Below, piece by piece: positions 1 to 64,000 of a DNA stretch of 64,000 nucleotides; positions within the stretch are counted from its first letter, which is position 1; every line of letters starts with the position of its first letter. A program made the position numbers and the translations under genes. Under the pieces are notes generated by a model. It saw only the letters and a list, made by a program, of their open reading frames with translations. It made no database searches and was not told the origin of the DNA. Where the stretch lies: positions 223,478-287,477 of the forward strand of contig CAZIKF010000001.1 of the NCBI GenBank assembly GCA_964539825.1, in the 5' to 3' direction. This DNA comes from an uncultured bacterium. GTDB lineage: Bacteria; Muiribacteriota; UBA6191.

Positions 1-696
1 CCTGCCTGAAGGGGAGATCTGCATGTCCCTGATACTCATGAAAAGTTCAGCACGCTCCTCAAGTTTCATGAGGTAAGTCTCAAAATCTTCCAGGTAATAA
101 GCTTGAATCGCCTGTCTGGTGAACTGCATATAAAGGGTATTGTCCTGGGAGCGATCCCCGGGTTTCTGGTAGCCCACCAGTGGAAAACGCAAACGAAATT
201 TGATATCTACAACAAACTCTGACCCATCCTTGTCTCGATCGTAGGCACGTCTCTCCCCCACGGGCTTGAAAATTTGGCCCGGGGCATATGCGGGTGCGAT
301 AAGATCAATTTTCCGTCGATCGCGAAAATACTGATAATCTACGGTTACACTAAATTCCAGGGAATCTCCGACGATGTCATAGCGTATATAGCGAACGGGA
401 AGCCCTTCTTTATAGAGCCATCGATGGGACCATTTTTTTACGGTTTCTCTTCCAATGCGAACGGCCACATCCGGACGAACGGAACCAAAATACTGATCAT
501 AGCTAAAGATTGGATTTTCCTGGCTTCCCTGGTCTACGCTAAAAGGCCGGTTTTCTGAAGCATTATCCAGGCTTTGTTCCATGCTCGCAGAGGGTCCCAG
601 GGGGAAAGAATTCTTTTCAAGATCTTGAAATGACAGACCATCCTCTGCTATAGCCAGCGGCGAAAAAAGTAAGAAGAGTATCAGGGTCACTCTCAT
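1..696 (-). CDS. secreted hypothetical protein, partial; C-terminus lies beyond the window edge
   Basis: Hand translation of the minus strand from the ATG at 694-696 gives MRVTLILFLLFSPLAIAEDG..., a signal peptide. The frame stays open to position 1 with no stop. The ATG overlaps the upstream gene's stop (ATGA), which suggests translational coupling. It is absent from the ORF track because it is truncated by the window edge. Confidence 0.5.
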   Translation of the reverse strand, partial: MRVTLILFLLFSPLAIAEDGLSFQDLEKNSFPLGPSASMEQSLDNASENRPFSVDQGSQENPIFSYDQYFGSVRPDVAVRIGRETVKKWSHRWLYKEGLPVRYIRYDIVGDSLEFSVTVDYQYFRDRRKIDLIAPAYAPGQIFKPVGERRAYDRDKDGSEFVVDIKFRLRFPLVGYQKPGDRSQDNTLYMQFTRQAIQAYYLEDFETYLMKLEERAELFMSIRDMQISPSGR

Positions 697-1460
697 TTTC
701 CAGCCCCCGGTACTTTGGTTCTTCCCGCCAGAACAAGATGATTTTCTGTAGTGCTAAAATTCAGAAAATCCAGGATGTTGAGTTCATTCACCTTTCCAAG
801 GTTGACTTCAATTGAAATGAGCTTATTCGTGGGAAGATTCTTTGCCCTTAAAACAAATAAATCTCCCACTTTTAGTTCCTGTAGATATTTCCGTTCGATT
901 CCCTGGAGAATTTCACCAGAATGACGATCCACGATGAGAGGTCGTAAAACTTCGTTGAGCAATAAATCCAAACGATTATCATCCAGGCTTTTTGTGTGGA
1001 TTCGTAGAGTTCGCGGATAAATTCTGGCCTGGATAAAAAGGCGATCTCCAGCTTTTTTCAGAGACATCTTGGTCCCAACTTGAAAGCTCACTTCTTTAAT
1101 ACCATTTGAACTCAATGAGCTTCGCAAATCCTCCAGAGCCTTTGTCAGTGCGCTCGTGTCCTGTGCGCCAGGAACCATATCCAGAGAATCCAGTCTCAGG
1201 TCCGGTACAGAAATAAATACCCGGTATATAAGTATTGCCTGCCCTTGAGGATCCTTCTTTGAACCTTTTTTGAAATTCACTTCCGCACGAATTGCTGAAT
1301 CCACTCCGCGCAAAGCCTCGGTGAGCAGGCTTGCCACCATGGATTCGGTAAGCTCCAAACGAACCTTTCCCCCCTCTTTGGCCATGGGGAAAGAAAGGCA
1401 AAGCAAGCTAAGCGCCAGGGCGAATAGCCATTGATTTTTTATTAGACACCAATTTTTCAC
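693..1460 (-). CDS. hypothetical exported protein with an N-terminal signal peptide
   Basis: 255-aa ORF with an N-terminal hydrophobic signal (LFALALSLLCLSFPMA). I recognise no family. It is packed tightly with its neighbours in an apparent operon. Confidence 0.5.
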   Translation of the reverse strand: MKNWCLIKNQWLFALALSLLCLSFPMAKEGGKVRLELTESMVASLLTEALRGVDSAIRAEVNFKKGSKKDPQGQAILIYRVFISVPDLRLDSLDMVPGAQDTSALTKALEDLRSSLSSNGIKEVSFQVGTKMSLKKAGDRLFIQARIYPRTLRIHTKSLDDNRLDLLLNEVLRPLIVDRHSGEILQGIERKYLQELKVGDLFVLRAKNLPTNKLISIEVNLGKVNELNILDFLNFSTTENHLVLAGRTKVPGAGK

Positions 1461-1478
1461 GGGGAAAATCCCATCTTC

Positions 1479-2246
1479 TTAATAAAAATAAACCAAAATC
1501 CCATCCTTGATGGCTCCAACCTCTACATTCTTTGCTTTATTCAAGACGATTAGCGCGCGTTCGCTGAATTCTATCTTTATTTCCCCCTCATGCATCTGTC
1601 GGATCTTGTCTCCAGAGGGACGAAACAAGTTCACAAATGAAGCTCCTAGCCGTGATAAAAACGAAAATGGATTGAGTTTTCCACTCACGTCAATCTTAAA
1701 GAAATCCTTTACATCCGCCTGAAGGTCCGTTGTGGCGAAAATGACATTTAGGACGGATTCAAAGATCATTCCAACCGGCAGGGTCACAAGATCCAGTAGA
1801 GAGTCTAAAAAACCACCCTTTGCTTTGGTAAAGGTGATGGAGAAATCCATATACACATTGTTGGAGGGCTTTTTTGAGGGTTTTTGATAAAATTCTCCAT
1901 TCACATCAATCTCAAAAGGAAGGATGCCTGTACTTCCCCGGATGATCATATGGGTCCCTTTGAACTCCACGAATTTAACTCCCTCATCATTAAGAGGCTC
2001 GACACCCGCCTTTAAAAGTTCTTCCGCAAGAAGTTTCTCCAGGAAATCAAACGAGAGAAAGACGGTAGTATCCTGTTTCCCGTGGCTCAATTTGGAGGAA
2101 ACCATCGCCCCTCCCAGTCTGAATTTACGGATTTTTTCCTTGGCCGCCTCCAATGGTCCCAAAAGGGAAAAGAGGCAAAAAAGCCATATATAGGGTCTAA
2201 ACCGGATCATGGGCACAAAAAATTCTAAAGACGTCGACGGTATCAA
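1479..2246 (-). CDS. hypothetical exported protein; start may be the internal Met at 2210
   Basis: 255-aa ORF. A signal-like segment (MIRFRPYIWLFCLFSLLGPLEA) begins at residue 13. It lies 19 bp upstream of the next gene on the same strand. Confidence 0.45.
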   Translation of the reverse strand: MIPSTSLEFFVPMIRFRPYIWLFCLFSLLGPLEAAKEKIRKFRLGGAMVSSKLSHGKQDTTVFLSFDFLEKLLAEELLKAGVEPLNDEGVKFVEFKGTHMIIRGSTGILPFEIDVNGEFYQKPSKKPSNNVYMDFSITFTKAKGGFLDSLLDLVTLPVGMIFESVLNVIFATTDLQADVKDFFKIDVSGKLNPFSFLSRLGASFVNLFRPSGDKIRQMHEGEIKIEFSERALIVLNKAKNVEVGAIKDGILVYFY

Positions 2247-2273
2247 TACGTCCCTTTGAACCCAAAGGTTGCA

Positions 2274-3194
2274 TTATGCCCCAGTTCTTTCCATGGAGCC
2301 TGTTGGAGAATTGCCTTTTGAATCTGAGCCAAAGATTTTGCACAACAGTCCCCCAATAATAAGAAATACTCCTAAAACCTGCCCGCCTCTTAACTCCTCA
2401 TCAAAAAACTGAGTGGAAACCAACAGCGCTGCTACCGGTCCAAGAAGCATCATTAGACTCATTAACATGGGATGGAAAATCTTCAAGGAGCGGTAAATAG
2501 CCCAGAGACCCAGACCAAAGGCCAGGGGACCGTTAATCAGGAGCAATACTCCCAATGAGAAGTCTATCTTTTCAAAATGCCATGGACCCTCCGCTAAAGC
2601 AAAAGGCAGCGATGTTACGCTAAGACAGCCCGTCGTGAAACAGGCAACAAACACAGCTGGAATTCCCCTTGTGATGGATTGGGTCTTGATGAACATCAGC
2701 GCCCACAACACCACACTAACCACGATTAACAATACCGGTGGATTGAGAAATTGGGCCACCTGCAAAGCCCAACCGTCCGAATTCAATAAGAAATAAACCC
2801 CGGACACAGAAATGACTGCGGCAAGGACATCCGTAATCTTGACCCGATGGTCTCTGAATAGCAGCAGCAAAACTACAATAATCAATGGTTGAAGCCTCTT
2901 AAGCATCACTACCACCATTGACGGCACCTCAACGAGTGCTATTTGCGTCAGGCAAGCCGGCAAACTCTGATAGAGAAATCCAATGATCAATAAAGTTGAA
3001 ATCATTTCAGGCTTCTTGATGGAAATGGACTTAAAACCAAAGATTAAACTGGGAATAAGTGTGGTCAGAAAGGCTGGGAAGCTGAGCAGAAATATCGTTT
3101 GAAAGGGCGGCAGGGTCGCAAGAATTTTCTTTGTCAGGACCGGACCCAGGGAAGCTCCCAACGCCCCCAGAACCGCGATGAAAATATCAACCAT
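2274..3194 (-). CDS. EamA/DMT-superfamily transporter, about 10 TM segments
   Basis: 306 aa, hydrophobic throughout. It has two repeated 5-TM halves typical of EamA-domain permeases. Confidence 0.6.
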   Translation of the reverse strand: MVDIFIAVLGALGASLGPVLTKKILATLPPFQTIFLLSFPAFLTTLIPSLIFGFKSISIKKPEMISTLLIIGFLYQSLPACLTQIALVEVPSMVVVMLKRLQPLIIVVLLLLFRDHRVKITDVLAAVISVSGVYFLLNSDGWALQVAQFLNPPVLLIVVSVVLWALMFIKTQSITRGIPAVFVACFTTGCLSVTSLPFALAEGPWHFEKIDFSLGVLLLINGPLAFGLGLWAIYRSLKIFHPMLMSLMMLLGPVAALLVSTQFFDEELRGGQVLGVFLIIGGLLCKIFGSDSKGNSPTGSMERTGA

Positions 3195-3214
3195 GGACTT
3201 AAATTGGCCAGAAA

Positions 3215-4156
3215 CTAGCCCATGCGGGGAATGTTAAAGGTCACACTCTCCTCAATGACGGGCTTCTCCAATACCTCATTGATTCCCAGGTTTCGAAGAC
3301 GGGAAATACAGCGCATGATAATTACTTCAGGGGTTGAGGCACCCGCGGTCATGCCAATCTTGGAGATCCCCTGGAGCCACTCCGGCTGAATTTCATTCTC
3401 ATCTGAAATCAAATAGGAGGTTACCCCTCGTTTTTGGGCGACCTCTCGCAATCGATTGGAATTGGAACTTGTTCTGGAGCCCACGACAAGGACAAGATCC
3501 ACTTCCTTACAAATTTCTTTAATCGCAACCTGTCGGTTTGTTGTTGCATAGCATATATCTGATTTGGAAGGTGCCTGGAGTTTAGGGAATCGCTTTCGAA
3601 GAACCACTTCAATTTCTTCGGTATCATCTACACTTAATGTAGTCTGAGTTAATACGGCCACCTTATCAGGATTTGAAACTTCTACTCTCAGGGCATCCTC
3701 AACATTCTCGACAACGGTGGTGCGCTCTGTAGCGACCCCCTTTGTCCCGATAGTCTCTACATGGTTTTTATGCCCAATCAACAAAATATCGAACTCATCC
3801 TTTGAATATCTGCTGGCCTCTTTATGCACCTTGGTAACCAACGGACAGGTTGCGTCAGTAACCTTCAATCCCTTGTCTCCAGCCTCCGCAACAGTGCTGG
3901 GGGGGACACCATGCGCGGAAAAAATTACCTGGCTACCCGTGGGAACTTCTGCAAGCTCTTGTACAAAGATAGCCCCCTTGTCCCGCAGTCGATCCACTAC
4001 GAACTGATTATGGACAATTTCATGCTTCACATAAACCGGTGGACCCCATAACTCAAGTGCCCGCTCAACGACTTCGATGGCTCGAGTCACTCCTGCACAA
4101 AATCCACGAGGGCTTGCTATGACCAGTGTCTTTTTCTCCGAATTTTTGGATTTCAT
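3215..4156 (-). CDS. ispH: 4-hydroxy-3-methylbut-2-enyl diphosphate reductase
   Basis: N-terminal motif LVIASPRGFCAGVTRAIEVVERALE and length about 310 aa are typical of IspH/LytB. I placed the start at an internal Met (the ORF runs up to 4189). Confidence 0.9.
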   Translation of the reverse strand: MKSKNSEKKTLVIASPRGFCAGVTRAIEVVERALELWGPPVYVKHEIVHNQFVVDRLRDKGAIFVQELAEVPTGSQVIFSAHGVPPSTVAEAGDKGLKVTDATCPLVTKVHKEASRYSKDEFDILLIGHKNHVETIGTKGVATERTTVVENVEDALRVEVSNPDKVAVLTQTTLSVDDTEEIEVVLRKRFPKLQAPSKSDICYATTNRQVAIKEICKEVDLVLVVGSRTSSNSNRLREVAQKRGVTSYLISDENEIQPEWLQGISKIGMTAGASTPEVIIMRCISRLRNLGINEVLEKPVIEESVTFNIPRMG

Positions 4157-4235
4157 AGGGTGAAAATTCCCGAATTGTTCATTTATCATAGCATGGGACG
4201 AAACCTAGCCCCCCTCTGGTTCGTAAAGGGAATAG

Positions 4236-5147
4236 ATGGCTTTTCTTGTATCTGTTTTGCTTAGTTTTCTTCTTGGTATCCCCTGTCTTCATTCGGCTGC
4301 AAATCCTGAAGTCCAGACCGATGGTTTTTCAAATAGGACCCGCGCCATCTTGAGTCCCCTGGGGAAAGTACGGCCACATGCAGTACAGGTTGGGGCAGCA
4401 CAGGGCTTGAGTCATGTCTTTAGAACACAGGTTCCTCAGTATCTAACTGAAGGTAAGGCTGGATATTCAAAAAGTGGTTTAAACACGGGCGCTATTGGTA
4501 AAAATTTGTTTCAGTACGCCCTGGTTGTCGGAGGTATCGGTGCAGCAACCTCCATCGTCCAGGATTATAAGCGTACCGGGCAGGTAAATCCGGAAAGAGC
4601 ACTGGATTTCCTTACCAATTCAGATTTTGTAAAGAGTTCCCTTGGAATATTTGCAGGCGCTACCCTGTTCAGCATAGCCGGGCAATTTCTTCCACCAGGA
4701 GTACCCTTAATACTAAAAACTGTACCCGGTTTTTTGGGGGCAGCCCTGGGATTTGAGTGGAGCCAGGGAAGCCTTGATAGAACTGATATTGTAAAGGCAG
4801 TGTTTTCAGCGCTGGCATCTTCGGCCGCCTTTGTCGCACTAGGTTCAGGCGGAGCCCTGGCAATAGGGGCTGGTATTCTTGCCTCCTTTGCCGCTAATTC
4901 GGTTTATGATCGATTTTTTGGCAAGGACGAGGCACATTCTCTTCAGGGCCTCCCGCCCAGCTATGAGACATGGCAACCCAATGTCCAACAGGACCCCGAT
5001 TCGAATCTGTTTCCTGTAGAAAACTCTTCCGAGGAGTCTTTTTTTCGCGAAAGGGTTCGCTTTCGGCAGATCGAAGAGACCGCTAAATCCAATAACCAGG
5101 AAGAGTTTTTCCGACTTCGTAAGGAGGTCGTTGAGGGCACAGAGTAG
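4236..5147 (+). CDS. secreted Gly/Ala-rich protein with glycine-zipper-like segments and an acidic C-terminal tail
   Basis: It has a signal peptide followed by several GxxxG/A runs (LVVGGIGAATS, GIFAGATLFSIAG, ALGSGGALAIGAGILASFAANS). The C-terminus is charged. I recognise no family. Confidence 0.5.
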   Translation: MAFLVSVLLSFLLGIPCLHSAANPEVQTDGFSNRTRAILSPLGKVRPHAVQVGAAQGLSHVFRTQVPQYLTEGKAGYSKSGLNTGAIGKNLFQYALVVGGIGAATSIVQDYKRTGQVNPERALDFLTNSDFVKSSLGIFAGATLFSIAGQFLPPGVPLILKTVPGFLGAALGFEWSQGSLDRTDIVKAVFSALASSAAFVALGSGGALAIGAGILASFAANSVYDRFFGKDEAHSLQGLPPSYETWQPNVQQDPDSNLFPVENSSEESFFRERVRFRQIEETAKSNNQEEFFRLRKEVVEGTE

Positions 5148-5154
5148 AATTCCC

Positions 5155-6132
5155 TCACGATTTAAGCATCCGCTTCAGAGCTTCCCCCACACCAAGTCTA
5201 CCGGATTGAAGCTCCTTTTCTATCTTCTTAAGGGCTTGCTGAACGGAATTCTTTGCGAAATAGTCTCGAAGAATCCTGGTCTTCAATCCCTCTCTGAAGG
5301 AGAGTAATTCCTGATCCCTGCGACGCTGTTGAAAGGTGCCTATGCTTTTAGCCTGTACAGTTTGTTCAAGTACTGTATCTAAAACTTCGGACACACCGTC
5401 TCCGCTGAGCGCGCTCCCGAGATAAATCTCCGGTCTTCCCCTCTCCAAAAAGGACGGGAAGACGGAAAATGCTGCCAGTAAATCCTGCTTCATAGATTGA
5501 GCAGCATCGGCTGCAACATCAAATTTATTCACGAAGTAGATATCGGCGATTTCCAAAATTCCCTTTTTTAAGCCCTGCAGCTCATCCCCTCCAAAGGGAG
5601 GGAACAGAAGAATAGTCAAATCAACCATGGAGCAGACATCTAGTTCATTTTGACCTACTCCCACTGTTTCAACCAAAAGAATATCAAAATCCAGAAGTTC
5701 ACAGAGACGCAGCACGTCCCTGGTTCCCTCAGAAACCCCCCCGGCTTTGCGACCCGATGGTGAGGGGCGAATAAAGCAATCCTCCGACCGAGACAAATTC
5801 TCCATTCGCGTTCGATCGCCAAGCAGACTCCCCCCGCTGACTGGAGAAGTTGGATCTACCGGGAGAACACACAGACGTAAACCCTTTGAGAGAACCCGTG
5901 TTCCAAAGGCTTCAATCCAGGTACTCTTTCCCACTCCGGGAGGGCCTGTGATCCCTAAGCGCAAGCCAATCTTCTGTGAGGAGGTCATGGATTCCAGTGC
6001 TGCTAAGATCCTGGCTGCCTGTTCCCGGTCTGATTTGGCGTCACTCTCGAGGATGGTAATAGCCCTGGCCAGAGCCCGGCGCTGCCCCTTGTGTAGGTCC
6101 TCTATGAGTCTCTTTTCTTCCTTTGCTTTCAT
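5155..6132 (-). CDS. meaB: MeaB/ArgK-type G3E GTPase (methylmalonyl-CoA mutase-associated GTPase family)
   Basis: P-loop GITGPPGVGKST, then VLPVDPTSPVSGGSLLGDRTRM and LLVETVGVGQNE, characteristic of MeaB/ArgK. Confidence 0.8.
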   Translation of the reverse strand: MKAKEEKRLIEDLHKGQRRALARAITILESDAKSDREQAARILAALESMTSSQKIGLRLGITGPPGVGKSTWIEAFGTRVLSKGLRLCVLPVDPTSPVSGGSLLGDRTRMENLSRSEDCFIRPSPSGRKAGGVSEGTRDVLRLCELLDFDILLVETVGVGQNELDVCSMVDLTILLFPPFGGDELQGLKKGILEIADIYFVNKFDVAADAAQSMKQDLLAAFSVFPSFLERGRPEIYLGSALSGDGVSEVLDTVLEQTVQAKSIGTFQQRRRDQELLSFREGLKTRILRDYFAKNSVQQALKKIEKELQSGRLGVGEALKRMLKS

Positions 6133-7115
6133 CGAATTAAAGTTACCTCTTTCCTCCAGGGTACCATCAGCTCATAGAAAATCCTGGAGCCGTCCCGGGT
6201 CCAAAGAGAATCCCCCATGATCGGAACTATGAGGAAGTCCTCAAGGTGACCTATGGGAGCACCCGTTACTATGGTCAATTGGGTTCTCTGATGAAAGTCC
6301 TCCAAGAGCTCCTCTATAGTCATATCACCTGAATCTACAGGTGATGGCAGACATTGTGTAAAACCCCCGAAGATGATTCCTCTAAGCCGCTCAAAACCGG
6401 GAAGGAGGCTCAGGTGAGTGAGCATTCGATCTACCCGGTAAGTGGGCTCATTTATCTCTTCAAGAAATAAGACCTTGCCCGACAGGTCTGGTAAGTAAGT
6501 CGTACCTGCAAGAGCGGTAAAGACCGAGAGATTACCACCAACCATCGGGCCAGACAGGGTATCTGCACCAAGAATTTTCCCTTCAAAGCTGCCACTGCTG
6601 CGATCCTTTCTGGTGAGAAAGAAATCCTCAAAACTTCTGTGTAAATATCCCCCCCTCTTAAGTTCCTGTGGATAGCAAAACATAGGACCATGAAAACAAT
6701 GGATAGAGGTTCTCCAGGGCAATATATTTAAGAGGGTCGTAAGATCAGAAAATCCACAGAGAATTCCCTCCTGCTCCCTTTTCAATGAAATGGATTTCAA
6801 TAACCGCAGCGATCCCCAGCCACCCCTGGTACCCATGATGAATTTTCCAGTCTTCAGTAACTTCTCGAGTTCAGCGACTCTGCCGCTGTCATCCGCTGAA
6901 AACCCGTGATAATCACTACCTTCGAGACTGGAGGGAATCCACTGAACGAATTCTTTAAAGGAATGAATCCAGGAATGACCTGGTTTGGACGCGCTGGCTG
7001 GAGAGAACCCCAGAATTTCCAATTTGGAGCGCTCAGGTAAAAAAGGGGGTTCCGCAATCATTGTGTCCAGTGTATATACTTCTAATCTATCTAGTATATG
7101 TTCACTTACAGCCAA
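6129..7115 (-). CDS. LD-carboxypeptidase (peptidase S66, LdcA-like)
   Basis: GFSDLTTLLNIL matches the GxSDxT nucleophile motif of S66. Length (328 aa) and a downstream His/Glu region fit the family. Confidence 0.6.
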   Translation of the reverse strand: MAVSEHILDRLEVYTLDTMIAEPPFLPERSKLEILGFSPASASKPGHSWIHSFKEFVQWIPSSLEGSDYHGFSADDSGRVAELEKLLKTGKFIMGTRGGWGSLRLLKSISLKREQEGILCGFSDLTTLLNILPWRTSIHCFHGPMFCYPQELKRGGYLHRSFEDFFLTRKDRSSGSFEGKILGADTLSGPMVGGNLSVFTALAGTTYLPDLSGKVLFLEEINEPTYRVDRMLTHLSLLPGFERLRGIIFGGFTQCLPSPVDSGDMTIEELLEDFHQRTQLTIVTGAPIGHLEDFLIVPIMGDSLWTRDGSRIFYELMVPWRKEVTLIR

Positions 7116-7136
7116 TTTAAATCTGGAATCTCAATC

Positions 7137-8162
7137 ATGGAAAAACCCGTACTAAAAGCTCTTGCAGGTAAGTCTAAAAAATCTCCGGTATGGATGATGC
7201 GCCAGGCGGGACGGCATCTTCCCGAATATCGAGAGTTACGCAAGGAATATAGCTTTCTTCAACTTCTTCAAGCCCCGAAAGCAGCGGCTGAAGCAAGTTT
7301 ACAACCACTGCGGCGCTATGATCTTGATGCCGTGATTGTCTTTAGCGACATTCTCGTTCCGCTCCAGGCCCTGGGCATGGATCTAGATTTTCGACCGGGA
7401 CCTTATATTGCCAATCCCCTCCGTAACCTGGCGGAATTTCGCGCCCTACCTCCTGCTGATTTTCAGACAGCCGCCGGCTCACTGATGGAAGCACTGCAAA
7501 TTCTTAGGCGAGAGCTCACCGACACTCCAAAGACGCTCCTTGGGTTTGCCGGAGCCCCATACACGCTTGCAACCTACGCCATAGAAGGGAAGTCATCCAA
7601 GCATTTTGAATTTGTGAAGGGTTGGCTCTACCAGGACCCTTCCGGATTCAGAGAAATCCTGGATAAGCTAGCCGACCTGACAATTGAGTATCTACTCCTT
7701 CAGGTTGAAGCCGGAGCCGAGGCCGTACAATTATTCGACACCTGGGCGGGTGAGTTGAGCCTGGAAACCTATCGAGAATCAATACTTCCCTCAACTGCAA
7801 AGATTTTCGAAGCCTTGAAAAAAAAGGAAATCCCCACGCTTCTTTATGCCAATGGAGCGTCGCATCTCATCGAGGCACAAATAGAATCAGGAGCAGATGC
7901 CATTTCTGTAGACTGGAGACGAGATATCTCCTTTTACCTGGATAAAATCCCGACAACCATAGGCATTCAAGGAAATCTGGATCCCTCCCTACTCTTCGCT
8001 GCCCCTGAAAAGATCATCCAGGAGACCACCAAAATCCTTCAAGCCACCAAAGGCAGAGGAAACCACATTCTAAACCTGGGCCACGGCCTACACCCAACCA
8101 CCCCAATAGAAGGAGTCCAGGCCTTCGTAGACACAGCCAAAAATTTCGAACCTGCGAATTAA
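7137..8162 (+). CDS. hemE: uroporphyrinogen decarboxylase
   Basis: PVWMMRQAGRHLPEYRELRKEY is the HemE signature and the length fits. I placed the start at the internal Met to avoid overlapping the divergent ldcA start (the ORF runs from 7098). Confidence 0.9.
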   Translation: MEKPVLKALAGKSKKSPVWMMRQAGRHLPEYRELRKEYSFLQLLQAPKAAAEASLQPLRRYDLDAVIVFSDILVPLQALGMDLDFRPGPYIANPLRNLAEFRALPPADFQTAAGSLMEALQILRRELTDTPKTLLGFAGAPYTLATYAIEGKSSKHFEFVKGWLYQDPSGFREILDKLADLTIEYLLLQVEAGAEAVQLFDTWAGELSLETYRESILPSTAKIFEALKKKEIPTLLYANGASHLIEAQIESGADAISVDWRRDISFYLDKIPTTIGIQGNLDPSLLFAAPEKIIQETTKILQATKGRGNHILNLGHGLHPTTPIEGVQAFVDTAKNFEPAN

Positions 8163-8173
8163 ACCGCAGTCGG

Positions 8174-11100
8174 CTATCTATCGAAGATTTCCAGTTTCCG
8201 CTCTATTCCTGTGCGCCTCGTGTCCGTAGGACTCATGATTTTTAAAACATTTTGGTATGCGGAGCGCAGATTCTTCATATCTCCAATTTCTTCGTATGCC
8301 TGAGAAAGTTTGAGACGGATTTCCACGTTATTAGGATTTCGGGCGATGAGACTCTTTAAAGCCTGTATTCCCTGCTGTAAATAATTATCCTTGTTGGGGA
8401 TGGATATGGGCAGGATTCCATAACGCACGAATGAAAAGGCAAGATCCATAAAGGCTGTATTGTTGTTCGGATCCTTTTTCACGATCGCCTGAAGCCTCGG
8501 GATTTTGATCTGCAGTGCCTGGCGAACCAATGAAGCGGCTTGCTGCTTATTCTTTGCCAAATCAGCGGCTTTCAAAAAGGACTTCTCCGCCTCCTCCTTT
8601 TTTTGCATCTGAAAGTACAAGGAGCCAATCCGAACCATTGTTTCCGGATTGGTGGGATTGAGCTTTTGGAGCTTTTGAAACATTTCCAAGGCTTTATCAT
8701 ATTCCTTGTCTGCCTGGTAGATCATGGCCAGACCTAAAAAGGTGGTCGGCGTCTGCCCATCTTTAAGCCGAATTGCTCGCTCCAGCATAGAAAGAGCTTC
8801 CGGATGCTCACCCCGGGTAGCCTTCAAATAACCCAGGTTACTCAAAGACTGCGCGTAAATGGGGTTCAAATCAATGGCTCTTCGATAAAAGTCCTCTGAT
8901 TTTTTTGCCAGAATCTGCCTGGTCTTCTGGTCTAGAGTTGAGCGTTGTGACTCTTTATAGAAACACAGCGCGATATTATGAAAATTGGCCGGGTCGGTAA
9001 AATTATGAGTCGCTTCCAGAAACGAGGAAACCGCGATGAAATTGTTGGTTAGATTCTTATCCGTAAGGTCTTCATTGGAGCCAAGGGTTTCGCCTTCCTC
9101 AAGGGCATGGGGTCTCTTGTACATCGTATGTAAATTCAGATTTCTCTTGATCGTACGAACGTTGTAGATATCTATATCATTCTTGGGAATTCTGGGGTTA
9201 TCGTTTGAGTCCATGAGGGCTCGACCAAAATCAAAGAGGAGCTCTCCGAGTGTGGAATCATGGGTTAACGCCTTTTGATACAGATCAAACGCTTTTTTCC
9301 ACTGTTTTTGGGAAAATTGGTAAAAGCCCTGTCTCCAGTAATAATCGCGGTAATAGACATCGTTTAGATTTTTCCATGTCAAAACTGCTACTAAAACTCC
9401 TCCACAGACCAAAAGGCCTCTGAAAAAATTCCCTCTGATGGGAACCCTGCTAAGACGTACCCCGCAAAGAGTAAGAGCGAAGGCGGCCCAGCAGTAGAAC
9501 GTGACCATGGAATACATGAGATGCAGGTCAAAAGTGACTACACAATGGGTGAGAGTGCCGATAGTTCCAGCCAAAAGCCCAATGATCGTCAGTACCTTCA
9601 GCGGGTTTTCATCAAATTCCTGACGATAGATGCGCCGCAGACCCTCCAGAGTCCGGCGTACATAGAAATACCAGAAGAGCATCATCAGGCTCAATCCGAT
9701 AAGACCGATCTCAGACATCCAGTGGATATACTCATTGTGGGCATAGATCGACTTATTGGTATCCCACAGAAATTTTCCTGATACCTCGGTATCAAGAAAG
9801 AGCTTCACCTGGTAGATCATGTAATGGATTCCAAAGGTTCCAATACCTTTCCCAACCATCAGAGAAAGAAGATCATCTGTAATGATCCGTAAAGTAGTGG
9901 AATAGATCAGGGTTCTCTGGTGAGCTGAGCCTCGCCAGTCAGAAGTCTGGGTAATTCGAAAGAGAGTACTGCGGTGGGATTTGATGGTATCGGATCGAGA
10001 TGGTGATGTAACGACCTTATAGCTTCCTAAGAACATCATTACCGAAATGATTCCTATGAGTAGAGCCGGCACCAGATGGCGAAAGAAGGCTAAAAACGAG
10101 AGGAATGCCAGGCAGGAGATCACGATAGCGGCGGTAAAAAGCCCCTTATTTTCTGTTACAAACATCAGTCCCAGAATTACGACCACCAACCCTACGCTGC
10201 CGAGAATGGTCAGGCCGGTTATCTTTTTGCGATCCTGGTTTGCTAATAAAATTGAACACAGCACAAGGAAACAAAGACTCACCACCATCCCCAACAGAGC
10301 ACCTCGCGTCTGGGTCAGCAAAACAGCGTTAATCATCAATATGAGACTGGTACTATAAAATGCGGAAATCAGGACATCCCAGATTAATTGAGCCTTTGAA
10401 ACACCTCCTGTTCGAAGATCTTCATATACCAGGGTCTTAAGTTTGAGTAACAGACGGATGAGCACCAGGGGAATGATGAGAACCAGGTAACCACTAAAAT
10501 AGTTTCTATGCCCCATGAAGGCATAAATCTTAAAGTGCTCTTCAGGCTTTTGAGGTAATAAGATTCCCTGAAAGAACTTGTTAGCTTTAACAAAGGGCAG
10601 AGGCAGAATAGCAGACATGGCAGATTCGCCTGCTGGAACGGCAATTTCACCCAGAAAAGTGTCCATGACCACTGGACGACTTTGTATTCTGAAATATTTA
10701 TCATCAAAGTCGTAATACTGGGCCAAGCCGTAAAGGGTCACTAAAAACGCAGCGAGAATCGTAACCGAAATCAGGTTATGAATGACCCTCTCTGAGCGAA
10801 TTGAGGTTAGAACTATCGTAAAGAGTAAAAAGCAGCCTAACTGGGGAGAAATTTCGCGCATGGAAAGATTGGCTGAAATCGACCAGGAAATGGAGAGGAG
10901 CATGAAGATGATTGTTGCCAGAAACCAATAGAAAGCGCGGCAGCGAGGGATAAGTAGAACCCCGCGAATTGCGAGGGCAGCTACCCAGGCAACAAGAGCC
11001 GCCATCAAGAATTTACCGAAAAGAATCTCTTTTGCCGTGTTAAATACGTGCTTGAGGTCAATATCGATATGCAGGGGCATAAAGAAGAGAATCAGCCCCA

Positions 11101-11179
11101 CAAAAATGTAAATTGCAGCGCGCGGCAAAGCGGAGAGAATAGACAGATTTTCGCTATGAGCGGAGGTTTTTGGACTCAT
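8174..11179 (-). CDS. large polytopic membrane protein: O-antigen-ligase-like (Wzy_C-type) domain fused to C-terminal TPR repeats
   Basis: The N-terminal ~600 aa are multi-TM with a QTRGALLGMVVSL region typical of the O-antigen ligase/Wzy_C family. The C-terminal ~400 aa are TPR-like repeats. Confidence 0.6.
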   Translation of the reverse strand: MSPKTSAHSENLSILSALPRAAIYIFVGLILFFMPLHIDIDLKHVFNTAKEILFGKFLMAALVAWVAALAIRGVLLIPRCRAFYWFLATIIFMLLSISWSISANLSMREISPQLGCFLLFTIVLTSIRSERVIHNLISVTILAAFLVTLYGLAQYYDFDDKYFRIQSRPVVMDTFLGEIAVPAGESAMSAILPLPFVKANKFFQGILLPQKPEEHFKIYAFMGHRNYFSGYLVLIIPLVLIRLLLKLKTLVYEDLRTGGVSKAQLIWDVLISAFYSTSLILMINAVLLTQTRGALLGMVVSLCFLVLCSILLANQDRKKITGLTILGSVGLVVVILGLMFVTENKGLFTAAIVISCLAFLSFLAFFRHLVPALLIGIISVMMFLGSYKVVTSPSRSDTIKSHRSTLFRITQTSDWRGSAHQRTLIYSTTLRIITDDLLSLMVGKGIGTFGIHYMIYQVKLFLDTEVSGKFLWDTNKSIYAHNEYIHWMSEIGLIGLSLMMLFWYFYVRRTLEGLRRIYRQEFDENPLKVLTIIGLLAGTIGTLTHCVVTFDLHLMYSMVTFYCWAAFALTLCGVRLSRVPIRGNFFRGLLVCGGVLVAVLTWKNLNDVYYRDYYWRQGFYQFSQKQWKKAFDLYQKALTHDSTLGELLFDFGRALMDSNDNPRIPKNDIDIYNVRTIKRNLNLHTMYKRPHALEEGETLGSNEDLTDKNLTNNFIAVSSFLEATHNFTDPANFHNIALCFYKESQRSTLDQKTRQILAKKSEDFYRRAIDLNPIYAQSLSNLGYLKATRGEHPEALSMLERAIRLKDGQTPTTFLGLAMIYQADKEYDKALEMFQKLQKLNPTNPETMVRIGSLYFQMQKKEEAEKSFLKAADLAKNKQQAASLVRQALQIKIPRLQAIVKKDPNNNTAFMDLAFSFVRYGILPISIPNKDNYLQQGIQALKSLIARNPNNVEIRLKLSQAYEEIGDMKNLRSAYQNVLKIMSPTDTRRTGIERKLEIFDR

Positions 11180-11233
11180 GACCTGAGAGGTGAAAACAGG
11201 CCGACAGTATAACCCGAGTAGGGCTAGAATTCA

Positions 11234-12481
11234 CTAGGCGATTTTCTTAAGATCCATCAACTCACCTATCTTCTCAATACCCAGGACCATCTCCTCGGTG
11301 ATTGTGAAGTCTTTCTTAAGTTTCACGAGATTAGGGAGTTCATACATCAAATCTAACATCAAGCGTTCCATCACCGAGCGAAGGGCCCTGGCGCCTGTCT
11401 TTTCCTCGTTAGCCCTGTGACCTATCGCCTCCAAAGCCTTTTCAGTGAAGTGAAGCCTGGCACCCTCTAACTCAAACAATTTCTGGTATTGTTTCACCAG
11501 AGCATTCTTGGGCTCCGTCAATATGGAGACCAGGGCAGGTATATCTAGCGGCTCCAAAACACAAACAACAGGTAGACGGCCTATAAATTCCGGAATAATT
11601 CCAAATTTGATCAGATCCGCTGTGGTTACATCCTTAACGATATTTCGATTATCAAAAGACTGACGACTTGAAATTTTAGCCCCAAAACCGAGGTTGGAAG
11701 AATTCACCCTTTCCTCAATAACCTTTTCCAGTCCGTCAAAGGCACCGCCGCAAATGAACAAAATATTAGTGGTATCGATCTGGATTAACTCTTGGTGCGG
11801 ATGCTTTCTGCCTCCCTTGGGAGGAATATTCGCTACAGTTCCTTCAATGATCTTCAGCAGAGACTGTTGTACACCTTCTCCAGACACATCTCGAGTTATG
11901 GAAGTATTTTCACCTTTTCTGGCAATCTTATCTATCTCATCTACATAGACTATGCCTTGTTCCGCCTTCTGAATATTAAAATCTGCATCGTGGATCAGCT
12001 TGAGCAAAATCGATTCTACATCTTCACCCACGTATCCCGCTTCGGTAAGAGACGTGGCATCGGCGATACTGAAGGGCACATCGAGAATCTTCGCAAGGGT
12101 TTTCGCCAATAGGGTTTTCCCGGAACCAGTTGGACCCAGCAGAAGAATATTCGACTTCTGAATTTCAATCTCTTCGCTGATTCTGGAATTGATCCTCTTA
12201 AAATGATTATAAACCGCAACTGAGATCGTTTTTTTAGTGCTTGGCTGACCCACAAGGTACCGATCTAGCTCAGTGAAGATATCGTGAGGCTTAAGAACCT
12301 GGCTCTTACCCGCCCCTTTTTCTTCTTCAAGCTCTTCAACGATGATCTCATTGCAAAGCTCAATACAGGCATCGCAGATGTAGACTTCAGGTCCTGCGAT
12401 CAGTTTTTTTACTTGTTCCTGACCTTTGCCGCAAAAAGAGCAGCGATAATTGTCTCCATCTTTGGTATTGAACATACTCAT
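11234..12481 (-). CDS. clpX: ATP-dependent Clp protease ATP-binding subunit ClpX
   Basis: N-terminal C4 zinc finger (CSFCGK...CDAC), Walker A GPTGSGKT, and [10 protein letters not shown]. Confidence 0.95.
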
Positions 12482-12491
12482 GACAATATCC

Positions 12492-13079
12492 TCACTCTTC
12501 GTGTCTCTCCATTACGCGATCGATTATCCCGTAATCCAGGGCCTCATGCGCCGTCATGTAATAATCCCTATCGGAATCCTGGGATACTTTTTCGATAGGT
12601 TGACCGGTAAATTGCGACATCATTTCATTCATGAGCCCTTTTATCCTCAGGATCTCAGTTGCCCTTATTTCAATATCGGACGCCTGCCCGGCAGCACCGC
12701 CAAGAGGCTGATGGATCATTACAGACGAGTGAGGAAGGGCGTATCTCTTACCCTTCTCACCTCCAGCGAGGATGGTGGCAGCCATACTGGTGGCCTGCCC
12801 GAGACAAATGGTAGCCACCTCAGGTTTTACGTACCTCATAGTGTCTAGTATTGCCAACCCCGCGCTCACAGAGCCTCCAGGTGAATTAATATAGAACTGA
12901 ATGTCTTTGTCGCAATCTTCCGCTTCCAGAAAAAGCAACTGCGCGATGATGATATTCGCTACTTCGTCATAAATCGTACTTCCTAAAAAAACAATTCGGT
13001 CTTTTAGGAGTCTGGAATAAAGATCATAGGAGCGCTCTCCACGGCTCGTACTCTCAACAACCATTGGAATCAATGCCAC
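12492..13079 (-). CDS. clpP: ATP-dependent Clp protease proteolytic subunit ClpP
   Basis: [19 protein letters not shown] carries the Ser nucleophile context, and the catalytic His lies in the MIHQP motif. Length 195 aa. Confidence 0.95.
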
Positions 13080-13194
13080 TGGGTCTCCTTTGCTTTTCTA
13101 TGCTTTCGCACTTTTTTAATTCCATCCCGGTACTCTATTAGTTTACACATTGACTCGATGGGATGCACAGATAAGGTGTAGAAAGATTCTCGAC

Positions 13195-14556
13195 CTACCC
13201 TTCGTTCTCCAATTCCTTTGGGGCTTCTTCAGGCGAATAATGGTTAACAAGAAACTCCAAACCCTTTTCTTGAAGAATCTCAGCTCGGATTAAGGGTCTT
13301 CGGCCCAGGCTCTCCACATATTCCAGAATTTCCTGGAAGGGCTTGCGAAGATAATGGGCAGTCATGGAAACCCTGGCTGCGATCTCTCGCTCCTCCACAT
13401 CAAAACCCTCCTGCTTTGCTAAATCTGCCAAAGCAAAGCTCAATTTTAAGGCTTTGACTGAATCAATATTCATCTCTTCTTTCAGCTCGTCTTCAGATTT
13501 CCCTTCGGCCTTGAGATGATCCTCAAATGAAGTCTGCTTTTTGGATAACTCATATTTCAAGTCTTCTAATTTTGAGTCGGTAAGCTCCCGCGTTAACTCT
13601 TCAGGAACTTCACAATCGATCACTGCCTGCAATGACTCCTGGATCTTCTCTTTAATTTTTTCTTGTGCTGCCTGTTTGTTCTTACTTTCCAATTCATCGC
13701 CAATGCTCTTCTTTAATTCAACCATGGTTTTGAAGGGACCAAATTTTGACGCGAATTCATCATCAAATTTCTGCGCCTCAATCTTATGATGACCAAGAAC
13801 TTTAACTTCCAACTGGGCTGTCTTTCCAGCCACAACCTTGTTGTCAAAATCCTCCGCAAAAGAGTACTCGAGATTGACTCGATCCAGTTTTTTACTTCCA
13901 AGAATATTCTTATCAAAATCTGGATACAGCTCCTCGTTACCCATGACCAATTCGATATTGTAATGGCGCAAAAACCTACAGTCTGCCCCATCTACCTTCC
14001 CTTTAACTAAGAGATTCACGCTATCGCCCGCTGCAATGACCGCGCCCTCATCAGCTTCCTTCTTTTCACTATTCTTGGAAGCCAGCTGATTTAGAAAATC
14101 ATCAATATCATTTTCTGAAGCGGAATCGGCCATTACCTGTTCAATTTTCAGTGACTTGTAATCTCCAAGGCTAAATTCAGGGGCCACAGAAAAAAGCGCT
14201 TCGAACTCAAACTTGTCATTTCCGATTTCCACATTTTCATACTTTACTTCGGAAATAGGATCCAGGCTGACTTGCTTAAGAGCGTCATAATACGCACGCG
14301 GCAATAGCTGTGAACGGACATATTCGTGGAATTGATCCGCTCCCACCTGTCTCTTCACCAATGCCAGGGGGGTCTTATCTCGGCGAAATCCGGGAATTTT
14401 GACAAACTTTAAGACTTCTTTCTGAACCGATTTAAAGGCCCCATGAACCATAGACTTGGGAATCTTGACCTCGAGTCTTATCTTTGAGCCCGCAAGCTCA
14501 GTTTGCTCAATTTCAAAATCCCTTTCTTCTTTTACAATCTTCTTTTTCGTAGCCAT
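13195..14556 (-). CDS. tig: trigger factor
   Basis: The N-terminal ribosome-binding domain and the GFRRDKTPLALVKRQVG region are typical of Tig. The tig-clpP-clpX synteny is conserved here. Confidence 0.9.
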   Translation of the reverse strand: MATKKKIVKEERDFEIEQTELAGSKIRLEVKIPKSMVHGAFKSVQKEVLKFVKIPGFRRDKTPLALVKRQVGADQFHEYVRSQLLPRAYYDALKQVSLDPISEVKYENVEIGNDKFEFEALFSVAPEFSLGDYKSLKIEQVMADSASENDIDDFLNQLASKNSEKKEADEGAVIAAGDSVNLLVKGKVDGADCRFLRHYNIELVMGNEELYPDFDKNILGSKKLDRVNLEYSFAEDFDNKVVAGKTAQLEVKVLGHHKIEAQKFDDEFASKFGPFKTMVELKKSIGDELESKNKQAAQEKIKEKIQESLQAVIDCEVPEELTRELTDSKLEDLKYELSKKQTSFEDHLKAEGKSEDELKEEMNIDSVKALKLSFALADLAKQEGFDVEEREIAARVSMTAHYLRKPFQEILEYVESLGRRPLIRAEILQEKGLEFLVNHYSPEEAPKELENEG

Positions 14557-14600
14557 CTTTAAATCCTCCCTTCCGGGGATTCATGCAGGTTAACTGGGAA

Positions 14601-14682
14601 TGCGAAAGGAGAGACTCGAACTCTCACACCCTAAGGCACAAGATCCTAAATCTTGCGTGTCTACCAATTCCACCACTTTCGC
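14601..14682 (-). tRNA. tRNA-Leu (anticodon TAG), long variable arm, no encoded CCA
   Basis: Reverse complement is GCGAAAGTGGTGGAATTGGTAGACACGCAAGATTTAGGATCTTGTGCCTTAGGGTGTGAGAGTTCGAGTCTCTCCTTTCGCA. It has a 7-bp acceptor stem, a 3-bp D stem, a perfect CAAGA/TCTTG anticodon stem and the T-loop TTCGAGT. G37 is consistent with CUN decoding. Confidence 0.8.
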
Positions 14683-14879
14683 GAAAATAGCCCCCTAGTT
14701 TATCTAAAACTGGAAGAAAGTCAAGGTTTCAAGGGGGTTGAGGCAGGGCGATTGCATCTAAATTTATGTAATTCCAAGTACCCCGAGCCTAAAGTTTTGA
14801 CCCCATCGAGCTTTGACTCTTTTGTTCTTCGCTCCAACTTTTACGGTTTTCTCTTGCTTCAGAAGGTTTAGAGCCATTC

Positions 14880-16427
14880 TCAGCGGCGATTTTTAGTGGA
14901 ACTCTTCTGAAGAGTCTCTCGATAGTCAACTTCCGGGAAAACCCGCAAAAATCCTGGCCCGAATGCCTCATTACGAAACTTCCCATCAGTCAGGTATACC
15001 ACCGGCTGTCTCCGAACAGAATAGTGATTATTGAAGGGATTCTTTAGATACTTGTCGCCTTTGTACTTTCCTTCAAACTTCACTGTTCCCAGGTAGCTTA
15101 AACGTTGATCCTGGGGTATAGTTCCATGAACCCACAATAAGACTAGGGAATTCATTTCCAAGTCTTCTTGGAAGTCATTTTCTGAATCCATATCTACGAG
15201 AATTTCGTAGTGTGACGCTTTTTGCACAACATCGATCACAACTCCGCTCCAGGATACATAGCGACCCTCATATACACGCGGAGCATCACGTACTTCCTCA
15301 AATTCAACTCGTTGATCAAGGTCAATTTTCTGGGTATTCCTGCGCTGATTTTCCGTGATCTGCTGAACTCTCCTAGACTTGCGAACCCAGAAATCGGAGA
15401 TTCTAAAAAGAACTTTCGCCTCTTCCAGATCGTCTCCTGATAACTGACCTACTTCGATTGCCTTTTCCAGGAGTTGATGGGCTTTTTCATATTTGCGGTG
15501 CTCAAATGCCAGACGACCTTCATGGTAAGTCTTGAGAGAAAGTTCTCGAGAAAGTTTTTTCAGACGAACCTGAGTTTCCAAATTTCCAGGACTAACTCGC
15601 ACACCCTCCCTGAGTTCCTGCAGAGCAGTAGTATCTTTACCCTGTCGCTGAAGAACACGACCGAGACGTTCGTAATAAACTCCATTGGAAGGAGCCAGTT
15701 CTACCGCTTTTCGTAAATGAATCTCCGCTCGTCGATAATCACCAAGACTTTCATAATTCAGACCGATGAGATAGCGGGTTACGTCCTCTTCCCCTACACC
15801 TAGCTCCAGAGCAGTGTTCAGTTCTTGTAGAGATCGAGAATAGCGCTCTTCTATAAAGTGATATCGCGCCATGTAAAAGTGCAGATCTCCTGACTGCTGA
15901 AATACCTGCATACTATCCGCAATGAGATCTCGGACCAGGGCATACTCTCTTTTGGAAAAAAGCTCTTCGATCTGGCGTAACCTCTTTGATAAAAGCTCAT
16001 CCCGTGCGGCTTCAGCTCTAACATCATTTTTCTTTAGCTGCTCTTCAAGGATCTCTTCTCTTGACTGGACCCGCAACTCTATTTTCTCCTTAAAGCGAAT
16101 TAGCCTTTGGTACCCTCTGCGAGCCCCATCCTGCGCGGGATCCAAGGATAGAGTCCTCTGATACTGGATAAAAGCATCCTGGAGTTTTCCCTGGCGTTCA
16201 AAAACTCGACCAAGATTATAATGAGCTACCACATTATTAGGATCTCGTTTCAACGCGCTAAGAAACTCCTCAAAGGCCTGAGCGTATTTCCCCTGGTAAT
16301 AGAATGCCAGTCCCGCCGTGTTATGAATCTGCGCTGAGGAGGCCCCATTTTCACTGAGAAAAAGGAATGCCAGCAGCAGGAACTTAAAGGAAGATATAGT
16401 TCGTAAAAATGATCTATATTTGCACAT
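14880..16427 (-). CDS. TPR-repeat protein with a signal peptide
   Basis: Multiple TPR-like repeats (AxxYxxLGxxxxxxGxxxxA patterns) and an N-terminal hydrophobic signal. Confidence 0.6.
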   Translation of the reverse strand: MCKYRSFLRTISSFKFLLLAFLFLSENGASSAQIHNTAGLAFYYQGKYAQAFEEFLSALKRDPNNVVAHYNLGRVFERQGKLQDAFIQYQRTLSLDPAQDGARRGYQRLIRFKEKIELRVQSREEILEEQLKKNDVRAEAARDELLSKRLRQIEELFSKREYALVRDLIADSMQVFQQSGDLHFYMARYHFIEERYSRSLQELNTALELGVGEEDVTRYLIGLNYESLGDYRRAEIHLRKAVELAPSNGVYYERLGRVLQRQGKDTTALQELREGVRVSPGNLETQVRLKKLSRELSLKTYHEGRLAFEHRKYEKAHQLLEKAIEVGQLSGDDLEEAKVLFRISDFWVRKSRRVQQITENQRRNTQKIDLDQRVEFEEVRDAPRVYEGRYVSWSGVVIDVVQKASHYEILVDMDSENDFQEDLEMNSLVLLWVHGTIPQDQRLSYLGTVKFEGKYKGDKYLKNPFNNHYSVRRQPVVYLTDGKFRNEAFGPGFLRVFPEVDYRETLQKSSTKNRR

Positions 16428-16433
16428 AAAAAA

Positions 16434-16505
16434 TGGGCCTGAAGGGATTCGAACCCCTACAAACAGATCCGAAGTCTGGTATGCTATCCATTACACCACA
16501 GGCCC
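16434..16505 (-). tRNA. tRNA-Arg (anticodon TCG), no encoded CCA
   Basis: Reverse complement GGGCCTGTGGTGTAATGGATAGCATACCAGACTTCGGATCTGTTTGTAGGGGTTCGAATCCCTTCAGGCCCA folds as a cloverleaf. The anticodon loop is CTTCGGA (U33, anticodon UCG, G37). The 27-43 pair is a C-U mismatch. Confidence 0.7.
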
Positions 16506-16514
16506 AAAGTTCAA

Positions 16515-16589
16515 GGGCGATCAACGGGACTCGAACCCGCAACACCCAGGACCACAACCTGGTGCTCTACCGATTGAACTATGACCGCC
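16515..16589 (-). tRNA. tRNA-His (anticodon GTG) with genomically encoded G-1 pairing to C73
   Basis: Reverse complement GGCGGTCATAGTTCAATCGGTAGAGCACCAGGTTGTGGTCCTGGGTGTTGCGGGTTCGAGTCCCGTTGATCGCCC. The acceptor stem is 8 bp including G-1:C73. The anticodon stem is CCAGG/CCTGG with loop TTGTGGT. Confidence 0.8.
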
Positions 16590-16794
16590 AAGTAGTACAC
16601 CCTGGGGCGTACCGAACCATCGAGAATTTAGAAACTCGCCCATCTGCCGGGTTTCCCGACTCTCTAAGTGGCGGTAATGTAACCGCATCCGAAAAAACTT
16701 TCAACTGTTTAGGGGAAGATTCCGATCAATCCTCAGCTAATTAAGAATTCTTTCCGATACATTTAACAACAAAAATAGACAATGGAGAACAAAA

Positions 16795-17418
16795 ATGAAC
16801 AAAAATATACTCATTTTGTACATATCTCTATTCACCCTTTGTCCACAATTTTTCTCCAATTCTTTGTGGAACAACCATTCTGGAAACCTCACTACCGGGT
16901 TTATCCGCGATTTTCGACCGGGTGATATTCTACTGGTGACTGTAAATGAGGAATCTCGTTCTCAAAACAATTTCAAATCAGAAATTAGCGACCAAACTAC
17001 TGTCAATTCAAATCTGCTGGGGAAACTCAGAGATATCCTGGCACTTGCCAACGTTCATCCCCTTAATAAATTGACCAGTCGGCTCGCGACAAATCTTTCC
17101 GACCAAAACCAGGCCAGTGATATGGAAGGAGAGGGGAAAATGATTAGCAATACCAAACTGGAGACGCTGATCACCGTGATGGTCAAGAAAATCTTCCCCA
17201 ATGGAAATCTCTTTGTCGAGGGGAACAAGAGTGTGATGGTAAATGGTGAGAGCCAAATTGTGAAACTAACAGGGGTAGTTCGAGCAGATGACGTGGACAA
17301 CAACCGCATAGATTCCAACCTTGTCGCTGAAGCCGCAATTACTGTTAATGGGAAGGGTGCCTATGATGGGATTCGAAAACCAGGTGTCCTCCAGAAACTC
17401 TTAAATGTTTTATTTTGA
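16795..17418 (+). CDS. flgH: flagellar L-ring protein FlgH
   Basis: GDILLVTVNE...FPNGNLFVEGNKSVMVNGESQIVKLTGVVRADDVDNNRIDSNLVAEAAITVNGKG matches conserved FlgH blocks. It has an N-terminal signal with Cys. A GGAGA Shine-Dalgarno sits upstream. Confidence 0.8.
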   Translation: MNKNILILYISLFTLCPQFFSNSLWNNHSGNLTTGFIRDFRPGDILLVTVNEESRSQNNFKSEISDQTTVNSNLLGKLRDILALANVHPLNKLTSRLATNLSDQNQASDMEGEGKMISNTKLETLITVMVKKIFPNGNLFVEGNKSVMVNGESQIVKLTGVVRADDVDNNRIDSNLVAEAAITVNGKGAYDGIRKPGVLQKLLNVLF

Positions 17419-17443
17419 TCTTTAACACAGGGAGAAACAAAGA

Positions 17444-18493
17444 ATGTCCACAATCAATTTAGTTCCATCTTTCAGAAGCCTCTCTCATTCTCTCTTAGGC
17501 GCAACTCTCCTACTCTTCACTTTAAATCTATCCCTGATCCACGCTCAGCCACTTGCCAGAGTAAAGGATATCGCCCGCTTACAGGGAGCGAGGAAGAACC
17601 AGTTGATTGGAACTGGTCTTGTCATAGGATTGCAGGGAACGGGGGATAAAACCGACTTAACCAGGGATATGATTCTTAATACCATGAAAAACCTGGGAAT
17701 GAAGGTCAATCAACAATCCATGGACGCAAAAAATGCTGCCGCTGTCATCATTACCGCGGACTTACCTCCCTTCACCTCCCCTGGAGATCAAATTAACGTA
17801 ACGGTCTCAACTATGGGTGATGCGGGCAGCCTTAAAGGGGGCGTTCTAATTCAGACACCCCTGAGAGGTGCTGACGGTAGAATCTACGCGGTAGCACAAG
17901 GGGCGTTAAGTGTCGGAGGGTCAACGGCGGGCAATCACTTAAATGTGGCCAAAATCCCCAGGGGGGCTACTGTGGAACGTGAAGTTCCGATGAACTTTGT
18001 CAATAACCATACGATCTACTACCTGTTAAGAAATAAGGATTTCACTACCGCAAATAGGATGGCTGACGCGATCAATGAGACTTTCGGTCCCGGGGCGGCC
18101 AGGGCGCAGGATGCGGGCAAAATTGAAGTACATATCCCCTATTCCTTTCAAGACAATCCTGTAGAATTCATATCCCAGATCGATCACATCAGTATTCTTG
18201 TTGATCAAGAAGCCAGGGTTGTCATCAATGAACGAACCGGGACGGTTGTGTTTGGCGGAACAGTGAAAATATCTCCGGTTGCCATTTCTCATAAATCCAT
18301 GGCGATTAAGGTGGGAAATGAACTCAATCCCATCAACGAGGAATCCCATGTTGTAAATCTTGATAAGGGAAGCACCGTAGAGGAATTGATTAAGACATTA
18401 AACCTCATGGGTGTAAAAACAGAGGACTTGATCGCAATCATCCAAGAAATAAGAAACGCGGGAGCGCTGCAGGCTAATCTTGAAATCATGTGA
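17444..18493 (+). CDS. flgI: flagellar P-ring protein FlgI
   Basis: RVKDIARLQGARKNQLIGTGLVIGLQGTGDK is the FlgI N-terminal signature after a signal peptide. Length 349 aa. Confidence 0.85.
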   Translation: MSTINLVPSFRSLSHSLLGATLLLFTLNLSLIHAQPLARVKDIARLQGARKNQLIGTGLVIGLQGTGDKTDLTRDMILNTMKNLGMKVNQQSMDAKNAAAVIITADLPPFTSPGDQINVTVSTMGDAGSLKGGVLIQTPLRGADGRIYAVAQGALSVGGSTAGNHLNVAKIPRGATVEREVPMNFVNNHTIYYLLRNKDFTTANRMADAINETFGPGAARAQDAGKIEVHIPYSFQDNPVEFISQIDHISILVDQEARVVINERTGTVVFGGTVKISPVAISHKSMAIKVGNELNPINEESHVVNLDKGSTVEELIKTLNLMGVKTEDLIAIIQEIRNAGALQANLEIM

Positions 18494-18647
18494 TCTTCTT
18501 GCGTGAGTCATTGCGAACGGCAAATTCTATCCCCAACTACAGGTTCAGGACCAATATATACTAATCACAGATGGGCTAAGGAATCGACGATTCAAAGTTT
18601 GACTGGTACTACGGACAAATCAAATGCTTATGACATAGAATCCCAAA

Positions 18648-19136
18648 TCATAGGGGATTCGCGTCATACAGTCGTTCGTAGTTGAGTTCTTTCACGATTT
18701 TCAGGATTTCGCGAGGATCTGAAGCGGAGCCGAAATGCTGCCCCTGCCTATCCCAGAACTCAACGTTGACTACTTTTTCATTTACAAAACGGATTTGGAT
18801 CAGTCTAACGGAGGAATCCGGGTCAAAAATATCCCTGTGGTGAAGCATTCCATCTCTGAAATAGGATCGTGAGGCCACAGAGGACGCATTTTCCGGAGAG
18901 TTCTGAATTGTAGTACCGCTAAACGAACGCACTTCCTCGCGATAATAAAAGGCATTGACTCCAAGCTTATGAACTTCGTCTGCATTGACTTCCCTACCGC
19001 TCAAAAAAATCCATGGATTCCATAGAATCGAGTTTAAGTAGAAGAAATAAATAACCAGAAGAATGCCAAAGCCCATCAGGCTAAAGGTTGTAACCGATTG
19101 GGTCAGGCCGGAGTTCTTAGACATGTTCATTAACAA
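18648..19136 (-). CDS. hypothetical membrane-anchored protein (one N-terminal TM)
   Basis: 162-aa ORF with one N-terminal TM segment. I recognise no family. Confidence 0.4.
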   Translation of the reverse strand: MLMNMSKNSGLTQSVTTFSLMGFGILLVIYFFYLNSILWNPWIFLSGREVNADEVHKLGVNAFYYREEVRSFSGTTIQNSPENASSVASRSYFRDGMLHHRDIFDPDSSVRLIQIRFVNEKVVNVEFWDRQGQHFGSASDPREILKIVKELNYERLYDANPL

Positions 19137-19348
19137 GAGTTAATCGTGTAGGTGCGCAAGTATAGTCATGACGAAAAGGAATGGCAACCTAACCATGTGC
19201 ATCAATAAGACTCAAAAGCTCTCTGAGAAGTCAAGGTTGTCATTTTCCTCAGTTCTTTGTAAAATTTTGACTGTTTGACATACTCGCACTTTGAAACCGT
19301 GTAGGGATAGTGCCAACATAAGACCTAAACCCAGGAGGATTTCCGATT

Positions 19349-19759
19349 ATGTGCGAAAACGCTGTTCATAAAGTAGCCGTAGCAATTATTAGAGACGAGG
19401 GTCACATCATAGTAGCCCGTCGACCGGACAAGGGAAGGCTTGCCACACAGTGGGAGTTTCCCGGTGGTTCTGTTACCAATGGATATTCCCACGAAGAGGG
19501 ACTAAAGGATCATCTCGCCAAATTGTACAATCTTGATGTAGTTGTTGGCGATAAAGTTGGCATCGCTGCCCATGATTATGATTTCGGTAGAGTTGAAGTC
19601 ACTGCATTTTATGTAGAGTGCATTTCTAAAAAGCTGAGATTGACAGAGCATCTTGCTTATCGCTGGGTACGACCCAATATGTGCAAAGAGTTCGATATGG
19701 TACAAACAGCCATGCCAATCCTCGAACTCTTAAAACAGCAAAATAACTTCTTTGTCTAA
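19349..19759 (+). CDS. NUDIX-family hydrolase (MutT-like, degenerate Nudix box)
   Basis: WEFPGGSVTNGYSHEEGLKDHLAKLYNLDV resembles GX5EX7REUXEEXGU imperfectly. Size 136 aa. A strong AGGAGG Shine-Dalgarno lies 8 nt upstream. Confidence 0.5.
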   Translation: MCENAVHKVAVAIIRDEGHIIVARRPDKGRLATQWEFPGGSVTNGYSHEEGLKDHLAKLYNLDVVVGDKVGIAAHDYDFGRVEVTAFYVECISKKLRLTEHLAYRWVRPNMCKEFDMVQTAMPILELLKQQNNFFV

Positions 19760-19824
19760 TTTTGCGATCTGGATTGCCTGATTTACCTGAACTCTATCAG
19801 TCTGGTAAATTGGGCGATTTCTCT

Positions 19825-20670
19825 ATGAAAAAATTTCTTGTGCTTTTTTGGGTCGTGAGCCTTTTTGGTTTTATGACCACAGACACCCCTGGATTTGACT
19901 GGGCGTTGCCCGATCAAGATAAAACCAGGGTAGGTAGACGGGGTTTTTTGGAAATAGTCCGCCTACAAAATGAACTTAATAAACACCCTACCCACTCCCA
20001 TCTGCTTGTAGAACTAGGGGCATTGTATTTCCGTAGAGGACACTTGAGCCGCGCTCGGTCTTACTTTAACAGCGCGTTGAATAGAAAGTACTATACCGCA
20101 ACCCTCTACTATTACCTTGGCCTACTGGCCATGAAAGACAATTCGCCTGTCGCTGCCGAAAAGAACTTCTTGCGTGCCTTATCCATGGGAAAGCAGCAGA
20201 ATCCGGAGCACTTTGTTTCCCTGAGTCTGTTTTATTTGAAAGAGAAAAGGTTTGACGCTGGTCTTCGCTGGGCCGCATTAGGTCTAAAGCTGCACCCACA
20301 CTCCCTGAGGCTAAGGGTTCTTTCTTCCTTTCAACTCATCAAGCTCAAGAGATTTAAAGAAGCAGAACTCACCTTGATCGCCTCCCGGAGGCTAGATCCA
20401 GGTAACTCAGCCATACCTTACAATCTTGCCTGCCTTTACGCTCAACTGGGCGATCAAGACGCATCGATTTATCATCTACGTAAAGCCGCCAGAAACGGCT
20501 ATTTAAAACCCCACTTCCCCATGCTTGATGAGAGTTTCGATTCCTTTCGAACCCATCCTCAGTTTCAACTAGCCCTGCAAGATATAGGATTAAATGAGAA
20601 AAAGTTCTATAGGCTCAAGAAACTAAAGTACAGGGTGCGCGAAAAAAGACCCCAGAAATCTACCCAGTAA
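19825..20670 (+). CDS. TPR-repeat protein with a signal peptide
   Basis: The signal peptide MKKFLVLFWVVSLFGF is followed by TPR-like repeats. The ORF runs from 19762, but I prefer the internal Met as the start. Confidence 0.55.
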   Translation: MKKFLVLFWVVSLFGFMTTDTPGFDWALPDQDKTRVGRRGFLEIVRLQNELNKHPTHSHLLVELGALYFRRGHLSRARSYFNSALNRKYYTATLYYYLGLLAMKDNSPVAAEKNFLRALSMGKQQNPEHFVSLSLFYLKEKRFDAGLRWAALGLKLHPHSLRLRVLSSFQLIKLKRFKEAELTLIASRRLDPGNSAIPYNLACLYAQLGDQDASIYHLRKAARNGYLKPHFPMLDESFDSFRTHPQFQLALQDIGLNEKKFYRLKKLKYRVREKRPQKSTQ

Positions 20671-20671
20671 G

Positions 20672-21100
20672 GCGTAGCGTCGCTACGGACGACAAGGGAA
20701 ACGCTAGACCATGCACCGTTTGGAAGAAAAGTGAGACAAGAGTTGCGATACCCGGTGGGTGAGGAGTCGAATTCGGGAGGTTTGACGTCAGCCTGGGGTT
20801 TCGAGAAGTAGTATGGGGTAGTGATTCGTGAGGAGTGCGTAGCGTCGCTACGGACGACAAGGGAAACGCTAGACCATGCACCGTTTGGAAGAAAAGTGAG
20901 ACAAGAGTTGCGATACCCGGTGGGTGAGGAGTCGAATTCGGGAGGTTTGACGTCAGCCTGGGGTTTCGAGAAGTAGTATGGGGTAGTGATTCGTGAGGAG
21001 TGCGTAGCGTCGCTACGGACGACAAGGGAAACGCTAGACCATGCCGCTTCTCGGAAGAACAGGGTAGTCAACCCTCCCGAATTCGACTCCTCGCCCACCA
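20672..21100. repeat. 165-bp tandem direct repeat, 2 full copies plus a 43-bp partial third copy whose tail is a diverged inverted copy of the repeat core
   Basis: The unit start GCGTAGCGTCGCTACGG recurs at 20672, 20837 and 21002, so the period is exactly 165 bp. Each unit carries the palindrome CGTAGCGTCGCTACG and the core GGTGGGTGAGGAGTCGAATTCGGGAGG. The third copy diverges after 21044 and ends with CCTCCCGAATTCGACTCCTCGCCCACC, the reverse complement of that core. Confidence 0.9.
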
Positions 21101-22405
21101 CTAATTATGTAGGCGAAATTCCAATCCTCTGCTGAGTTTGGGGTCTTTCCAGGGCACCAGGCTTATCTGCTTAGCCCTGCGATTGAAGAGCACCATAACC
21201 ATTCCTGCCGCAAAGAGAAGAAAACCGACATCCATCCAGTGAAAATACCCGCCATCACGATGAGCCGGCATCACTATGAAATAAAGGTCGAAAATATGGG
21301 CAAGAATCAGCCATTTCGCCATAAATAACAATCTTCCAGGATTGGTTTTTTGATTCCTGGATAAAAGAGCGAAAAAAGGTATCACAAAATGAAAAATGAT
21401 CAAAAACCAAGCGATAACGGTCCAGCCCTCTCCATAACGATGAGCAAACCAAATGGTTTCTTCAGGCAGGTTCCCGTACCAGATGAGCATAAATTGTGAG
21501 AATGCGATATATGCCCAAAAGGTGTTGAAGGCGAACATCAACAAACCAAGGCTATAGTAGGAGTCGCGGTGAATGTCGGGATGCAGATAGCCAGCTTCCT
21601 TTAGCTTAACGGTAATAATTGTAATCAAAGAAATGGCGGCTACGAGGGTACCCGCAAAGTAATAAACTCCAAACATGGTTGAAAACCAGTGGGGTTCCAG
21701 GCTCATCATGAAATCAACCGCTGACATGGTTAAAGTGACCGGAAAAACGAGCATGAAAATAGCCGCTATTCTTATGTTGATCCCTGTTAATTTCTGATCA
21801 CCCGTCTCATCCTGTTTCAGGGAATTACGAGTAAACCAATAATAGAAGAGGTACCAGAGACCAAAACACAAAATGACCCGGACCAGGAAGAATCCTTCAT
21901 TCAGATAGCCTCTTTTTCCCTCAATTATTGGATCTTTTTCGTGAGAAGAAGCTGCCCCCTGTTTGGCATCATGAGACTCTTGCTTCGATTGATCTGCTGC
22001 GTCTGATCCATGAGAACTGCCATGTTGAGCAGAAGCCTCGGCATGATGAGTTGGGAGCCAGTGGTGATAAAGCTTGGGCATCCCGCCAAAGAAGAGGATA
22101 GGAATAGCCAGGAGACCGACCCATGGAATCATCGATGCCAGGCATTCAAAAACCCTTCTAAACGGCGTACTCCAAATCGCGCCGGTAATGTACTCCAAGG
22201 CAACATAGAACAGCGAGCCTACGGCAATACTAACCATAAGCATATACATAATCAGGTAGTTATGCCAAAAACGCGTGGCATCACTCCACAGGGTCAGAAT
22301 AGCGCAGGCAGCGCCAAGCACTATCAGGGCCAGCCCAAGGGTGCCAACTGAACTTGCTACGGGACTATGTTTGTACTCGTGAAAAGGAATCTGCTCGTTA
22401 CTCAT
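21101..22405 (-). CDS. actF: Alternative Complex III subunit ActF (NrfD-like polytopic membrane subunit)
   Basis: 434-aa, about 10-TM NrfD/PsrC-like protein, last in the actABCDEF order. It contains a His/Ser/Gln-rich low-complexity loop. Confidence 0.75.
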   Translation of the reverse strand: MSNEQIPFHEYKHSPVASSVGTLGLALIVLGAACAILTLWSDATRFWHNYLIMYMLMVSIAVGSLFYVALEYITGAIWSTPFRRVFECLASMIPWVGLLAIPILFFGGMPKLYHHWLPTHHAEASAQHGSSHGSDAADQSKQESHDAKQGAASSHEKDPIIEGKRGYLNEGFFLVRVILCFGLWYLFYYWFTRNSLKQDETGDQKLTGINIRIAAIFMLVFPVTLTMSAVDFMMSLEPHWFSTMFGVYYFAGTLVAAISLITIITVKLKEAGYLHPDIHRDSYYSLGLLMFAFNTFWAYIAFSQFMLIWYGNLPEETIWFAHRYGEGWTVIAWFLIIFHFVIPFFALLSRNQKTNPGRLLFMAKWLILAHIFDLYFIVMPAHRDGGYFHWMDVGFLLFAAGMVMVLFNRRAKQISLVPWKDPKLSRGLEFRLHN

Positions 22406-23628
22406 TTTAGATCTGACTCCTTAGCATCCACGGCCCGTTGAAGGGCCCTGAGATATAGAATGATGGACCAGCGATCTTGTTCTTTGATTTGCTTCGCGTA
22501 AGAAGGCATAGCATTCTGCCCCTCTACAATCACATGGTAAATCCTTCCGTCACTAAAACCTTTCATCTTCTTGGAATGTAAACTAGGCGGACGTAGACCC
22601 TTTGCTGCTTCTCGGTTTGAAACCTTCCCATCTCCCTTTCCAAAGTCTCCATGACATAGGGCGCAGTAGATCTGGTACATTTCCTTCCCGCGGGTCAGAT
22701 TGGCTTCATTCACGACGAGGGGATTGGTCAATAAGCGGCCTGCCTGATCAGGAGTCTTGGAGAACTGATAAGGCATAAATCCTCTGGCAACAGTACCCTC
22801 AACGGGCCTTTGCATTCCTCGGCCATCCTTAAAAATAGGCTTCTTATTTTCGTCCAGCAAAGAGGCCTCTTGAGGCATCAATTTTTTCTGGGTTTCCATC
22901 CAGGTCCATGGGGCCATATACAGCACTTTATTAAAAATCAAATAGAACTTGGTTGAAACTCCACCGATCACGGCAAGTAGTATTCCAAAGAAAACAATGG
23001 AGGAAAGAAAAGAAGGGGGTCTCTTGTAAGGCTGCCTGACAGATTGAATAGCCGCCCCCCCCACATCTTCCAGAAATGTTTTAACCGAAGCTTCATCGAA
23101 AGAAGGATCACTGGCCTCGATACAGAGTCCAAAGTGGTCTGAAGAAACTGACCGCATATATTCTGTATCATGGAGAGGGTGTGAGTTGCCCGGCAGGTTA
23201 CAGAAGAACATAATCATGGATGCCGCTGTAGCAAGGGCGCAGAATAGTACCGTTAACTCGAACATAACGGGCACAAATGCCGGTAGTGAAAAGAGCGGCT
23301 TTCCACCGATTACAAATGGGTATCGCTCCAGCCAACTGGGCAGCATGAGAAGATCGGAGCCGATTCCACCCAGGGGATTACCAAGCGTGTACCACTGAAA
23401 AAGTACCGCGACGATAAAACCAATCAGGGCAAATACCAGGGAAACATAAGGGAGCTTGGTCCCTTTGAGTTTCATAGCATGGTCCATACCATGGACCGGA
23501 TAGGGAGTGTGTACATCAAAGTCCTGATATCCCGCCTCTACGGTTTTCTCCGCAGCGTTAATAATTGCGTCAGGAGACTTGAATAGAGCTACTACTGAGT
23601 GAAGTCTTCTACTCATGATCACCTCCAT
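22402..23628 (-). CDS. actDE: fused ACIII subunits ActD (membrane domain) and ActE (mono-haem cytochrome c)
   Basis: The N-terminal ActD-like region ([39 protein letters not shown]) is followed by TM segments. The C-terminus has the single haem site [13 protein letters not shown]. It overlaps actC and actF by 4 nt each. Confidence 0.7.
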
Positions 23629-24982
23629 GATGGGTGGGCTGCGCGCAATCGGAAACCGCCTTGACTTCAGACATGGATGTGACCGGCATGAATCGGGAAA
23701 ATAGAATTACACCGGTAAAAAAGAATCCGAAGCTTCCCAGCAATAATGAAAAATCCCAGATTGTTGGAATAAAGTCGCCCCAGGATGAGGGCAGGTAGTC
23801 CCTGTGGAGAGAACTAACCACAATCACGAATCTCTCAAACCACATTCCAATATTGGTAGTTATGGATACGATGAATAGAACTACCAGGGAGTTACGACAT
23901 TTCTTAAACCAAAAAACTTGTGGAATGAGCGTGTTACAAGTGACCATGATCCAGTAGCCCCATGCGTAGGTACCAAAGGCTCTGTTAATAAAAACATATT
24001 GTTCAAATTCCACACCGCTATACCAGGCTATAAAAAACTCCATGCTGTAGGCATATCCAACCATTAGCCCCGTAGCCATCAGCACCTTTGACATGCGTTC
24101 CAGGTGCAGCATGGTAATGATATGCTCCAGGTGGTAGATCCTACGCACAACCAAAAGAACCGTGATTACCATGGCAAATCCTGAGAAGATTGCACCCGCC
24201 ACAAAGTAGGGCGGAAAGATGGTTGTATGCCATCCAGGAACAATGGAGACCGCGAAGTCCATGCTCACAATAGAGTGAACGGAAAGTACCAGGGGAGTGC
24301 ATAGACCCGCAAGAATCAGGTATGCCCTCTCATAATGCTGCCAGTGGCGATTAGAAAAACGCCATCCCAGGCTAAAAATGGTATAGATCGTTTTCTTCAA
24401 TTTTGCTGTGGTACGGTCCCTCATTGTGGCAAAATCAGGCACCAATCCGATGTACCAAAATACGAAGGAAACAGTGAAATAAGTACTTACCGCAAAAACA
24501 TCCCAGAGTAAGGGGGAACGAAAATTCACCCACAGAGCTCTCTCATTGGGGTAGGGGAGCAAATAATGAGCAAGCCATGGTCTACCCGTATGGAGTAGGG
24601 GAAACAACAGGGCGGTGATTACCGCAAATATCGTCATAGCTTCGGCAAACCTGGCAATCCCTGTACGCCAATTTTGTCTCATCAAAAACAAGATCGCTGA
24701 GATGAGGGTTCCGGCGTGGCCAATCCCGATCCAGAAAACGAAATTCACGATCGGAAAACCCCAGGCTACGGTATTATTGTTACCCCAAACTCCTACGCCA
24801 TCCAGCAGAAGCTTGAGCACCGATACAATTCCAATTCCTAAACAGAAGAGCGCTATTCCTAAGGCTGTATAAAATTCCTTGTGTCGAGGATTCTCCATCG
24901 GGTCGGCGATGGCATCATCAATCTCTCGAAGATCTGTCGTTCCCTCTACGAGAGGGAGTGGCTTCGAATAATCAATACTCAC
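23609..24982 (-). CDS. actC: ACIII subunit ActC (NrfD/PsrC-like quinol-oxidising membrane subunit)
   Basis: 457-aa polytopic NrfD-family protein immediately after actB. There is a 4-nt overlap (ATGA) with actB. Confidence 0.8.
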
Positions 24983-27900
24983 GATTTCTCCTCCTCATGG
25001 GCGTTTCTCAGTTTTGCCAGGTAGGTGATATTTGGACGGACCATTAACTCTTCCAATACTTTATATTCAAGGTTGCTATCCTGATATGCTCGTAATGGGT
25101 CTTTGGGGTCGTTGGTGTCCCCAAAAATAATTGCGCTGGCATTGCAGGCATCCTGACAGGCAACTGTAATCTCAGCCCCTTTGAACTCCCGCTTTTCTTC
25201 TTTGGCCAATTGACGACCCTCGTAGATTCGCTGTACACAAAAGCTACATTTTTCCATTACCCCTCTAGAGCGAACCGTCACCTCTGGATTGTGAGCTAAA
25301 GTGGCGACAGGCCTCTCGTATTGAGCATTACCCACATGCCTGCGGAAGTTGAGAAAATTAAAGCGACGAACTTTATAAGGGCAGTTCGCTGCACAGTACC
25401 TGGTACCCACGCAGCGATTATAGGCCATACCATTTAACCCATCGGGAGTATGGGTTGTTGCCGCTACCGGACAGACATTTTCACAGGTAGCATTATCGCA
25501 TTGCTGGCAAAGCATGGGCTGCAGAGAAACTACCGGCTTCTCGATGGTCCCTGAGTAGTATCGATCAATGCGAATCCAATGCATCTCTCGATTCTGCCTT
25601 ACCTGCTCCTTGCCCACCACGGGAACATTGTTCTCAGCACTACAAGCAACGATACACTCATTACATCCCGTGCACTTGTTCAGATCGATAGCCATGCCCC
25701 ATTTCTGCCCTTTATACTCGTGTTCTTCCGTATAAAGACTCTTTACGTGGCTCCTCTTCTTGGCCATTTTCGCTTTAACGAAATCTGGATGTTTGCGATA
25801 ATCGGCGAGGGTAGATTCATGGATGATTCCCCTGCGCAGGTGGGCATCTTTCGTGATCTTAGCCAACATAGGAATGGAGCCAATGTTAAATCCGCCATGT
25901 TCTTGTGTAGAAACCAACTCGTAACTTCCCCAGCGCTTCTTTACCTCGGATCCAGAAAAAATCCAGTCTCCCTGAACTCGATCTTTAGTCAGCAGAGAGG
26001 ATGCATCATGTCCCACATTTGTTCCCACTCTACCTGCGACTCTACGTCCATATCCCAGCTCAATCGAGATGGTCTGATCAGCCATTCCGGGTTGAATAAA
26101 GACTGGAAAGAGTGCACTTCGGGAACCTATTTGAACATCAATTAGGCTATTTTGCTCTACCTGTAGCTTTTTAGCGGTATCTGCTGAGATGGCCGCGTAA
26201 TTATCCCAAACTACTTTGGAAACCGGATGCGGGAGCTCTAATAGCCAGCCGTTATTGGATAGCTTTCCATCACCCACCGTGTAGTTTTCGTGCAAGTGCA
26301 CCGCAAACTTACCCAGGTCAACCTTTTGAGGTTCAATCAACAAGAACTGGGCCAGGCCATAAGAGGCTCGGGGTGGTGTCTTTTCCCGAAAAGTCACAAA
26401 TCCATCATGTAGGGCGGAGTTCCAAAAGGTGGTGAAATTAACACTCTTACCAATGACTGGATAGACCGATGCTCTCCAATAATCCCTGAGGAAATCATGA
26501 TAATCCGATTCTTTGTATTCGCCCTTTTGCCAGCCGAGTAAAATTCCTTCCATCTGGCGGGAATTAAACAGTGGGGAAACTACGGGCTGCTGAAGCCCAA
26601 TAATGTCGGTTTGAACTTTTGCGTCTCCCCATGATTCAAGAAGATGATGCATGGGCAAAACATAATGCGCTCGTCTGGAGGTTTCGTTTTCAACCTCCAC
26701 CATGGAAACAATCATGGGAACTTTTTGCAGTGCTTTTTCATAGCCCAGATTCACGGGAAGATGAAAAACTGGGTTCACATCACAATGAATCACAGCCCCA
26801 ACTTTGCCCGCTTTCATATCACTGACAAGGGATTCCCACTCTGAAATTCCACTCAGGGGATGGATTTCCTGATGGCGCTTGGCCAGAAACAAGTCTTTCG
26901 CGTCGAGGACTTCATTAAGAAAATGGACTGCTTGATGAAGGTCCTGGGAATGCGAGTCTCCGGCATGAACCAGGGCGCTACCACGCTCCTTTTGAAGATC
27001 TGACACTAGCCCCTTAACAAGATCTGGATCCATCTGGTTATTTCGTACGAATGAGTCCAAATCATAGGATTCCAGTTTTTTGCGCACAGCAGCGTTTTGC
27101 GCATACTTCGATACCTTATTTTTGATTACAAGTTGATGGAGAAGTGAGAAGACGAACTCCAGATGAAGATCTGGTCGAAGAGAAAGGCGATGGTCCGCTG
27201 ACATTCCCGTCGGACTCATACTACCCTCTACCGAATACAATCGATTGAAGTGATCAGGCTCCAGACCGTCCCTACGGCTTGCGTAGCGCCTAACATTAGA
27301 AACTCTACCACTACCCTTGCCAAGGAAGTCTGATTCTAAGGCTAGAATAACATTTGCCTTATCCCAGGCAATTAAGGGTTGTTCGGATTCTCCATAAGCC
27401 TCCTCCCAGGAACGCTTTCTGGGAGTGGAGTGAAAGTAGTCAAAAGTATATGCTTTGGTAGTTGGAAAGGTTCGTCGGAACTTAGAAAGTAGGGCGGTGA
27501 TGCTAGGAGAAACCACCCTGGGTAAAATCAGGGCGATGGACTTACCAGCCTTGGCGGCGTCAGCCAATGCCTGGCGCACATCCTTATCGACTAATTCCCA
27601 ATCAACCGGTTCAACTTTTCCTTCAACTGAATTACTCACCGGCTTACGAAGCCTGTCAGGATCATATAAAGAGAGTGACTGTGCCTGTCCTTTGGCGCAG
27701 ATCTTGCCCCGGTTGACAGGATGCTGGGGATTGCCATCAACTTTTATGGGACGACCCTCTCGAGTCTTGACCAATATGCCGCAGGAATCAGAGCAGCCCG
27801 TGCAGCTTGATGCGTAATAATTCGCGATTCCGGGAGTAATTTCTGCGGGTTTTTGATTATAGGGAACAATCGTGCCCTTACCCGTATAACTAGAGCAGCC

Positions 27901-28107
27901 AGCCCCAGCTAACGCGGCTGAAGCACCCATAAGAGCGAGGAAACGCCTCCGGTTCACAGGAGCCATCGCCTCAATATCGAGATCTTCAAATGTCCCTTCG
28001 GCAAACTCCGATACACTCTCCTCTTTTGAGTCAGAATCTCGATGAAAATCCTCGAAACTTCGCCAAAAATTTTCGGTACCAGGACCGCTTTCAGAGTGAT
28101 GACCCAT
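24979..28107 (-). CDS. actB: ACIII subunit ActB: molybdopterin-oxidoreductase-like domain fused to a 4Fe-4S ferredoxin domain, with a Tat signal
   Basis: The N-terminal FWRSFEDF box and twin-arginine motif [19 protein letters not shown] are present. The large domain is MopB-like and lacks a cofactor Cys signature. The C-terminal domain has several CxxCxxCxxxCP ferredoxin clusters ([21 protein letters not shown]). Length 1042 aa. Confidence 0.85.
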
Positions 28108-28109
28108 TT

Positions 28110-28295
28110 TTATCCTCTTTTCTTCCGGCTAACTGCGTTTGGATGTAGATCAACATTGGGTACTACGATGTTGTCGGTTCCAGAAATTTCCTGCCTGGCC
28201 AGCTCTAGTGTCCCCAATACACCAGCACCCATGGCTGAAAAGAACTTGCGTCGACTGGACTTGGCAGGGAATTTCTGTTTTTCGTCTGAACTCAT
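28110..28295 (-). CDS. small ORF (61 aa) with a twin-arginine-like motif between actA and actB
   Basis: SRRKFFSAMGAGVLGTLELA resembles the ActB Tat signal ([18 protein letters not shown]), and the two DNAs share ATGGGTGCT. Its stop lies 2 nt before the actB ATG. Its coding status is uncertain. Confidence 0.3.
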   Translation of the reverse strand: MSSDEKQKFPAKSSRRKFFSAMGAGVLGTLELARQEISGTDNIVVPNVDLHPNAVSRKKRG

Positions 28296-28304
28296 AACCG
28301 CATC

Positions 28305-28880
28305 CTAACGATGACAGGCAACACAATGTTGTGGCCCCTGGATTTGCTTCACTACTTCCTTATCCTTGATTTCGTCATGAGCCTTACGATGGCAGGCAAG
28401 GCAGGTACCCATGGTCAATGATTTGGCATGAGTGACTACTTCCATCTCACGAACATTGCCATGACATTCAGTACAGTCCAGACCCTTGTTTATATGGATA
28501 CTGTGATTAAAGTACACATAATCGGCTACTCTATGTACTCGAGCCCAGGGAAGTGGTTTATTTTCATTGAAATAGCTCGTTAATTTCTGAATTTCGGGAT
28601 TATCTTTTTTCACAACCGAATGGCAGTTCATGCAAGTATCTACCGAAGGTACGGTAGCGTGCCTGCTCTTATCAGCACCCACATGACAGTAACGGCAGTC
28701 GATACTCATTTCTCCCGCGTGAAGTTTATGAGAAAACTTGATTGGCTGCTCTGGCGTGTACCCCACATGATTTCTCTCGTCGAAGGAATAAAAAAATGTT
28801 GTGAAATAGGTGGTTAGAGCCACCAGGAGGAGGATCGGAAGCCGAACCCTGATGTTATAATCCAGCATCGCTTTGTCCAT
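28305..28880 (-). CDS. actA: ACIII subunit ActA, membrane-anchored pentahaem cytochrome c
   Basis: There are five CxxCH motifs (CRYCH, CMNCH, CTECH, CLACH, CVACH) after an N-terminal TM anchor. Length 191 aa. Confidence 0.8.
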   Translation of the reverse strand: MDKAMLDYNIRVRLPILLLVALTTYFTTFFYSFDERNHVGYTPEQPIKFSHKLHAGEMSIDCRYCHVGADKSRHATVPSVDTCMNCHSVVKKDNPEIQKLTSYFNENKPLPWARVHRVADYVYFNHSIHINKGLDCTECHGNVREMEVVTHAKSLTMGTCLACHRKAHDEIKDKEVVKQIQGPQHCVACHR

Positions 28881-29065
28881 TAGTTCCCTTTCCTGAGATA
28901 GTTCTGACTAAGACCTAAGCCTGAGCCGCCGAATTGTAAACCGGATTATATTATCTAGATACCCTCAAATCAAACTTAATCTTCCCCCCGAGGATTTACG
29001 GGAATTAAGCCTGGCTAGCATTGGAACACCAGTGAAAAAGAGGGCAGAACTCAGCTTTTCCGACA

Positions 29066-30838
29066 TCACCATCCGATTAACCAACAAAGCACAAACAAAG
29101 CAGCGATCGCTGAGAACCCAATGCTCACGGTTCCATTTTCAAAACGTGCCATCATCGCTGCTTTTTTACTCTGCATCTCAATAGAAGACACCCCGGAAAT
29201 CAGCCACCCCACTGAAAGTATCTTGGTGGAGACTAAGCCTGGAAAATTTTTAAAAAGAGCGGAAATCCATGAAGTAAATTCCCTGGCCAAAATCCTGTCT
29301 GTCACTGAATTTATCCCATTCAACAGCAAATCCATCAGTCGGTAGAAACCTCTGGCGCTCTTCCTATACACCCATTCAAAATCAAGATTCACTGAGCGAA
29401 TCTCCGCAGGGTAAAGACCTGCAAGCATGAGTAATGAAAAAGCCAGAGCCGAGAAAAACAACAACTGAGCTTGAGAGATGAAATGATCGTAGGTGTATGG
29501 CTGATACTCCACCGCATTAGGGAGTAGTGCATACAATGGATCCGGGTAGCAACCCAGAAAAATACATAGAAATCCCGCAATCCCCATAGCCGCCAGCATA
29601 TTACCCGGAGCTTCTCTGGTTCTCAAACCTCGGTCATGGGAGAAAAATGCGAAAAACGGGATCTTGATACCAGCGTGATGAAAAACACCTGCTGCGGCAA
29701 AGAGCAACACAAACCATACCAAATACAGATGTTCTTCAAGAGATGCGGACATAATCAAAGACTTGCTTACAAATCCATTAGTCAGGGGAAATGCGGAAAT
29801 GGACATCGCACCAATTACACAGAAGAGGCATGTCCAGGGCATGGACTTGTAAAGCCCACCCAGCTCAGTACATTTTGTTCTCCCCGTGCGATACAGCACT
29901 GCCCCCATAGACATCCAGAGCAACCCCTTATAGAGTATGTGGCAAAATGCATGAGCTACAGCACCATTAAGGGCTAGAGGCGTCCCTATTCCAATTCCAG
30001 TGACCATAAAACCGAGCTGGTTCAATAAACTATATGCCAGTACTTTACGTAGGTTATTCTCGATAACGGCATAAAAGATCGGAAAGGCAGCCATCCCAAC
30101 CCCTATCCAGATCAGCAAGTGTTCGCCAGGAAATGCTCTTGCAAGTGCATAAACCGCTGTCTTAGTGGTAAAGGAGCTCAAAAACACAGCCCCCCCCAGA
30201 CTAGAAGAGGGGTAGGAATCCACAAGCCAGGTATGCAGAAAGGGCCAGGCACAATTGACTCCCATACCAAAAAATATTAGGTAGGTGCTCAGGGAAGAGA
30301 GACCAATTTGTCCAAACTCAAAAGAACCCGTTTCATGGATTCTTAAAATGATTCCGCTGATCAACAATAATCCTCCAAAAACATGCATAAGTACGTAACG
30401 AAAAGCCGCTTTTGTGGACTCCGGTGTTTTTCGAGCCAAGATTAGGAACATAGAGCCGAGCGTGAGCATTTCCCAAAAAACGAGAAAGGAAAACAGATCT
30501 CCCGCCAGAATTGCGCCTACAGCCGAACCAGCATAAAAAAGCCCGGCAACAAACTCCAAATTGTCCTTCTGGTGCAGAATATAAAGTACACCTATGAACG
30601 AAATGAGCAGGAAGATGATGCCAAAAGCTGTACTAAGCTTATCCACATGGCCCAACACAATTGGGATCTGAAGAAAGGTAAATTCCCAATAATTTCCTGG
30701 CTCAAGCTGCAAAAACCCCCACAGAGCAATTACTGGGAGGGCCAGGAGGTAAAACTTTTTCCACCACCCCCTGAAGAGAGGCACCAGCAAGCTCCCTCCC
30801 ATCAGGAGTAGGGAAGGGGGAATCTCGCTAGCGATCAT
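29066..30838 (-). CDS. NuoL/MrpA-like proton-pumping antiporter subunit (Mrp module, A-like, without the MrpB domain)
   Basis: 590 aa, polytopic. The FLVFWEMLTLGSMFLI region is typical of the complex-I antiporter-like family (NuoL/M/N, MrpA/D). Confidence 0.7.
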   Translation of the reverse strand: MIASEIPPSLLLMGGSLLVPLFRGWWKKFYLLALPVIALWGFLQLEPGNYWEFTFLQIPIVLGHVDKLSTAFGIIFLLISFIGVLYILHQKDNLEFVAGLFYAGSAVGAILAGDLFSFLVFWEMLTLGSMFLILARKTPESTKAAFRYVLMHVFGGLLLISGIILRIHETGSFEFGQIGLSSLSTYLIFFGMGVNCAWPFLHTWLVDSYPSSSLGGAVFLSSFTTKTAVYALARAFPGEHLLIWIGVGMAAFPIFYAVIENNLRKVLAYSLLNQLGFMVTGIGIGTPLALNGAVAHAFCHILYKGLLWMSMGAVLYRTGRTKCTELGGLYKSMPWTCLFCVIGAMSISAFPLTNGFVSKSLIMSASLEEHLYLVWFVLLFAAAGVFHHAGIKIPFFAFFSHDRGLRTREAPGNMLAAMGIAGFLCIFLGCYPDPLYALLPNAVEYQPYTYDHFISQAQLLFFSALAFSLLMLAGLYPAEIRSVNLDFEWVYRKSARGFYRLMDLLLNGINSVTDRILAREFTSWISALFKNFPGLVSTKILSVGWLISGVSSIEMQSKKAAMMARFENGTVSIGFSAIAALFVLCWLIGW

Positions 30839-31073
30839 AATAGTCTTCCTTTCTCATCACAAGCGGGCGCAATATATACTTGGCAATAAAAACCAACAGA
30901 ATACATGCAATAAATCCAAAAACAGCATAAAACCCCGGCCATTCTTCCACCGGGATGTGCCCATGCCTGTGAATCAGAAAATCCAAACAGAAGAGAATTC
31001 CACAGCAAATGAAAAAGCAGTTCAGAGCTTTTTTAACATTCCTTAAATCATCCCAGATGTGTTTATCCCCCAT
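30828..31073 (-). CDS. small two-TM membrane protein with an HRHGH motif, embedded in the Mrp cluster
   Basis: 81 aa with two hydrophobic helices. It overlaps the following antiporter gene by 11 nt. I recognise no family. Confidence 0.35.
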   Translation of the reverse strand: MGDKHIWDDLRNVKKALNCFFICCGILFCLDFLIHRHGHIPVEEWPGFYAVFGFIACILLVFIAKYILRPLVMRKEDYYDR

Positions 31074-31216
31074 TACTTACCCCTTCCAACTCAAAAAAAT
31101 GATGCCCAGATACAAGAGACCCGAAACAAATGCCAGGCTAAACACCAGCGGATAACCAGGCCACGCCTCATGGGAAAGTACTTGAAGATCTTCCGGTTCC
31201 TGAGAATGAGTCACGC

Positions 31217-32719
31217 TCAACCTCCTACGGCAAGGGTTGCAAGGGAAAAGAACGGTTCGGGGAAAAAGAACAGCACAATTGAAGCTAGAGCAGTGAAACA
31301 CAGGGGTAGTGTGCAGGCTAATGGAGCCTCCTGAATCGCCACCGCATCCTCTTCTTTCGCTGTTCCGAAAAAAGCCTGGTAAATAATGGGGAAAAAATAG
31401 GCGGCGTTTAGAAGAGAACTTCCTAAAAGCACCAGCATCATATACCAGTGTCCTGATTCGATGGTTCCCGTGAGAAGGAGCCACTTACTGATAAACCCAC
31501 CCGCTGGTGGTAGACCAATTACGCTTAGGGAGCCGATTAAAAACGCACCGAAAGTAAACGGCATGCGCCTCCCCAGGCCAACCATTTGCGAAATATACTT
31601 CTTCCCGGTAGCGACAAAAATGGCACCAGCACACATAAACAATGTGATCTTGCCAAAGGCATGCATACATATATGCAGCATTGCACCCTTGACTCCGTAA
31701 CTCTCTGCTAACCCCGCTCCCAGGATAATGTAAGAAAGCTGACCCACTGTTGAAAACGCCAATCTTCGTTTTAAATTATCCTGGGTCAATGCGATCAGGG
31801 ATGAAAGAATGACCGTAATGCCGGCAATCACACAAATGACGTTATCTAAAGACGTATCACTCAGGAGCTCAATTCCAAAGACCCCTGTAATGACCCGGAG
31901 ATTACAAAAAACACCTACCTTTACGACAGCCACGGCATGGAGAAGAGCGCTAACGGGAGTGGGCGCCACCATTGCCCCTGGAAGCCAGGAATGGAACGGC
32001 ATCAATCCTGATTTTGCAAACCCAAAAAGAAAGAGCAGCAGCAATACCAGAAGCGAACCCGGCTTAGTTACGTCGCTAAAGATCCCTAAACTGGAAAACT
32101 CAAGAGTTCCCGTCATTTGATAGGTGATGATCATTGCTGGCAATACGAAGCCAATGGAAGTGCCTAAAAGATACGTAAGATACTTTCTCCCCCCGGTCCG
32201 GGCTTCTGAATCTTGATGATGGGCTACCAGGGGAAAGGTGGAGAGAGACAAGATTTCGTAAAAAACATACAATGTTAGTAAATTACCCGCGAAAGCCACA
32301 CCTGCCGTCGCGGACAGGGCTAGAGCAAAACAGGCGAAAAAACGAGTCTGAGCGTGCTCATTTAAGCCCCTCATATAGCCTATGCAGTAGAGGGATGTGG
32401 GAATCCACAAGGTACAGGCAACAAAAGCGAAAAGAAGACCGAAAGAATCTACTCGAAACTGAAGAGATAATCCCGGTAGAACCTGGCACAATTCCCATTC
32501 CACTCTTATTCCATGCATCACCGGATCCAGCAGTGTATACAGTAGGGCTAGCTTCATAAACCCAGCCAGGAAAGTCCAAAACTCCCTCAGGTTGGGCTTA
32601 CGTCCGCTCAAAGAAATTGGAATCACTGCTAATGCAGAAATTAGGACAATTGCTACGGGGGTAAATGAGGTCACGGCCTGAGTCACAGTAATCCACCTGG
32701 AATCACAGGCTGTATCCAC
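31217..32719 (-). CDS. MrpD/NuoM/NuoN-like antiporter subunit
   Basis: 500-aa polytopic protein of the antiporter-like family. It overlaps the upstream paralog by 37 nt. Confidence 0.7.
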   Translation of the reverse strand: MDTACDSRWITVTQAVTSFTPVAIVLISALAVIPISLSGRKPNLREFWTFLAGFMKLALLYTLLDPVMHGIRVEWELCQVLPGLSLQFRVDSFGLLFAFVACTLWIPTSLYCIGYMRGLNEHAQTRFFACFALALSATAGVAFAGNLLTLYVFYEILSLSTFPLVAHHQDSEARTGGRKYLTYLLGTSIGFVLPAMIITYQMTGTLEFSSLGIFSDVTKPGSLLVLLLLFLFGFAKSGLMPFHSWLPGAMVAPTPVSALLHAVAVVKVGVFCNLRVITGVFGIELLSDTSLDNVICVIAGITVILSSLIALTQDNLKRRLAFSTVGQLSYIILGAGLAESYGVKGAMLHICMHAFGKITLFMCAGAIFVATGKKYISQMVGLGRRMPFTFGAFLIGSLSVIGLPPAGGFISKWLLLTGTIESGHWYMMLVLLGSSLLNAAYFFPIIYQAFFGTAKEEDAVAIQEAPLACTLPLCFTALASIVLFFFPEPFFSLATLAVGG

Positions 32720-34176
32720 CTGGTAACAATCTCACTCGAATATAGTCCCATTGCTAAAAGGGCCAACGCCGAAGCCCAGAGAGGGAGCAGCATCGAGGGA
32801 GGGCTATCTGCATAACAAGTCTCCTGATGAGAATGCGGGTCCGGCTCTTCATCTGACGTTGCTGAGAAAAATGCGGTTTCTACAATTCGTATAAAAAGGA
32901 CTGCATTGATAAGACTACTCAAAAGTAAGGCCACCCCAAAGGCATAATCTCCGGACTGGTAGGCTCCACTGAGTAAATACCACTTACTAAAAAAACCACA
33001 GGTCGGCGGTACCCCTATCATGGAAAGAGCCCCGAGTATAAAGGCACCCATGGTCCACGGCATTGTCGAAAAAGCCCCTTTAAAGTCCTCAATGTGCGCT
33101 CTGCCTCGCTTGTACACAATGGAGCCCACGACCATGAATAAACAGACTGTCATCAGCCCATCCGCCAGAATATGGTAAGAGGCACCGATATATCCTGAGG
33201 CGTTTCCAAGCCATGCCCCGCCCACCATATAGCCAATTTCAGCCACGATGAGATAAGTCAGCATGCGCTTGATATTTCTCTGGGCAAGCGCGAAGCAGGA
33301 GCCCATCAAAATGGCAATTACGGCCAATGCCATCACCAGGGGTTTCCATGTAATCACTGAGAAAACCCAATCAACGGAATACATGGTGAACATGATGCGC
33401 AGCATCACATATACCGAAACCTTTGTCATTAAAGGGGCCACGAGACAGCTAACGGCGGTGGGAGCATTGGTATAAGCATTGGGTAACCAGCCGTGAAATG
33501 GAAATAGAGCCATTTTCAACCAACAGCCCATCATCAGGAACGCAAACGCAACCAGGATCGCTCTGGACCCCGACAGGCTGGGAACAATACTACCGATATC
33601 CACCATGTTCAAAGTACCTGTTTTGATCAGTAGAAACCCAACTCCAAGAAGGTAAAAGCAGGCTCCAACGGTCCCCAGAATCACGTAATTAAAGGTAGCC
33701 ATGTAGGCACGCCCACGGCCCAAAGCTATTAACGCGTAGCTGGTTAGCGCGGCAATTTCAAGCAGAACATACAAATTGAAAGCATCTCCTGTAATCGTGA
33801 TTCCAAGAAGTCCTGTCACTAATAAAATAAAGAGAGTATAAAAATTGGAGATTTTACCCCCTAATTCCTTCTGAACAGGTTTCCTGGCATAGACCGCAAC
33901 CAAAAGAGCCACGGAAGAAACCATCATCAGAACCATGGCATTCAATGCATCTACCCGGTATTCAATACCGAAGGGCGGAGCCCACCCTCCAAGGTGGTAG
34001 CTGATTGGCCCTGAATTTACGACCTGGGCCAGGGTTGCAATAGCACTCAAGGAGCTACCCAGCAGCCCCACAACCGTGAGAGGTTGACACACGGCCGGGC
34101 GAAACCACCCTAGAAGAGTTAAGGCGAATGCCGTAAACAGGGGGAAAACGATAATGAGAATCGGTAATTGGTCCAT
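32683..34176 (-). CDS. MrpD/NuoM/NuoN-like antiporter subunit (second copy)
   Basis: 497-aa polytopic protein, a paralog of the previous gene. Its start abuts the mrpC stop. Confidence 0.7.
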   Translation of the reverse strand: MDQLPILIIVFPLFTAFALTLLGWFRPAVCQPLTVVGLLGSSLSAIATLAQVVNSGPISYHLGGWAPPFGIEYRVDALNAMVLMMVSSVALLVAVYARKPVQKELGGKISNFYTLFILLVTGLLGITITGDAFNLYVLLEIAALTSYALIALGRGRAYMATFNYVILGTVGACFYLLGVGFLLIKTGTLNMVDIGSIVPSLSGSRAILVAFAFLMMGCWLKMALFPFHGWLPNAYTNAPTAVSCLVAPLMTKVSVYVMLRIMFTMYSVDWVFSVITWKPLVMALAVIAILMGSCFALAQRNIKRMLTYLIVAEIGYMVGGAWLGNASGYIGASYHILADGLMTVCLFMVVGSIVYKRGRAHIEDFKGAFSTMPWTMGAFILGALSMIGVPPTCGFFSKWYLLSGAYQSGDYAFGVALLLSSLINAVLFIRIVETAFFSATSDEEPDPHSHQETCYADSPPSMLLPLWASALALLAMGLYSSEIVTRWIQPVIPGGLL

Positions 34177-34613
34177 TATGCTTTTAATTCATCCTGGAGA
34201 GGAAGCTCATGATCTTGTTCTTCGCTCATACAATTAAGGATCTCGTCTTCCTCGCAAGTACCATATTCCCTATAGATTTTCTGCACCAGGGTTAAAGCCA
34301 TTCCCAATGTTGCCACGCCGACTACAATGGCCGTAAGCATAAGAATTTGGGTGAGGGGGTTGGCATAAATAGTAGGATCCGAAATGTAGGATTCCGGCCC
34401 ATGGCCATGGGCTCCGGGAACGTGTTTTAAGATTGGGATTGTGGCACCCTTCTTAGCTCCCATCGAAATGTAGAACATAATAATCGCGTTCTGGAAAATA
34501 CACATTCCGATACATTTCTTAATGAGATTATTTTTTCCGATCATGGCCCATAGCCCCGTCATCAACAAAATGATCACAAGCAGATAGTTATAATGTACTT
34601 CTACCCAGGCCAT
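34176..34613 (-). CDS. mrpC: MrpC/NuoK-like subunit
   Basis: NLIKKCIGMCIFQNAIIMFYI matches the MnhC/NuoK core. I placed the start at the internal Met (MAWVEVHY); the ORF runs up to 34673. Confidence 0.7.
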   Translation of the reverse strand: MAWVEVHYNYLLVIILLMTGLWAMIGKNNLIKKCIGMCIFQNAIIMFYISMGAKKGATIPILKHVPGAHGHGPESYISDPTIYANPLTQILMLTAIVVGVATLGMALTLVQKIYREYGTCEEDEILNCMSEEQDHELPLQDELKA

Positions 34614-34620
34614 GAATCTC

Positions 34621-35508
34621 CTATAACCCTCTGTCCATCCGCCCGTCAGAGGACAGATAAGCGAATATTGCAAACATCGAGCTCATTACCGTGAAAGCTA
34701 CACCGATTTCCACCCAAAGCATCCCGTGATAACGGGCCATAATTGCAGCTGCTTTAGGATCCCCTCCAAGAAGCGGAGCCAGGGCGCTATAATCCAGAAA
34801 ATTACCCCCGAAAAACATACAGCCAAGGCCGACCCCGGCATAAAGCAGAAAACCGCCCGCTACCAGGACAATGAACCACTTCTCCCGCATGCGATCCAGG
34901 GCGGATTCAAGCTCACCTGTCATTGCCATAAGAATCAAACTTGCCCCCAGTATCACCCCGCCCTGAAATCCGCCACCGGGACTGTGATGCCCGTGCGCAA
35001 TTACATAGAGGGCAAACATCTGCATAAACGGCACAATGAACCGGGTGGCGACACCGAGAATAAATCCCTCCGGAGGGGCATGAGGCGGTCTATCGCCAGT
35101 TTCGGAATCCTCTTCCTTTGGATCTCTGCGCAAAATCGCCATGATTCCAATCACGGCCACAAATACCACCCCGGTTTCAAACATGGTATCAAAACCTCGG
35201 TAATCCGCTAACACTGCAGTCACCACGTTAGGTACATGGGTCTGCTCCATCGAATTTTTCAGGTAATAAGCAGATACGTATGAATTAGCAGGAGACTTCG
35301 CGTCTCCCCAGGCCGGAAGGTCATCAAGGACCCCGATCAACAGAAATCCAACAAAGAGTGCTAGCAATAGCGATAGAGCCTTCAATCCTTTGCCTCTTTC
35401 TTGATGTTGTATGCGGTGGCAATGAAGAAAACTGTACTGACTCCAGCGCCCACAGCCGCCTCGGTAAAGGCGACATCCACTGCTCCCATCACAGTCCACA
35501 AAAGGCAC
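34621..35508 (-). CDS. mrpB: MrpB/MbhE-like subunit
   Basis: VTAVLADYRGFDTMFETGVVFVAVIG matches the MnhB core. The true start is probably downstream of 35382, since the ORF overlaps the preceding gene by 127 nt. Confidence 0.6.
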   Translation of the reverse strand: MPFVDCDGSSGCRLYRGGCGRWSQYSFLHCHRIQHQERGKGLKALSLLLALFVGFLLIGVLDDLPAWGDAKSPANSYVSAYYLKNSMEQTHVPNVVTAVLADYRGFDTMFETGVVFVAVIGIMAILRRDPKEEDSETGDRPPHAPPEGFILGVATRFIVPFMQMFALYVIAHGHHSPGGGFQGGVILGASLILMAMTGELESALDRMREKWFIVLVAGGFLLYAGVGLGCMFFGGNFLDYSALAPLLGGDPKAAAIMARYHGMLWVEIGVAFTVMSSMFAIFAYLSSDGRMDRGL

Positions 35509-35645
35509 ATGAAAAAGCTATAGGTACCGAATACAATAGCAGCCCCCATCAGATCCTTTAGAGCTAAGGAAAGTGCGGCGGTAGCAACTACCAGGACCAG
35601 CAGAGTAAAATCATAAGTCCAAATCAAATCTTGAGGCCAAATCAC
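35382..35645 (-). CDS. MbhD/DUF4040-like small subunit (N-terminal MrpB-type domain)
   Basis: 87-aa, three-TM protein that precedes mrpB as in Mbh/Mrp-like clusters. Confidence 0.55.
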   Translation of the reverse strand: MIWPQDLIWTYDFTLLVLVVATAALSLALKDLMGAAIVFGTYSFFMCLLWTVMGAVDVAFTEAAVGAGVSTVFFIATAYNIKKEAKD

Positions 35646-35974
35646 TACCGGCTTCCCTTCTTCCAGTGATCAATCTCTGTTTCATATCCTGCATCCATGA
35701 TGGCGTGTGTCGCTGTGGGGCTTCCCATGAAAATGAATCCCACAACCAGCAGGACTTTTGAGGCAACCAGGAGAGTATGGAAATCAACACCGTATTTGGA
35801 AAGGATGAATATTGCGCAACCCAAGTGCAGAAGAACCGAAGACAGGGTGTCGCCCTTTCCGGCAGCATGCATCCTCGTGTAAAAACCGGGAAACCGCAAA
35901 AGACCTACACTCGTTCCGAAGAAAAAGAACAGTCCGGATAAGACGCAAAAAATGACTATTCCATCAAGAATCAT
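35645..35974 (-). CDS. mrpG: MrpG-like subunit
   Basis: GLLRFPGFYTRMHAAGKGDTLSSVL matches the MnhG signature. I placed the start at the internal Met (MILDGIVIF); the ORF runs up to 36109. Confidence 0.6.
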   Translation of the reverse strand: MILDGIVIFCVLSGLFFFFGTSVGLLRFPGFYTRMHAAGKGDTLSSVLLHLGCAIFILSKYGVDFHTLLVASKVLLVVGFIFMGSPTATHAIMDAGYETEIDHWKKGSR

Positions 35975-36287
35975 CGGCTCTCTCCAAATGCCTGGTTTCT
36001 CCCTCCCATTGAAGCTCGGGATGCAGAGTTTTATGATGGTGGTAATACTTGGCGGCCGCGATGGATGTAATGAAGTTAAGCAGACCATAACCAAGGGAAA
36101 TATCCACAAACATATCAGCCCTCTCGAATATGACCCCGATTACAACCAGGAGCACTGTTGCCTTGGTTCCAATTACATTAACAGCTACTAGCCGGTCGAT
36201 CACTGTAGGGCCCTTGAACATACGAATCAGCACGAGGATCATCATGATGATCAAAGCCATGCCGGCACCGATGAAGAATTTATCCAT
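35964..36287 (-). CDS. mrpF: MrpF-like subunit
   Basis: MDKFFIGAGMALIIMMILVLIRMFKGPTVIDRLVAVNVIGTK matches the MnhF pattern. I used the internal Met; the ORF runs up to 36464. Confidence 0.6.
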   Translation of the reverse strand: MDKFFIGAGMALIIMMILVLIRMFKGPTVIDRLVAVNVIGTKATVLLVVIGVIFERADMFVDISLGYGLLNFITSIAAAKYYHHHKTLHPELQWEGETRHLERADDS

Positions 36288-36774
36288 TCGCCACGCCCTC
36301 AAAGACCCACTTAATACGCTTCTCCATATCTCCAGGCACACCTTCTGCGGATTGGCGGGTAAGCGCATGAACCAGGTACACGCCATTTCTAATGCGAACC
36401 GTGATAGTACCTGGTGTAAGGGTGATAGAGTTAGCCAGAAGAAAGCGCGGGATTTCCCCCTCAAGACTGGTCGTGAAGTCCATCATTTGCGGCTCTAGCA
36501 ATTCCTCCATTTTGGGATGCAGAGCGACATAAACCACATGAAGATTGGCAACCACAATTTGATAGAGAAGCCAGAAGAAGTAGCCCGTAAAGCGCCAGAG
36601 GACTCGCAGGCGTGCCCCCAATCCAATGTTGGTCTCCTTTACCAGCAAATCACCGGTCCAGAGAGTAACGATGAGGGTACAAATCACTCCCATTGATAGA
36701 TGGAATCCATCTAGATTCCCAGAGAGTAGAATCCAAAATCCGAATAGTATGACGAATGAAACCGCGAATCGCAT
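36280..36774 (-). CDS. mrpE: MrpE-like subunit
   Basis: MRFAVSFVILFGFWILLSGNLDGFHLSMGVI is the MnhE-like N-terminus. The internal Met gives about 165 aa; the ORF runs up to 36825. Confidence 0.6.
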   Translation of the reverse strand: MRFAVSFVILFGFWILLSGNLDGFHLSMGVICTLIVTLWTGDLLVKETNIGLGARLRVLWRFTGYFFWLLYQIVVANLHVVYVALHPKMEELLEPQMMDFTTSLEGEIPRFLLANSITLTPGTITVRIRNGVYLVHALTRQSAEGVPGDMEKRIKWVFEGVANG

Positions 36775-36987
36775 TCTTGTCCTGTTCTTCAGTTGGGGCC
36801 GGGTGACCCCGAGCGACGGCCTCATACTAAAGGGGTGGGTTCATCGTGTCAAGAAGAAGTAAGCAGCCCCACAAGACCAGCAGTAATCTCCTATAAGGAA
36901 AGTAAACCGGTTGTAGTTCATGGACAAAATAAGCTCATCGCAGATGGACAAAGGAATCGGACAATCTAATTGCGCTTGGGCACAAGA

Positions 36988-37503
36988 TCAGGTCGGTTCT
37001 TCCGAGGAGTACCGATGAGCCAACTGCTGAAGTTTTGCCGGGTTCATATTTTCAAATAGCCTCCCCTCCAACTGAATACAGGGGCCTGTGGAACAGGAAC
37101 CGAGACATTTGACAAACATCGGTTTCCATTGTTCAAGAAGGCTGTTTTGATTCTCAAGAACCCAACGTTTCAGTTCTCCCGCCCCCTTTCCCAGGCAGGT
37201 TAGATTCTCACAGACAACGAGTAGGCCGCTAAATTGCTCCTCGCGGGTATATTCATCGTAAAGCGTGTAGAGTAAAACCGGAGAAACCGAAAGTGAAGTC
37301 GCCAGGGTCCTTAGAAACTCCAACCCCACTTCAAGGCTGGGAAATTCCCTTTGCAAGAATCTAAAACACGCCGTGGGATTCTTGGCCCAGTACTCCTTGC
37401 GCTCAACCAACTTAGCCAGGACCAAGATCTCTAAATCTGGTGAATTATGATCATCAGAGCTCACCGCGACAACTCCCCAACTGTGGTACGATACCAGGGC
37501 CAT
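36988..37503 (-). CDS. NuoE-like thioredoxin-like [2Fe-2S] ferredoxin
   Basis: VCENLTCLGKG (Cx4C) and VKCLGSCSTGPCIQLEG align with the NuoE ligand motifs CDSVVC / CLGNCDKGPNMMI. The start at M27 places the first Cys at residue 98, against 92 in E. coli NuoE. Confidence 0.5.
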   Translation of the reverse strand: MALVSYHSWGVVAVSSDDHNSPDLEILVLAKLVERKEYWAKNPTACFRFLQREFPSLEVGLEFLRTLATSLSVSPVLLYTLYDEYTREEQFSGLLVVCENLTCLGKGAGELKRWVLENQNSLLEQWKPMFVKCLGSCSTGPCIQLEGRLFENMNPAKLQQLAHRYSSEEPT

Positions 37504-38035
37504 GATATTGACAGGTTCCGAGATTAAACGGGAATTGGGGTCCAAGATTTTTATCGAACCCTTCCAAGAAGAGTTTCTCAATCCGAATTCCTACAATCTT
37601 CGACTTCATGATGAGCTGCTTGTCTACACCCAGTTCCCGCTTGACATGAAGAAAAAGAATCCTACCAAAAGGCTCCGGATTCCCACCGATGGGCTTGAGC
37701 TTCAACCGGGAAATCTTTACCTTGGAAGAACGCATGAGCAAACTCGTACTGAGGGCCTGGTCCCCATGCTTGAAGGAAGATCCTCGATTGGGAGACTGGG
37801 AATGTTTGTACATGTCAGCGCCGGGTTTGGTGATGTTGGATTTGATGGATTCTGGACTCTGGAAGTCCTCGTGATCCACCCCCTGGTGATCTATCCCTTG
37901 GTTGAAGTATGTCAGATCTTCTACCATACCACCCTGGGAGAGCTCAAATCATACCAATCCAGTAAATATCAGCATAACGAAGGAATTCAGCCCAGCTTGC
38001 TTTTTCGGGACTTCAAGCACTTCAACGAAAACTAA
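37502..38035 (+). CDS. dcd: dCTP deaminase
   Basis: MILTGSEIKRELGSKIFIEPF...NPNSYNLRL and LEGRSSIGRLGMFVHVSAGFGDVGFDGFWTLEV are classic Dcd blocks. Confidence 0.85.
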   Translation: MILTGSEIKRELGSKIFIEPFQEEFLNPNSYNLRLHDELLVYTQFPLDMKKKNPTKRLRIPTDGLELQPGNLYLGRTHEQTRTEGLVPMLEGRSSIGRLGMFVHVSAGFGDVGFDGFWTLEVLVIHPLVIYPLVEVCQIFYHTTLGELKSYQSSKYQHNEGIQPSLLFRDFKHFNEN

Positions 38036-38047
38036 AATTAGAACAAT

Positions 38048-38785
38048 TCAGGCTTCCATGCCCTGAAGCATCCCGCTCGATTCGCGAGATTCGTCCACCG
38101 GTAATTCCACGACAAATTCACAGCCTGGCGCCCAGTTTTCATTGAGCAGAATCCGGCCTCCATGGGCAAGGGCAATGCGAGAACAAATGGAGAGCCCCAG
38201 CCCTATACCTTCAGTCTTCCCGGTAACAAAAGCATCAAAAATTCGGGCTCTTAAATCTGCGGGAACTCCAGGGCCGTTATCCCGAATTCGAACCACATGA
38301 CTCCCATGGTTCTCCGCTGAATTCAAGACTATTTCCACCTTCCCACTCTCGTCAATCGCCTGGGCGGCATTGATCACCAGGTTTTCAATCATCCGCTCCA
38401 GCTGCAGACTATTCCCCACCACCATCGCGGCCCCATTCATGGTCAGGCCGATCTGCAAACCCTGTAGGTCCGGCTTGGCACGCAAGGCTCGGACTACTGA
38501 GGAAAGAACCCGATTTAATGAAATCTGGGTAGGCTCTACGGAGCAATCTCTAGAACAAAATAGAATGTCATGAATGACAGTCTCCAGCCGGTCTGTTTCA
38601 GTCTTAATGAATGAAAGCGCTCTGAGGTCTGAATCTTCAAAGACATCCCCAGAACTCTTGTCGAGCATTTCAAGACAGGTGCGGATCGTGGTTAACGGAT
38701 TTCTGAGTTCATGTGCCAGACAAGAAGCCATTTCAGCCTCTCTTGACCGTGGAACGTAAAAGATCGGATCATCCTTCGATTTCAT
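38048..38785 (-). CDS. histidine kinase core (DHp plus HATPase_c) with no sensor or TM domain
   Basis: H-box LAHELRNPLTTIRTCLEML, then N, G1 (IRDNGPGVP) and G2 (GIGLGLSI) boxes. It is only 245 aa and cytoplasmic. Confidence 0.75.
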   Translation of the reverse strand: MKSKDDPIFYVPRSREAEMASCLAHELRNPLTTIRTCLEMLDKSSGDVFEDSDLRALSFIKTETDRLETVIHDILFCSRDCSVEPTQISLNRVLSSVVRALRAKPDLQGLQIGLTMNGAAMVVGNSLQLERMIENLVINAAQAIDESGKVEIVLNSAENHGSHVVRIRDNGPGVPADLRARIFDAFVTGKTEGIGLGLSICSRIALAHGGRILLNENWAPGCEFVVELPVDESRESSGMLQGMEA

Positions 38786-40103
38786 ATTCCTTCAGCTTCC
38801 TCCAGAGGGTGTTTCGACCGATACCAAGAGCCTTTGCCGTGGTTGCCCGATTTCCTCTAAACGTTTTCAGGGTTTCCAGAATTTTAATCTTCTCCATATC
38901 ACGAAGGGTCATGATCCTGTCCAGGGTCGATTCTGACGCACGATTCTTGCGAGGTTCCCGGATGGCATCCGGTATATTTGAATCTTTGATCTGAACATCA
39001 TTGCAAAAAATTACGGCTCGTTCGACGATATTTCGTAACTCCCTCACATTACCAGGCCAGTCATACTTGATAAAATAGTCGTAAACATTCTTCGCGAATC
39101 CCTGGATGGTCTTTCCATGCTGTGTCCTGAATCCCTCAAGGAAGTATTCCATAAACACGGGAATATCTTCAATGCGATCCCGTAATGGTTCCAGATAGAG
39201 CTGCACAACATTGATTCTGTAATAGAGATCCTCTCTAAAGCTTCCCTCAAGGACCAATTGTTCCAGATCCTTATTGGTAGAACAGATAAAGCGAACGTCG
39301 AGCTCCTGTTCCTCAATCTCTCCCTGGGGACGGATGGCACGAGTCTCCAAGAGTCGCAAAATCTTGGCCTGGGCCGATGGAGGGAACGCCGATATATCAT
39401 CAAAAAAAATCGTTCCCTTGGTAGCGGAGTGTAGAATCCCTGTCTCCGACGTCCCAAAGAGTTCTGCCTCCAGGATTTGGTCCGAAAGTGCCGCGCAGTT
39501 CATCACCACGAAAGCCCCGCTTCGATGTGGATTGGCCTCATGGACTTTTCGGGCGATCAATTCCTTTCCCGTACCACTTTCGCCTGTTATCAAAAGCGTA
39601 GTAGGCAGGTCCCCCACCATTCTTACCATGTCCTTCATTTTTTTTACGGTGAAGGAACGACCCACAAGTTCGTCAAACCGGGCTGGCTCTTTCATAGGTT
39701 TACTACCTTCGGTGGTAGACCCGGTTCCTGGCTGGGATTCCAGGGCAGCATTGCATCTTTCGATAAAACTCGGAGGGGTAAACGGCTTGACGATAAAGTC
39801 CGAAGCCCCTTCTTTTAAGGCCTGCACCGCTGTCTCAATATCCCCATACCCGGACATGAGTACGACGCGGGTTTCTGGAAATTCTTTACGAATATGCTTT
39901 AGGAGCCAGATTCCATCCTTTCCGTGAAGTTTCAAATCCGTGACCACCAGATCGTAGATTCCTCTTTCAAGAAAGGAGACCCCTTCTTCCGCCGAAGTTA
40001 CTTCGGTAACTTCGCAATGGTTTTTCTCCAGAAACATTCCCAAAGAAGATCTCAAAGAATTATCATCCTCTACCAAAAGGACTTTATGTTTTGCTCCTAC
40101 CAT
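38769..40103 (-). CDS. sigma-54-dependent response regulator (NtrC family: REC, AAA+ sigma-54 activator and Fis-type HTH domains)
   Basis: The REC domain (VLLVEDD...DLVVTDLKL) is followed by GESGTGKELIARKVH and the GAFVVMNCAAL region. The C-terminal HTH is AKALGIGRNTLWRKLKEY. I placed the start at the internal Met. Confidence 0.85.
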   Translation of the reverse strand: MVGAKHKVLLVEDDNSLRSSLGMFLEKNHCEVTEVTSAEEGVSFLERGIYDLVVTDLKLHGKDGIWLLKHIRKEFPETRVVLMSGYGDIETAVQALKEGASDFIVKPFTPPSFIERCNAALESQPGTGSTTEGSKPMKEPARFDELVGRSFTVKKMKDMVRMVGDLPTTLLITGESGTGKELIARKVHEANPHRSGAFVVMNCAALSDQILEAELFGTSETGILHSATKGTIFFDDISAFPPSAQAKILRLLETRAIRPQGEIEEQELDVRFICSTNKDLEQLVLEGSFREDLYYRINVVQLYLEPLRDRIEDIPVFMEYFLEGFRTQHGKTIQGFAKNVYDYFIKYDWPGNVRELRNIVERAVIFCNDVQIKDSNIPDAIREPRKNRASESTLDRIMTLRDMEKIKILETLKTFRGNRATTAKALGIGRNTLWRKLKEYEIEG

Positions 40104-40264
40104 GACCCTGATCCCTGTTCCACAAGGGGACTCCGCGTCCCTTTTTGATGTAAATTCCATTATAGAACATTTGCCCAATGATGTCACCTGCACCGGAGTC
40201 AGGATTCAACACTGCTCTTTTACAGAAAACCGTTCCACCTCGAGGACCGTGGTATCCTAAGGCC

Positions 40265-41227
40265 ATGATGAATTTCGCTCAAATCCTGCAATCACATGAA
40301 CTCTTTATTTTAAGCTCCCATGTTGACCCCGACGGTGATGGGTTAGGGGGCTGCCTCGGTTTGCAGAAGGCTCTGCAAAATGCGGGAAAGACCGCTTACA
40401 CGGTACTTAGCACACCCTTCTCGGACCGCTATCGGTTCTTACCGGGCTCGGAATCTATTTTGTTTGAACTTCCCAGCGACCTTCCTGAGGGACAGCAGGT
40501 TGTACTGATTACGGTAGACGCCCCAAACATCGCCCGACTGGGTTTTGCGGACGGAGTCCTTGAGGAGCTTAATCCCTTCATCGTGAATCTTGATCATCAC
40601 ACTTCCAATGAGGGATTCGGTGATTTTCGTATTTTTGATGAAAAGGCGGCCGCGAGCTGTGAAGTAATTTATGAATTGCTCCGGGAATGCTCTCTCCCTC
40701 TCAGCGAAGAGATCGGGACTTCACTCTATTGTGGAATTCTCACAGATACGGGGAGATTTCGTTTTTCCAATACCAGACCCCAGACCCTGAGAGCCGCTGC
40801 CGCCCTTTTGGAAGCAGGGGCAAATCACCAATTAGTGATTCGTAAATTATTTGAAGATAAACCCTATGGAAAACTTCAATTAGAGGCTGAGGTTTTGAGC
40901 ACTATGCGAAGGGATGGTCCGCTGGCATGGGTGTACTGTACTGAAGAAATGGTCTCCAGGTGTGGATGTGATGACACAGAGGAGTTAGTCAACAGGCTCA
41001 CCGAAATAGAAGGATTGGAAATCGCTGTTTTTTTCCGCGAAGCTTCCGGGCAACGAACGAAGGTCTCCTTTCGAGCCATCAATGATGTGGATGTAAACCT
41101 CATTGCGTCCCAGTTCGGTGGTGGTGGTCACGCTAAGGCTGCTGGTGCTAAATTAGATATGGAATTGAACAGTGCGGTAGAACTGGTTCTCGCGTCCTGC
41201 AGTAAAACTCTATTTAAGAAGCCATGA
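40265..41227 (+). CDS. nrnA: DHH-family phosphoesterase (NrnA-like nanoRNase/pAp phosphatase)
   Basis: DHH motif in NLDHHTSNEGFGD and the DHHA1 GGGGH motif (FGGGGHAKAAGA). I placed the start at the internal Met. Confidence 0.7.
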   Translation: MMNFAQILQSHELFILSSHVDPDGDGLGGCLGLQKALQNAGKTAYTVLSTPFSDRYRFLPGSESILFELPSDLPEGQQVVLITVDAPNIARLGFADGVLEELNPFIVNLDHHTSNEGFGDFRIFDEKAAASCEVIYELLRECSLPLSEEIGTSLYCGILTDTGRFRFSNTRPQTLRAAAALLEAGANHQLVIRKLFEDKPYGKLQLEAEVLSTMRRDGPLAWVYCTEEMVSRCGCDDTEELVNRLTEIEGLEIAVFFREASGQRTKVSFRAINDVDVNLIASQFGGGGHAKAAGAKLDMELNSAVELVLASCSKTLFKKP

Positions 41228-41466
41228 ATTCAAAGCTTAGTCTTTACTACTTTCCCCAGTGTCCATTTTGTGCCCATGTGCTTCATGAGATTCGCAACCT
41301 TGAGATTGATGTAGCACTGAAAGATACTCGCGAAAATCCTGCCAATCGCGAGGAGCTCATTACCCTCACCGGCAAAACCCAGGTTCCGTGCCTGGTCGTG
41401 GATGGAAAGCCCATGCTTGAATCCATGGAAATCATAGCCTACCTTCGTTCAACTTTTTCTTCCTAA
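41224..41466 (+). CDS. glutaredoxin-like small thioredoxin-fold protein (CPFC active site)
   Basis: 80 aa. YYFPQCPFCAHV carries the CxxC motif, and the C-terminal GK..VP and SMEI region fits a glutaredoxin/NrdH-like fold. Confidence 0.5.
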   Translation: MNSKLSLYYFPQCPFCAHVLHEIRNLEIDVALKDTRENPANREELITLTGKTQVPCLVVDGKPMLESMEIIAYLRSTFSS

Positions 41467-41477
41467 GGGTGCAATTC

Positions 41478-42209
41478 ATGAAAACTATTCTGATAACCGG
41501 GGCGACTTCAGGAATTGGGCGATCTTGTGTTAATGAATTTCTTAAAGCTGGATATCGAGTCCTGGCCCAGGGCCGAAATCCTGAGAAACTATCCCAGCTC
41601 AAGCGCGAGGAAGATACACAGAACCTTGTTTCACTGTGTTTTGACCTGAAAAATCTGACCGAGTTGAACCAGGCAATGGAAAATCTCGAACCGGTCCATA
41701 TTCTTCTGAATAACGCAGGAATTTATGCTCGAAAACCCTGGCTGGATTGTACCGAAGCCGACTTTGATGAAATGTTTAGTAGCAATGTCCGCAGTCTCTA
41801 CTTCCTTTGTCAGAAAGTGATCGCGAACATGAAGCATTCTCATAGTGAGGGATTAATTTTAAATAATTCATCAACCCTCGGGGCAAAGCCAGTTTCAGAG
41901 ACCTCCCTTTATTCAGCTTCAAAAGCTGCCGTGATTAGCTTAACTCAATGCCTGGCTGCGGAATTCGCACCCAAGATTCGAGCCAATTGTGTCCTTCCGG
42001 GAGTCGTGCAAACACCAATACACTCCAAGAATATGGGTGAGCAGGGTGCCCAGGACTTTTACAAGGAAATCTCTAATATGCACCCGCTGGGCAGGGTAGG
42101 GACACCAGTTGAGATCGCTAAACTCTTTCTCGCTTTATCATCTAATGAATTAAGTTGGATGACAGGCAGTTGTATCACCATAGACGGAGGAATTTCACTG
42201 GTCTCCTGA
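41478..42209 (+). CDS. SDR-family oxidoreductase
   Basis: Rossmann motif ILITGATSGIGRS, NNAG, and the catalytic YSASKAA (YxxxK). Confidence 0.75.
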   Translation: MKTILITGATSGIGRSCVNEFLKAGYRVLAQGRNPEKLSQLKREEDTQNLVSLCFDLKNLTELNQAMENLEPVHILLNNAGIYARKPWLDCTEADFDEMFSSNVRSLYFLCQKVIANMKHSHSEGLILNNSSTLGAKPVSETSLYSASKAAVISLTQCLAAEFAPKIRANCVLPGVVQTPIHSKNMGEQGAQDFYKEISNMHPLGRVGTPVEIAKLFLALSSNELSWMTGSCITIDGGISLVS

Positions 42210-42219
42210 AAGTAATTCT

Positions 42220-42648
42220 ATGAGCTGTGTCTATCTCTCTCGAAAAATCTACTTTTCCTGTGCCCACCGATATCATAATCCAGAGTGGTCCGATCAGAAA
42301 AATCAGGAAATGTTTGGCCCTTGTAACAATCCTCACGGGCATGGACATAACTATGAGCTCGAGGTGACCCTATATGGCCCTGTGAATACGGATACTGGAA
42401 TGGTAATGAATCTCACCGATCTCGATGAAATTCTCAAAAAGAAGATAATGTTGCCGCTAGACCATCGACATCTTAACCACGAGGTAAGCTATTTCGAAAA
42501 AAGGATTCCTACAACTGAGCAAATCTCTCTTTTTTGCTGGAAGGAAATCTCAGAGTCTCTGAAAAAACCCATCCAATTGCATCGAGTTCGCCTCTTTGAG
42601 AATCCTGAATTATATGTGGACTATTATGGGGAAGAACTGGATACATAA
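42220..42648 (+). CDS. 6-pyruvoyl-tetrahydropterin synthase / QueD-family protein (copy 1)
   Basis: FSCAHRYHNPE...GPCNNPHGHGHNYELEVTL carries the Cys/His zinc-site motifs of the PTPS/QueD fold. Length 142 aa. Confidence 0.7.
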   Translation: MSCVYLSRKIYFSCAHRYHNPEWSDQKNQEMFGPCNNPHGHGHNYELEVTLYGPVNTDTGMVMNLTDLDEILKKKIMLPLDHRHLNHEVSYFEKRIPTTEQISLFCWKEISESLKKPIQLHRVRLFENPELYVDYYGEELDT

Positions 42649-43075
42649 AACCCATACTTTTGAGCTGCTATGCCATCATCGGCTCATTAGTAAGACCTTG
42701 ACCCATGAGCAAAACCTGGAAACCTTCGGGAAGTGCATGGGAACCCATGGACATGGGCATAATTACCGACTAAAAATTACCTTTCGTTATCCCTACTGCC
42801 CAGATAATCCACTCTTCGATCAAGATCTTTGCGCGGATATTGAAAGACTCATCATTAAACCCTTTTCACATACCAGCCTCAACGAAGTGTTTAAGGAGAT
42901 GGGAATAAGAAATCCCATCACAACCGGAGAGCAAATCATTGAAGTTTTCGCCCAGGTATTACGAGAGGATGAAGTTTGCCAATGGCTAGATTCCATGGAA
43001 CTTGTAGAAACTAGAAGAAATTCCTTTTTCTGGTATTTCCACCCTCCCGTAGAACGCATGCCGCTGAGCTCATAA
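42626..43075 (+). CDS. PTPS/QueD-family protein (copy 2, tandem paralog)
   Basis: FELLCHHRLISK...GKCMGTHGHGHNYRLKITF shows the same motif set as copy 1. It overlaps copy 1 by about 20 nt in another frame. Confidence 0.65.
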   Translation: MGKNWIHKTHTFELLCHHRLISKTLTHEQNLETFGKCMGTHGHGHNYRLKITFRYPYCPDNPLFDQDLCADIERLIIKPFSHTSLNEVFKEMGIRNPITTGEQIIEVFAQVLREDEVCQWLDSMELVETRRNSFFWYFHPPVERMPLSS

Positions 43076-43098
43076 CCTTGCACGGATCAACCACGCGC

Positions 43099-43968
43099 TT
43101 AGAAACCATGCCTATTCAGTATTCGATCGATCGACTGTACATAAGACTCACCAAAAAGGATGGCGTGAACCAGTAGGGGTATCAGGTTATAGATATCAGA
43201 GCGAACCCTAAAGAAATCCGCCTCCAGCCGGCCGGATTCACTTTGATAACGATCAAAAAATGGCTTCCCAAAGGTATTGAAGAGACAAATGAAGGACAGC
43301 TCCATCTCAGGATGGGCAAAGTAAATGGCAGGGTCCAAAAAGGCAGCGACTCTTCCCTGCCTAAACAATATATTTCCGCTCCAAACATCTCCATGGATTA
43401 ATGCTGGCTTCTCAGGCTCTTTGATAAAGTCGTTTAGCCGCTCTCCCAGTGACAGCAGTCTTTGAGTCATCCGGGCTGTAATCCTTCCATCAAGCAACGC
43501 CCTCTGAGTCACCGGTTCAAGTCGTCTCGTGCGAAAAAATTCGACCCATTTGCCGGTGGGTCGGTTATCGAGTTCGATCCCAGCCAGAATGGTGGTTGCC
43601 TGAAATCCAAATGTTTTCGAATCCAAAGCATGGAGTCGACTGAGACAATCGGCCGCATCAGATTGAGTGTTTGAAGAGGGCTGAGAGTCCGAGTCTACGA
43701 ATTCAAGGACCAAAACAGTCTCATCAACATAAAGAACCTCGGGAACAGGCAGGTGCGTGTGCTCCCTTAGATAATTCAGCATGAAAGCTTCATTCTCAAG
43801 TGTAAGCGAACTTCCAAGGGCTGGAGGAATCTTGCAAACCACACTCGAGCCCGAGGAGAGATGTAGTTGATACACCTCGCTGACGCACCCTCCATGGAGT
43901 GGGGAGCACTCCTCGATGGTGTTACCTAGTTTGCTGTGCAGAAGTTCTCGAACGGATGGGTCGATCAT
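43099..43968 (-). CDS. fructosamine-kinase-family protein kinase-like phosphotransferase
   Basis: LIHGDVWSGNILF matches the FN3K/APH-like catalytic motif. I placed the start at an internal Met; the ORF runs up to 44094. Confidence 0.7.
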   Translation of the reverse strand: MIDPSVRELLHSKLGNTIEECSPLHGGCVSEVYQLHLSSGSSVVCKIPPALGSSLTLENEAFMLNYLREHTHLPVPEVLYVDETVLVLEFVDSDSQPSSNTQSDAADCLSRLHALDSKTFGFQATTILAGIELDNRPTGKWVEFFRTRRLEPVTQRALLDGRITARMTQRLLSLGERLNDFIKEPEKPALIHGDVWSGNILFRQGRVAAFLDPAIYFAHPEMELSFICLFNTFGKPFFDRYQSESGRLEADFFRVRSDIYNLIPLLVHAILFGESYVQSIDRILNRHGF

Positions 43969-44332
43969 TTGACTTACGAGGTGGTTTCTTGGGTTTAAAT
44001 GGGGAGAGATAGCAGGTATAGCGATACAATAGATACGCACCAAACAAAACTGAAGGCCCCTTGAGGCCGTACAGAAAATGATAAGACCACTCATCGAGTG
44101 AAAATATGGTCGCCCCTACTACACCCCTTTCCTGTACGGGTGTATTCCAAATTTTCATAAATGGTTCATATACCGTAAATATGGCAGTCAGATATAGTCC
44201 TTTAAAAATATGATAAATGGTCTCGCTGCCTATCAGGAAATACCACAAGATGCCCAATATCTTATTCTTTTTTTTAGGTTCTTTCCTTTTATGATACGGC
44301 TTTGACTGATTTGAATGGGAGCGCTGCTGCAT
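43922..44332 (-). CDS. hypothetical small membrane protein (uncertain)
   Basis: 136-aa ORF with a basic N-terminus and two hydrophobic segments. It overlaps the kinase start region by about 47 nt. Confidence 0.25.
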   Translation of the reverse strand: MQQRSHSNQSKPYHKRKEPKKKNKILGILWYFLIGSETIYHIFKGLYLTAIFTVYEPFMKIWNTPVQERGVVGATIFSLDEWSYHFLYGLKGPSVLFGAYLLYRYTCYLSPFKPKKPPRKSNDRPIRSRTSAQQTR

Positions 44333-44463
44333 ATTTTCTCCTGTTTCTTGAATGGTGAGGGATCAGGATAGAGACAGGTAGATTTTTTGACAAGAACTCT
44401 CATGCTTGAATGCCTAGATTCTATGTTCTATCCTAAACCTGGAAAAGTTCCTCTCTACCATTC

Positions 44464-46569
44464 ATGATCCAACGATTCGCGATCAGCCTTCTCATTTTAT
44501 TTTTGCCATCCCAGCTCTGGTCTTTTTATTATGCTCCGCAACTCTTAAGCATACCCCCAGAGCAGCTAGAGCCCTACCGGCAAAGGCACCACCTGTCCAA
44601 ATCTTTCTCTTCCTTGTTTGAACGCGCCAGAAAAGCTTATCTTTCCCTGGATTTTGATCGCGCAGAGCAGGTATACAACACCTTGCTGCTGATCAATTCC
44701 AGAGATCTTATCGCGATGGATCGACTCTCTCAGGTGTATTTGAAACAGGCACACTATGCTAAGGCTATCGCGGTTTCCAATCGTTGTTTAGAGGTTGACC
44801 CCTTTTACGCTCCTGCGCTCCATCAGCTGTCTAAGATTCACCTCTATAAGGGAGAGTATAAAAAATCCGTTCGCTACGCAAAAGCTCTGATTGAGTCTGG
44901 CAGAGCCTACGTTGAGACCTACCTATTGCTTCTGCATTCACTTTTTTCTCTCTCCCAAACAGATAATTTAGTCGCCGTGGCAAATCTTGCCATCGAAGCT
45001 GGCGCAAATCACCCTCAGTTCAGATTTCTCCCCCTCTTTCTAAAGACTCTTAAAGGAGACAAGAAAAGAGCTATCAAGATAATGAAACCATTTTTTCAGG
45101 ACTTTCGAGAGGACCCAGACCTGGTTCTTTACCAATACATCCTGGCGAAATACCATGGTGATTCCCCTAAGGCGAGAGAAGCCCTGGAAACCATCTCCAA
45201 GCGCTCCTTTCCAGATTCAGTTAGCGCGTACTTGTTTCTCTCACTGGCTATGAAAGAGATTGGACAGGTTACCAAACAACCCTTACTCCTAACTGATGCT
45301 GTGGAACTTTGTAAACTAGCTTTAAAAGATGCCCCAAAATTTCTTCTCCCCTACCGTATCGCTCTTGAAATTCTACAGCACAATCAGAACCATCTGGCCA
45401 TTCTCCAACTCACGGCAAGGGGCCTGGTAGCGGCCCCCTATTTTCGCTTTCTCCTGGAGAGACAGGGTGAAGCTGCCTTCTTTGCCGGAAAGCCCGAAAT
45501 TTCAAAGAAGGCTTTAAAAATTGCTGTCGAACAGGAATCAAGGGATCCTGATCTTCTGGGGTATCTAGGAATCCTACTGGCCCAGAATAAGGATGAGATG
45601 GAGGATGGATTAAGAACGGCGGATATAGCGCTTAGCCTGGATCCAGGAAACGCCTATGCCCAAACTGCCCTGGGCATCTATTACTTGAACAGGGGAGAAC
45701 CCTTAAGAGCCAAAATCCCTTTCCAGCAGGCGATCAGAAAGCCTCTTCCCATCCCCTTACCCTATGAATTCCTGATTAAAATTCTAAGGGGCGCAGGAGA
45801 ATGGCGCTCCGCTTTTAAGATAGCCAAGGAAGCACGACTTCTCCATAAGACTGAGTCTTTACAGGTCCATGCTGTTGAAATTGCCTCTCATCTCAAGCAG
45901 CACCCAGAATGTGTGAGTTTTGGCAAGGAAGCCTTAAGACAGTTTCCCAATAACCCCCTCTTTCCCCTTCTAATCGCAAAATCTCTCAGAGCCATGGGGA
46001 AATATAACGAAGCCCTGCGAGCTTTAGATGTTCTCAAACCAGGACCAGGCTCGGGCCAGGAGATCAACTTGCTATATCTACAGCTTCTACTTGATAGAAA
46101 GCTCTATTTTGAGGCCAATGAAAAACTGAAAGTGCTCCTATCCGTAGAGCCTCGAAACGTTTCTTACAAAGCCTTTCAGGCACAGTATCACTATGACCGG
46201 GGCGAATACCGCAAAGCACTACCCGGCTATGAGAACCTATTGAAGTTAACGGGAAGCAAGAGTTGGCTAACCCATATTGGCTGGATCAAGTTTCTGCTCA
46301 TGCAAAGAAAAGGGGCCATTAAGGATCTGAAAACGGCCTCAATCCAGGGCGATAAGGAAAACCGAGCGCTGGCCGCTTATAGACTGGGCCTGATTTATTC
46401 ATTAGCCACCAACCAAAGAAGAGAGTCTAGCGGATCCTATACCCGCGCCTTCGAGCTAATCCCCAGGCTAAAAGAAGCCCATGAAGACCACCTGCTAGTC
46501 CTGGAGCTGAGAAGAACATCCAAAGACAAAAACATCATAAGAAAGAATCTTGAGTTGTATTTAGAATAG
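44464..46569 (+). CDS. TPR-repeat protein with a signal peptide
   Basis: 701 aa with a signal peptide and many TPR-like repeats. Confidence 0.6.
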   Translation: MIQRFAISLLILFLPSQLWSFYYAPQLLSIPPEQLEPYRQRHHLSKSFSSLFERARKAYLSLDFDRAEQVYNTLLLINSRDLIAMDRLSQVYLKQAHYAKAIAVSNRCLEVDPFYAPALHQLSKIHLYKGEYKKSVRYAKALIESGRAYVETYLLLLHSLFSLSQTDNLVAVANLAIEAGANHPQFRFLPLFLKTLKGDKKRAIKIMKPFFQDFREDPDLVLYQYILAKYHGDSPKAREALETISKRSFPDSVSAYLFLSLAMKEIGQVTKQPLLLTDAVELCKLALKDAPKFLLPYRIALEILQHNQNHLAILQLTARGLVAAPYFRFLLERQGEAAFFAGKPEISKKALKIAVEQESRDPDLLGYLGILLAQNKDEMEDGLRTADIALSLDPGNAYAQTALGIYYLNRGEPLRAKIPFQQAIRKPLPIPLPYEFLIKILRGAGEWRSAFKIAKEARLLHKTESLQVHAVEIASHLKQHPECVSFGKEALRQFPNNPLFPLLIAKSLRAMGKYNEALRALDVLKPGPGSGQEINLLYLQLLLDRKLYFEANEKLKVLLSVEPRNVSYKAFQAQYHYDRGEYRKALPGYENLLKLTGSKSWLTHIGWIKFLLMQRKGAIKDLKTASIQGDKENRALAAYRLGLIYSLATNQRRESSGSYTRAFELIPRLKEAHEDHLLVLELRRTSKDKNIIRKNLELYLE

Positions 46570-46633
46570 GAAGGCTGTGTCGTTCAGGAAGCAAGGGAAG
46601 CACAGGAATCAGAGGAAAAAAAGGAATGAAGTA

Positions 46634-46667
46634 TGCACCCGCCATTTAGGCGTGGGTGCATATTTTA
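46634..46667 (+). terminator. putative Rho-independent terminator of the upstream TPR gene
   Basis: The stem TGCACCCGCC/GCGTGGGTGCA has the loop ATTTAG and is followed by TATTTTA. It lies 65 nt after the stop codon. Confidence 0.5.
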
Positions 46668-46980
46668 CTGTGCCAAAAATTAGAGTCTTCCGAGAAGTAG
46701 CCCTATCTTGCGGTTCCACCATTCAAAGGTGACGCAGCCACCTCCTCTGAATGAACCACAACCTAGGACCACTTCTCGAAACCCAGTGGCATATATTTTT
46801 CGATAAAAAATTCCCATTATTAGTGAGTCGAGGGCCGAGGTGTGGGTTTTGTAGAGTTTTCAGGGGCGAGCATGGTAGTGGCTCGTGACGAAGATCGTAG
46901 CAGGGCTACGTTCGAGGAGGGAGCCGCTAGCAGGCGAAGGCCATGGACTCTCTACAAAGCCCTAAGCCTCGGTTCTCGGC

Positions 46981-47814
46981 TCACTGCTTGATATCTTCTA
47001 GGAATTGCTCTAGGCGTCGAGTCTGAATTCTCTTGTAGAGATACTCCGGGAGTTTTTTGTAGTTGTTGGCTTTGCAATAGATCAGGTAGTCGATGTTGCC
47101 TTTGACTTCCTTAAAATAATCTACCGCGGTTAGATCCGACCTGCTTTCAACAACATGAACCTTAGTCCAACATTCTTTCAGAAATCGAGGAAGATCAATG
47201 ACGGTCCATTTCTCGTATGAAATTTCATCTTCGGTTTCTTTCTCACTCTGATAGGCTTCAAGGGGTATGGGATTCCCATTCATATCAAAGAAGCGCGCTG
47301 ATGAGGTATAGGATTTATCCTTGAAATGGGCTTCAATTAGAACAGGAAAGTTCATCGGATCATTTAAGGAGAAACATGGCTTTCGCTCAGGAACATCTGG
47401 TTTTTTCCAGTTCATTTTTTGAAAAAATTCAGAAATATCATACTGAGTAACTACATCCTCTTCATCGATAAAGGAAAAGCGGCCTCGTTTAATTAAATCC
47501 TTTCGTCTTTCGTCTAAAAACTCGATGGTTCCTACCTTCGGTCTTAAATTGGGGGAAAGACAAATCTCTTTAATGTCCGAGTGACACTCAATTCGACTGA
47601 CATTTGACCACTCATAAAACCAAAACGGACCGAGGTCCAGAAGGTAGCGATCTTCCGAGTATTCTCCCTGTGCTACCGAAGTTTGCTGACAAAGTTGCTT
47701 GGTATTAAGAACTACACCGTTACAGTCATAGAACTGTATATAGGATTCAAATTGTTCGGTATCATTTCCACGAAAGATGCGAATTACTATGTCTTCAGAT
47801 TCTGTGGTCTCCAT
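46981..47814 (-). CDS. hypothetical cytoplasmic protein
   Basis: 277-aa ORF. I recognise no family. Confidence 0.45.
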   Translation of the reverse strand: METTESEDIVIRIFRGNDTEQFESYIQFYDCNGVVLNTKQLCQQTSVAQGEYSEDRYLLDLGPFWFYEWSNVSRIECHSDIKEICLSPNLRPKVGTIEFLDERRKDLIKRGRFSFIDEEDVVTQYDISEFFQKMNWKKPDVPERKPCFSLNDPMNFPVLIEAHFKDKSYTSSARFFDMNGNPIPLEAYQSEKETEDEISYEKWTVIDLPRFLKECWTKVHVVESRSDLTAVDYFKEVKGNIDYLIYCKANNYKKLPEYLYKRIQTRRLEQFLEDIKQ

Positions 47815-47893
47815 AATTGGGATGGCTCAAAACAGAGTCATGATCTTATCATGAAAAGCCCGTCAGTTCAAGGTTTGCGCCCACTTTCACCGA

Positions 47894-49120
47894 TTAAACT
47901 CGTGGGTTTAGAGCTTCTAAAGAAGGATCTAAAAAGAGTCCATTTTCTTGGATCAATTCACCATCGAGGAGCATTCTGGATCCACCTTCCCTATTTAACA
48001 TCTGGGTAAGATCCCAGTGAATTGCGGATTCACCGCCATTATCAACCTCAACCTTTTTTCCATTGTAGTAGCTGAAATGGTAGGGACTTCCGAGGGCTAT
48101 GTGAAAACTAGAGCCCTTTTTTTCAAACAAAAGGGTATCTGATACATCTTCGATCAATTCACGATTCGTTCCTATCCCGATTTCTCCTACGAGTCTAGAG
48201 CCCGAATCAAAATCGAGTATCTTTAACAAGCGCTTTCTACCTTCACTGGCGTCAGATTCAACCACCCTTCCTTTTTCAAATTTCAAGTAGATATCCCGGA
48301 TGAGTTTCCCTTGATAAAAAAACCTGCCCGGCGAAAAGTAGGTTCCTTCTACCGAAGTCAAAACTGGTGCGGAAAAGACTTCCGAACCTGGATAATTCTT
48401 CGTGATAGTAGAGTTTGCAAACGTCATTTCTTTGATCGAAAGAAGCAAGCTAGTTCGTTTGCGTGGATTGGCGTTGGACAAATCTGCTTCAATTTTTAAT
48501 TCATGACCCTTATCCAACTTCTGGATCAACTTCTCTTGAGCTATTTCAATCTCGTTCCAGGGCAAACTACAGGCTCGAAAATAAACATCTAGATATTCTT
48601 CAAAGCTCATCCCATCAACTTGAGCCTGGTAAGGAGTGGGGAGACTAACTCCGCAGCGGCGAGTTCGCTCTTCATCGACTATCTCCTCTCTAACCGCCTT
48701 TTGATGCGAAATCCAGATCCTCTCTCTGGTTCCCTCAATGGTGGGAAGCACATTACCATCAGCGTAGCGCAGGGACAGGTAACAGTCAGAGCACTGAATT
48801 CTTGCCAAAAAGGCAGCATCGGGTCTCTTTAGGTACTGAATCGCCAAACCTTCCTTAAGGAGGCCATTCATACACTCGTCTCTGAGCCGGAAATCAAGTG
48901 AGGCTCCAAGTGCCAGAACTTTCTTTGCCACTTCGTAGGCAACCTGGGATGCTCCTGGATCATAGTCGATGAAAACATGATCTGCCTTTTCCACCCTCAG
49001 GGAATGAAAAACCAAATCATCAGAAATTTTATCTACAAATTTTTTTGGGTATTCAGGATATCCATTTCGAAGACTCACTATTTCCTCCTCTCCTCGCTCG
49101 TACAAGGAAAAAGAATTCAA
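47894..49120 (-). CDS. M29-family aminopeptidase (aminopeptidase T / AmpS-like)
   Basis: SEVFSAP, DTLLFEKKGSSFHIALGSPY and HWD blocks parallel the EEVFTAP, DTLFDENAASHIAFGQAY and HVDW blocks of Thermus aminopeptidase T. Length 408 aa. Confidence 0.65.
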   Translation of the reverse strand: MNSFSLYERGEEEIVSLRNGYPEYPKKFVDKISDDLVFHSLRVEKADHVFIDYDPGASQVAYEVAKKVLALGASLDFRLRDECMNGLLKEGLAIQYLKRPDAAFLARIQCSDCYLSLRYADGNVLPTIEGTRERIWISHQKAVREEIVDEERTRRCGVSLPTPYQAQVDGMSFEEYLDVYFRACSLPWNEIEIAQEKLIQKLDKGHELKIEADLSNANPRKRTSLLLSIKEMTFANSTITKNYPGSEVFSAPVLTSVEGTYFSPGRFFYQGKLIRDIYLKFEKGRVVESDASEGRKRLLKILDFDSGSRLVGEIGIGTNRELIEDVSDTLLFEKKGSSFHIALGSPYHFSYYNGKKVEVDNGGESAIHWDLTQMLNREGGSRMLLDGELIQENGLFLDPSLEALNPRV

Positions 49121-49143
49121 GGGATCGGTAAGTGCTCCAGGCC

Positions 49144-49608
49144 CTATGCGATAGACCGCAGCAATTGAACAGTGCTAATAAGCGCGATCGCGGCATCCAA
49201 GCCTTTGTTTCCAGATTTTCCACCCGCTCGATCCAATGCCTGTTCCATTGAATCTGTGGTAAGAACTCCGTTGGCTGCAGGGAAACCCAGATCCAGGGTA
49301 ACTTGCTGAATTCCTGAGGCACTCTGATTTACAACTACGTCAAAATGAGCGGTATCACCTCGAATCACGGCACCCACACAAACAGCCCCGTCAAACCTAT
49401 CGCTGCGCCCGATCTCCTGGAGAATGAGGGGAATTTCCAACGCTCCCGGGACAAGAAACAGACTGATATCATCCCGTGAAACCCCATGTTGGCATAATCC
49501 CGCTATACAGCCATCCTTTAACGCATCTGTAATCATGCGGTTAAAACAAGACTGAATAACCGCTATTTTCAATGCAGATCCTTCAAGACTGCCTTCAAAT
49601 ATTTCCAT
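49144..49608 (-). CDS. ribH: 6,7-dimethyl-8-ribityllumazine synthase
   Basis: KIAVIQSCFNRMITDALKDG...LFLVPGALEIP...GAVIRGDTAHFD are RibH signatures. Length 154 aa. Confidence 0.9.
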   Translation of the reverse strand: MEIFEGSLEGSALKIAVIQSCFNRMITDALKDGCIAGLCQHGVSRDDISLFLVPGALEIPLILQEIGRSDRFDGAVCVGAVIRGDTAHFDVVVNQSASGIQQVTLDLGFPAANGVLTTDSMEQALDRAGGKSGNKGLDAAIALISTVQLLRSIA

Positions 49609-49673
49609 TGCTCTTTTCTCTTCTAAGTTCGATTTGTTTCCGCACTCAATAAAAGGACTGCCCTGCCTGGCAT

Positions 49674-50903
49674 CTAAATCTGTTCGAGGAAATGTCCCAG
49701 CTTGGTCTTTTTCGTCAAAAGGTATTTATGATTACACTTCTTTGGTTTGATTTCAATGGGAACCCGTTCTACCACTTCCAAACCATATCCATCCAGTCCA
49801 ACAATCTTGCGGGGGTTATTGGTGATTAATTTCATCTTGCTGATCCCCATATTCCTGAGAACCTGGGCACCCACTCCATAATGTCTTAAATCGGGAGGGA
49901 ACCCCAACTTCTGATTAGCCTCTACGGTATCATAACCTTGTTCCTGCAGCCGATAGGCTAGGATTTTGTGGCGCAATCCAATTCCCCTACCCTCCTGGCG
50001 AAGATAGAGAAGTACCCCCCTGCCCTCTTTCTCAATTAGCTGCAAAGCAGTTCTTAGCTGATCTCCACAGTCACAGCGGCTGGAGCCAAAAATATCACCG
50101 GTTATACACTGGGAATGAACCCTCACCATGACGGGTTCCTCCGGCTTAAAGGTTCCCTTCGAGAGAACGAGATAGTCTTTTTTGTCTACACTGGATTCAT
50201 AGATCCGCACATCAAAAAGCCCATGTTCTGTAGGTAGCTCTGACTCAGCTACCAGGGCTACCAGGGAATCTTGAGCCAGACGATATTCAATCAAGTCGGC
50301 TATGGAAACAATTTTAATCGAATGTTTTTTCCCAAATTCAACCAACTGAGGAATCCTGGCCATTGTCCCATCTTCATTCATAATCTCGCAGATGATTCCT
50401 GAGGGTTTACAGCCGGCAAGCCTGGCAAGGTCAACAGATCCCTCTGTTTGACCAGCACGCTCAATCACGCCGCCATCGCGAGCCCTCAAAGGGAATACGT
50501 GTCCTGGTTTTACAAAATCTTGAGGAGTCGACTCCATCTTAGTGGAGTCTAATATGGTTTTATAGCGGTCATAGGCTGATATTCCAGTGGTAACTCCCTT
50601 TGCCGCATCTATAGAAACCGTAAACGCGGTCTGGTACTTGCATGTGTTATCTGTGACCATGGGCGGGAAACCAAGTTGGTCGGCTCTTTCATTGGTCAAG
50701 GTCAGGCAGATTAGCCCACGTGCCTCTCGTGCCATGAAGTTGATAGCCTCGGGAGTAACATGCTCTGCCGCCATGCATAAATCTCCCTCATTCTCTCTGT
50801 CCGGATCGTCTACCAGAATACACATTTTGCCATCTGCAAGATCCTTGATGGCATCTTCGACGGGATCAAGAGTAACCGGGGACACTATCTGTTCAGAACT
50901 CAT
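49674..50903 (-). CDS. ribBA: bifunctional 3,4-dihydroxy-2-butanone-4-phosphate synthase / GTP cyclohydrolase II
   Basis: The RibB motif LVDDPDRENEGDL and the GCH-II motif RVHSQCITGDIFGSSRCDCG are both present. Confidence 0.9.
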   Translation of the reverse strand: MSSEQIVSPVTLDPVEDAIKDLADGKMCILVDDPDRENEGDLCMAAEHVTPEAINFMAREARGLICLTLTNERADQLGFPPMVTDNTCKYQTAFTVSIDAAKGVTTGISAYDRYKTILDSTKMESTPQDFVKPGHVFPLRARDGGVIERAGQTEGSVDLARLAGCKPSGIICEIMNEDGTMARIPQLVEFGKKHSIKIVSIADLIEYRLAQDSLVALVAESELPTEHGLFDVRIYESSVDKKDYLVLSKGTFKPEEPVMVRVHSQCITGDIFGSSRCDCGDQLRTALQLIEKEGRGVLLYLRQEGRGIGLRHKILAYRLQEQGYDTVEANQKLGFPPDLRHYGVGAQVLRNMGISKMKLITNNPRKIVGLDGYGLEVVERVPIEIKPKKCNHKYLLTKKTKLGHFLEQI

Positions 50904-51511
50904 TGATCCTCCTCGAAATCTAGTTTACTCTTCCAAGCCTGTAGATTCTTATAAACATATTTACCCAGAATATCAGCCTCAATATTAACACCACCGTCAA
51001 CTTTTGCACTTCCTAGTGTTGTTGCTCCCATAGTATGGGGAACAATCATGATCTCTAATTCTGTACCCTGGACCTGGTTTACGGTGAGCGAAATTCCATC
51101 CACAGCAATGGAGCCCTTCTCTACCATATAGGGCAAAAGCGAATCGGAAATCCCCAGGCGAAGTGCCCTATATTCACCTAGTTCTTCGAATTTTAGGATT
51201 TTTCCTACCCCATCGACATGACCCTGAACAATGTGCCCGCCCATCTTCTCGCCAGCTTTCAGGGCACTCTCCAGGTTTACCCGGCTACGCTCAGAAAAGG
51301 AGTCCAGGGAGATTCGCTGCTTGGTCTCCTCAGAGACTTGGACTGAAAAGCTATGAGAATCGAAATCACAAACCGTGAGGCAAACTCCATTAACCGCAAT
51401 CGAATCTCCCAGGGAAAGTTCCTTCAGAACACCTGAGCAGCGTACCCGCATCCGATCACCATGATCCCAACTCAAAACCTCACCAATCTCTTCTATAATT
51501 CCTGTGAACAT
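50900..51511 (-). CDS. ribE: riboflavin synthase
   Basis: MFTGIIEEIGEV is the canonical N-terminus and there is an internal duplicated lumazine-binding repeat. It overlaps ribBA by 4 nt. Confidence 0.85.
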   Translation of the reverse strand: MFTGIIEEIGEVLSWDHGDRMRVRCSGVLKELSLGDSIAVNGVCLTVCDFDSHSFSVQVSEETKQRISLDSFSERSRVNLESALKAGEKMGGHIVQGHVDGVGKILKFEELGEYRALRLGISDSLLPYMVEKGSIAVDGISLTVNQVQGTELEIMIVPHTMGATTLGSAKVDGGVNIEADILGKYVYKNLQAWKSKLDFEEDQ

Positions 51512-52611
51512 CGGAACCTTCCTTCCAATAGGAAACTATCCCCTAGCCTCTGTGTTGAAAAGAGTTGGAAAGCCCTTTCTTCAGGCCCCCTGAAACCGGG
51601 TACAGCACCCTCACCAAAAATTTTCGGACCATAAAACAGATGGGCGAAATCGACACAATCTCTCTGCAGGAGAAACTGTGTGACAACACCCCCACCTTCA
51701 ACCAGGAGTGAAATAATCCCTCTAGCTTTCATTTCTTCCAGGGCTATTGGCCACAGACCTTCATAGCCCTGCTTCTGACTCACGATTATCTGTTCGATGT
51801 GGGAGGGAAGATCCAATCGAAACTTAGACGAGAAATATAAAACTTTCCCCTCTCTAAAAGCCTTCAATCGAGAAGGTAGAGTTCCGGCCTCATCCAAACA
51901 AACTCTAATGGGATCCCTCCCCCGTACCAGTCGGCAGGTGAGTTCTGGATCATCTTGAAGGTACGTCTGCCTCCCTACAAGAATAGCCTGGTAACCGGCA
52001 CGTAGGTGGTGAACTCTTTTGCGTGCGGCCATGGAGGTAATCCACTTTGAGGATCCATCCCTTCTGGCGATTCTACCGTCCATCGTGAGAGCAAGTTTCA
52101 AAGCGATCATCGGTCTCCCTTTCTCAATGTTTACAAAAAAGGGCCGATTGAGATTCTTAGATTCACTTTGCAAAAGTCCTACATCACATTGAATTCCCTT
52201 TGATCTGAGAAAACCAATTCCCCCTGAGGCGACAGGGTTGGGATCCAGCGCTGCGATAACCACTCTTTTTATAGAGGAATTTAAGATCGCTTCCGTACAA
52301 GGCTTTGTCTTGCCATGATGATTACACGGCTCCAGAGTCACATACATAGTGGCTCCCGCCAAAGATTCCTCACAGGTTTCCAGAGCCGCCGCCTCTGCGT
52401 GAGCCTCCCCGAAGCAGCGGTGGAATCCTTCGGTTATAACCTTGGAATCCCTGGCTACCACGCAGCCTACCATGGGATTTGGGAAGGTACGACCCCAGCC
52501 CTTTCTGGCCAATGCCAGCGCTCTACGCATTAAGGTCTTATCGAGGGCGGAGAAGGCACTAGCCTCAGACGAATCAGGAGGAGAGTCGTGAAAAGAAGGA
52601 AAAGGCACCAT
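51493..52611 (-). CDS. ribD: bifunctional diaminohydroxyphosphoribosylaminopyrimidine deaminase / 5-amino-6-(5-phosphoribosylamino)uracil reductase
   Basis: The CMP/dCMP deaminase zinc site HAEAAAL...TLEPCNHHGKTKPC is followed by the reductase domain. The start may be the internal MRRALALA. Confidence 0.85.
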   Translation of the reverse strand: MVPFPSFHDSPPDSSEASAFSALDKTLMRRALALARKGWGRTFPNPMVGCVVARDSKVITEGFHRCFGEAHAEAAALETCEESLAGATMYVTLEPCNHHGKTKPCTEAILNSSIKRVVIAALDPNPVASGGIGFLRSKGIQCDVGLLQSESKNLNRPFFVNIEKGRPMIALKLALTMDGRIARRDGSSKWITSMAARKRVHHLRAGYQAILVGRQTYLQDDPELTCRLVRGRDPIRVCLDEAGTLPSRLKAFREGKVLYFSSKFRLDLPSHIEQIIVSQKQGYEGLWPIALEEMKARGIISLLVEGGGVVTQFLLQRDCVDFAHLFYGPKIFGEGAVPGFRGPEERAFQLFSTQRLGDSFLLEGRFRCSQEL

Positions 52612-55600
52612 AAAAGCTCAGGTCCCATTATTAGCGCAATGGGATACAGGAACAGAGATACCATGATTTTAAGCGCTGGGGAACCCTTCATTGCTTTAGC
52701 GAGGGGTGGAGATAGGCGATAATAGGTCCCCACAAACGCTCTTCCCAGGCTTGAGCGCAGCAAAATAGCATCGCGAAACCAGCTCAGGCGGTGAACCAGC
52801 CAGGAGTTCTTGGAATCGCTCACCGCTGTTGCTATAAAACAGCCCCCGCCGCCCCCGCTACCCTGTACTTCAAAGGCCTTCGCAATTTCTTCCGCGGTCT
52901 GAGCCTGACTCTGGCCTGTAGTCACCAGGCTTGTAGAAACCCTGACATTCATCTCATCGGGTAGGGAGATAATTCCTTTAGAATCCCGAATCTGTAATTG
53001 AAAGCCGTATTGATCTTCCGCAGGAGGGACAAAGGAGGGAAATCTGGTACGTGAGTTTCTCAAAAGTACCGGCAGCCCTTTTGTCTGCGCCCAAAGGTAT
53101 TCAAATCCTCCGGAAACAGCGGTAGATAATTGTCCATTCAATTGAACAGTCTCATTAATCGCAGAGGTTTGGTCCACTCCTGCGTTTGCCCGGGGAGCAC
53201 TCTGGCCACTTGTCAAAACTACTACGATCATCTGGTCTTCAAGACTGGTATACGTACCGTCGTTGACCTGAATTCCAAAGGTATAGGTACCCGCCTTTTT
53301 TGGAGTAGCTTTTAGATTACAAGCACGAAAATCCTCCACGATGGCAGGAGGGCCGTCAATTTGCCTCCAGACACATTCAATAGAGGTAAGGGGAGCCACT
53401 CCTACCAGCGAGGTACAGGGAACTAAATCCGCCTGGGAAAGAGTATGTTCCCCTACAGGATTACTAATTTCTGCCGCACTCGCCCTGAGATCCGAATCGA
53501 TACATTTTGGCCCTGCTGATAACTCCAAAAGACCAAGATTAACCACCCGATCATCAGGGGCCTGCACACTGGGGATAAAATTATTGGCCCCACTCACCTT
53601 ATCATCGGGATCATTCACGAGCAGAACTAATTTCCTTGCTAGTGAAGGAAAAATTCCCGCGTCCTTGACCTGGCTTACAGAAAGATCAAAGGAATATATG
53701 CCGGGCTCTACAGGAACAAAACTAACAATGGAACAGTCTCTTACCACAGGTGCCAAGGTGACCAGGGGACCGGCAGACTGCCTCCATTTATAAATCGTAT
53801 CCAAAGCTTTACAGTCATTTGTTGTAACTGCCTGAGGAAAAGTAGAACCAGCAGATGCTGAGATTGTATTGTGATCCGGAAAGGAGTCGAGACCACTCAT
53901 CTGGATTTCAAACTGTACCGGAACCCGGAAGACTCCAGCTGCTTCATCCGTAGACTGTATACTTCTTCTAATCCTGGAAACGCTGTTGCTTGAATTTTGT
54001 GTGAACAACGCGGGAGTACCAAAAATTTTGGGACGTGAAATCGGAATCAAGTCATCGGGTTCATTAACCGCGACGCGAACGCAGTCTGAGGCAGAAAATA
54101 TCCCTTTCCCCTCCTCTTGCACCTTTAACACAAAGGCGAAAATTCCGGCTTTACTGAAAGTAACGATAGGATTGGCAATACTCGCCTGCCCTGGACTTAC
54201 AGAAATACCATCATTCGTCTCAAGCCCTTCACACCGTGAGGGCACCTCCCTTGTCGCTGATGTCAGCAATTCCCAAAAATAAAGAAGATTGTTCGTGGAA
54301 TCGGCGCCCCCTGATCGGTCTCCCTGCAAAGTAACGGGTAAGCCAACAGAAGTGACCAGGTCGGGTCCTGCATCGGCGATAGGAAAGATTTCCACAGTGG
54401 AATTTACTCGAAATGTAACTCGATCTCTGGACTCAAGTTGCGCCGTATCTTGAACAATGAGTTCAAATTCATACAATCCAGTCCTATCAGTCTGAAAACT
54501 GGTTTTCGCCTCACGAAAATTCGCGATACCAAAATTACCCCCGGTCCCAAGCCTGGGACCGCTCAATTGCACCCATAAAAAAGAAAGGTCCTCTTTGTTG
54601 GGATCAAAGGATCGCGACCCATCCAGGAAAATAGCCTGGTTTACCTGGCCAATCGAATCGAGTCCCGCATCAGCAACCGGTGAAAGGTTTTGTATGGTGA
54701 TTACCATTTCATCCTTCTCTGACTGCACACCGGGCTGGGTTTGTATGCTCAGGCTTACACGATATTCACCCGGGTGAAGCGCAACGAAGAATGTCTGCGT
54801 ACTGAATCGATTCAAGATAGTGGGAGACGTTTCACTTAGCCCTCCTGGAGCTGATTCCAATGTCCATTCAAAAGTAGCGTCAGCAGTAGTGGAGCGATTG
54901 AGATTAGAACTGGAGCCATCCAGTAAGACTACGCCTGGAATCAAGTTTTGATCGGCACCCGCGTTTGCGATCGGTAAAAAGTCAAAGGCGTTGTACATGT
55001 CTTTGCCGGACTGAAACTCCTCCACGTTGCTAATTCCATCACCATCAAAGTCCAGTAATGCATCGGTGGGATCAAAAAGGTCCAAATCAGGGAATCTGGG
55101 GTCCACCTCGATAGAGTTAGGGAGTCCATCGCCATCGGTATCCAGATCCAGGGATCCATCACCATTGAGGTCCTGGGAGCCTGTACTTTCCCGCACCTCA
55201 AGCGTGCGGAAGCTAAGCAGGTCAGAGAAGAGTGATTCATTCCCCAGGGGATCCCTAACTGAAATTGAGATAAAGTAAGTAGAGTTTGGACACAACGCCT
55301 GTAAATCCGCATCTAAAACACTCACATGGCATTGTGCTGGTAGAGTGCCATCTGATCTCACGCCCCCAAAAAGGGAATTGGGCCTACCGATTGTGACAGA
55401 GTGCCCAAGACTAAAGTTAACCTGCGAAAGTTCTTGAAACGTTTGTACAATCCCTGGATTTTCCAGGGATCGAATACTCACAAAACCTACCGCACCCTCG
55501 GTAGTGTTCCAGGTGACAGTCGCCAAATGAATGCCCACATTCGTTACGATCACATTGGTTACAATTGGAGATGAAATATCCACCGTAATAGTATGCTTTA

Positions 55601-58600
55601 GCTCTGCTGAAGCGTTCCCGAACAAATCAACAGCTACCGCTTCAAGCCTATTTTCTCCCTCTCTCAGGCCGCTTAGTTCCACCTTCCAGAATCCATTCAC
55701 ATCCACCTGGGTAGTAACTCTTTGACCTGAGATAGAATTATCCACCTGTAAAAAACTGAAAGGTTCGGCGGTTCCGCAAAGAGGTACGGTGACAAAGCGA
55801 ATTAAGACCGGCGTTGAAACCTCACCCGGACAAACGGAAAGTTTAGGAGTAGGCGGTTCTGTCTGGTCAACCTTAGTCAAAACACCGGTTAGACTTCTCA
55901 CCGGGGGGAAACTCAGGGCAGATCGTGGAATGGTTGTAAAAAAGGTAGGATCTCTACTCCCGAGGCTAGCGGAGTCAAGGGAAACGGATTTATGCAGTTG
56001 GAGGGATTCTTTTCCACGTAGAGAAATTTCATGAGTCCTGGTGAAAGGGCTGCTGAGAAAATTCTCTATGTTTTGGGGAACTCCAGCTGCTACGGTCCGC
56101 TCTAAAGCAACGGTTTGTCCCCCGTCTACCTTGACTGGAATATATGGAAGTATTTCAATCACTGAATCAATAAATTCCCCGCTCACATCGATAGTTAAAA
56201 CAGCGAGAAAACTGGCCCGTTGGGCTGGCAGTCCATCACGAGCAGGATTCAAAACAATGGAGGTTACCAAAGAGCCGCTTCGCGAGGGATAGGCCAGGTT
56301 CTTAAAACTCGCTCTTATGGAGGGCTGCCCCCCGAAACCAACAACCTTTCCATTTCCATCCAATAACCCCGGATACACATTTTCCGGAATGATAAAGCTG
56401 TCCAGAACCGCTGTACCCAGCAAAACATCATGGTCCTGATCAAACCTACCATCAGGGGTCCAGCTAGAATAATCATCTGAGTTCTTATCTGCTTCAGAGC
56501 CGTCCATATACAGTTTCACTGAACTTCGTGGAATTAAACTACTTTCCAGGATAGCCACGGACTCACCCAGCCCCTTGCCGGAAATAAAGATCACCATAGA
56601 CTCTACCGTCAGAGCTTCACGACTGCCCCCCAGGAGCGTAAATCCGGTCACTTCAATATTGGTGGTCTTGGGACCTACTACTGTCACGGTAGTACTGGCC
56701 GGACTGGACCCGGAAGAAAAGACTTCCCTTGAGGTCAGGACAGGGAAATCATCGGGCTGTAGAAGCCTGATTTTGCGGCCTGTGATCAGAGTTGAGGTTA
56801 CAGTTCCATAATCGTAGGCAGAATCCTCAGCCCAAAGAACCTGTACGTTTACGCTGGATGCGGATCCTGCACCCACAACAACCTCCGAGGGATTCGGATA
56901 ACGATAATCGAAGTTTCTCACAAAGGTGGCCGGGGTCAGGTCGGTAGGATCCGTTATGTCCGTAATCGTTAGTACCCCGCCATGGATATCCCGCGTAGGG
57001 TTTTCTACCCGTCTGGTGGAAAGATCCCTGGGGATCATTTCAAAAACAAAGAAATGATTGGAGGTTAGCTCCTTTTCTCCGGGTAGTGAAACACAAAGCA
57101 GGTTGGTTTCAACAACTGTCCCGCCCCTTGAAATATAGTAATCCGGGTACCCATCTAAGTTAAGATCTCCCCACTCCATATGACGATTGAGGTTGAGATC
57201 AGAAATTCCGCAGGAATCGACCTCACGAATATCTGCATTACCCTCACTGAGCAACCCCCGCATCCGTGGACTTGCCAGAAAATGCTTATTGGAATTTAGA
57301 ACGCTGAGATCCAAAAAGCCGTCGTTATCCGTATCTACCATCTCAGCCCAAACCGCATCGCCACTTTCCATGGTTGCCAGAAGAGGATTGTTGATTGGAA
57401 GCGCTAGTGGCTTAAAAACGCCACCTTCACTCAAAAAAAGCTGATTTCGGGTAACTGTGCTCGTTTGATTCCCTACAAAATAATAAAGATCCTGAGTGGA
57501 GTCATTGTTTAGATCACCGACAGCTGCGCCTCTGGAGCCTGGCTTGAGCAGCAGAAGTGAAGCGGCTGTATTTAGCCCATCCAGCTCACCCGGTTCGGCG
57601 GCATCGGCTGGAAGGCGGGAGAAAAGTTCACGCTGTGCAGTCAAGTCGACTGCCCGGCTCAGGAAGAGTCGATCGGGATCTACCTCATTAATAATCAGGA
57701 GATCATCATTCTGGTCTGAGTCAAAATCCTCGGCGATAACCATTTTAGCGGAAAGGAACTTTGTAATCGGTGATTGAGATGGTAGGTTCAAAAGTTCATT
57801 ATCCTGGTCTGCGGGAGGCACGGTAGGCTCCAGGAAGGCGAATCCCGTTGTCAGTGCCGAGGTCTGTACTGAACCGTAAAGCAATGAGGAAGTGTTATCG
57901 GAGAGGGTCGGTTTATTGGGGTCGGTCGCTTTGTTCAGAATATAGAGATCCAGAGAGCCGTCACTATTCCAGTCTCCTGCCTCAGCGAAGACTCCATTCC
58001 CATTGTGGTTCTCTAGAATCCCCCCGTTGTCCCGAAGAACCTCTTTGATTTCATAAAAATAGTTGTCAAAGGTATCGCTATCCCTATTCAGGGTACCTGG
58101 AAAAATTTCTGCGACATTATTAGAAATAAAACTCTTAAGCCGAAATCTTTTTTCCAGTAAATCTTCAATGGTATTGGAATTGCGAAAGACATCCAGCAGC
58201 ACGATTCCACGAATACTGTTGTCATCATTTGTTTTAATCTTTGACTTGAGATCAAATCCCACTCGTCGATCAACAAAGGCTGGCAGAGCACGAAGTTCAC
58301 CGGTGGTTCTGATAAATCGGAAATAAAAGGGACTGGTTGATATGGTAGAAATATCCAGTCCGGATAAGGTCGGGTCCAGCAATAGAGATCGCCTGAGCTG
58401 GACAAATTCAGTTCTCACGGTACCAATGGGAACAACAGCCGCAATGGTCAGACCAAGGGTAGGATTCACTGAGAAAAACGCGACACGATCTTGAATTCTG
58501 GCTAAACTGGTAAAGTTGGAAGCGGGATTAGACGTCTCAATTCGACGGAAATCGATGAGTTGACCGCGATAGATCGGTAGGATCCCGGTTTCACCCAACT

Positions 58601-61319
58601 TAACGTCTTCGTTAAAAGGCGGCAGCGAGGCATCAATCGCCCCGGTTATATTTTCCAGCTGAAACTCCCTTGAACTTGTCGGAGTCTGAAGTTGTGAGGA
58701 AAATATTGTGCCGCGCAGTGGGTCCTTAAACTGGATTGAATCTCCGGTAGAGATCTGAATCTGTCCGAGGGAAAAGCCTGAAGTTGTCAGGGTGACCTTG
58801 GAGCTTACGCCAAAATCGAGCCTCTGCCCAAACTCGATTGCTGTGGTAGTAATAAATTCATATTCAATACTGAGCTGGGCTAAAGTTGGATCCTGGAAAA
58901 ATAGTGTCCGGCTATCGACAGATCCCGGGGGAGGTTCACACAAGTTCTCGGGATTGGCACAAAGAAGCTGGAATTCTCCCACCAGAACCTCTGGCAAAGC
59001 CTTTTCAAGAGTTAGATCAACTTGGATATCTTCTCCCTGGATATTTAGTATTCGGGAGCGAAAGTTAGCAACCAGGGCATTTCCTGACGTATCGGTAAAA
59101 CTTCTGAGAAAGATCTCGTGACCCGCTGATGTACCGGGAGGAAGCGGACCAAATACTCTCAGAACCCGCACCTCATCTGCATAGGGATTATCCGTCCCAA
59201 GTCCTATATAAATCGATCGGTATTCCAGGGTAGTCGTAGCCGAGACATCCTCAGCCGCAAGAGCCTGGGCCAATTCAATACTGTTGTCCCTATAGGCATC
59301 AACGTTACGCCCGGAATATTTACTTAGCTGTAGTTTCAGAGGGACTTTATCGGTGGAACTAGGCCTCACATTTGAGAGAATAATAAAAGGATTATTGGGA
59401 TTCCCAGCAGTCAAAAGCATAGAGAGGGAGGAGAGAAAATCCCGCGGAACTACGGGGCTTTTGGCAGCCTCGTCAAAAAATTGAATCAAACCGGTATTCA
59501 GGTCAAATTTAAGACGTCCATGCTGGTGCAGAATCTGGTAGGGGAAATCATTATTGGATAAGCCGGGAACCACTTCGGAGGGAAATGAATCCACAATGAT
59601 TTCATCTTCATCGATAATACTAAGAACTTTGATTACACCAAGGGGCCTGGGAGAACCATCGGCAAAGGTAGCCCTGGTACCCAATTCCTCCGAATCACTC
59701 TGCGCGGCGTTGACCTCGCCGGCTATATTGATACCCAGGTCTGGCTGAAGTAAAAGATGATCTCCCTCTTTGACCATACGAGTAGTTGAATCGGCGCCTC
59801 CCGCACGGCCCTCCTCATCCAGTCCGAATAAACTGCCGGCATCTTTGAAAATACGTTGAGTCTCAATCTGCAGCGAGTTATAAATAAATTCATATTGAAT
59901 GGGGTCCGGATCATCGGTAACTTCAAGACTGCCTGGGGTGGAATCCAGGAAAACAATCCCGTTCGTCCCGATAGATTCAATCAGAAATCTCTTACCATCA
60001 TTGGGACCGGATCGGATTATGATTTCATCACCGGGCTGGATTGCTGAATCAAAGATCTGCAGCGAGGCATCTTGAAAAAATTTCTGCAGCAGAACCTCTC
60101 CCTTTTTCCTTCGAATCGAAAACTGCAGATCATCGAGAAGGACCCCATCTCCTATTGAGGGAGGAGGGGAAAGAGTGAAGCTCTGGGAATCCACCTGTAA
60201 AAAGTTGGAGAGAGTGGAGCCGCTATTGGGATCAGTGGAACTGATCACGAGCTGATCTCCCACGGTAATCTGTTCTCCTACCAGGGAGAAGTCATCATCA
60301 GGGACCTTCAATTCATAGAGCAAGGATTCAAGGACCACATCTCCCGCAGAACTGAATAAATCAAAAAATTCATCAATATTACTCTGTAAGAATTTCGCGT
60401 CGGTCAGAATCTTATAGCGAAAAACAGGGGCAAGATCATCTTCGGATTCCAACCTCAATCCGCTGGGTCCCAGCACTTCAAGAATCGTGTAGCGGTTGCC
60501 GAAAACGCCGGGATCAGCTCCTTCTACAATTTCTAAATACATGCCGGGTGCCGGCTTCGGGACCATGATAACAAAATCCACACTGGGATCATCAAATACA
60601 TCTACCGTTCCCAACTTGGGAAAAGCTACTCCTCCCACAGTTGCAGTAAGGACGGTGGTGAGTTCGAACATGTCATCCTGGGAACCCATTTGTACAAACA
60701 GCTCAGGATGTACTTTGTAAGAAAAACTATCCTGCTTTGACAGCTGTAAGCGGATGGACGCGTCAGAAAATGGATCCAGGGGATTAGCGGGAGAGAAAAG
60801 ATCATTGATGAATAACCTGTTCATACCATCATTCACCAGGTAAAGATCCAGGTCTCCGTCTTTATCATAATCCAGCCACTTCGCGTACCGGCCATTGGAG
60901 ACTCCGTCCTTCAAGAGGACCAGTTCAGGTCGATCTGGAACTGTCATTTTTGTGAAGCTGAGAGTATGTGTCTTGGGGATTTGCTCTCCAACCCCTTCAC
61001 AAGGGTTGTCATAGCTGCACAGATCGTTTCGAAAGAGCGCATTAGGCCCACCATCATTGACCACGTAAACATCGAGATCCCCATCCAGATCATAATCTCC
61101 AAATGTCGAATAAGTGGAGTTTAATCCCAGGTTCTGGGGATCCAGGTCAATCACTGGATCATCGGGGCTTAGCGGGAAATCTTTAATATTCCTGAATTCC
61201 ACATCACTGTAAGCACAGAAACCTAGTAAAAGGAAGAGAATGAGAAGACGGCAAAAGGACCAGATTGGAGTCCCTTTGCATATCCCCGGCCTTCGCCCAG
61301 GTTCATTGTTGTAGTTCAC
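52530..61319 (-). CDS. giant (2929 aa) secreted or surface-anchored multi-repeat protein with FG-GAP/VCBS-like, PKD/K319-like and TSP3-like calcium-binding repeats and a C-terminal conserved box plus TM anchor
   Basis: It has an N-terminal signal/TM segment. There are many FG-GAP-type calcium-binding repeats (DLDGDLDVYVVNDGGPNALF, DYDKDGDLDLYLVNDG, DWNSDGSLDLYILN, VDTDNDGFLDLSVLN). At least three PKD/K319-like modules are present (ANAGADQNL...LDGSSS, PVADAGLDS...LDGSRSFD...LSGP, ADAGPDL...LQGDRS). There is an Asp-rich TSP3-like stretch (DLDTDGDGLPNSIEVD...DFDGDGISNVEEF). The C-terminus has GGGGGCFIATAV, a hydrophobic helix and a basic tail. Confidence 0.8.
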   Translation of the reverse strand: MNYNNEPGRRPGICKGTPIWSFCRLLILFLLLGFCAYSDVEFRNIKDFPLSPDDPVIDLDPQNLGLNSTYSTFGDYDLDGDLDVYVVNDGGPNALFRNDLCSYDNPCEGVGEQIPKTHTLSFTKMTVPDRPELVLLKDGVSNGRYAKWLDYDKDGDLDLYLVNDGMNRLFINDLFSPANPLDPFSDASIRLQLSKQDSFSYKVHPELFVQMGSQDDMFELTTVLTATVGGVAFPKLGTVDVFDDPSVDFVIMVPKPAPGMYLEIVEGADPGVFGNRYTILEVLGPSGLRLESEDDLAPVFRYKILTDAKFLQSNIDEFFDLFSSAGDVVLESLLYELKVPDDDFSLVGEQITVGDQLVISSTDPNSGSTLSNFLQVDSQSFTLSPPPSIGDGVLLDDLQFSIRRKKGEVLLQKFFQDASLQIFDSAIQPGDEIIIRSGPNDGKRFLIESIGTNGIVFLDSTPGSLEVTDDPDPIQYEFIYNSLQIETQRIFKDAGSLFGLDEEGRAGGADSTTRMVKEGDHLLLQPDLGINIAGEVNAAQSDSEELGTRATFADGSPRPLGVIKVLSIIDEDEIIVDSFPSEVVPGLSNNDFPYQILHQHGRLKFDLNTGLIQFFDEAAKSPVVPRDFLSSLSMLLTAGNPNNPFIILSNVRPSSTDKVPLKLQLSKYSGRNVDAYRDNSIELAQALAAEDVSATTTLEYRSIYIGLGTDNPYADEVRVLRVFGPLPPGTSAGHEIFLRSFTDTSGNALVANFRSRILNIQGEDIQVDLTLEKALPEVLVGEFQLLCANPENLCEPPPGSVDSRTLFFQDPTLAQLSIEYEFITTTAIEFGQRLDFGVSSKVTLTTSGFSLGQIQISTGDSIQFKDPLRGTIFSSQLQTPTSSREFQLENITGAIDASLPPFNEDVKLGETGILPIYRGQLIDFRRIETSNPASNFTSLARIQDRVAFFSVNPTLGLTIAAVVPIGTVRTEFVQLRRSLLLDPTLSGLDISTISTSPFYFRFIRTTGELRALPAFVDRRVGFDLKSKIKTNDDNSIRGIVLLDVFRNSNTIEDLLEKRFRLKSFISNNVAEIFPGTLNRDSDTFDNYFYEIKEVLRDNGGILENHNGNGVFAEAGDWNSDGSLDLYILNKATDPNKPTLSDNTSSLLYGSVQTSALTTGFAFLEPTVPPADQDNELLNLPSQSPITKFLSAKMVIAEDFDSDQNDDLLIINEVDPDRLFLSRAVDLTAQRELFSRLPADAAEPGELDGLNTAASLLLLKPGSRGAAVGDLNNDSTQDLYYFVGNQTSTVTRNQLFLSEGGVFKPLALPINNPLLATMESGDAVWAEMVDTDNDGFLDLSVLNSNKHFLASPRMRGLLSEGNADIREVDSCGISDLNLNRHMEWGDLNLDGYPDYYISRGGTVVETNLLCVSLPGEKELTSNHFFVFEMIPRDLSTRRVENPTRDIHGGVLTITDITDPTDLTPATFVRNFDYRYPNPSEVVVGAGSASSVNVQVLWAEDSAYDYGTVTSTLITGRKIRLLQPDDFPVLTSREVFSSGSSPASTTVTVVGPKTTNIEVTGFTLLGGSREALTVESMVIFISGKGLGESVAILESSLIPRSSVKLYMDGSEADKNSDDYSSWTPDGRFDQDHDVLLGTAVLDSFIIPENVYPGLLDGNGKVVGFGGQPSIRASFKNLAYPSRSGSLVTSIVLNPARDGLPAQRASFLAVLTIDVSGEFIDSVIEILPYIPVKVDGGQTVALERTVAAGVPQNIENFLSSPFTRTHEISLRGKESLQLHKSVSLDSASLGSRDPTFFTTIPRSALSFPPVRSLTGVLTKVDQTEPPTPKLSVCPGEVSTPVLIRFVTVPLCGTAEPFSFLQVDNSISGQRVTTQVDVNGFWKVELSGLREGENRLEAVAVDLFGNASAELKHTITVDISSPIVTNVIVTNVGIHLATVTWNTTEGAVGFVSIRSLENPGIVQTFQELSQVNFSLGHSVTIGRPNSLFGGVRSDGTLPAQCHVSVLDADLQALCPNSTYFISISVRDPLGNESLFSDLLSFRTLEVRESTGSQDLNGDGSLDLDTDGDGLPNSIEVDPRFPDLDLFDPTDALLDFDGDGISNVEEFQSGKDMYNAFDFLPIANAGADQNLIPGVVLLDGSSSNLNRSTTADATFEWTLESAPGGLSETSPTILNRFSTQTFFVALHPGEYRVSLSIQTQPGVQSEKDEMVITIQNLSPVADAGLDSIGQVNQAIFLDGSRSFDPNKEDLSFLWVQLSGPRLGTGGNFGIANFREAKTSFQTDRTGLYEFELIVQDTAQLESRDRVTFRVNSTVEIFPIADAGPDLVTSVGLPVTLQGDRSGGADSTNNLLYFWELLTSATREVPSRCEGLETNDGISVSPGQASIANPIVTFSKAGIFAFVLKVQEEGKGIFSASDCVRVAVNEPDDLIPISRPKIFGTPALFTQNSSNSVSRIRRSIQSTDEAAGVFRVPVQFEIQMSGLDSFPDHNTISASAGSTFPQAVTTNDCKALDTIYKWRQSAGPLVTLAPVVRDCSIVSFVPVEPGIYSFDLSVSQVKDAGIFPSLARKLVLLVNDPDDKVSGANNFIPSVQAPDDRVVNLGLLELSAGPKCIDSDLRASAAEISNPVGEHTLSQADLVPCTSLVGVAPLTSIECVWRQIDGPPAIVEDFRACNLKATPKKAGTYTFGIQVNDGTYTSLEDQMIVVVLTSGQSAPRANAGVDQTSAINETVQLNGQLSTAVSGGFEYLWAQTKGLPVLLRNSRTRFPSFVPPAEDQYGFQLQIRDSKGIISLPDEMNVRVSTSLVTTGQSQAQTAEEIAKAFEVQGSGGGGGCFIATAVSDSKNSWLVHRLSWFRDAILLRSSLGRAFVGTYYRLSPPLAKAMKGSPALKIMVSLFLYPIALIMGPELLWCLFLLFTTLLLIRLRLVPSPPSIRP

Positions 61320-61399
61320 AATCCCTTTTCTCTCACTTTTTTCTATTCCTTAGTATTCACACGCCCAATATTCGTTAGCCCAGGGTTCTACTTAATTCT

Positions 61400-63007
61400 C
61401 TATTGCACAAGAGGTTTCAAATCCACCCACTCCACGGAGTAAATAATGACCGGTGCCTCCTTACCAACCACCTGTAGAGCGCCGATTTTTCGTGCCTTAA
61501 CGATATCCTTCACCTGTTGATAGGTATATTCCGTAATCAAAAAGTCAGACCGAAATTTCCTTGTGAGTCGCTCTACTCTTGCCGCGAGGTTAACCGAGTC
61601 GCCAATCACCGTATAGTCCATTCTTATAGAGGAACCAACATTTCCTACAATCATTTTTCCCGAATTCATACCCACACCTATGGTGAATGGCGCGGTGCCG
61701 TCCTTTTCCCACTGAAGCAACAATTTTTTGAGTTCGAGAACCATCTCGTAACCGGCTTGAACTGCTAGTTTCGCATGGATTGCCTGCTCCAGCGGAGCTC
61801 CCCAGAAAGCCATAATCTCATCGCCAATATATTTATCAAGAGTTCCATCATATTTAATAATGACCTGTGACATGCGAGTGAGATAATCATTGAGAGTCTT
61901 CACCACCTGTTCCGGGATATGCTTTTCACAATAGGACGTGAAGTTTCGTATATCCGCGAAGAGTAAGGTGATATCACGGGTCTGACCACCAAGGGCAATT
62001 TCCTTTCGGTTTTCAATCAGGGCATTGACTACATTAGGAGAGGTGAATTTGCCAAAAATCCCCCGGATACGCTCGTTTAAAGCTTCTTTTTCTTCGACCT
62101 TTCTCTGGGATTCAATCAGATCCTCTTCAATTTGTCCGAAGCTCCGAGCACTCTTCAGGGAGAGGCCTAATAATGTACATAGAGCCGAAAAAAACTGACG
62201 ATCTTCCTGTTTTAGACCTTCTTCAATTACCTCACCCACATTTATGATCCCGAAGATTTCATCGTCATAAAGAATAGGAGTGCAAATCTCCATAGAAACC
62301 GGATTTTGTGTATCAAGATGGGCGATTTTCAAGTTCTGCTTCAAGGTGCCTTTTTCAAGTCCAACCTTGTTAAGTCCCGCATATCCCAGTAGGGAGGTCT
62401 CATCGATGGGTATCTGTATTGAACCCTCGCGTGACAAAACCAGGTCGGTGGTTTCCTTCACCATAAGAAAAGCCTCATCTGGGTCCACCGAGAAATAGGT
62501 AATTCTCTGAAAGGGTAAGTGCTTTGATATCAGGTCCACAAATAAATGAATCAGCTCTTCTTCCTTGCGGGAAGAAGCCAGTTCTTTGAGATGGAGAAAA
62601 ATAGAGGAAACTCGTGATTTGGTTCGAAGCCCCGCTTCGCTGAGGTGCCTGGACTTTCTTACAATTTCGTCTCCCGAGCGCTCTATAATCTTCTCTTCCT
62701 TTTGGGATTTCTTTTGGCGATCCTTTGCTTCGAGAGCGTAGAGTAGATATCTCAGCAATAGCGGTGTGAATAGAAGGATCTGCAAACCGAAAAAAACTCC
62801 TGATCCAGATTTCAATGAAAGGAATACAAGAACCTGACCCGCTAAAGCCAGGATCACGAATCCAAGGTCCCGATAATTTTTCAAATGAAGCATCCAGCGG
62901 ACAGCACTGTTCCACGCCCCTCCAATCATACAGAAAGAGCGTAAATTCTTCAATTTATGTCTACAAATCCACGCCTTTGTGATTCGTTTGCTATTCGTTA
63001 TAGGCAA
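61400..63007 (-). CDS. membrane-anchored GAF-domain class III adenylate/guanylate cyclase
   Basis: N-terminal TM helices, a central GAF-like region, and a C-terminal CHD (LLFADIRNFTSYCE...KYIGDEIMAFWGAP...GDSVNLAARVE). The true start is probably an internal Met. Confidence 0.75.
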   Translation of the reverse strand: MPITNSKRITKAWICRHKLKNLRSFCMIGGAWNSAVRWMLHLKNYRDLGFVILALAGQVLVFLSLKSGSGVFFGLQILLFTPLLLRYLLYALEAKDRQKKSQKEEKIIERSGDEIVRKSRHLSEAGLRTKSRVSSIFLHLKELASSRKEEELIHLFVDLISKHLPFQRITYFSVDPDEAFLMVKETTDLVLSREGSIQIPIDETSLLGYAGLNKVGLEKGTLKQNLKIAHLDTQNPVSMEICTPILYDDEIFGIINVGEVIEEGLKQEDRQFFSALCTLLGLSLKSARSFGQIEEDLIESQRKVEEKEALNERIRGIFGKFTSPNVVNALIENRKEIALGGQTRDITLLFADIRNFTSYCEKHIPEQVVKTLNDYLTRMSQVIIKYDGTLDKYIGDEIMAFWGAPLEQAIHAKLAVQAGYEMVLELKKLLLQWEKDGTAPFTIGVGMNSGKMIVGNVGSSIRMDYTVIGDSVNLAARVERLTRKFRSDFLITEYTYQQVKDIVKARKIGALQVVGKEAPVIIYSVEWVDLKPLVQ

Positions 63008-63025
63008 TTCTTGAAAAGATGTGGA

Positions 63026-63949
63026 TCAGCAGAACTCTTTGACCTGGCGACTTTGGGAACGAAGATGATCCAGGTCAGCGCTTATCCTATACCATAAGAA
63101 AGTTCTCTTGATCCCAGCAGGCCATCTCTTATATTCCCCGTCGGAGTACTTTATCCAAAATTTCTGGAATTCTCTAAGCACTTCCATCGCCTTATCCAAC
63201 TGCCTATCCGAATAACCGGATTTTGCCAGCGAAGAAGCCTCAAGAGTTATCCTCTTAACCCCCTCCAGTTCAATTGATAATAAGACTTTGACGGGCCCCC
63301 TGAGTAAGAAGGGTAGGGAATTTGATGTGCCGCTTTTAATCCATACTTTCACAATAAAATCGAGAATCTCTGAATCCTGGCTGGCTGGACATCCCCAGTT
63401 CTTTGCCTGCACCTTTGCGAAACGAAGGAATTCTTCACGAAACCGAGGCTCGGGCAGGTCGGCAGCCCCCCTACAGAAGTTCTCTAAGAGAGGAGCAGCC
63501 CTGGCAGCAAGTGGCAACCGCCTCCTTTCAAAAAAGACCATACAAAGAAAGACCAGTAGATAAAAGAGGATCGTGAAGTGAATGGAAAAGACATCCGTTA
63601 CCAGGACTCTATAATCCAAGTCCAGGGCCAGCATTGTTAATGCCTCGAATCCGCCTTCAAAGAAACTTAAGACAGGAAGGTAGAACCAGCTGATATTCCC
63701 TAGTATTAGTGCTGAGCATAACATCAGCATCATGGCGGCAAGTATGATTCCAAGCGGGGTGGACAATAAAACACCCATCACGCTAGCCAGCGAGTATTCC
63801 CCAAACACGCATAGAAAATAGGGACATAGTAGAAGATGAAGGATCGCGATCCAAAAAACTTTTTTTAAAAAGAAACCGTGGGAGATCAATCCTGACCAAA
63901 GTAAGTATGCGGTAATACCATAGGTGAGATGAAAGGCTGGAGAAACCAA
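63026..63949 (-). CDS. hypothetical polytopic membrane protein with a cytoplasmic C-terminal domain
   Basis: About 5 N-terminal TM helices, then a roughly 150-aa soluble domain. I recognise no family. Its upstream end is near the window edge. Confidence 0.4.
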   Translation of the reverse strand: MVSPAFHLTYGITAYLLWSGLISHGFFLKKVFWIAILHLLLCPYFLCVFGEYSLASVMGVLLSTPLGIILAAMMLMLCSALILGNISWFYLPVLSFFEGGFEALTMLALDLDYRVLVTDVFSIHFTILFYLLVFLCMVFFERRRLPLAARAAPLLENFCRGAADLPEPRFREEFLRFAKVQAKNWGCPASQDSEILDFIVKVWIKSGTSNSLPFLLRGPVKVLLSIELEGVKRITLEASSLAKSGYSDRQLDKAMEVLREFQKFWIKYSDGEYKRWPAGIKRTFLWYRISADLDHLRSQSRQVKEFC

Positions 63950-64000
63950 ATCCTGGGGTCTAAAGAGTACATGCAGCCAGAATACCAGGGCTAATAGTCG

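Follow-up and report, generated by a model that had tools for sequence, protein, structure and literature searches.

A 165-bp tandem array between convergent genes next to actF as a probable resident copy of a dispersed intergenic hairpin-repeat family

The 165-bp tandem array located between the actF gene and a convergent TPR-repeat protein gene was found to be more than a local duplication, since it belongs to an uncatalogued family of hairpins that is selected for its structure. The family comprises at least five members, which lie at no fewer than four loci with unrelated neighbouring genes. The array in the window, as the whole analysed stretch of 64,000 nucleotides is called here, is probably, if by no means certainly, the resident copy of a dispersed non-coding hairpin repeat whose layout and genomic position recall those of REPIN and ERIC elements but whose sequence is unrelated to theirs. 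The original prediction proved right in part, several of its details needing correction. Among the candidate roles listed in it, a miniature mobile or REP-like element was the one best supported, by the presence of paralogues elsewhere, by the presence or absence of the element at syntenic positions and by its placement from stop codon to stop codon. The family itself has not been catalogued before, although dispersed intergenic palindromic repeats as such are a known kind of element.

The array was delimited by TRF at positions 20672-21044 of the window, with a period of 165, 2.3 copies and 100% matches (score 746), and it is the strongest tandem repeat of the window by a wide margin. TRF and a repeat search agreed with the originally proposed period, number of copies and unit starts at 20672, 20837 and 21002. 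The first unit (20672-20836, + strand) is made up of a 43-nt block A, a segment R' (20715-20753), which is a degenerate remnant of a right arm inside the 165-bp unit, and a left arm (20754-20836). Block A corresponds to the apex palindrome plus the start of the right arm. The second unit (20837-21001, + strand) is 100% identical to the first one, and a third copy of block A (21002-21044, + strand) is likewise 100% identical over its 43 nt. This third copy had been described as truncated, yet its homology to units 1 and 2 runs on at 87% identity until approximately position 21071, for a total of about 70 nt. The 15-bp palindrome CGTAGCGTCGCTACG was located in every copy, as predicted (20673-20687, 20838-20852 and 21003-21017). 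No other site was found in the window even when two mismatches were allowed, 0.01 being expected by chance. A second palindrome had been proposed within each unit; the sequence given for it, TCGAATTCGG, is not palindromic, but its part CGAATTCG is. The 27-nt core was present at 20754 and 20919 on the + strand, and its reverse complement at the array end, with 0 occurrences expected by chance. The inverted core is therefore real, but it was found at 21073-21099 instead of 21069-21096 and with one mismatch. The inverted repeat around the core spans 33 nt with 94% identity. The 165-bp unit is not a self-contained element.

Folding, a check that had been suggested together with the original prediction, revealed that the array is built around one near-perfect hairpin of 181 nt, HP1 (20919-21099, + strand), which scored 167 bits with the covariance model R1 described below. 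HP1 consists of a left arm, the apex CGUAGC-GUC-GCUACG (the palindrome at 21003-21017) and a right arm, and its basal stem comprises 27 + 5 bp. The predicted structure contains 71 base pairs, nearly uninterrupted, and has a folding energy of -122.7 kcal/mol, compared with -61 kcal/mol for shuffled sequences (z -15). The antisense strand folds at -93.6 kcal/mol, 29 kcal/mol worse than the + strand, because six of the pairs are G.U on the + strand; only two are G.U on the - strand. The cores, for which long-range stems of roughly 27 bp had been anticipated, are only the foot of this whole-length hairpin. The left-arm cores at 20754-20786 and 20919-20951 have just one full counterpart, the basal right arm (21067-21099, + strand), which ends 1 nt short of the actF stop codon TAG (21103-21101). 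Of the left arms, only the last one is matched over its whole length, by the unique 55 nt at 21045-21099; in the fold of the full array, either left arm is able to pair with this right arm. A weaker interior hairpin (20754-20917, + strand), formed by the left arm of unit 1, the apex and the R' of unit 2, was recognised by R1 with 81 bits (E 5e-16) and by nhmmer (E 8e-24). The 181-nt hairpin had escaped the original prediction, as had two more family members in the window and a difference in copy number among assemblies.

The assembly from which the window was taken is a short-read SPAdes contig, and the 2.3-copy form was seen in this one SPAdes assembly only, apart from the NCBI copy of the same contig. 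In at least four further assemblies of this strain, which match the window at 100% identity over 5-7 kb, the locus has 1.26 copies in the arrangement A-B-A-C, and several other contigs stop within the repeat. In this minimal form, which is the robust feature of the locus, the full hairpin HP1 is preceded by a half copy that is degenerate and truncated at its 5' end. Since at least four otherwise identical assemblies have 1.26 copies, the extra 165 bp either vary within the population or were produced by the assembler. It is quite possible, if not the likelier case, that the 2.3-copy array is an assembly artefact and that the true locus is the 1.26-copy form. The perfect identity between the two units, the restriction of the extra unit to one short-read contig and its NCBI copy, the agreement among the independent 1.26-copy assemblies and the contigs ending inside the repeat would all fit such an artefact. 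However, an assembler can write the B-A-B junction only if this junction is among the k-mers, and the contig breaks in other samples fit a graph loop, that is, more than one state in the population. A polymorphism is also plausible, as unequal recombination is favoured by two perfect 43-bp direct repeats. An artefact would in any case touch only the copy number; the hairpin family is present in every assembly.

The element takes up the entire interval between the stop codons of its two neighbours, which confirmed the predicted placement between convergent genes beside actF. On one side, the gene for the TPR-repeat protein (19762-20670, + strand) ends with a TAA stop codon 1 nt ahead of the array. 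On the other side, actF (21101-22405, - strand), encoding a membrane subunit of alternative complex III, ends with a TAG stop codon 1 nt away from the hairpin. An operon for alternative complex III ends with actF, and ActD/cytochrome c, the NrfD-type ActC and ActB are encoded upstream of it. The closest named homologues of ActF belong to Cloacimonetes and Ignavibacteria, with approximately 50% identity. Compared with their orthologues, both the TPR protein and ActF have intact C-termini.

Synteny was found to be kept in relatives with ActF identities of 76%, 74% and 69%, in which the space between the TPR gene and actF is a gap of 88 bp or 32 bp, or a 35-bp gene overlap. No hairpin was detected near actF in these relatives with the R1 covariance model. 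In a relative with 94% ActF identity, the actF stop codon is immediately followed by a homologous arm. This arm is 69% identical without indels, a value equal to the identity at third codon positions of actF (69.7%), and the contig ends 65 nt into the hairpin. Since the element is absent from the 69-76% relatives and present in the 94% relative, it was gained at this position after the split from the lineage with 76% ActF identity, and it has been retained since then.

The reading frames within the repeat had been judged not to be genuine coding sequence, and the absence of domains, homologues and a conserved frame supports this view. The first of them, a spurious ORF of 164 aa (20607-21101, - strand), has a GTG start that overlaps the actF stop codon and runs along the C-rich antisense strand. 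It is annotated in the source assembly only, the 1.26-copy assemblies having no gene call at this place. No Pfam match was obtained for it, and among 5.8 billion proteins no homologue was found but the ORF itself. The second ORF, of 121 aa, gave weak, multi-stretch database matches that are probably compositional. The original argument against coding, that the period is not a multiple of 3, fails because 165 = 3 x 55. A real repetitive protein with a 55-codon period would in fact agree with this divisibility, with the two minus-strand frames that stay open across the array and with the gene call in the source annotation. Its probability is nevertheless practically negligible: besides the lack of domains and homologues and the missing calls in the 1.26-copy assemblies, open frames are expected on the minus strand since it is C-rich, and the paralogues keep their base pairing and not their reading frame, which indels shift between members.

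Known classes of RNA and of repeats were also considered. ARAGORN was negative for tRNA and tmRNA at the locus, and Rfam 15 returned no family at gathering score and nothing meaningful up to E = 10 at three loci. Several Rfam RNAs (6S RNA, SRP RNA, Y RNA, OLE and HEARO) are similar to the element in size range and in having a long hairpin with conserved internal loops. Retrons, DGRs, type III toxin-antitoxin systems and CRISPR were rejected on the basis that there is no nearby reverse transcriptase or toxin, that the copies are 100% identical and that the 165-nt period contains no spacers.

Copies elsewhere, whose search had been proposed with the original prediction, were found both in the window and in metagenome contigs. 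A weak self-BLAST match pointed to the other large intergenic gap of the window (46570-46980), which is also convergent and lies 26 kb away. In a 180-nt sliding scan of the window, this gap and the one between the TPR gene and actF were the only extreme folding outliers. The paralogous hairpin HP2 (46822-46985, + strand, 164 nt; 150 bits with R1) folds at -105.6 to -105.8 kcal/mol on the + strand versus -69.7 to -70.4 kcal/mol on the - strand, and its terminal bases provide the TGA stop codon of a 277-aa gene (46981-47814, - strand). A short paralogue of about 100 nt, HP3 (46686-46784, - strand; 94 bits with R1), folds at -57.5 to -59.5 kcal/mol on the - strand versus -33.2 kcal/mol on the + strand and is homologous to the inner part of HP1. 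The central parts of the three hairpins could be aligned (GGTAGTGnnTCGTGA ... CGTAGCnnnGCTACG ... GGGAnnCGCTAG; alignment A1). HP3 and one of the metagenome hairpins, L025, have GGTGGC...GTCACC in place of the HP1 apex. The R1 covariance model, built from HP1, HP2 and HP3, gave matches in the window at the HP1 and HP2/HP3 loci only, and a further 7.7 kb of sequence beyond the left end of the window contained no additional copy. Since two loci were found in the approximately 72 kb of genome covered, a high copy number, such as the tens to hundreds of copies per genome of REP/REPIN elements, is not established.

When a gapped pattern allowing for the variation among paralogues was used, three metagenome matches (L025, L026 and L027) were obtained, as compared with about 0.001 expected by chance in a rough estimate. 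The hairpin region of L027 duplicates that of L026, so the matches add two to three members to the family. These hairpins are HP2-like and lie between unrelated genes, in one case an unknown ORF and a pseudouridine-glycosidase-like gene, and in the other a CHASE2 cyclase and an MqnC-like radical-SAM gene. A shared family of neighbouring genes was discarded, as the 277-aa protein next to HP2 and a 405-aa protein of L025 are unrelated. The L025 hairpin is located 5 nt from a stop codon. Both the L025 and the L026 hairpins are placed between ORFs of the same direction, the 5' end of the latter being separated by 22 nt from the earliest start codon that the adjacent ORF could use. The three contigs have a window-like G+C content and tetranucleotide correlations of 0.89-0.95, which are within the range of the window itself and would also fit a close relative. 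This organism also occurs in the oxygen-minimum-zone sample series from which the contigs were obtained. Based on these three observations, the contigs probably derive from the same organism or a very close one. Overall, the paralogues share about 60-85% identity and the members range from 99 to 181 nt in length. An exact 20-mer of the HP1 core gave a single chance match in the genome collection, in an Acidobacteria MAG, and no match in metagenome or viral contigs. The miss in the metagenomes is probably explained by the fact that the contig of this organism there ends inside the core. No blastn match to HP1 was found in phages, plasmids and E. coli (5,426 genomes, 11-base words).

The folding of the family was found to be strongly strand-dependent. 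In each of the five members, one strand folds better than the other by 24-39 kcal/mol, the sense and antisense values for the remaining two members being -122.7/-91.6 and -107.9/-68.5 kcal/mol. The direction of the preference was unchanged when DNA energy parameters were used. Over the five members, 35 G.U pairs were counted on the sense strand versus 3 on the other one. In a five-sequence alignment, 90.2% of the cells were paired versus 34-45% with the partner slid, both sides had changed in 30 of 52 pairs, and none of 500 shuffles reached the observed values; these covariation figures are to be read with the caveat that the alignment was fitted to the covariance model. When the three HP2-type members were analysed independently with MAFFT and RNAalifold, the 66 pairs comprised 170 Watson-Crick cells, 21 G.U cells and 1 A.C cell. 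This analysis also revealed 6-11 double compensatory changes per pairwise comparison, with differences in 3-4 of 31 unpaired columns. Strain-level microvariation was discarded as a source of the covariation, all contigs of this strain being 100% identical. The internal loops are better conserved than the stems, and an invariant U.G pair is present in the helix GGUAGUGG/CCGCUAG. The GC skew of the + strand is -0.06 outside the hairpins versus +0.2 to +0.45 in them. The one-sided wobble bias does not come from the background composition, because the skew outside the hairpins is only -0.06.

From these comparisons, the pairing of the hairpins is maintained on one particular strand, on which G.U (or G.T) is tolerated and A.C almost never. 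The combination of covarying stems, conserved loops and one-sided wobble indicates that the element is read as a single strand, either RNA or DNA. By the same reasoning, whatever reads it is specific for its sequence as well as its structure. In HP1, HP2 and L025, the strand that folds well is the one opposite to the adjacent mRNA.

This orientation bears on the local role that had been among the original candidates, a bidirectional terminator or RNA-stability element. It could be argued that the array acts in cis at this locus only, as a bidirectional terminator or 3' stabiliser for the TPR gene and actF that became oversized through a chance duplication. Its position between convergent genes, touching both stop codons, and the high stability of the hairpin on both strands would be in line with such a role, and in relatives any termination signal must fit in a gap of 0-88 bp. 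However, homologous hairpins are found at unrelated loci, some of them between same-direction genes, and the pairing is optimised antisense to actF and not on the actF mRNA. Furthermore, HP1 is not followed by a U-tract on either strand (its 3' flanks are ACUAAUUAUG on the + strand and GGGUAUCGCA on the - strand), and a terminator scan of both window loci was negative. Because the good-folding strand is antisense to the gene it touches and the U-tract is missing, termination or stabilisation is poorly supported as the selected function, and a purely local element seems very unlikely.

A structured-RNA role, also proposed originally, may likewise apply in view of the strand-specific folding, the covarying stems and the conserved loops. 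The members could be paralogous small-RNA genes, with the G-rich strand as the sense strand, antisense to the 3' ends of the neighbouring genes. Such RNAs would act through their conserved loops by binding a protein, or as cis-antisense RNAs, and the tandem units would be duplicated genes. The one-sided wobble (21 G.U against 1 A.C, and 35 against 3), the conservation of the loops above that of the stems and the invariant U.G pair fit this possibility. Since the sense strand opposes the adjacent mRNA in HP1, HP2 and L025, a read-through mRNA cannot be the selected form. In addition, HP2 and HP3 diverge from a 37-nt AT-rich spacer with -10-like hexamers. On the other hand, neither sigma-70-type promoters nor U-tract terminators were found at either window locus in scans that may not suit this phylum, and the 22 nt between the L026 hairpin and the nearest start codon leave no obvious room for a promoter. 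Truncated and degenerate copies, together with presence or absence at syntenic positions, are more typical of selfish repeats. Small-RNA genes, the main alternative to the preferred reading, are for these reasons considered somewhat unlikely. It is rather unlikely that the hairpins form a novel structured-RNA class, about 160-180 nt long, with three covarying helices, purine-rich conserved loops and the invariant U.G pair. Such RNAs would be transcribed from the strand antisense to gene ends and would partner a protein, for instance by serving a mobile element as guide or recognition RNA or by sequestering the protein.

The preferred reading, a dispersed hairpin repeat, calls for a comparison with the named repeat systems. 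REPs located between convergent ORFs lie less than 20 bp from both ORF ends, and their termini supply stop codons (PMC3733652). Tandem clusters of REPINs include flanking sequence, and REPINs insert beside existing REPINs (PMC3116915). The present family shares with REPs and REPINs its extragenic and dispersed occurrence and the ability to form hairpins in ssDNA or mRNA. It also shares the location between convergent or same-direction ORFs, at less than 20 bp from stop codons and sometimes providing the stop, and the tandem clusters of near-identical units that include flanking sequence, with new copies beside old ones. In contrast, its members are single hairpins of 99-181 nt and not doublets of 20-40-bp REPs, a conserved unpaired GTAG/CGTC tag is missing (in the HP1 apex both motifs are base-paired), its paralogues are far more diverged, and no gene for RAYT, the transposase that mobilises REPs and is flanked by them, was seen in the ORFs covered. 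The whole element folds as a hairpin, and its arms are not recognisable as self-palindromic REP units. The family thus fails the REP definition.

ERIC/IRU sequences of enterobacteria are imperfect palindromes of about 127 bp or more, found in transcribed intergenic regions, which form RNA hairpins, occur as size variants and have no known transposase. The imperfect palindrome in an intergenic position, the fold as an RNA hairpin, the lack of a known transposase and the size variants are common to the present family, but there is no sequence similarity (the E. coli genomes carrying ERIC and REP were negative), the host belongs to another phylum and the hairpins are longer. Correia MITEs of Neisseria are transcribed together with adjacent genes, and the long RNA hairpins that they form are substrates of RNase III. 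Like these and other MITEs, the present elements are short and non-coding, have inverted ends and show presence or absence between relatives. They differ in that there is no target-site duplication, the centre is conserved while the termini vary, the copies are not near-identical and no parent insertion sequence was seen. The attC sites of integrons are imperfect palindromes in which structure rather than sequence is conserved. The placement directly after a stop codon and the folded strand antisense to the adjacent gene are similar here. However, the RYYYAAC/GTTRRRY end boxes are absent, the termini being RGTGAKTCGAGG...CCTCGGMTCAC or GGTGGG...CCCACC, the neighbours are syntenic core genes and not cassettes, and no integrase was found in the ORFs covered.

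Within the reading as a dispersed hairpin repeat, we infer that the family is or once was mobile, and that it spreads or spread as a strand-specific single-stranded intermediate. The conserved loops and the invariant U.G pair would be the features by which a protein recognises this intermediate. Single-stranded DNA is the favoured form, by comparison with REP/RAYT and IS200/IS605-type elements, and an RNA route would also be possible. Copies would survive where their insertion is harmless, right behind stop codons. Unequal recombination or replication slippage between the perfect 43-bp A blocks could then add or remove whole 165-bp A+B units, resulting in 1.26 or 2.26 copies. As a side effect, a read-through transcript would carry a very stable hairpin 1 nt past the actF stop codon, which could stop 3' exonucleases, recruit RNase III or impede the ribosome at termination, and the expression of actF and of the TPR gene may be affected in this way.

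No transposase, RAYT, integrase or reverse transcriptase was detected in the 32 scanned ORFs of the window or in the precomputed Pfam calls, the ORFs at 13195-14556, 14880-16427 and 50900-63949 lying outside both sets. Neither a target-site duplication nor a shared target motif was present at the four full-length copies (ACCC/ACTA, TATT/GCTT, GGAA/TAAA and AGAT/AAAA). The identity of only 60-85% among the paralogues argues against a mobile element, as it is unlike that of recently transposed MITEs or REPINs. The conserved centre and variable termini make the family more similar to a functional RNA than to a classic MITE.

Most work on dispersed palindromic repeats concerns proteobacteria and cyanobacteria, whereas this family comes from an uncultured marine lineage and does not fit the REP definition. 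The element has consequences for the genome data of this organism: it has created a spurious annotated gene, it breaks short-read contigs and it makes the tandem copy number dependent on the assembler. Should the members indeed represent structured RNAs of a new class, their tandem array would amount to a small-RNA locus of variable dosage. With its unusually clean signature of selection on one strand, the family offers a good case for asking whether such repeats persist through mobility as single-stranded DNA or through a function as RNA.

Short-read contigs from many samples (L005-L007, L023, L024, L029 and L030) were found to end either within HP1, the 181-nt hairpin at 20919-21099 (+), or its 165-bp tandem array, or within HP2, its paralogue at 46822-46985 (+). 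The contigs ending in HP2 break 27-30 nt into the hairpin. HP1 with its array and HP2 are systematic assembly breakpoints for the source organism. A 164-aa ORF at 20607-21101 (-) has been deposited publicly as a predicted protein (P0121; NCBI and ENA), which is an artefact of the tandem repeat.

The convergent gap that holds HP2 and HP3, the paralogue at 46686-46784 (-), contains two further repeats. Between HP3 and the gene for a 701-aa TPR protein, a 12-bp inverted repeat (AAGTATGCACCC / GGGTGCATATTT) was observed at 46629-46665; on the + strand ATATTTT comes after it, and on the - strand a T7 run comes after it at a distance of a few bases. The inverted repeat is a candidate for the gap's actual bidirectional terminator; no call was obtained at this repeat in a terminator consensus scan. 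Directly past the stop codon of the same TPR gene lies a tandem repeat of CAGGAAGCA with a period of 9 nt (46585-46617, 3.7 copies, 75% matches).

At both hairpin loci of the window, the + strand neighbour encodes a TPR-repeat protein (19762-20670 and 44464-46569). This neighbourhood is probably a coincidence, since the loci of the HP2-like hairpins in the metagenome contigs L025 and L026 have no TPR gene beside them. Directly upstream of the sense strand of each of these metagenome hairpins, long purine-only, GA-rich tracts were observed (L025 3070-3160 and L026 3089-3190, - strand). The L026 tract, in which GGAATCAAAGG is present repeatedly, overlaps the first start codon listed for the ORF of the MqnC-like gene, and that codon is probably not the real start. 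Immediately downstream of the L026 main hairpin and on the same strand, a second, weaker structured region was detected (2765-2925, - strand; -59.3 kcal/mol, z -3.5). Its closing stem, GGTTCGAGA / TCTCGAACC, resembles the HP1/HP3 motif TTTCGAGAAG / CTTCTCGGAA; the region was not recognized by R1, the covariance model built from the three window hairpins.

As for the wider gene content, a single ORF of 2929 aa occupies 52530-61319 (-). ActD (22402-23628, -), a subunit of alternative complex III (ACIII), carries a cbb3-type cytochrome c domain fused at its C-terminal end and is therefore an ActD-ActE fusion; its start codon is called differently among assemblies (404 or 408 aa). At 14601-16588 (-), a tRNA cluster (Leu-TAG, Arg-TCG and His-GTG) adjoins the flagellar genes flgH and flgI. 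Beyond it come the ACIII operon, an operon for an Mrp-type antiporter (29066-36825) and, at 38048-40193, a sigma-54 two-component pair. The region comprising the tRNA cluster and the flagellar, ACIII, Mrp and sigma-54 genes is core housekeeping and not a genomic island.
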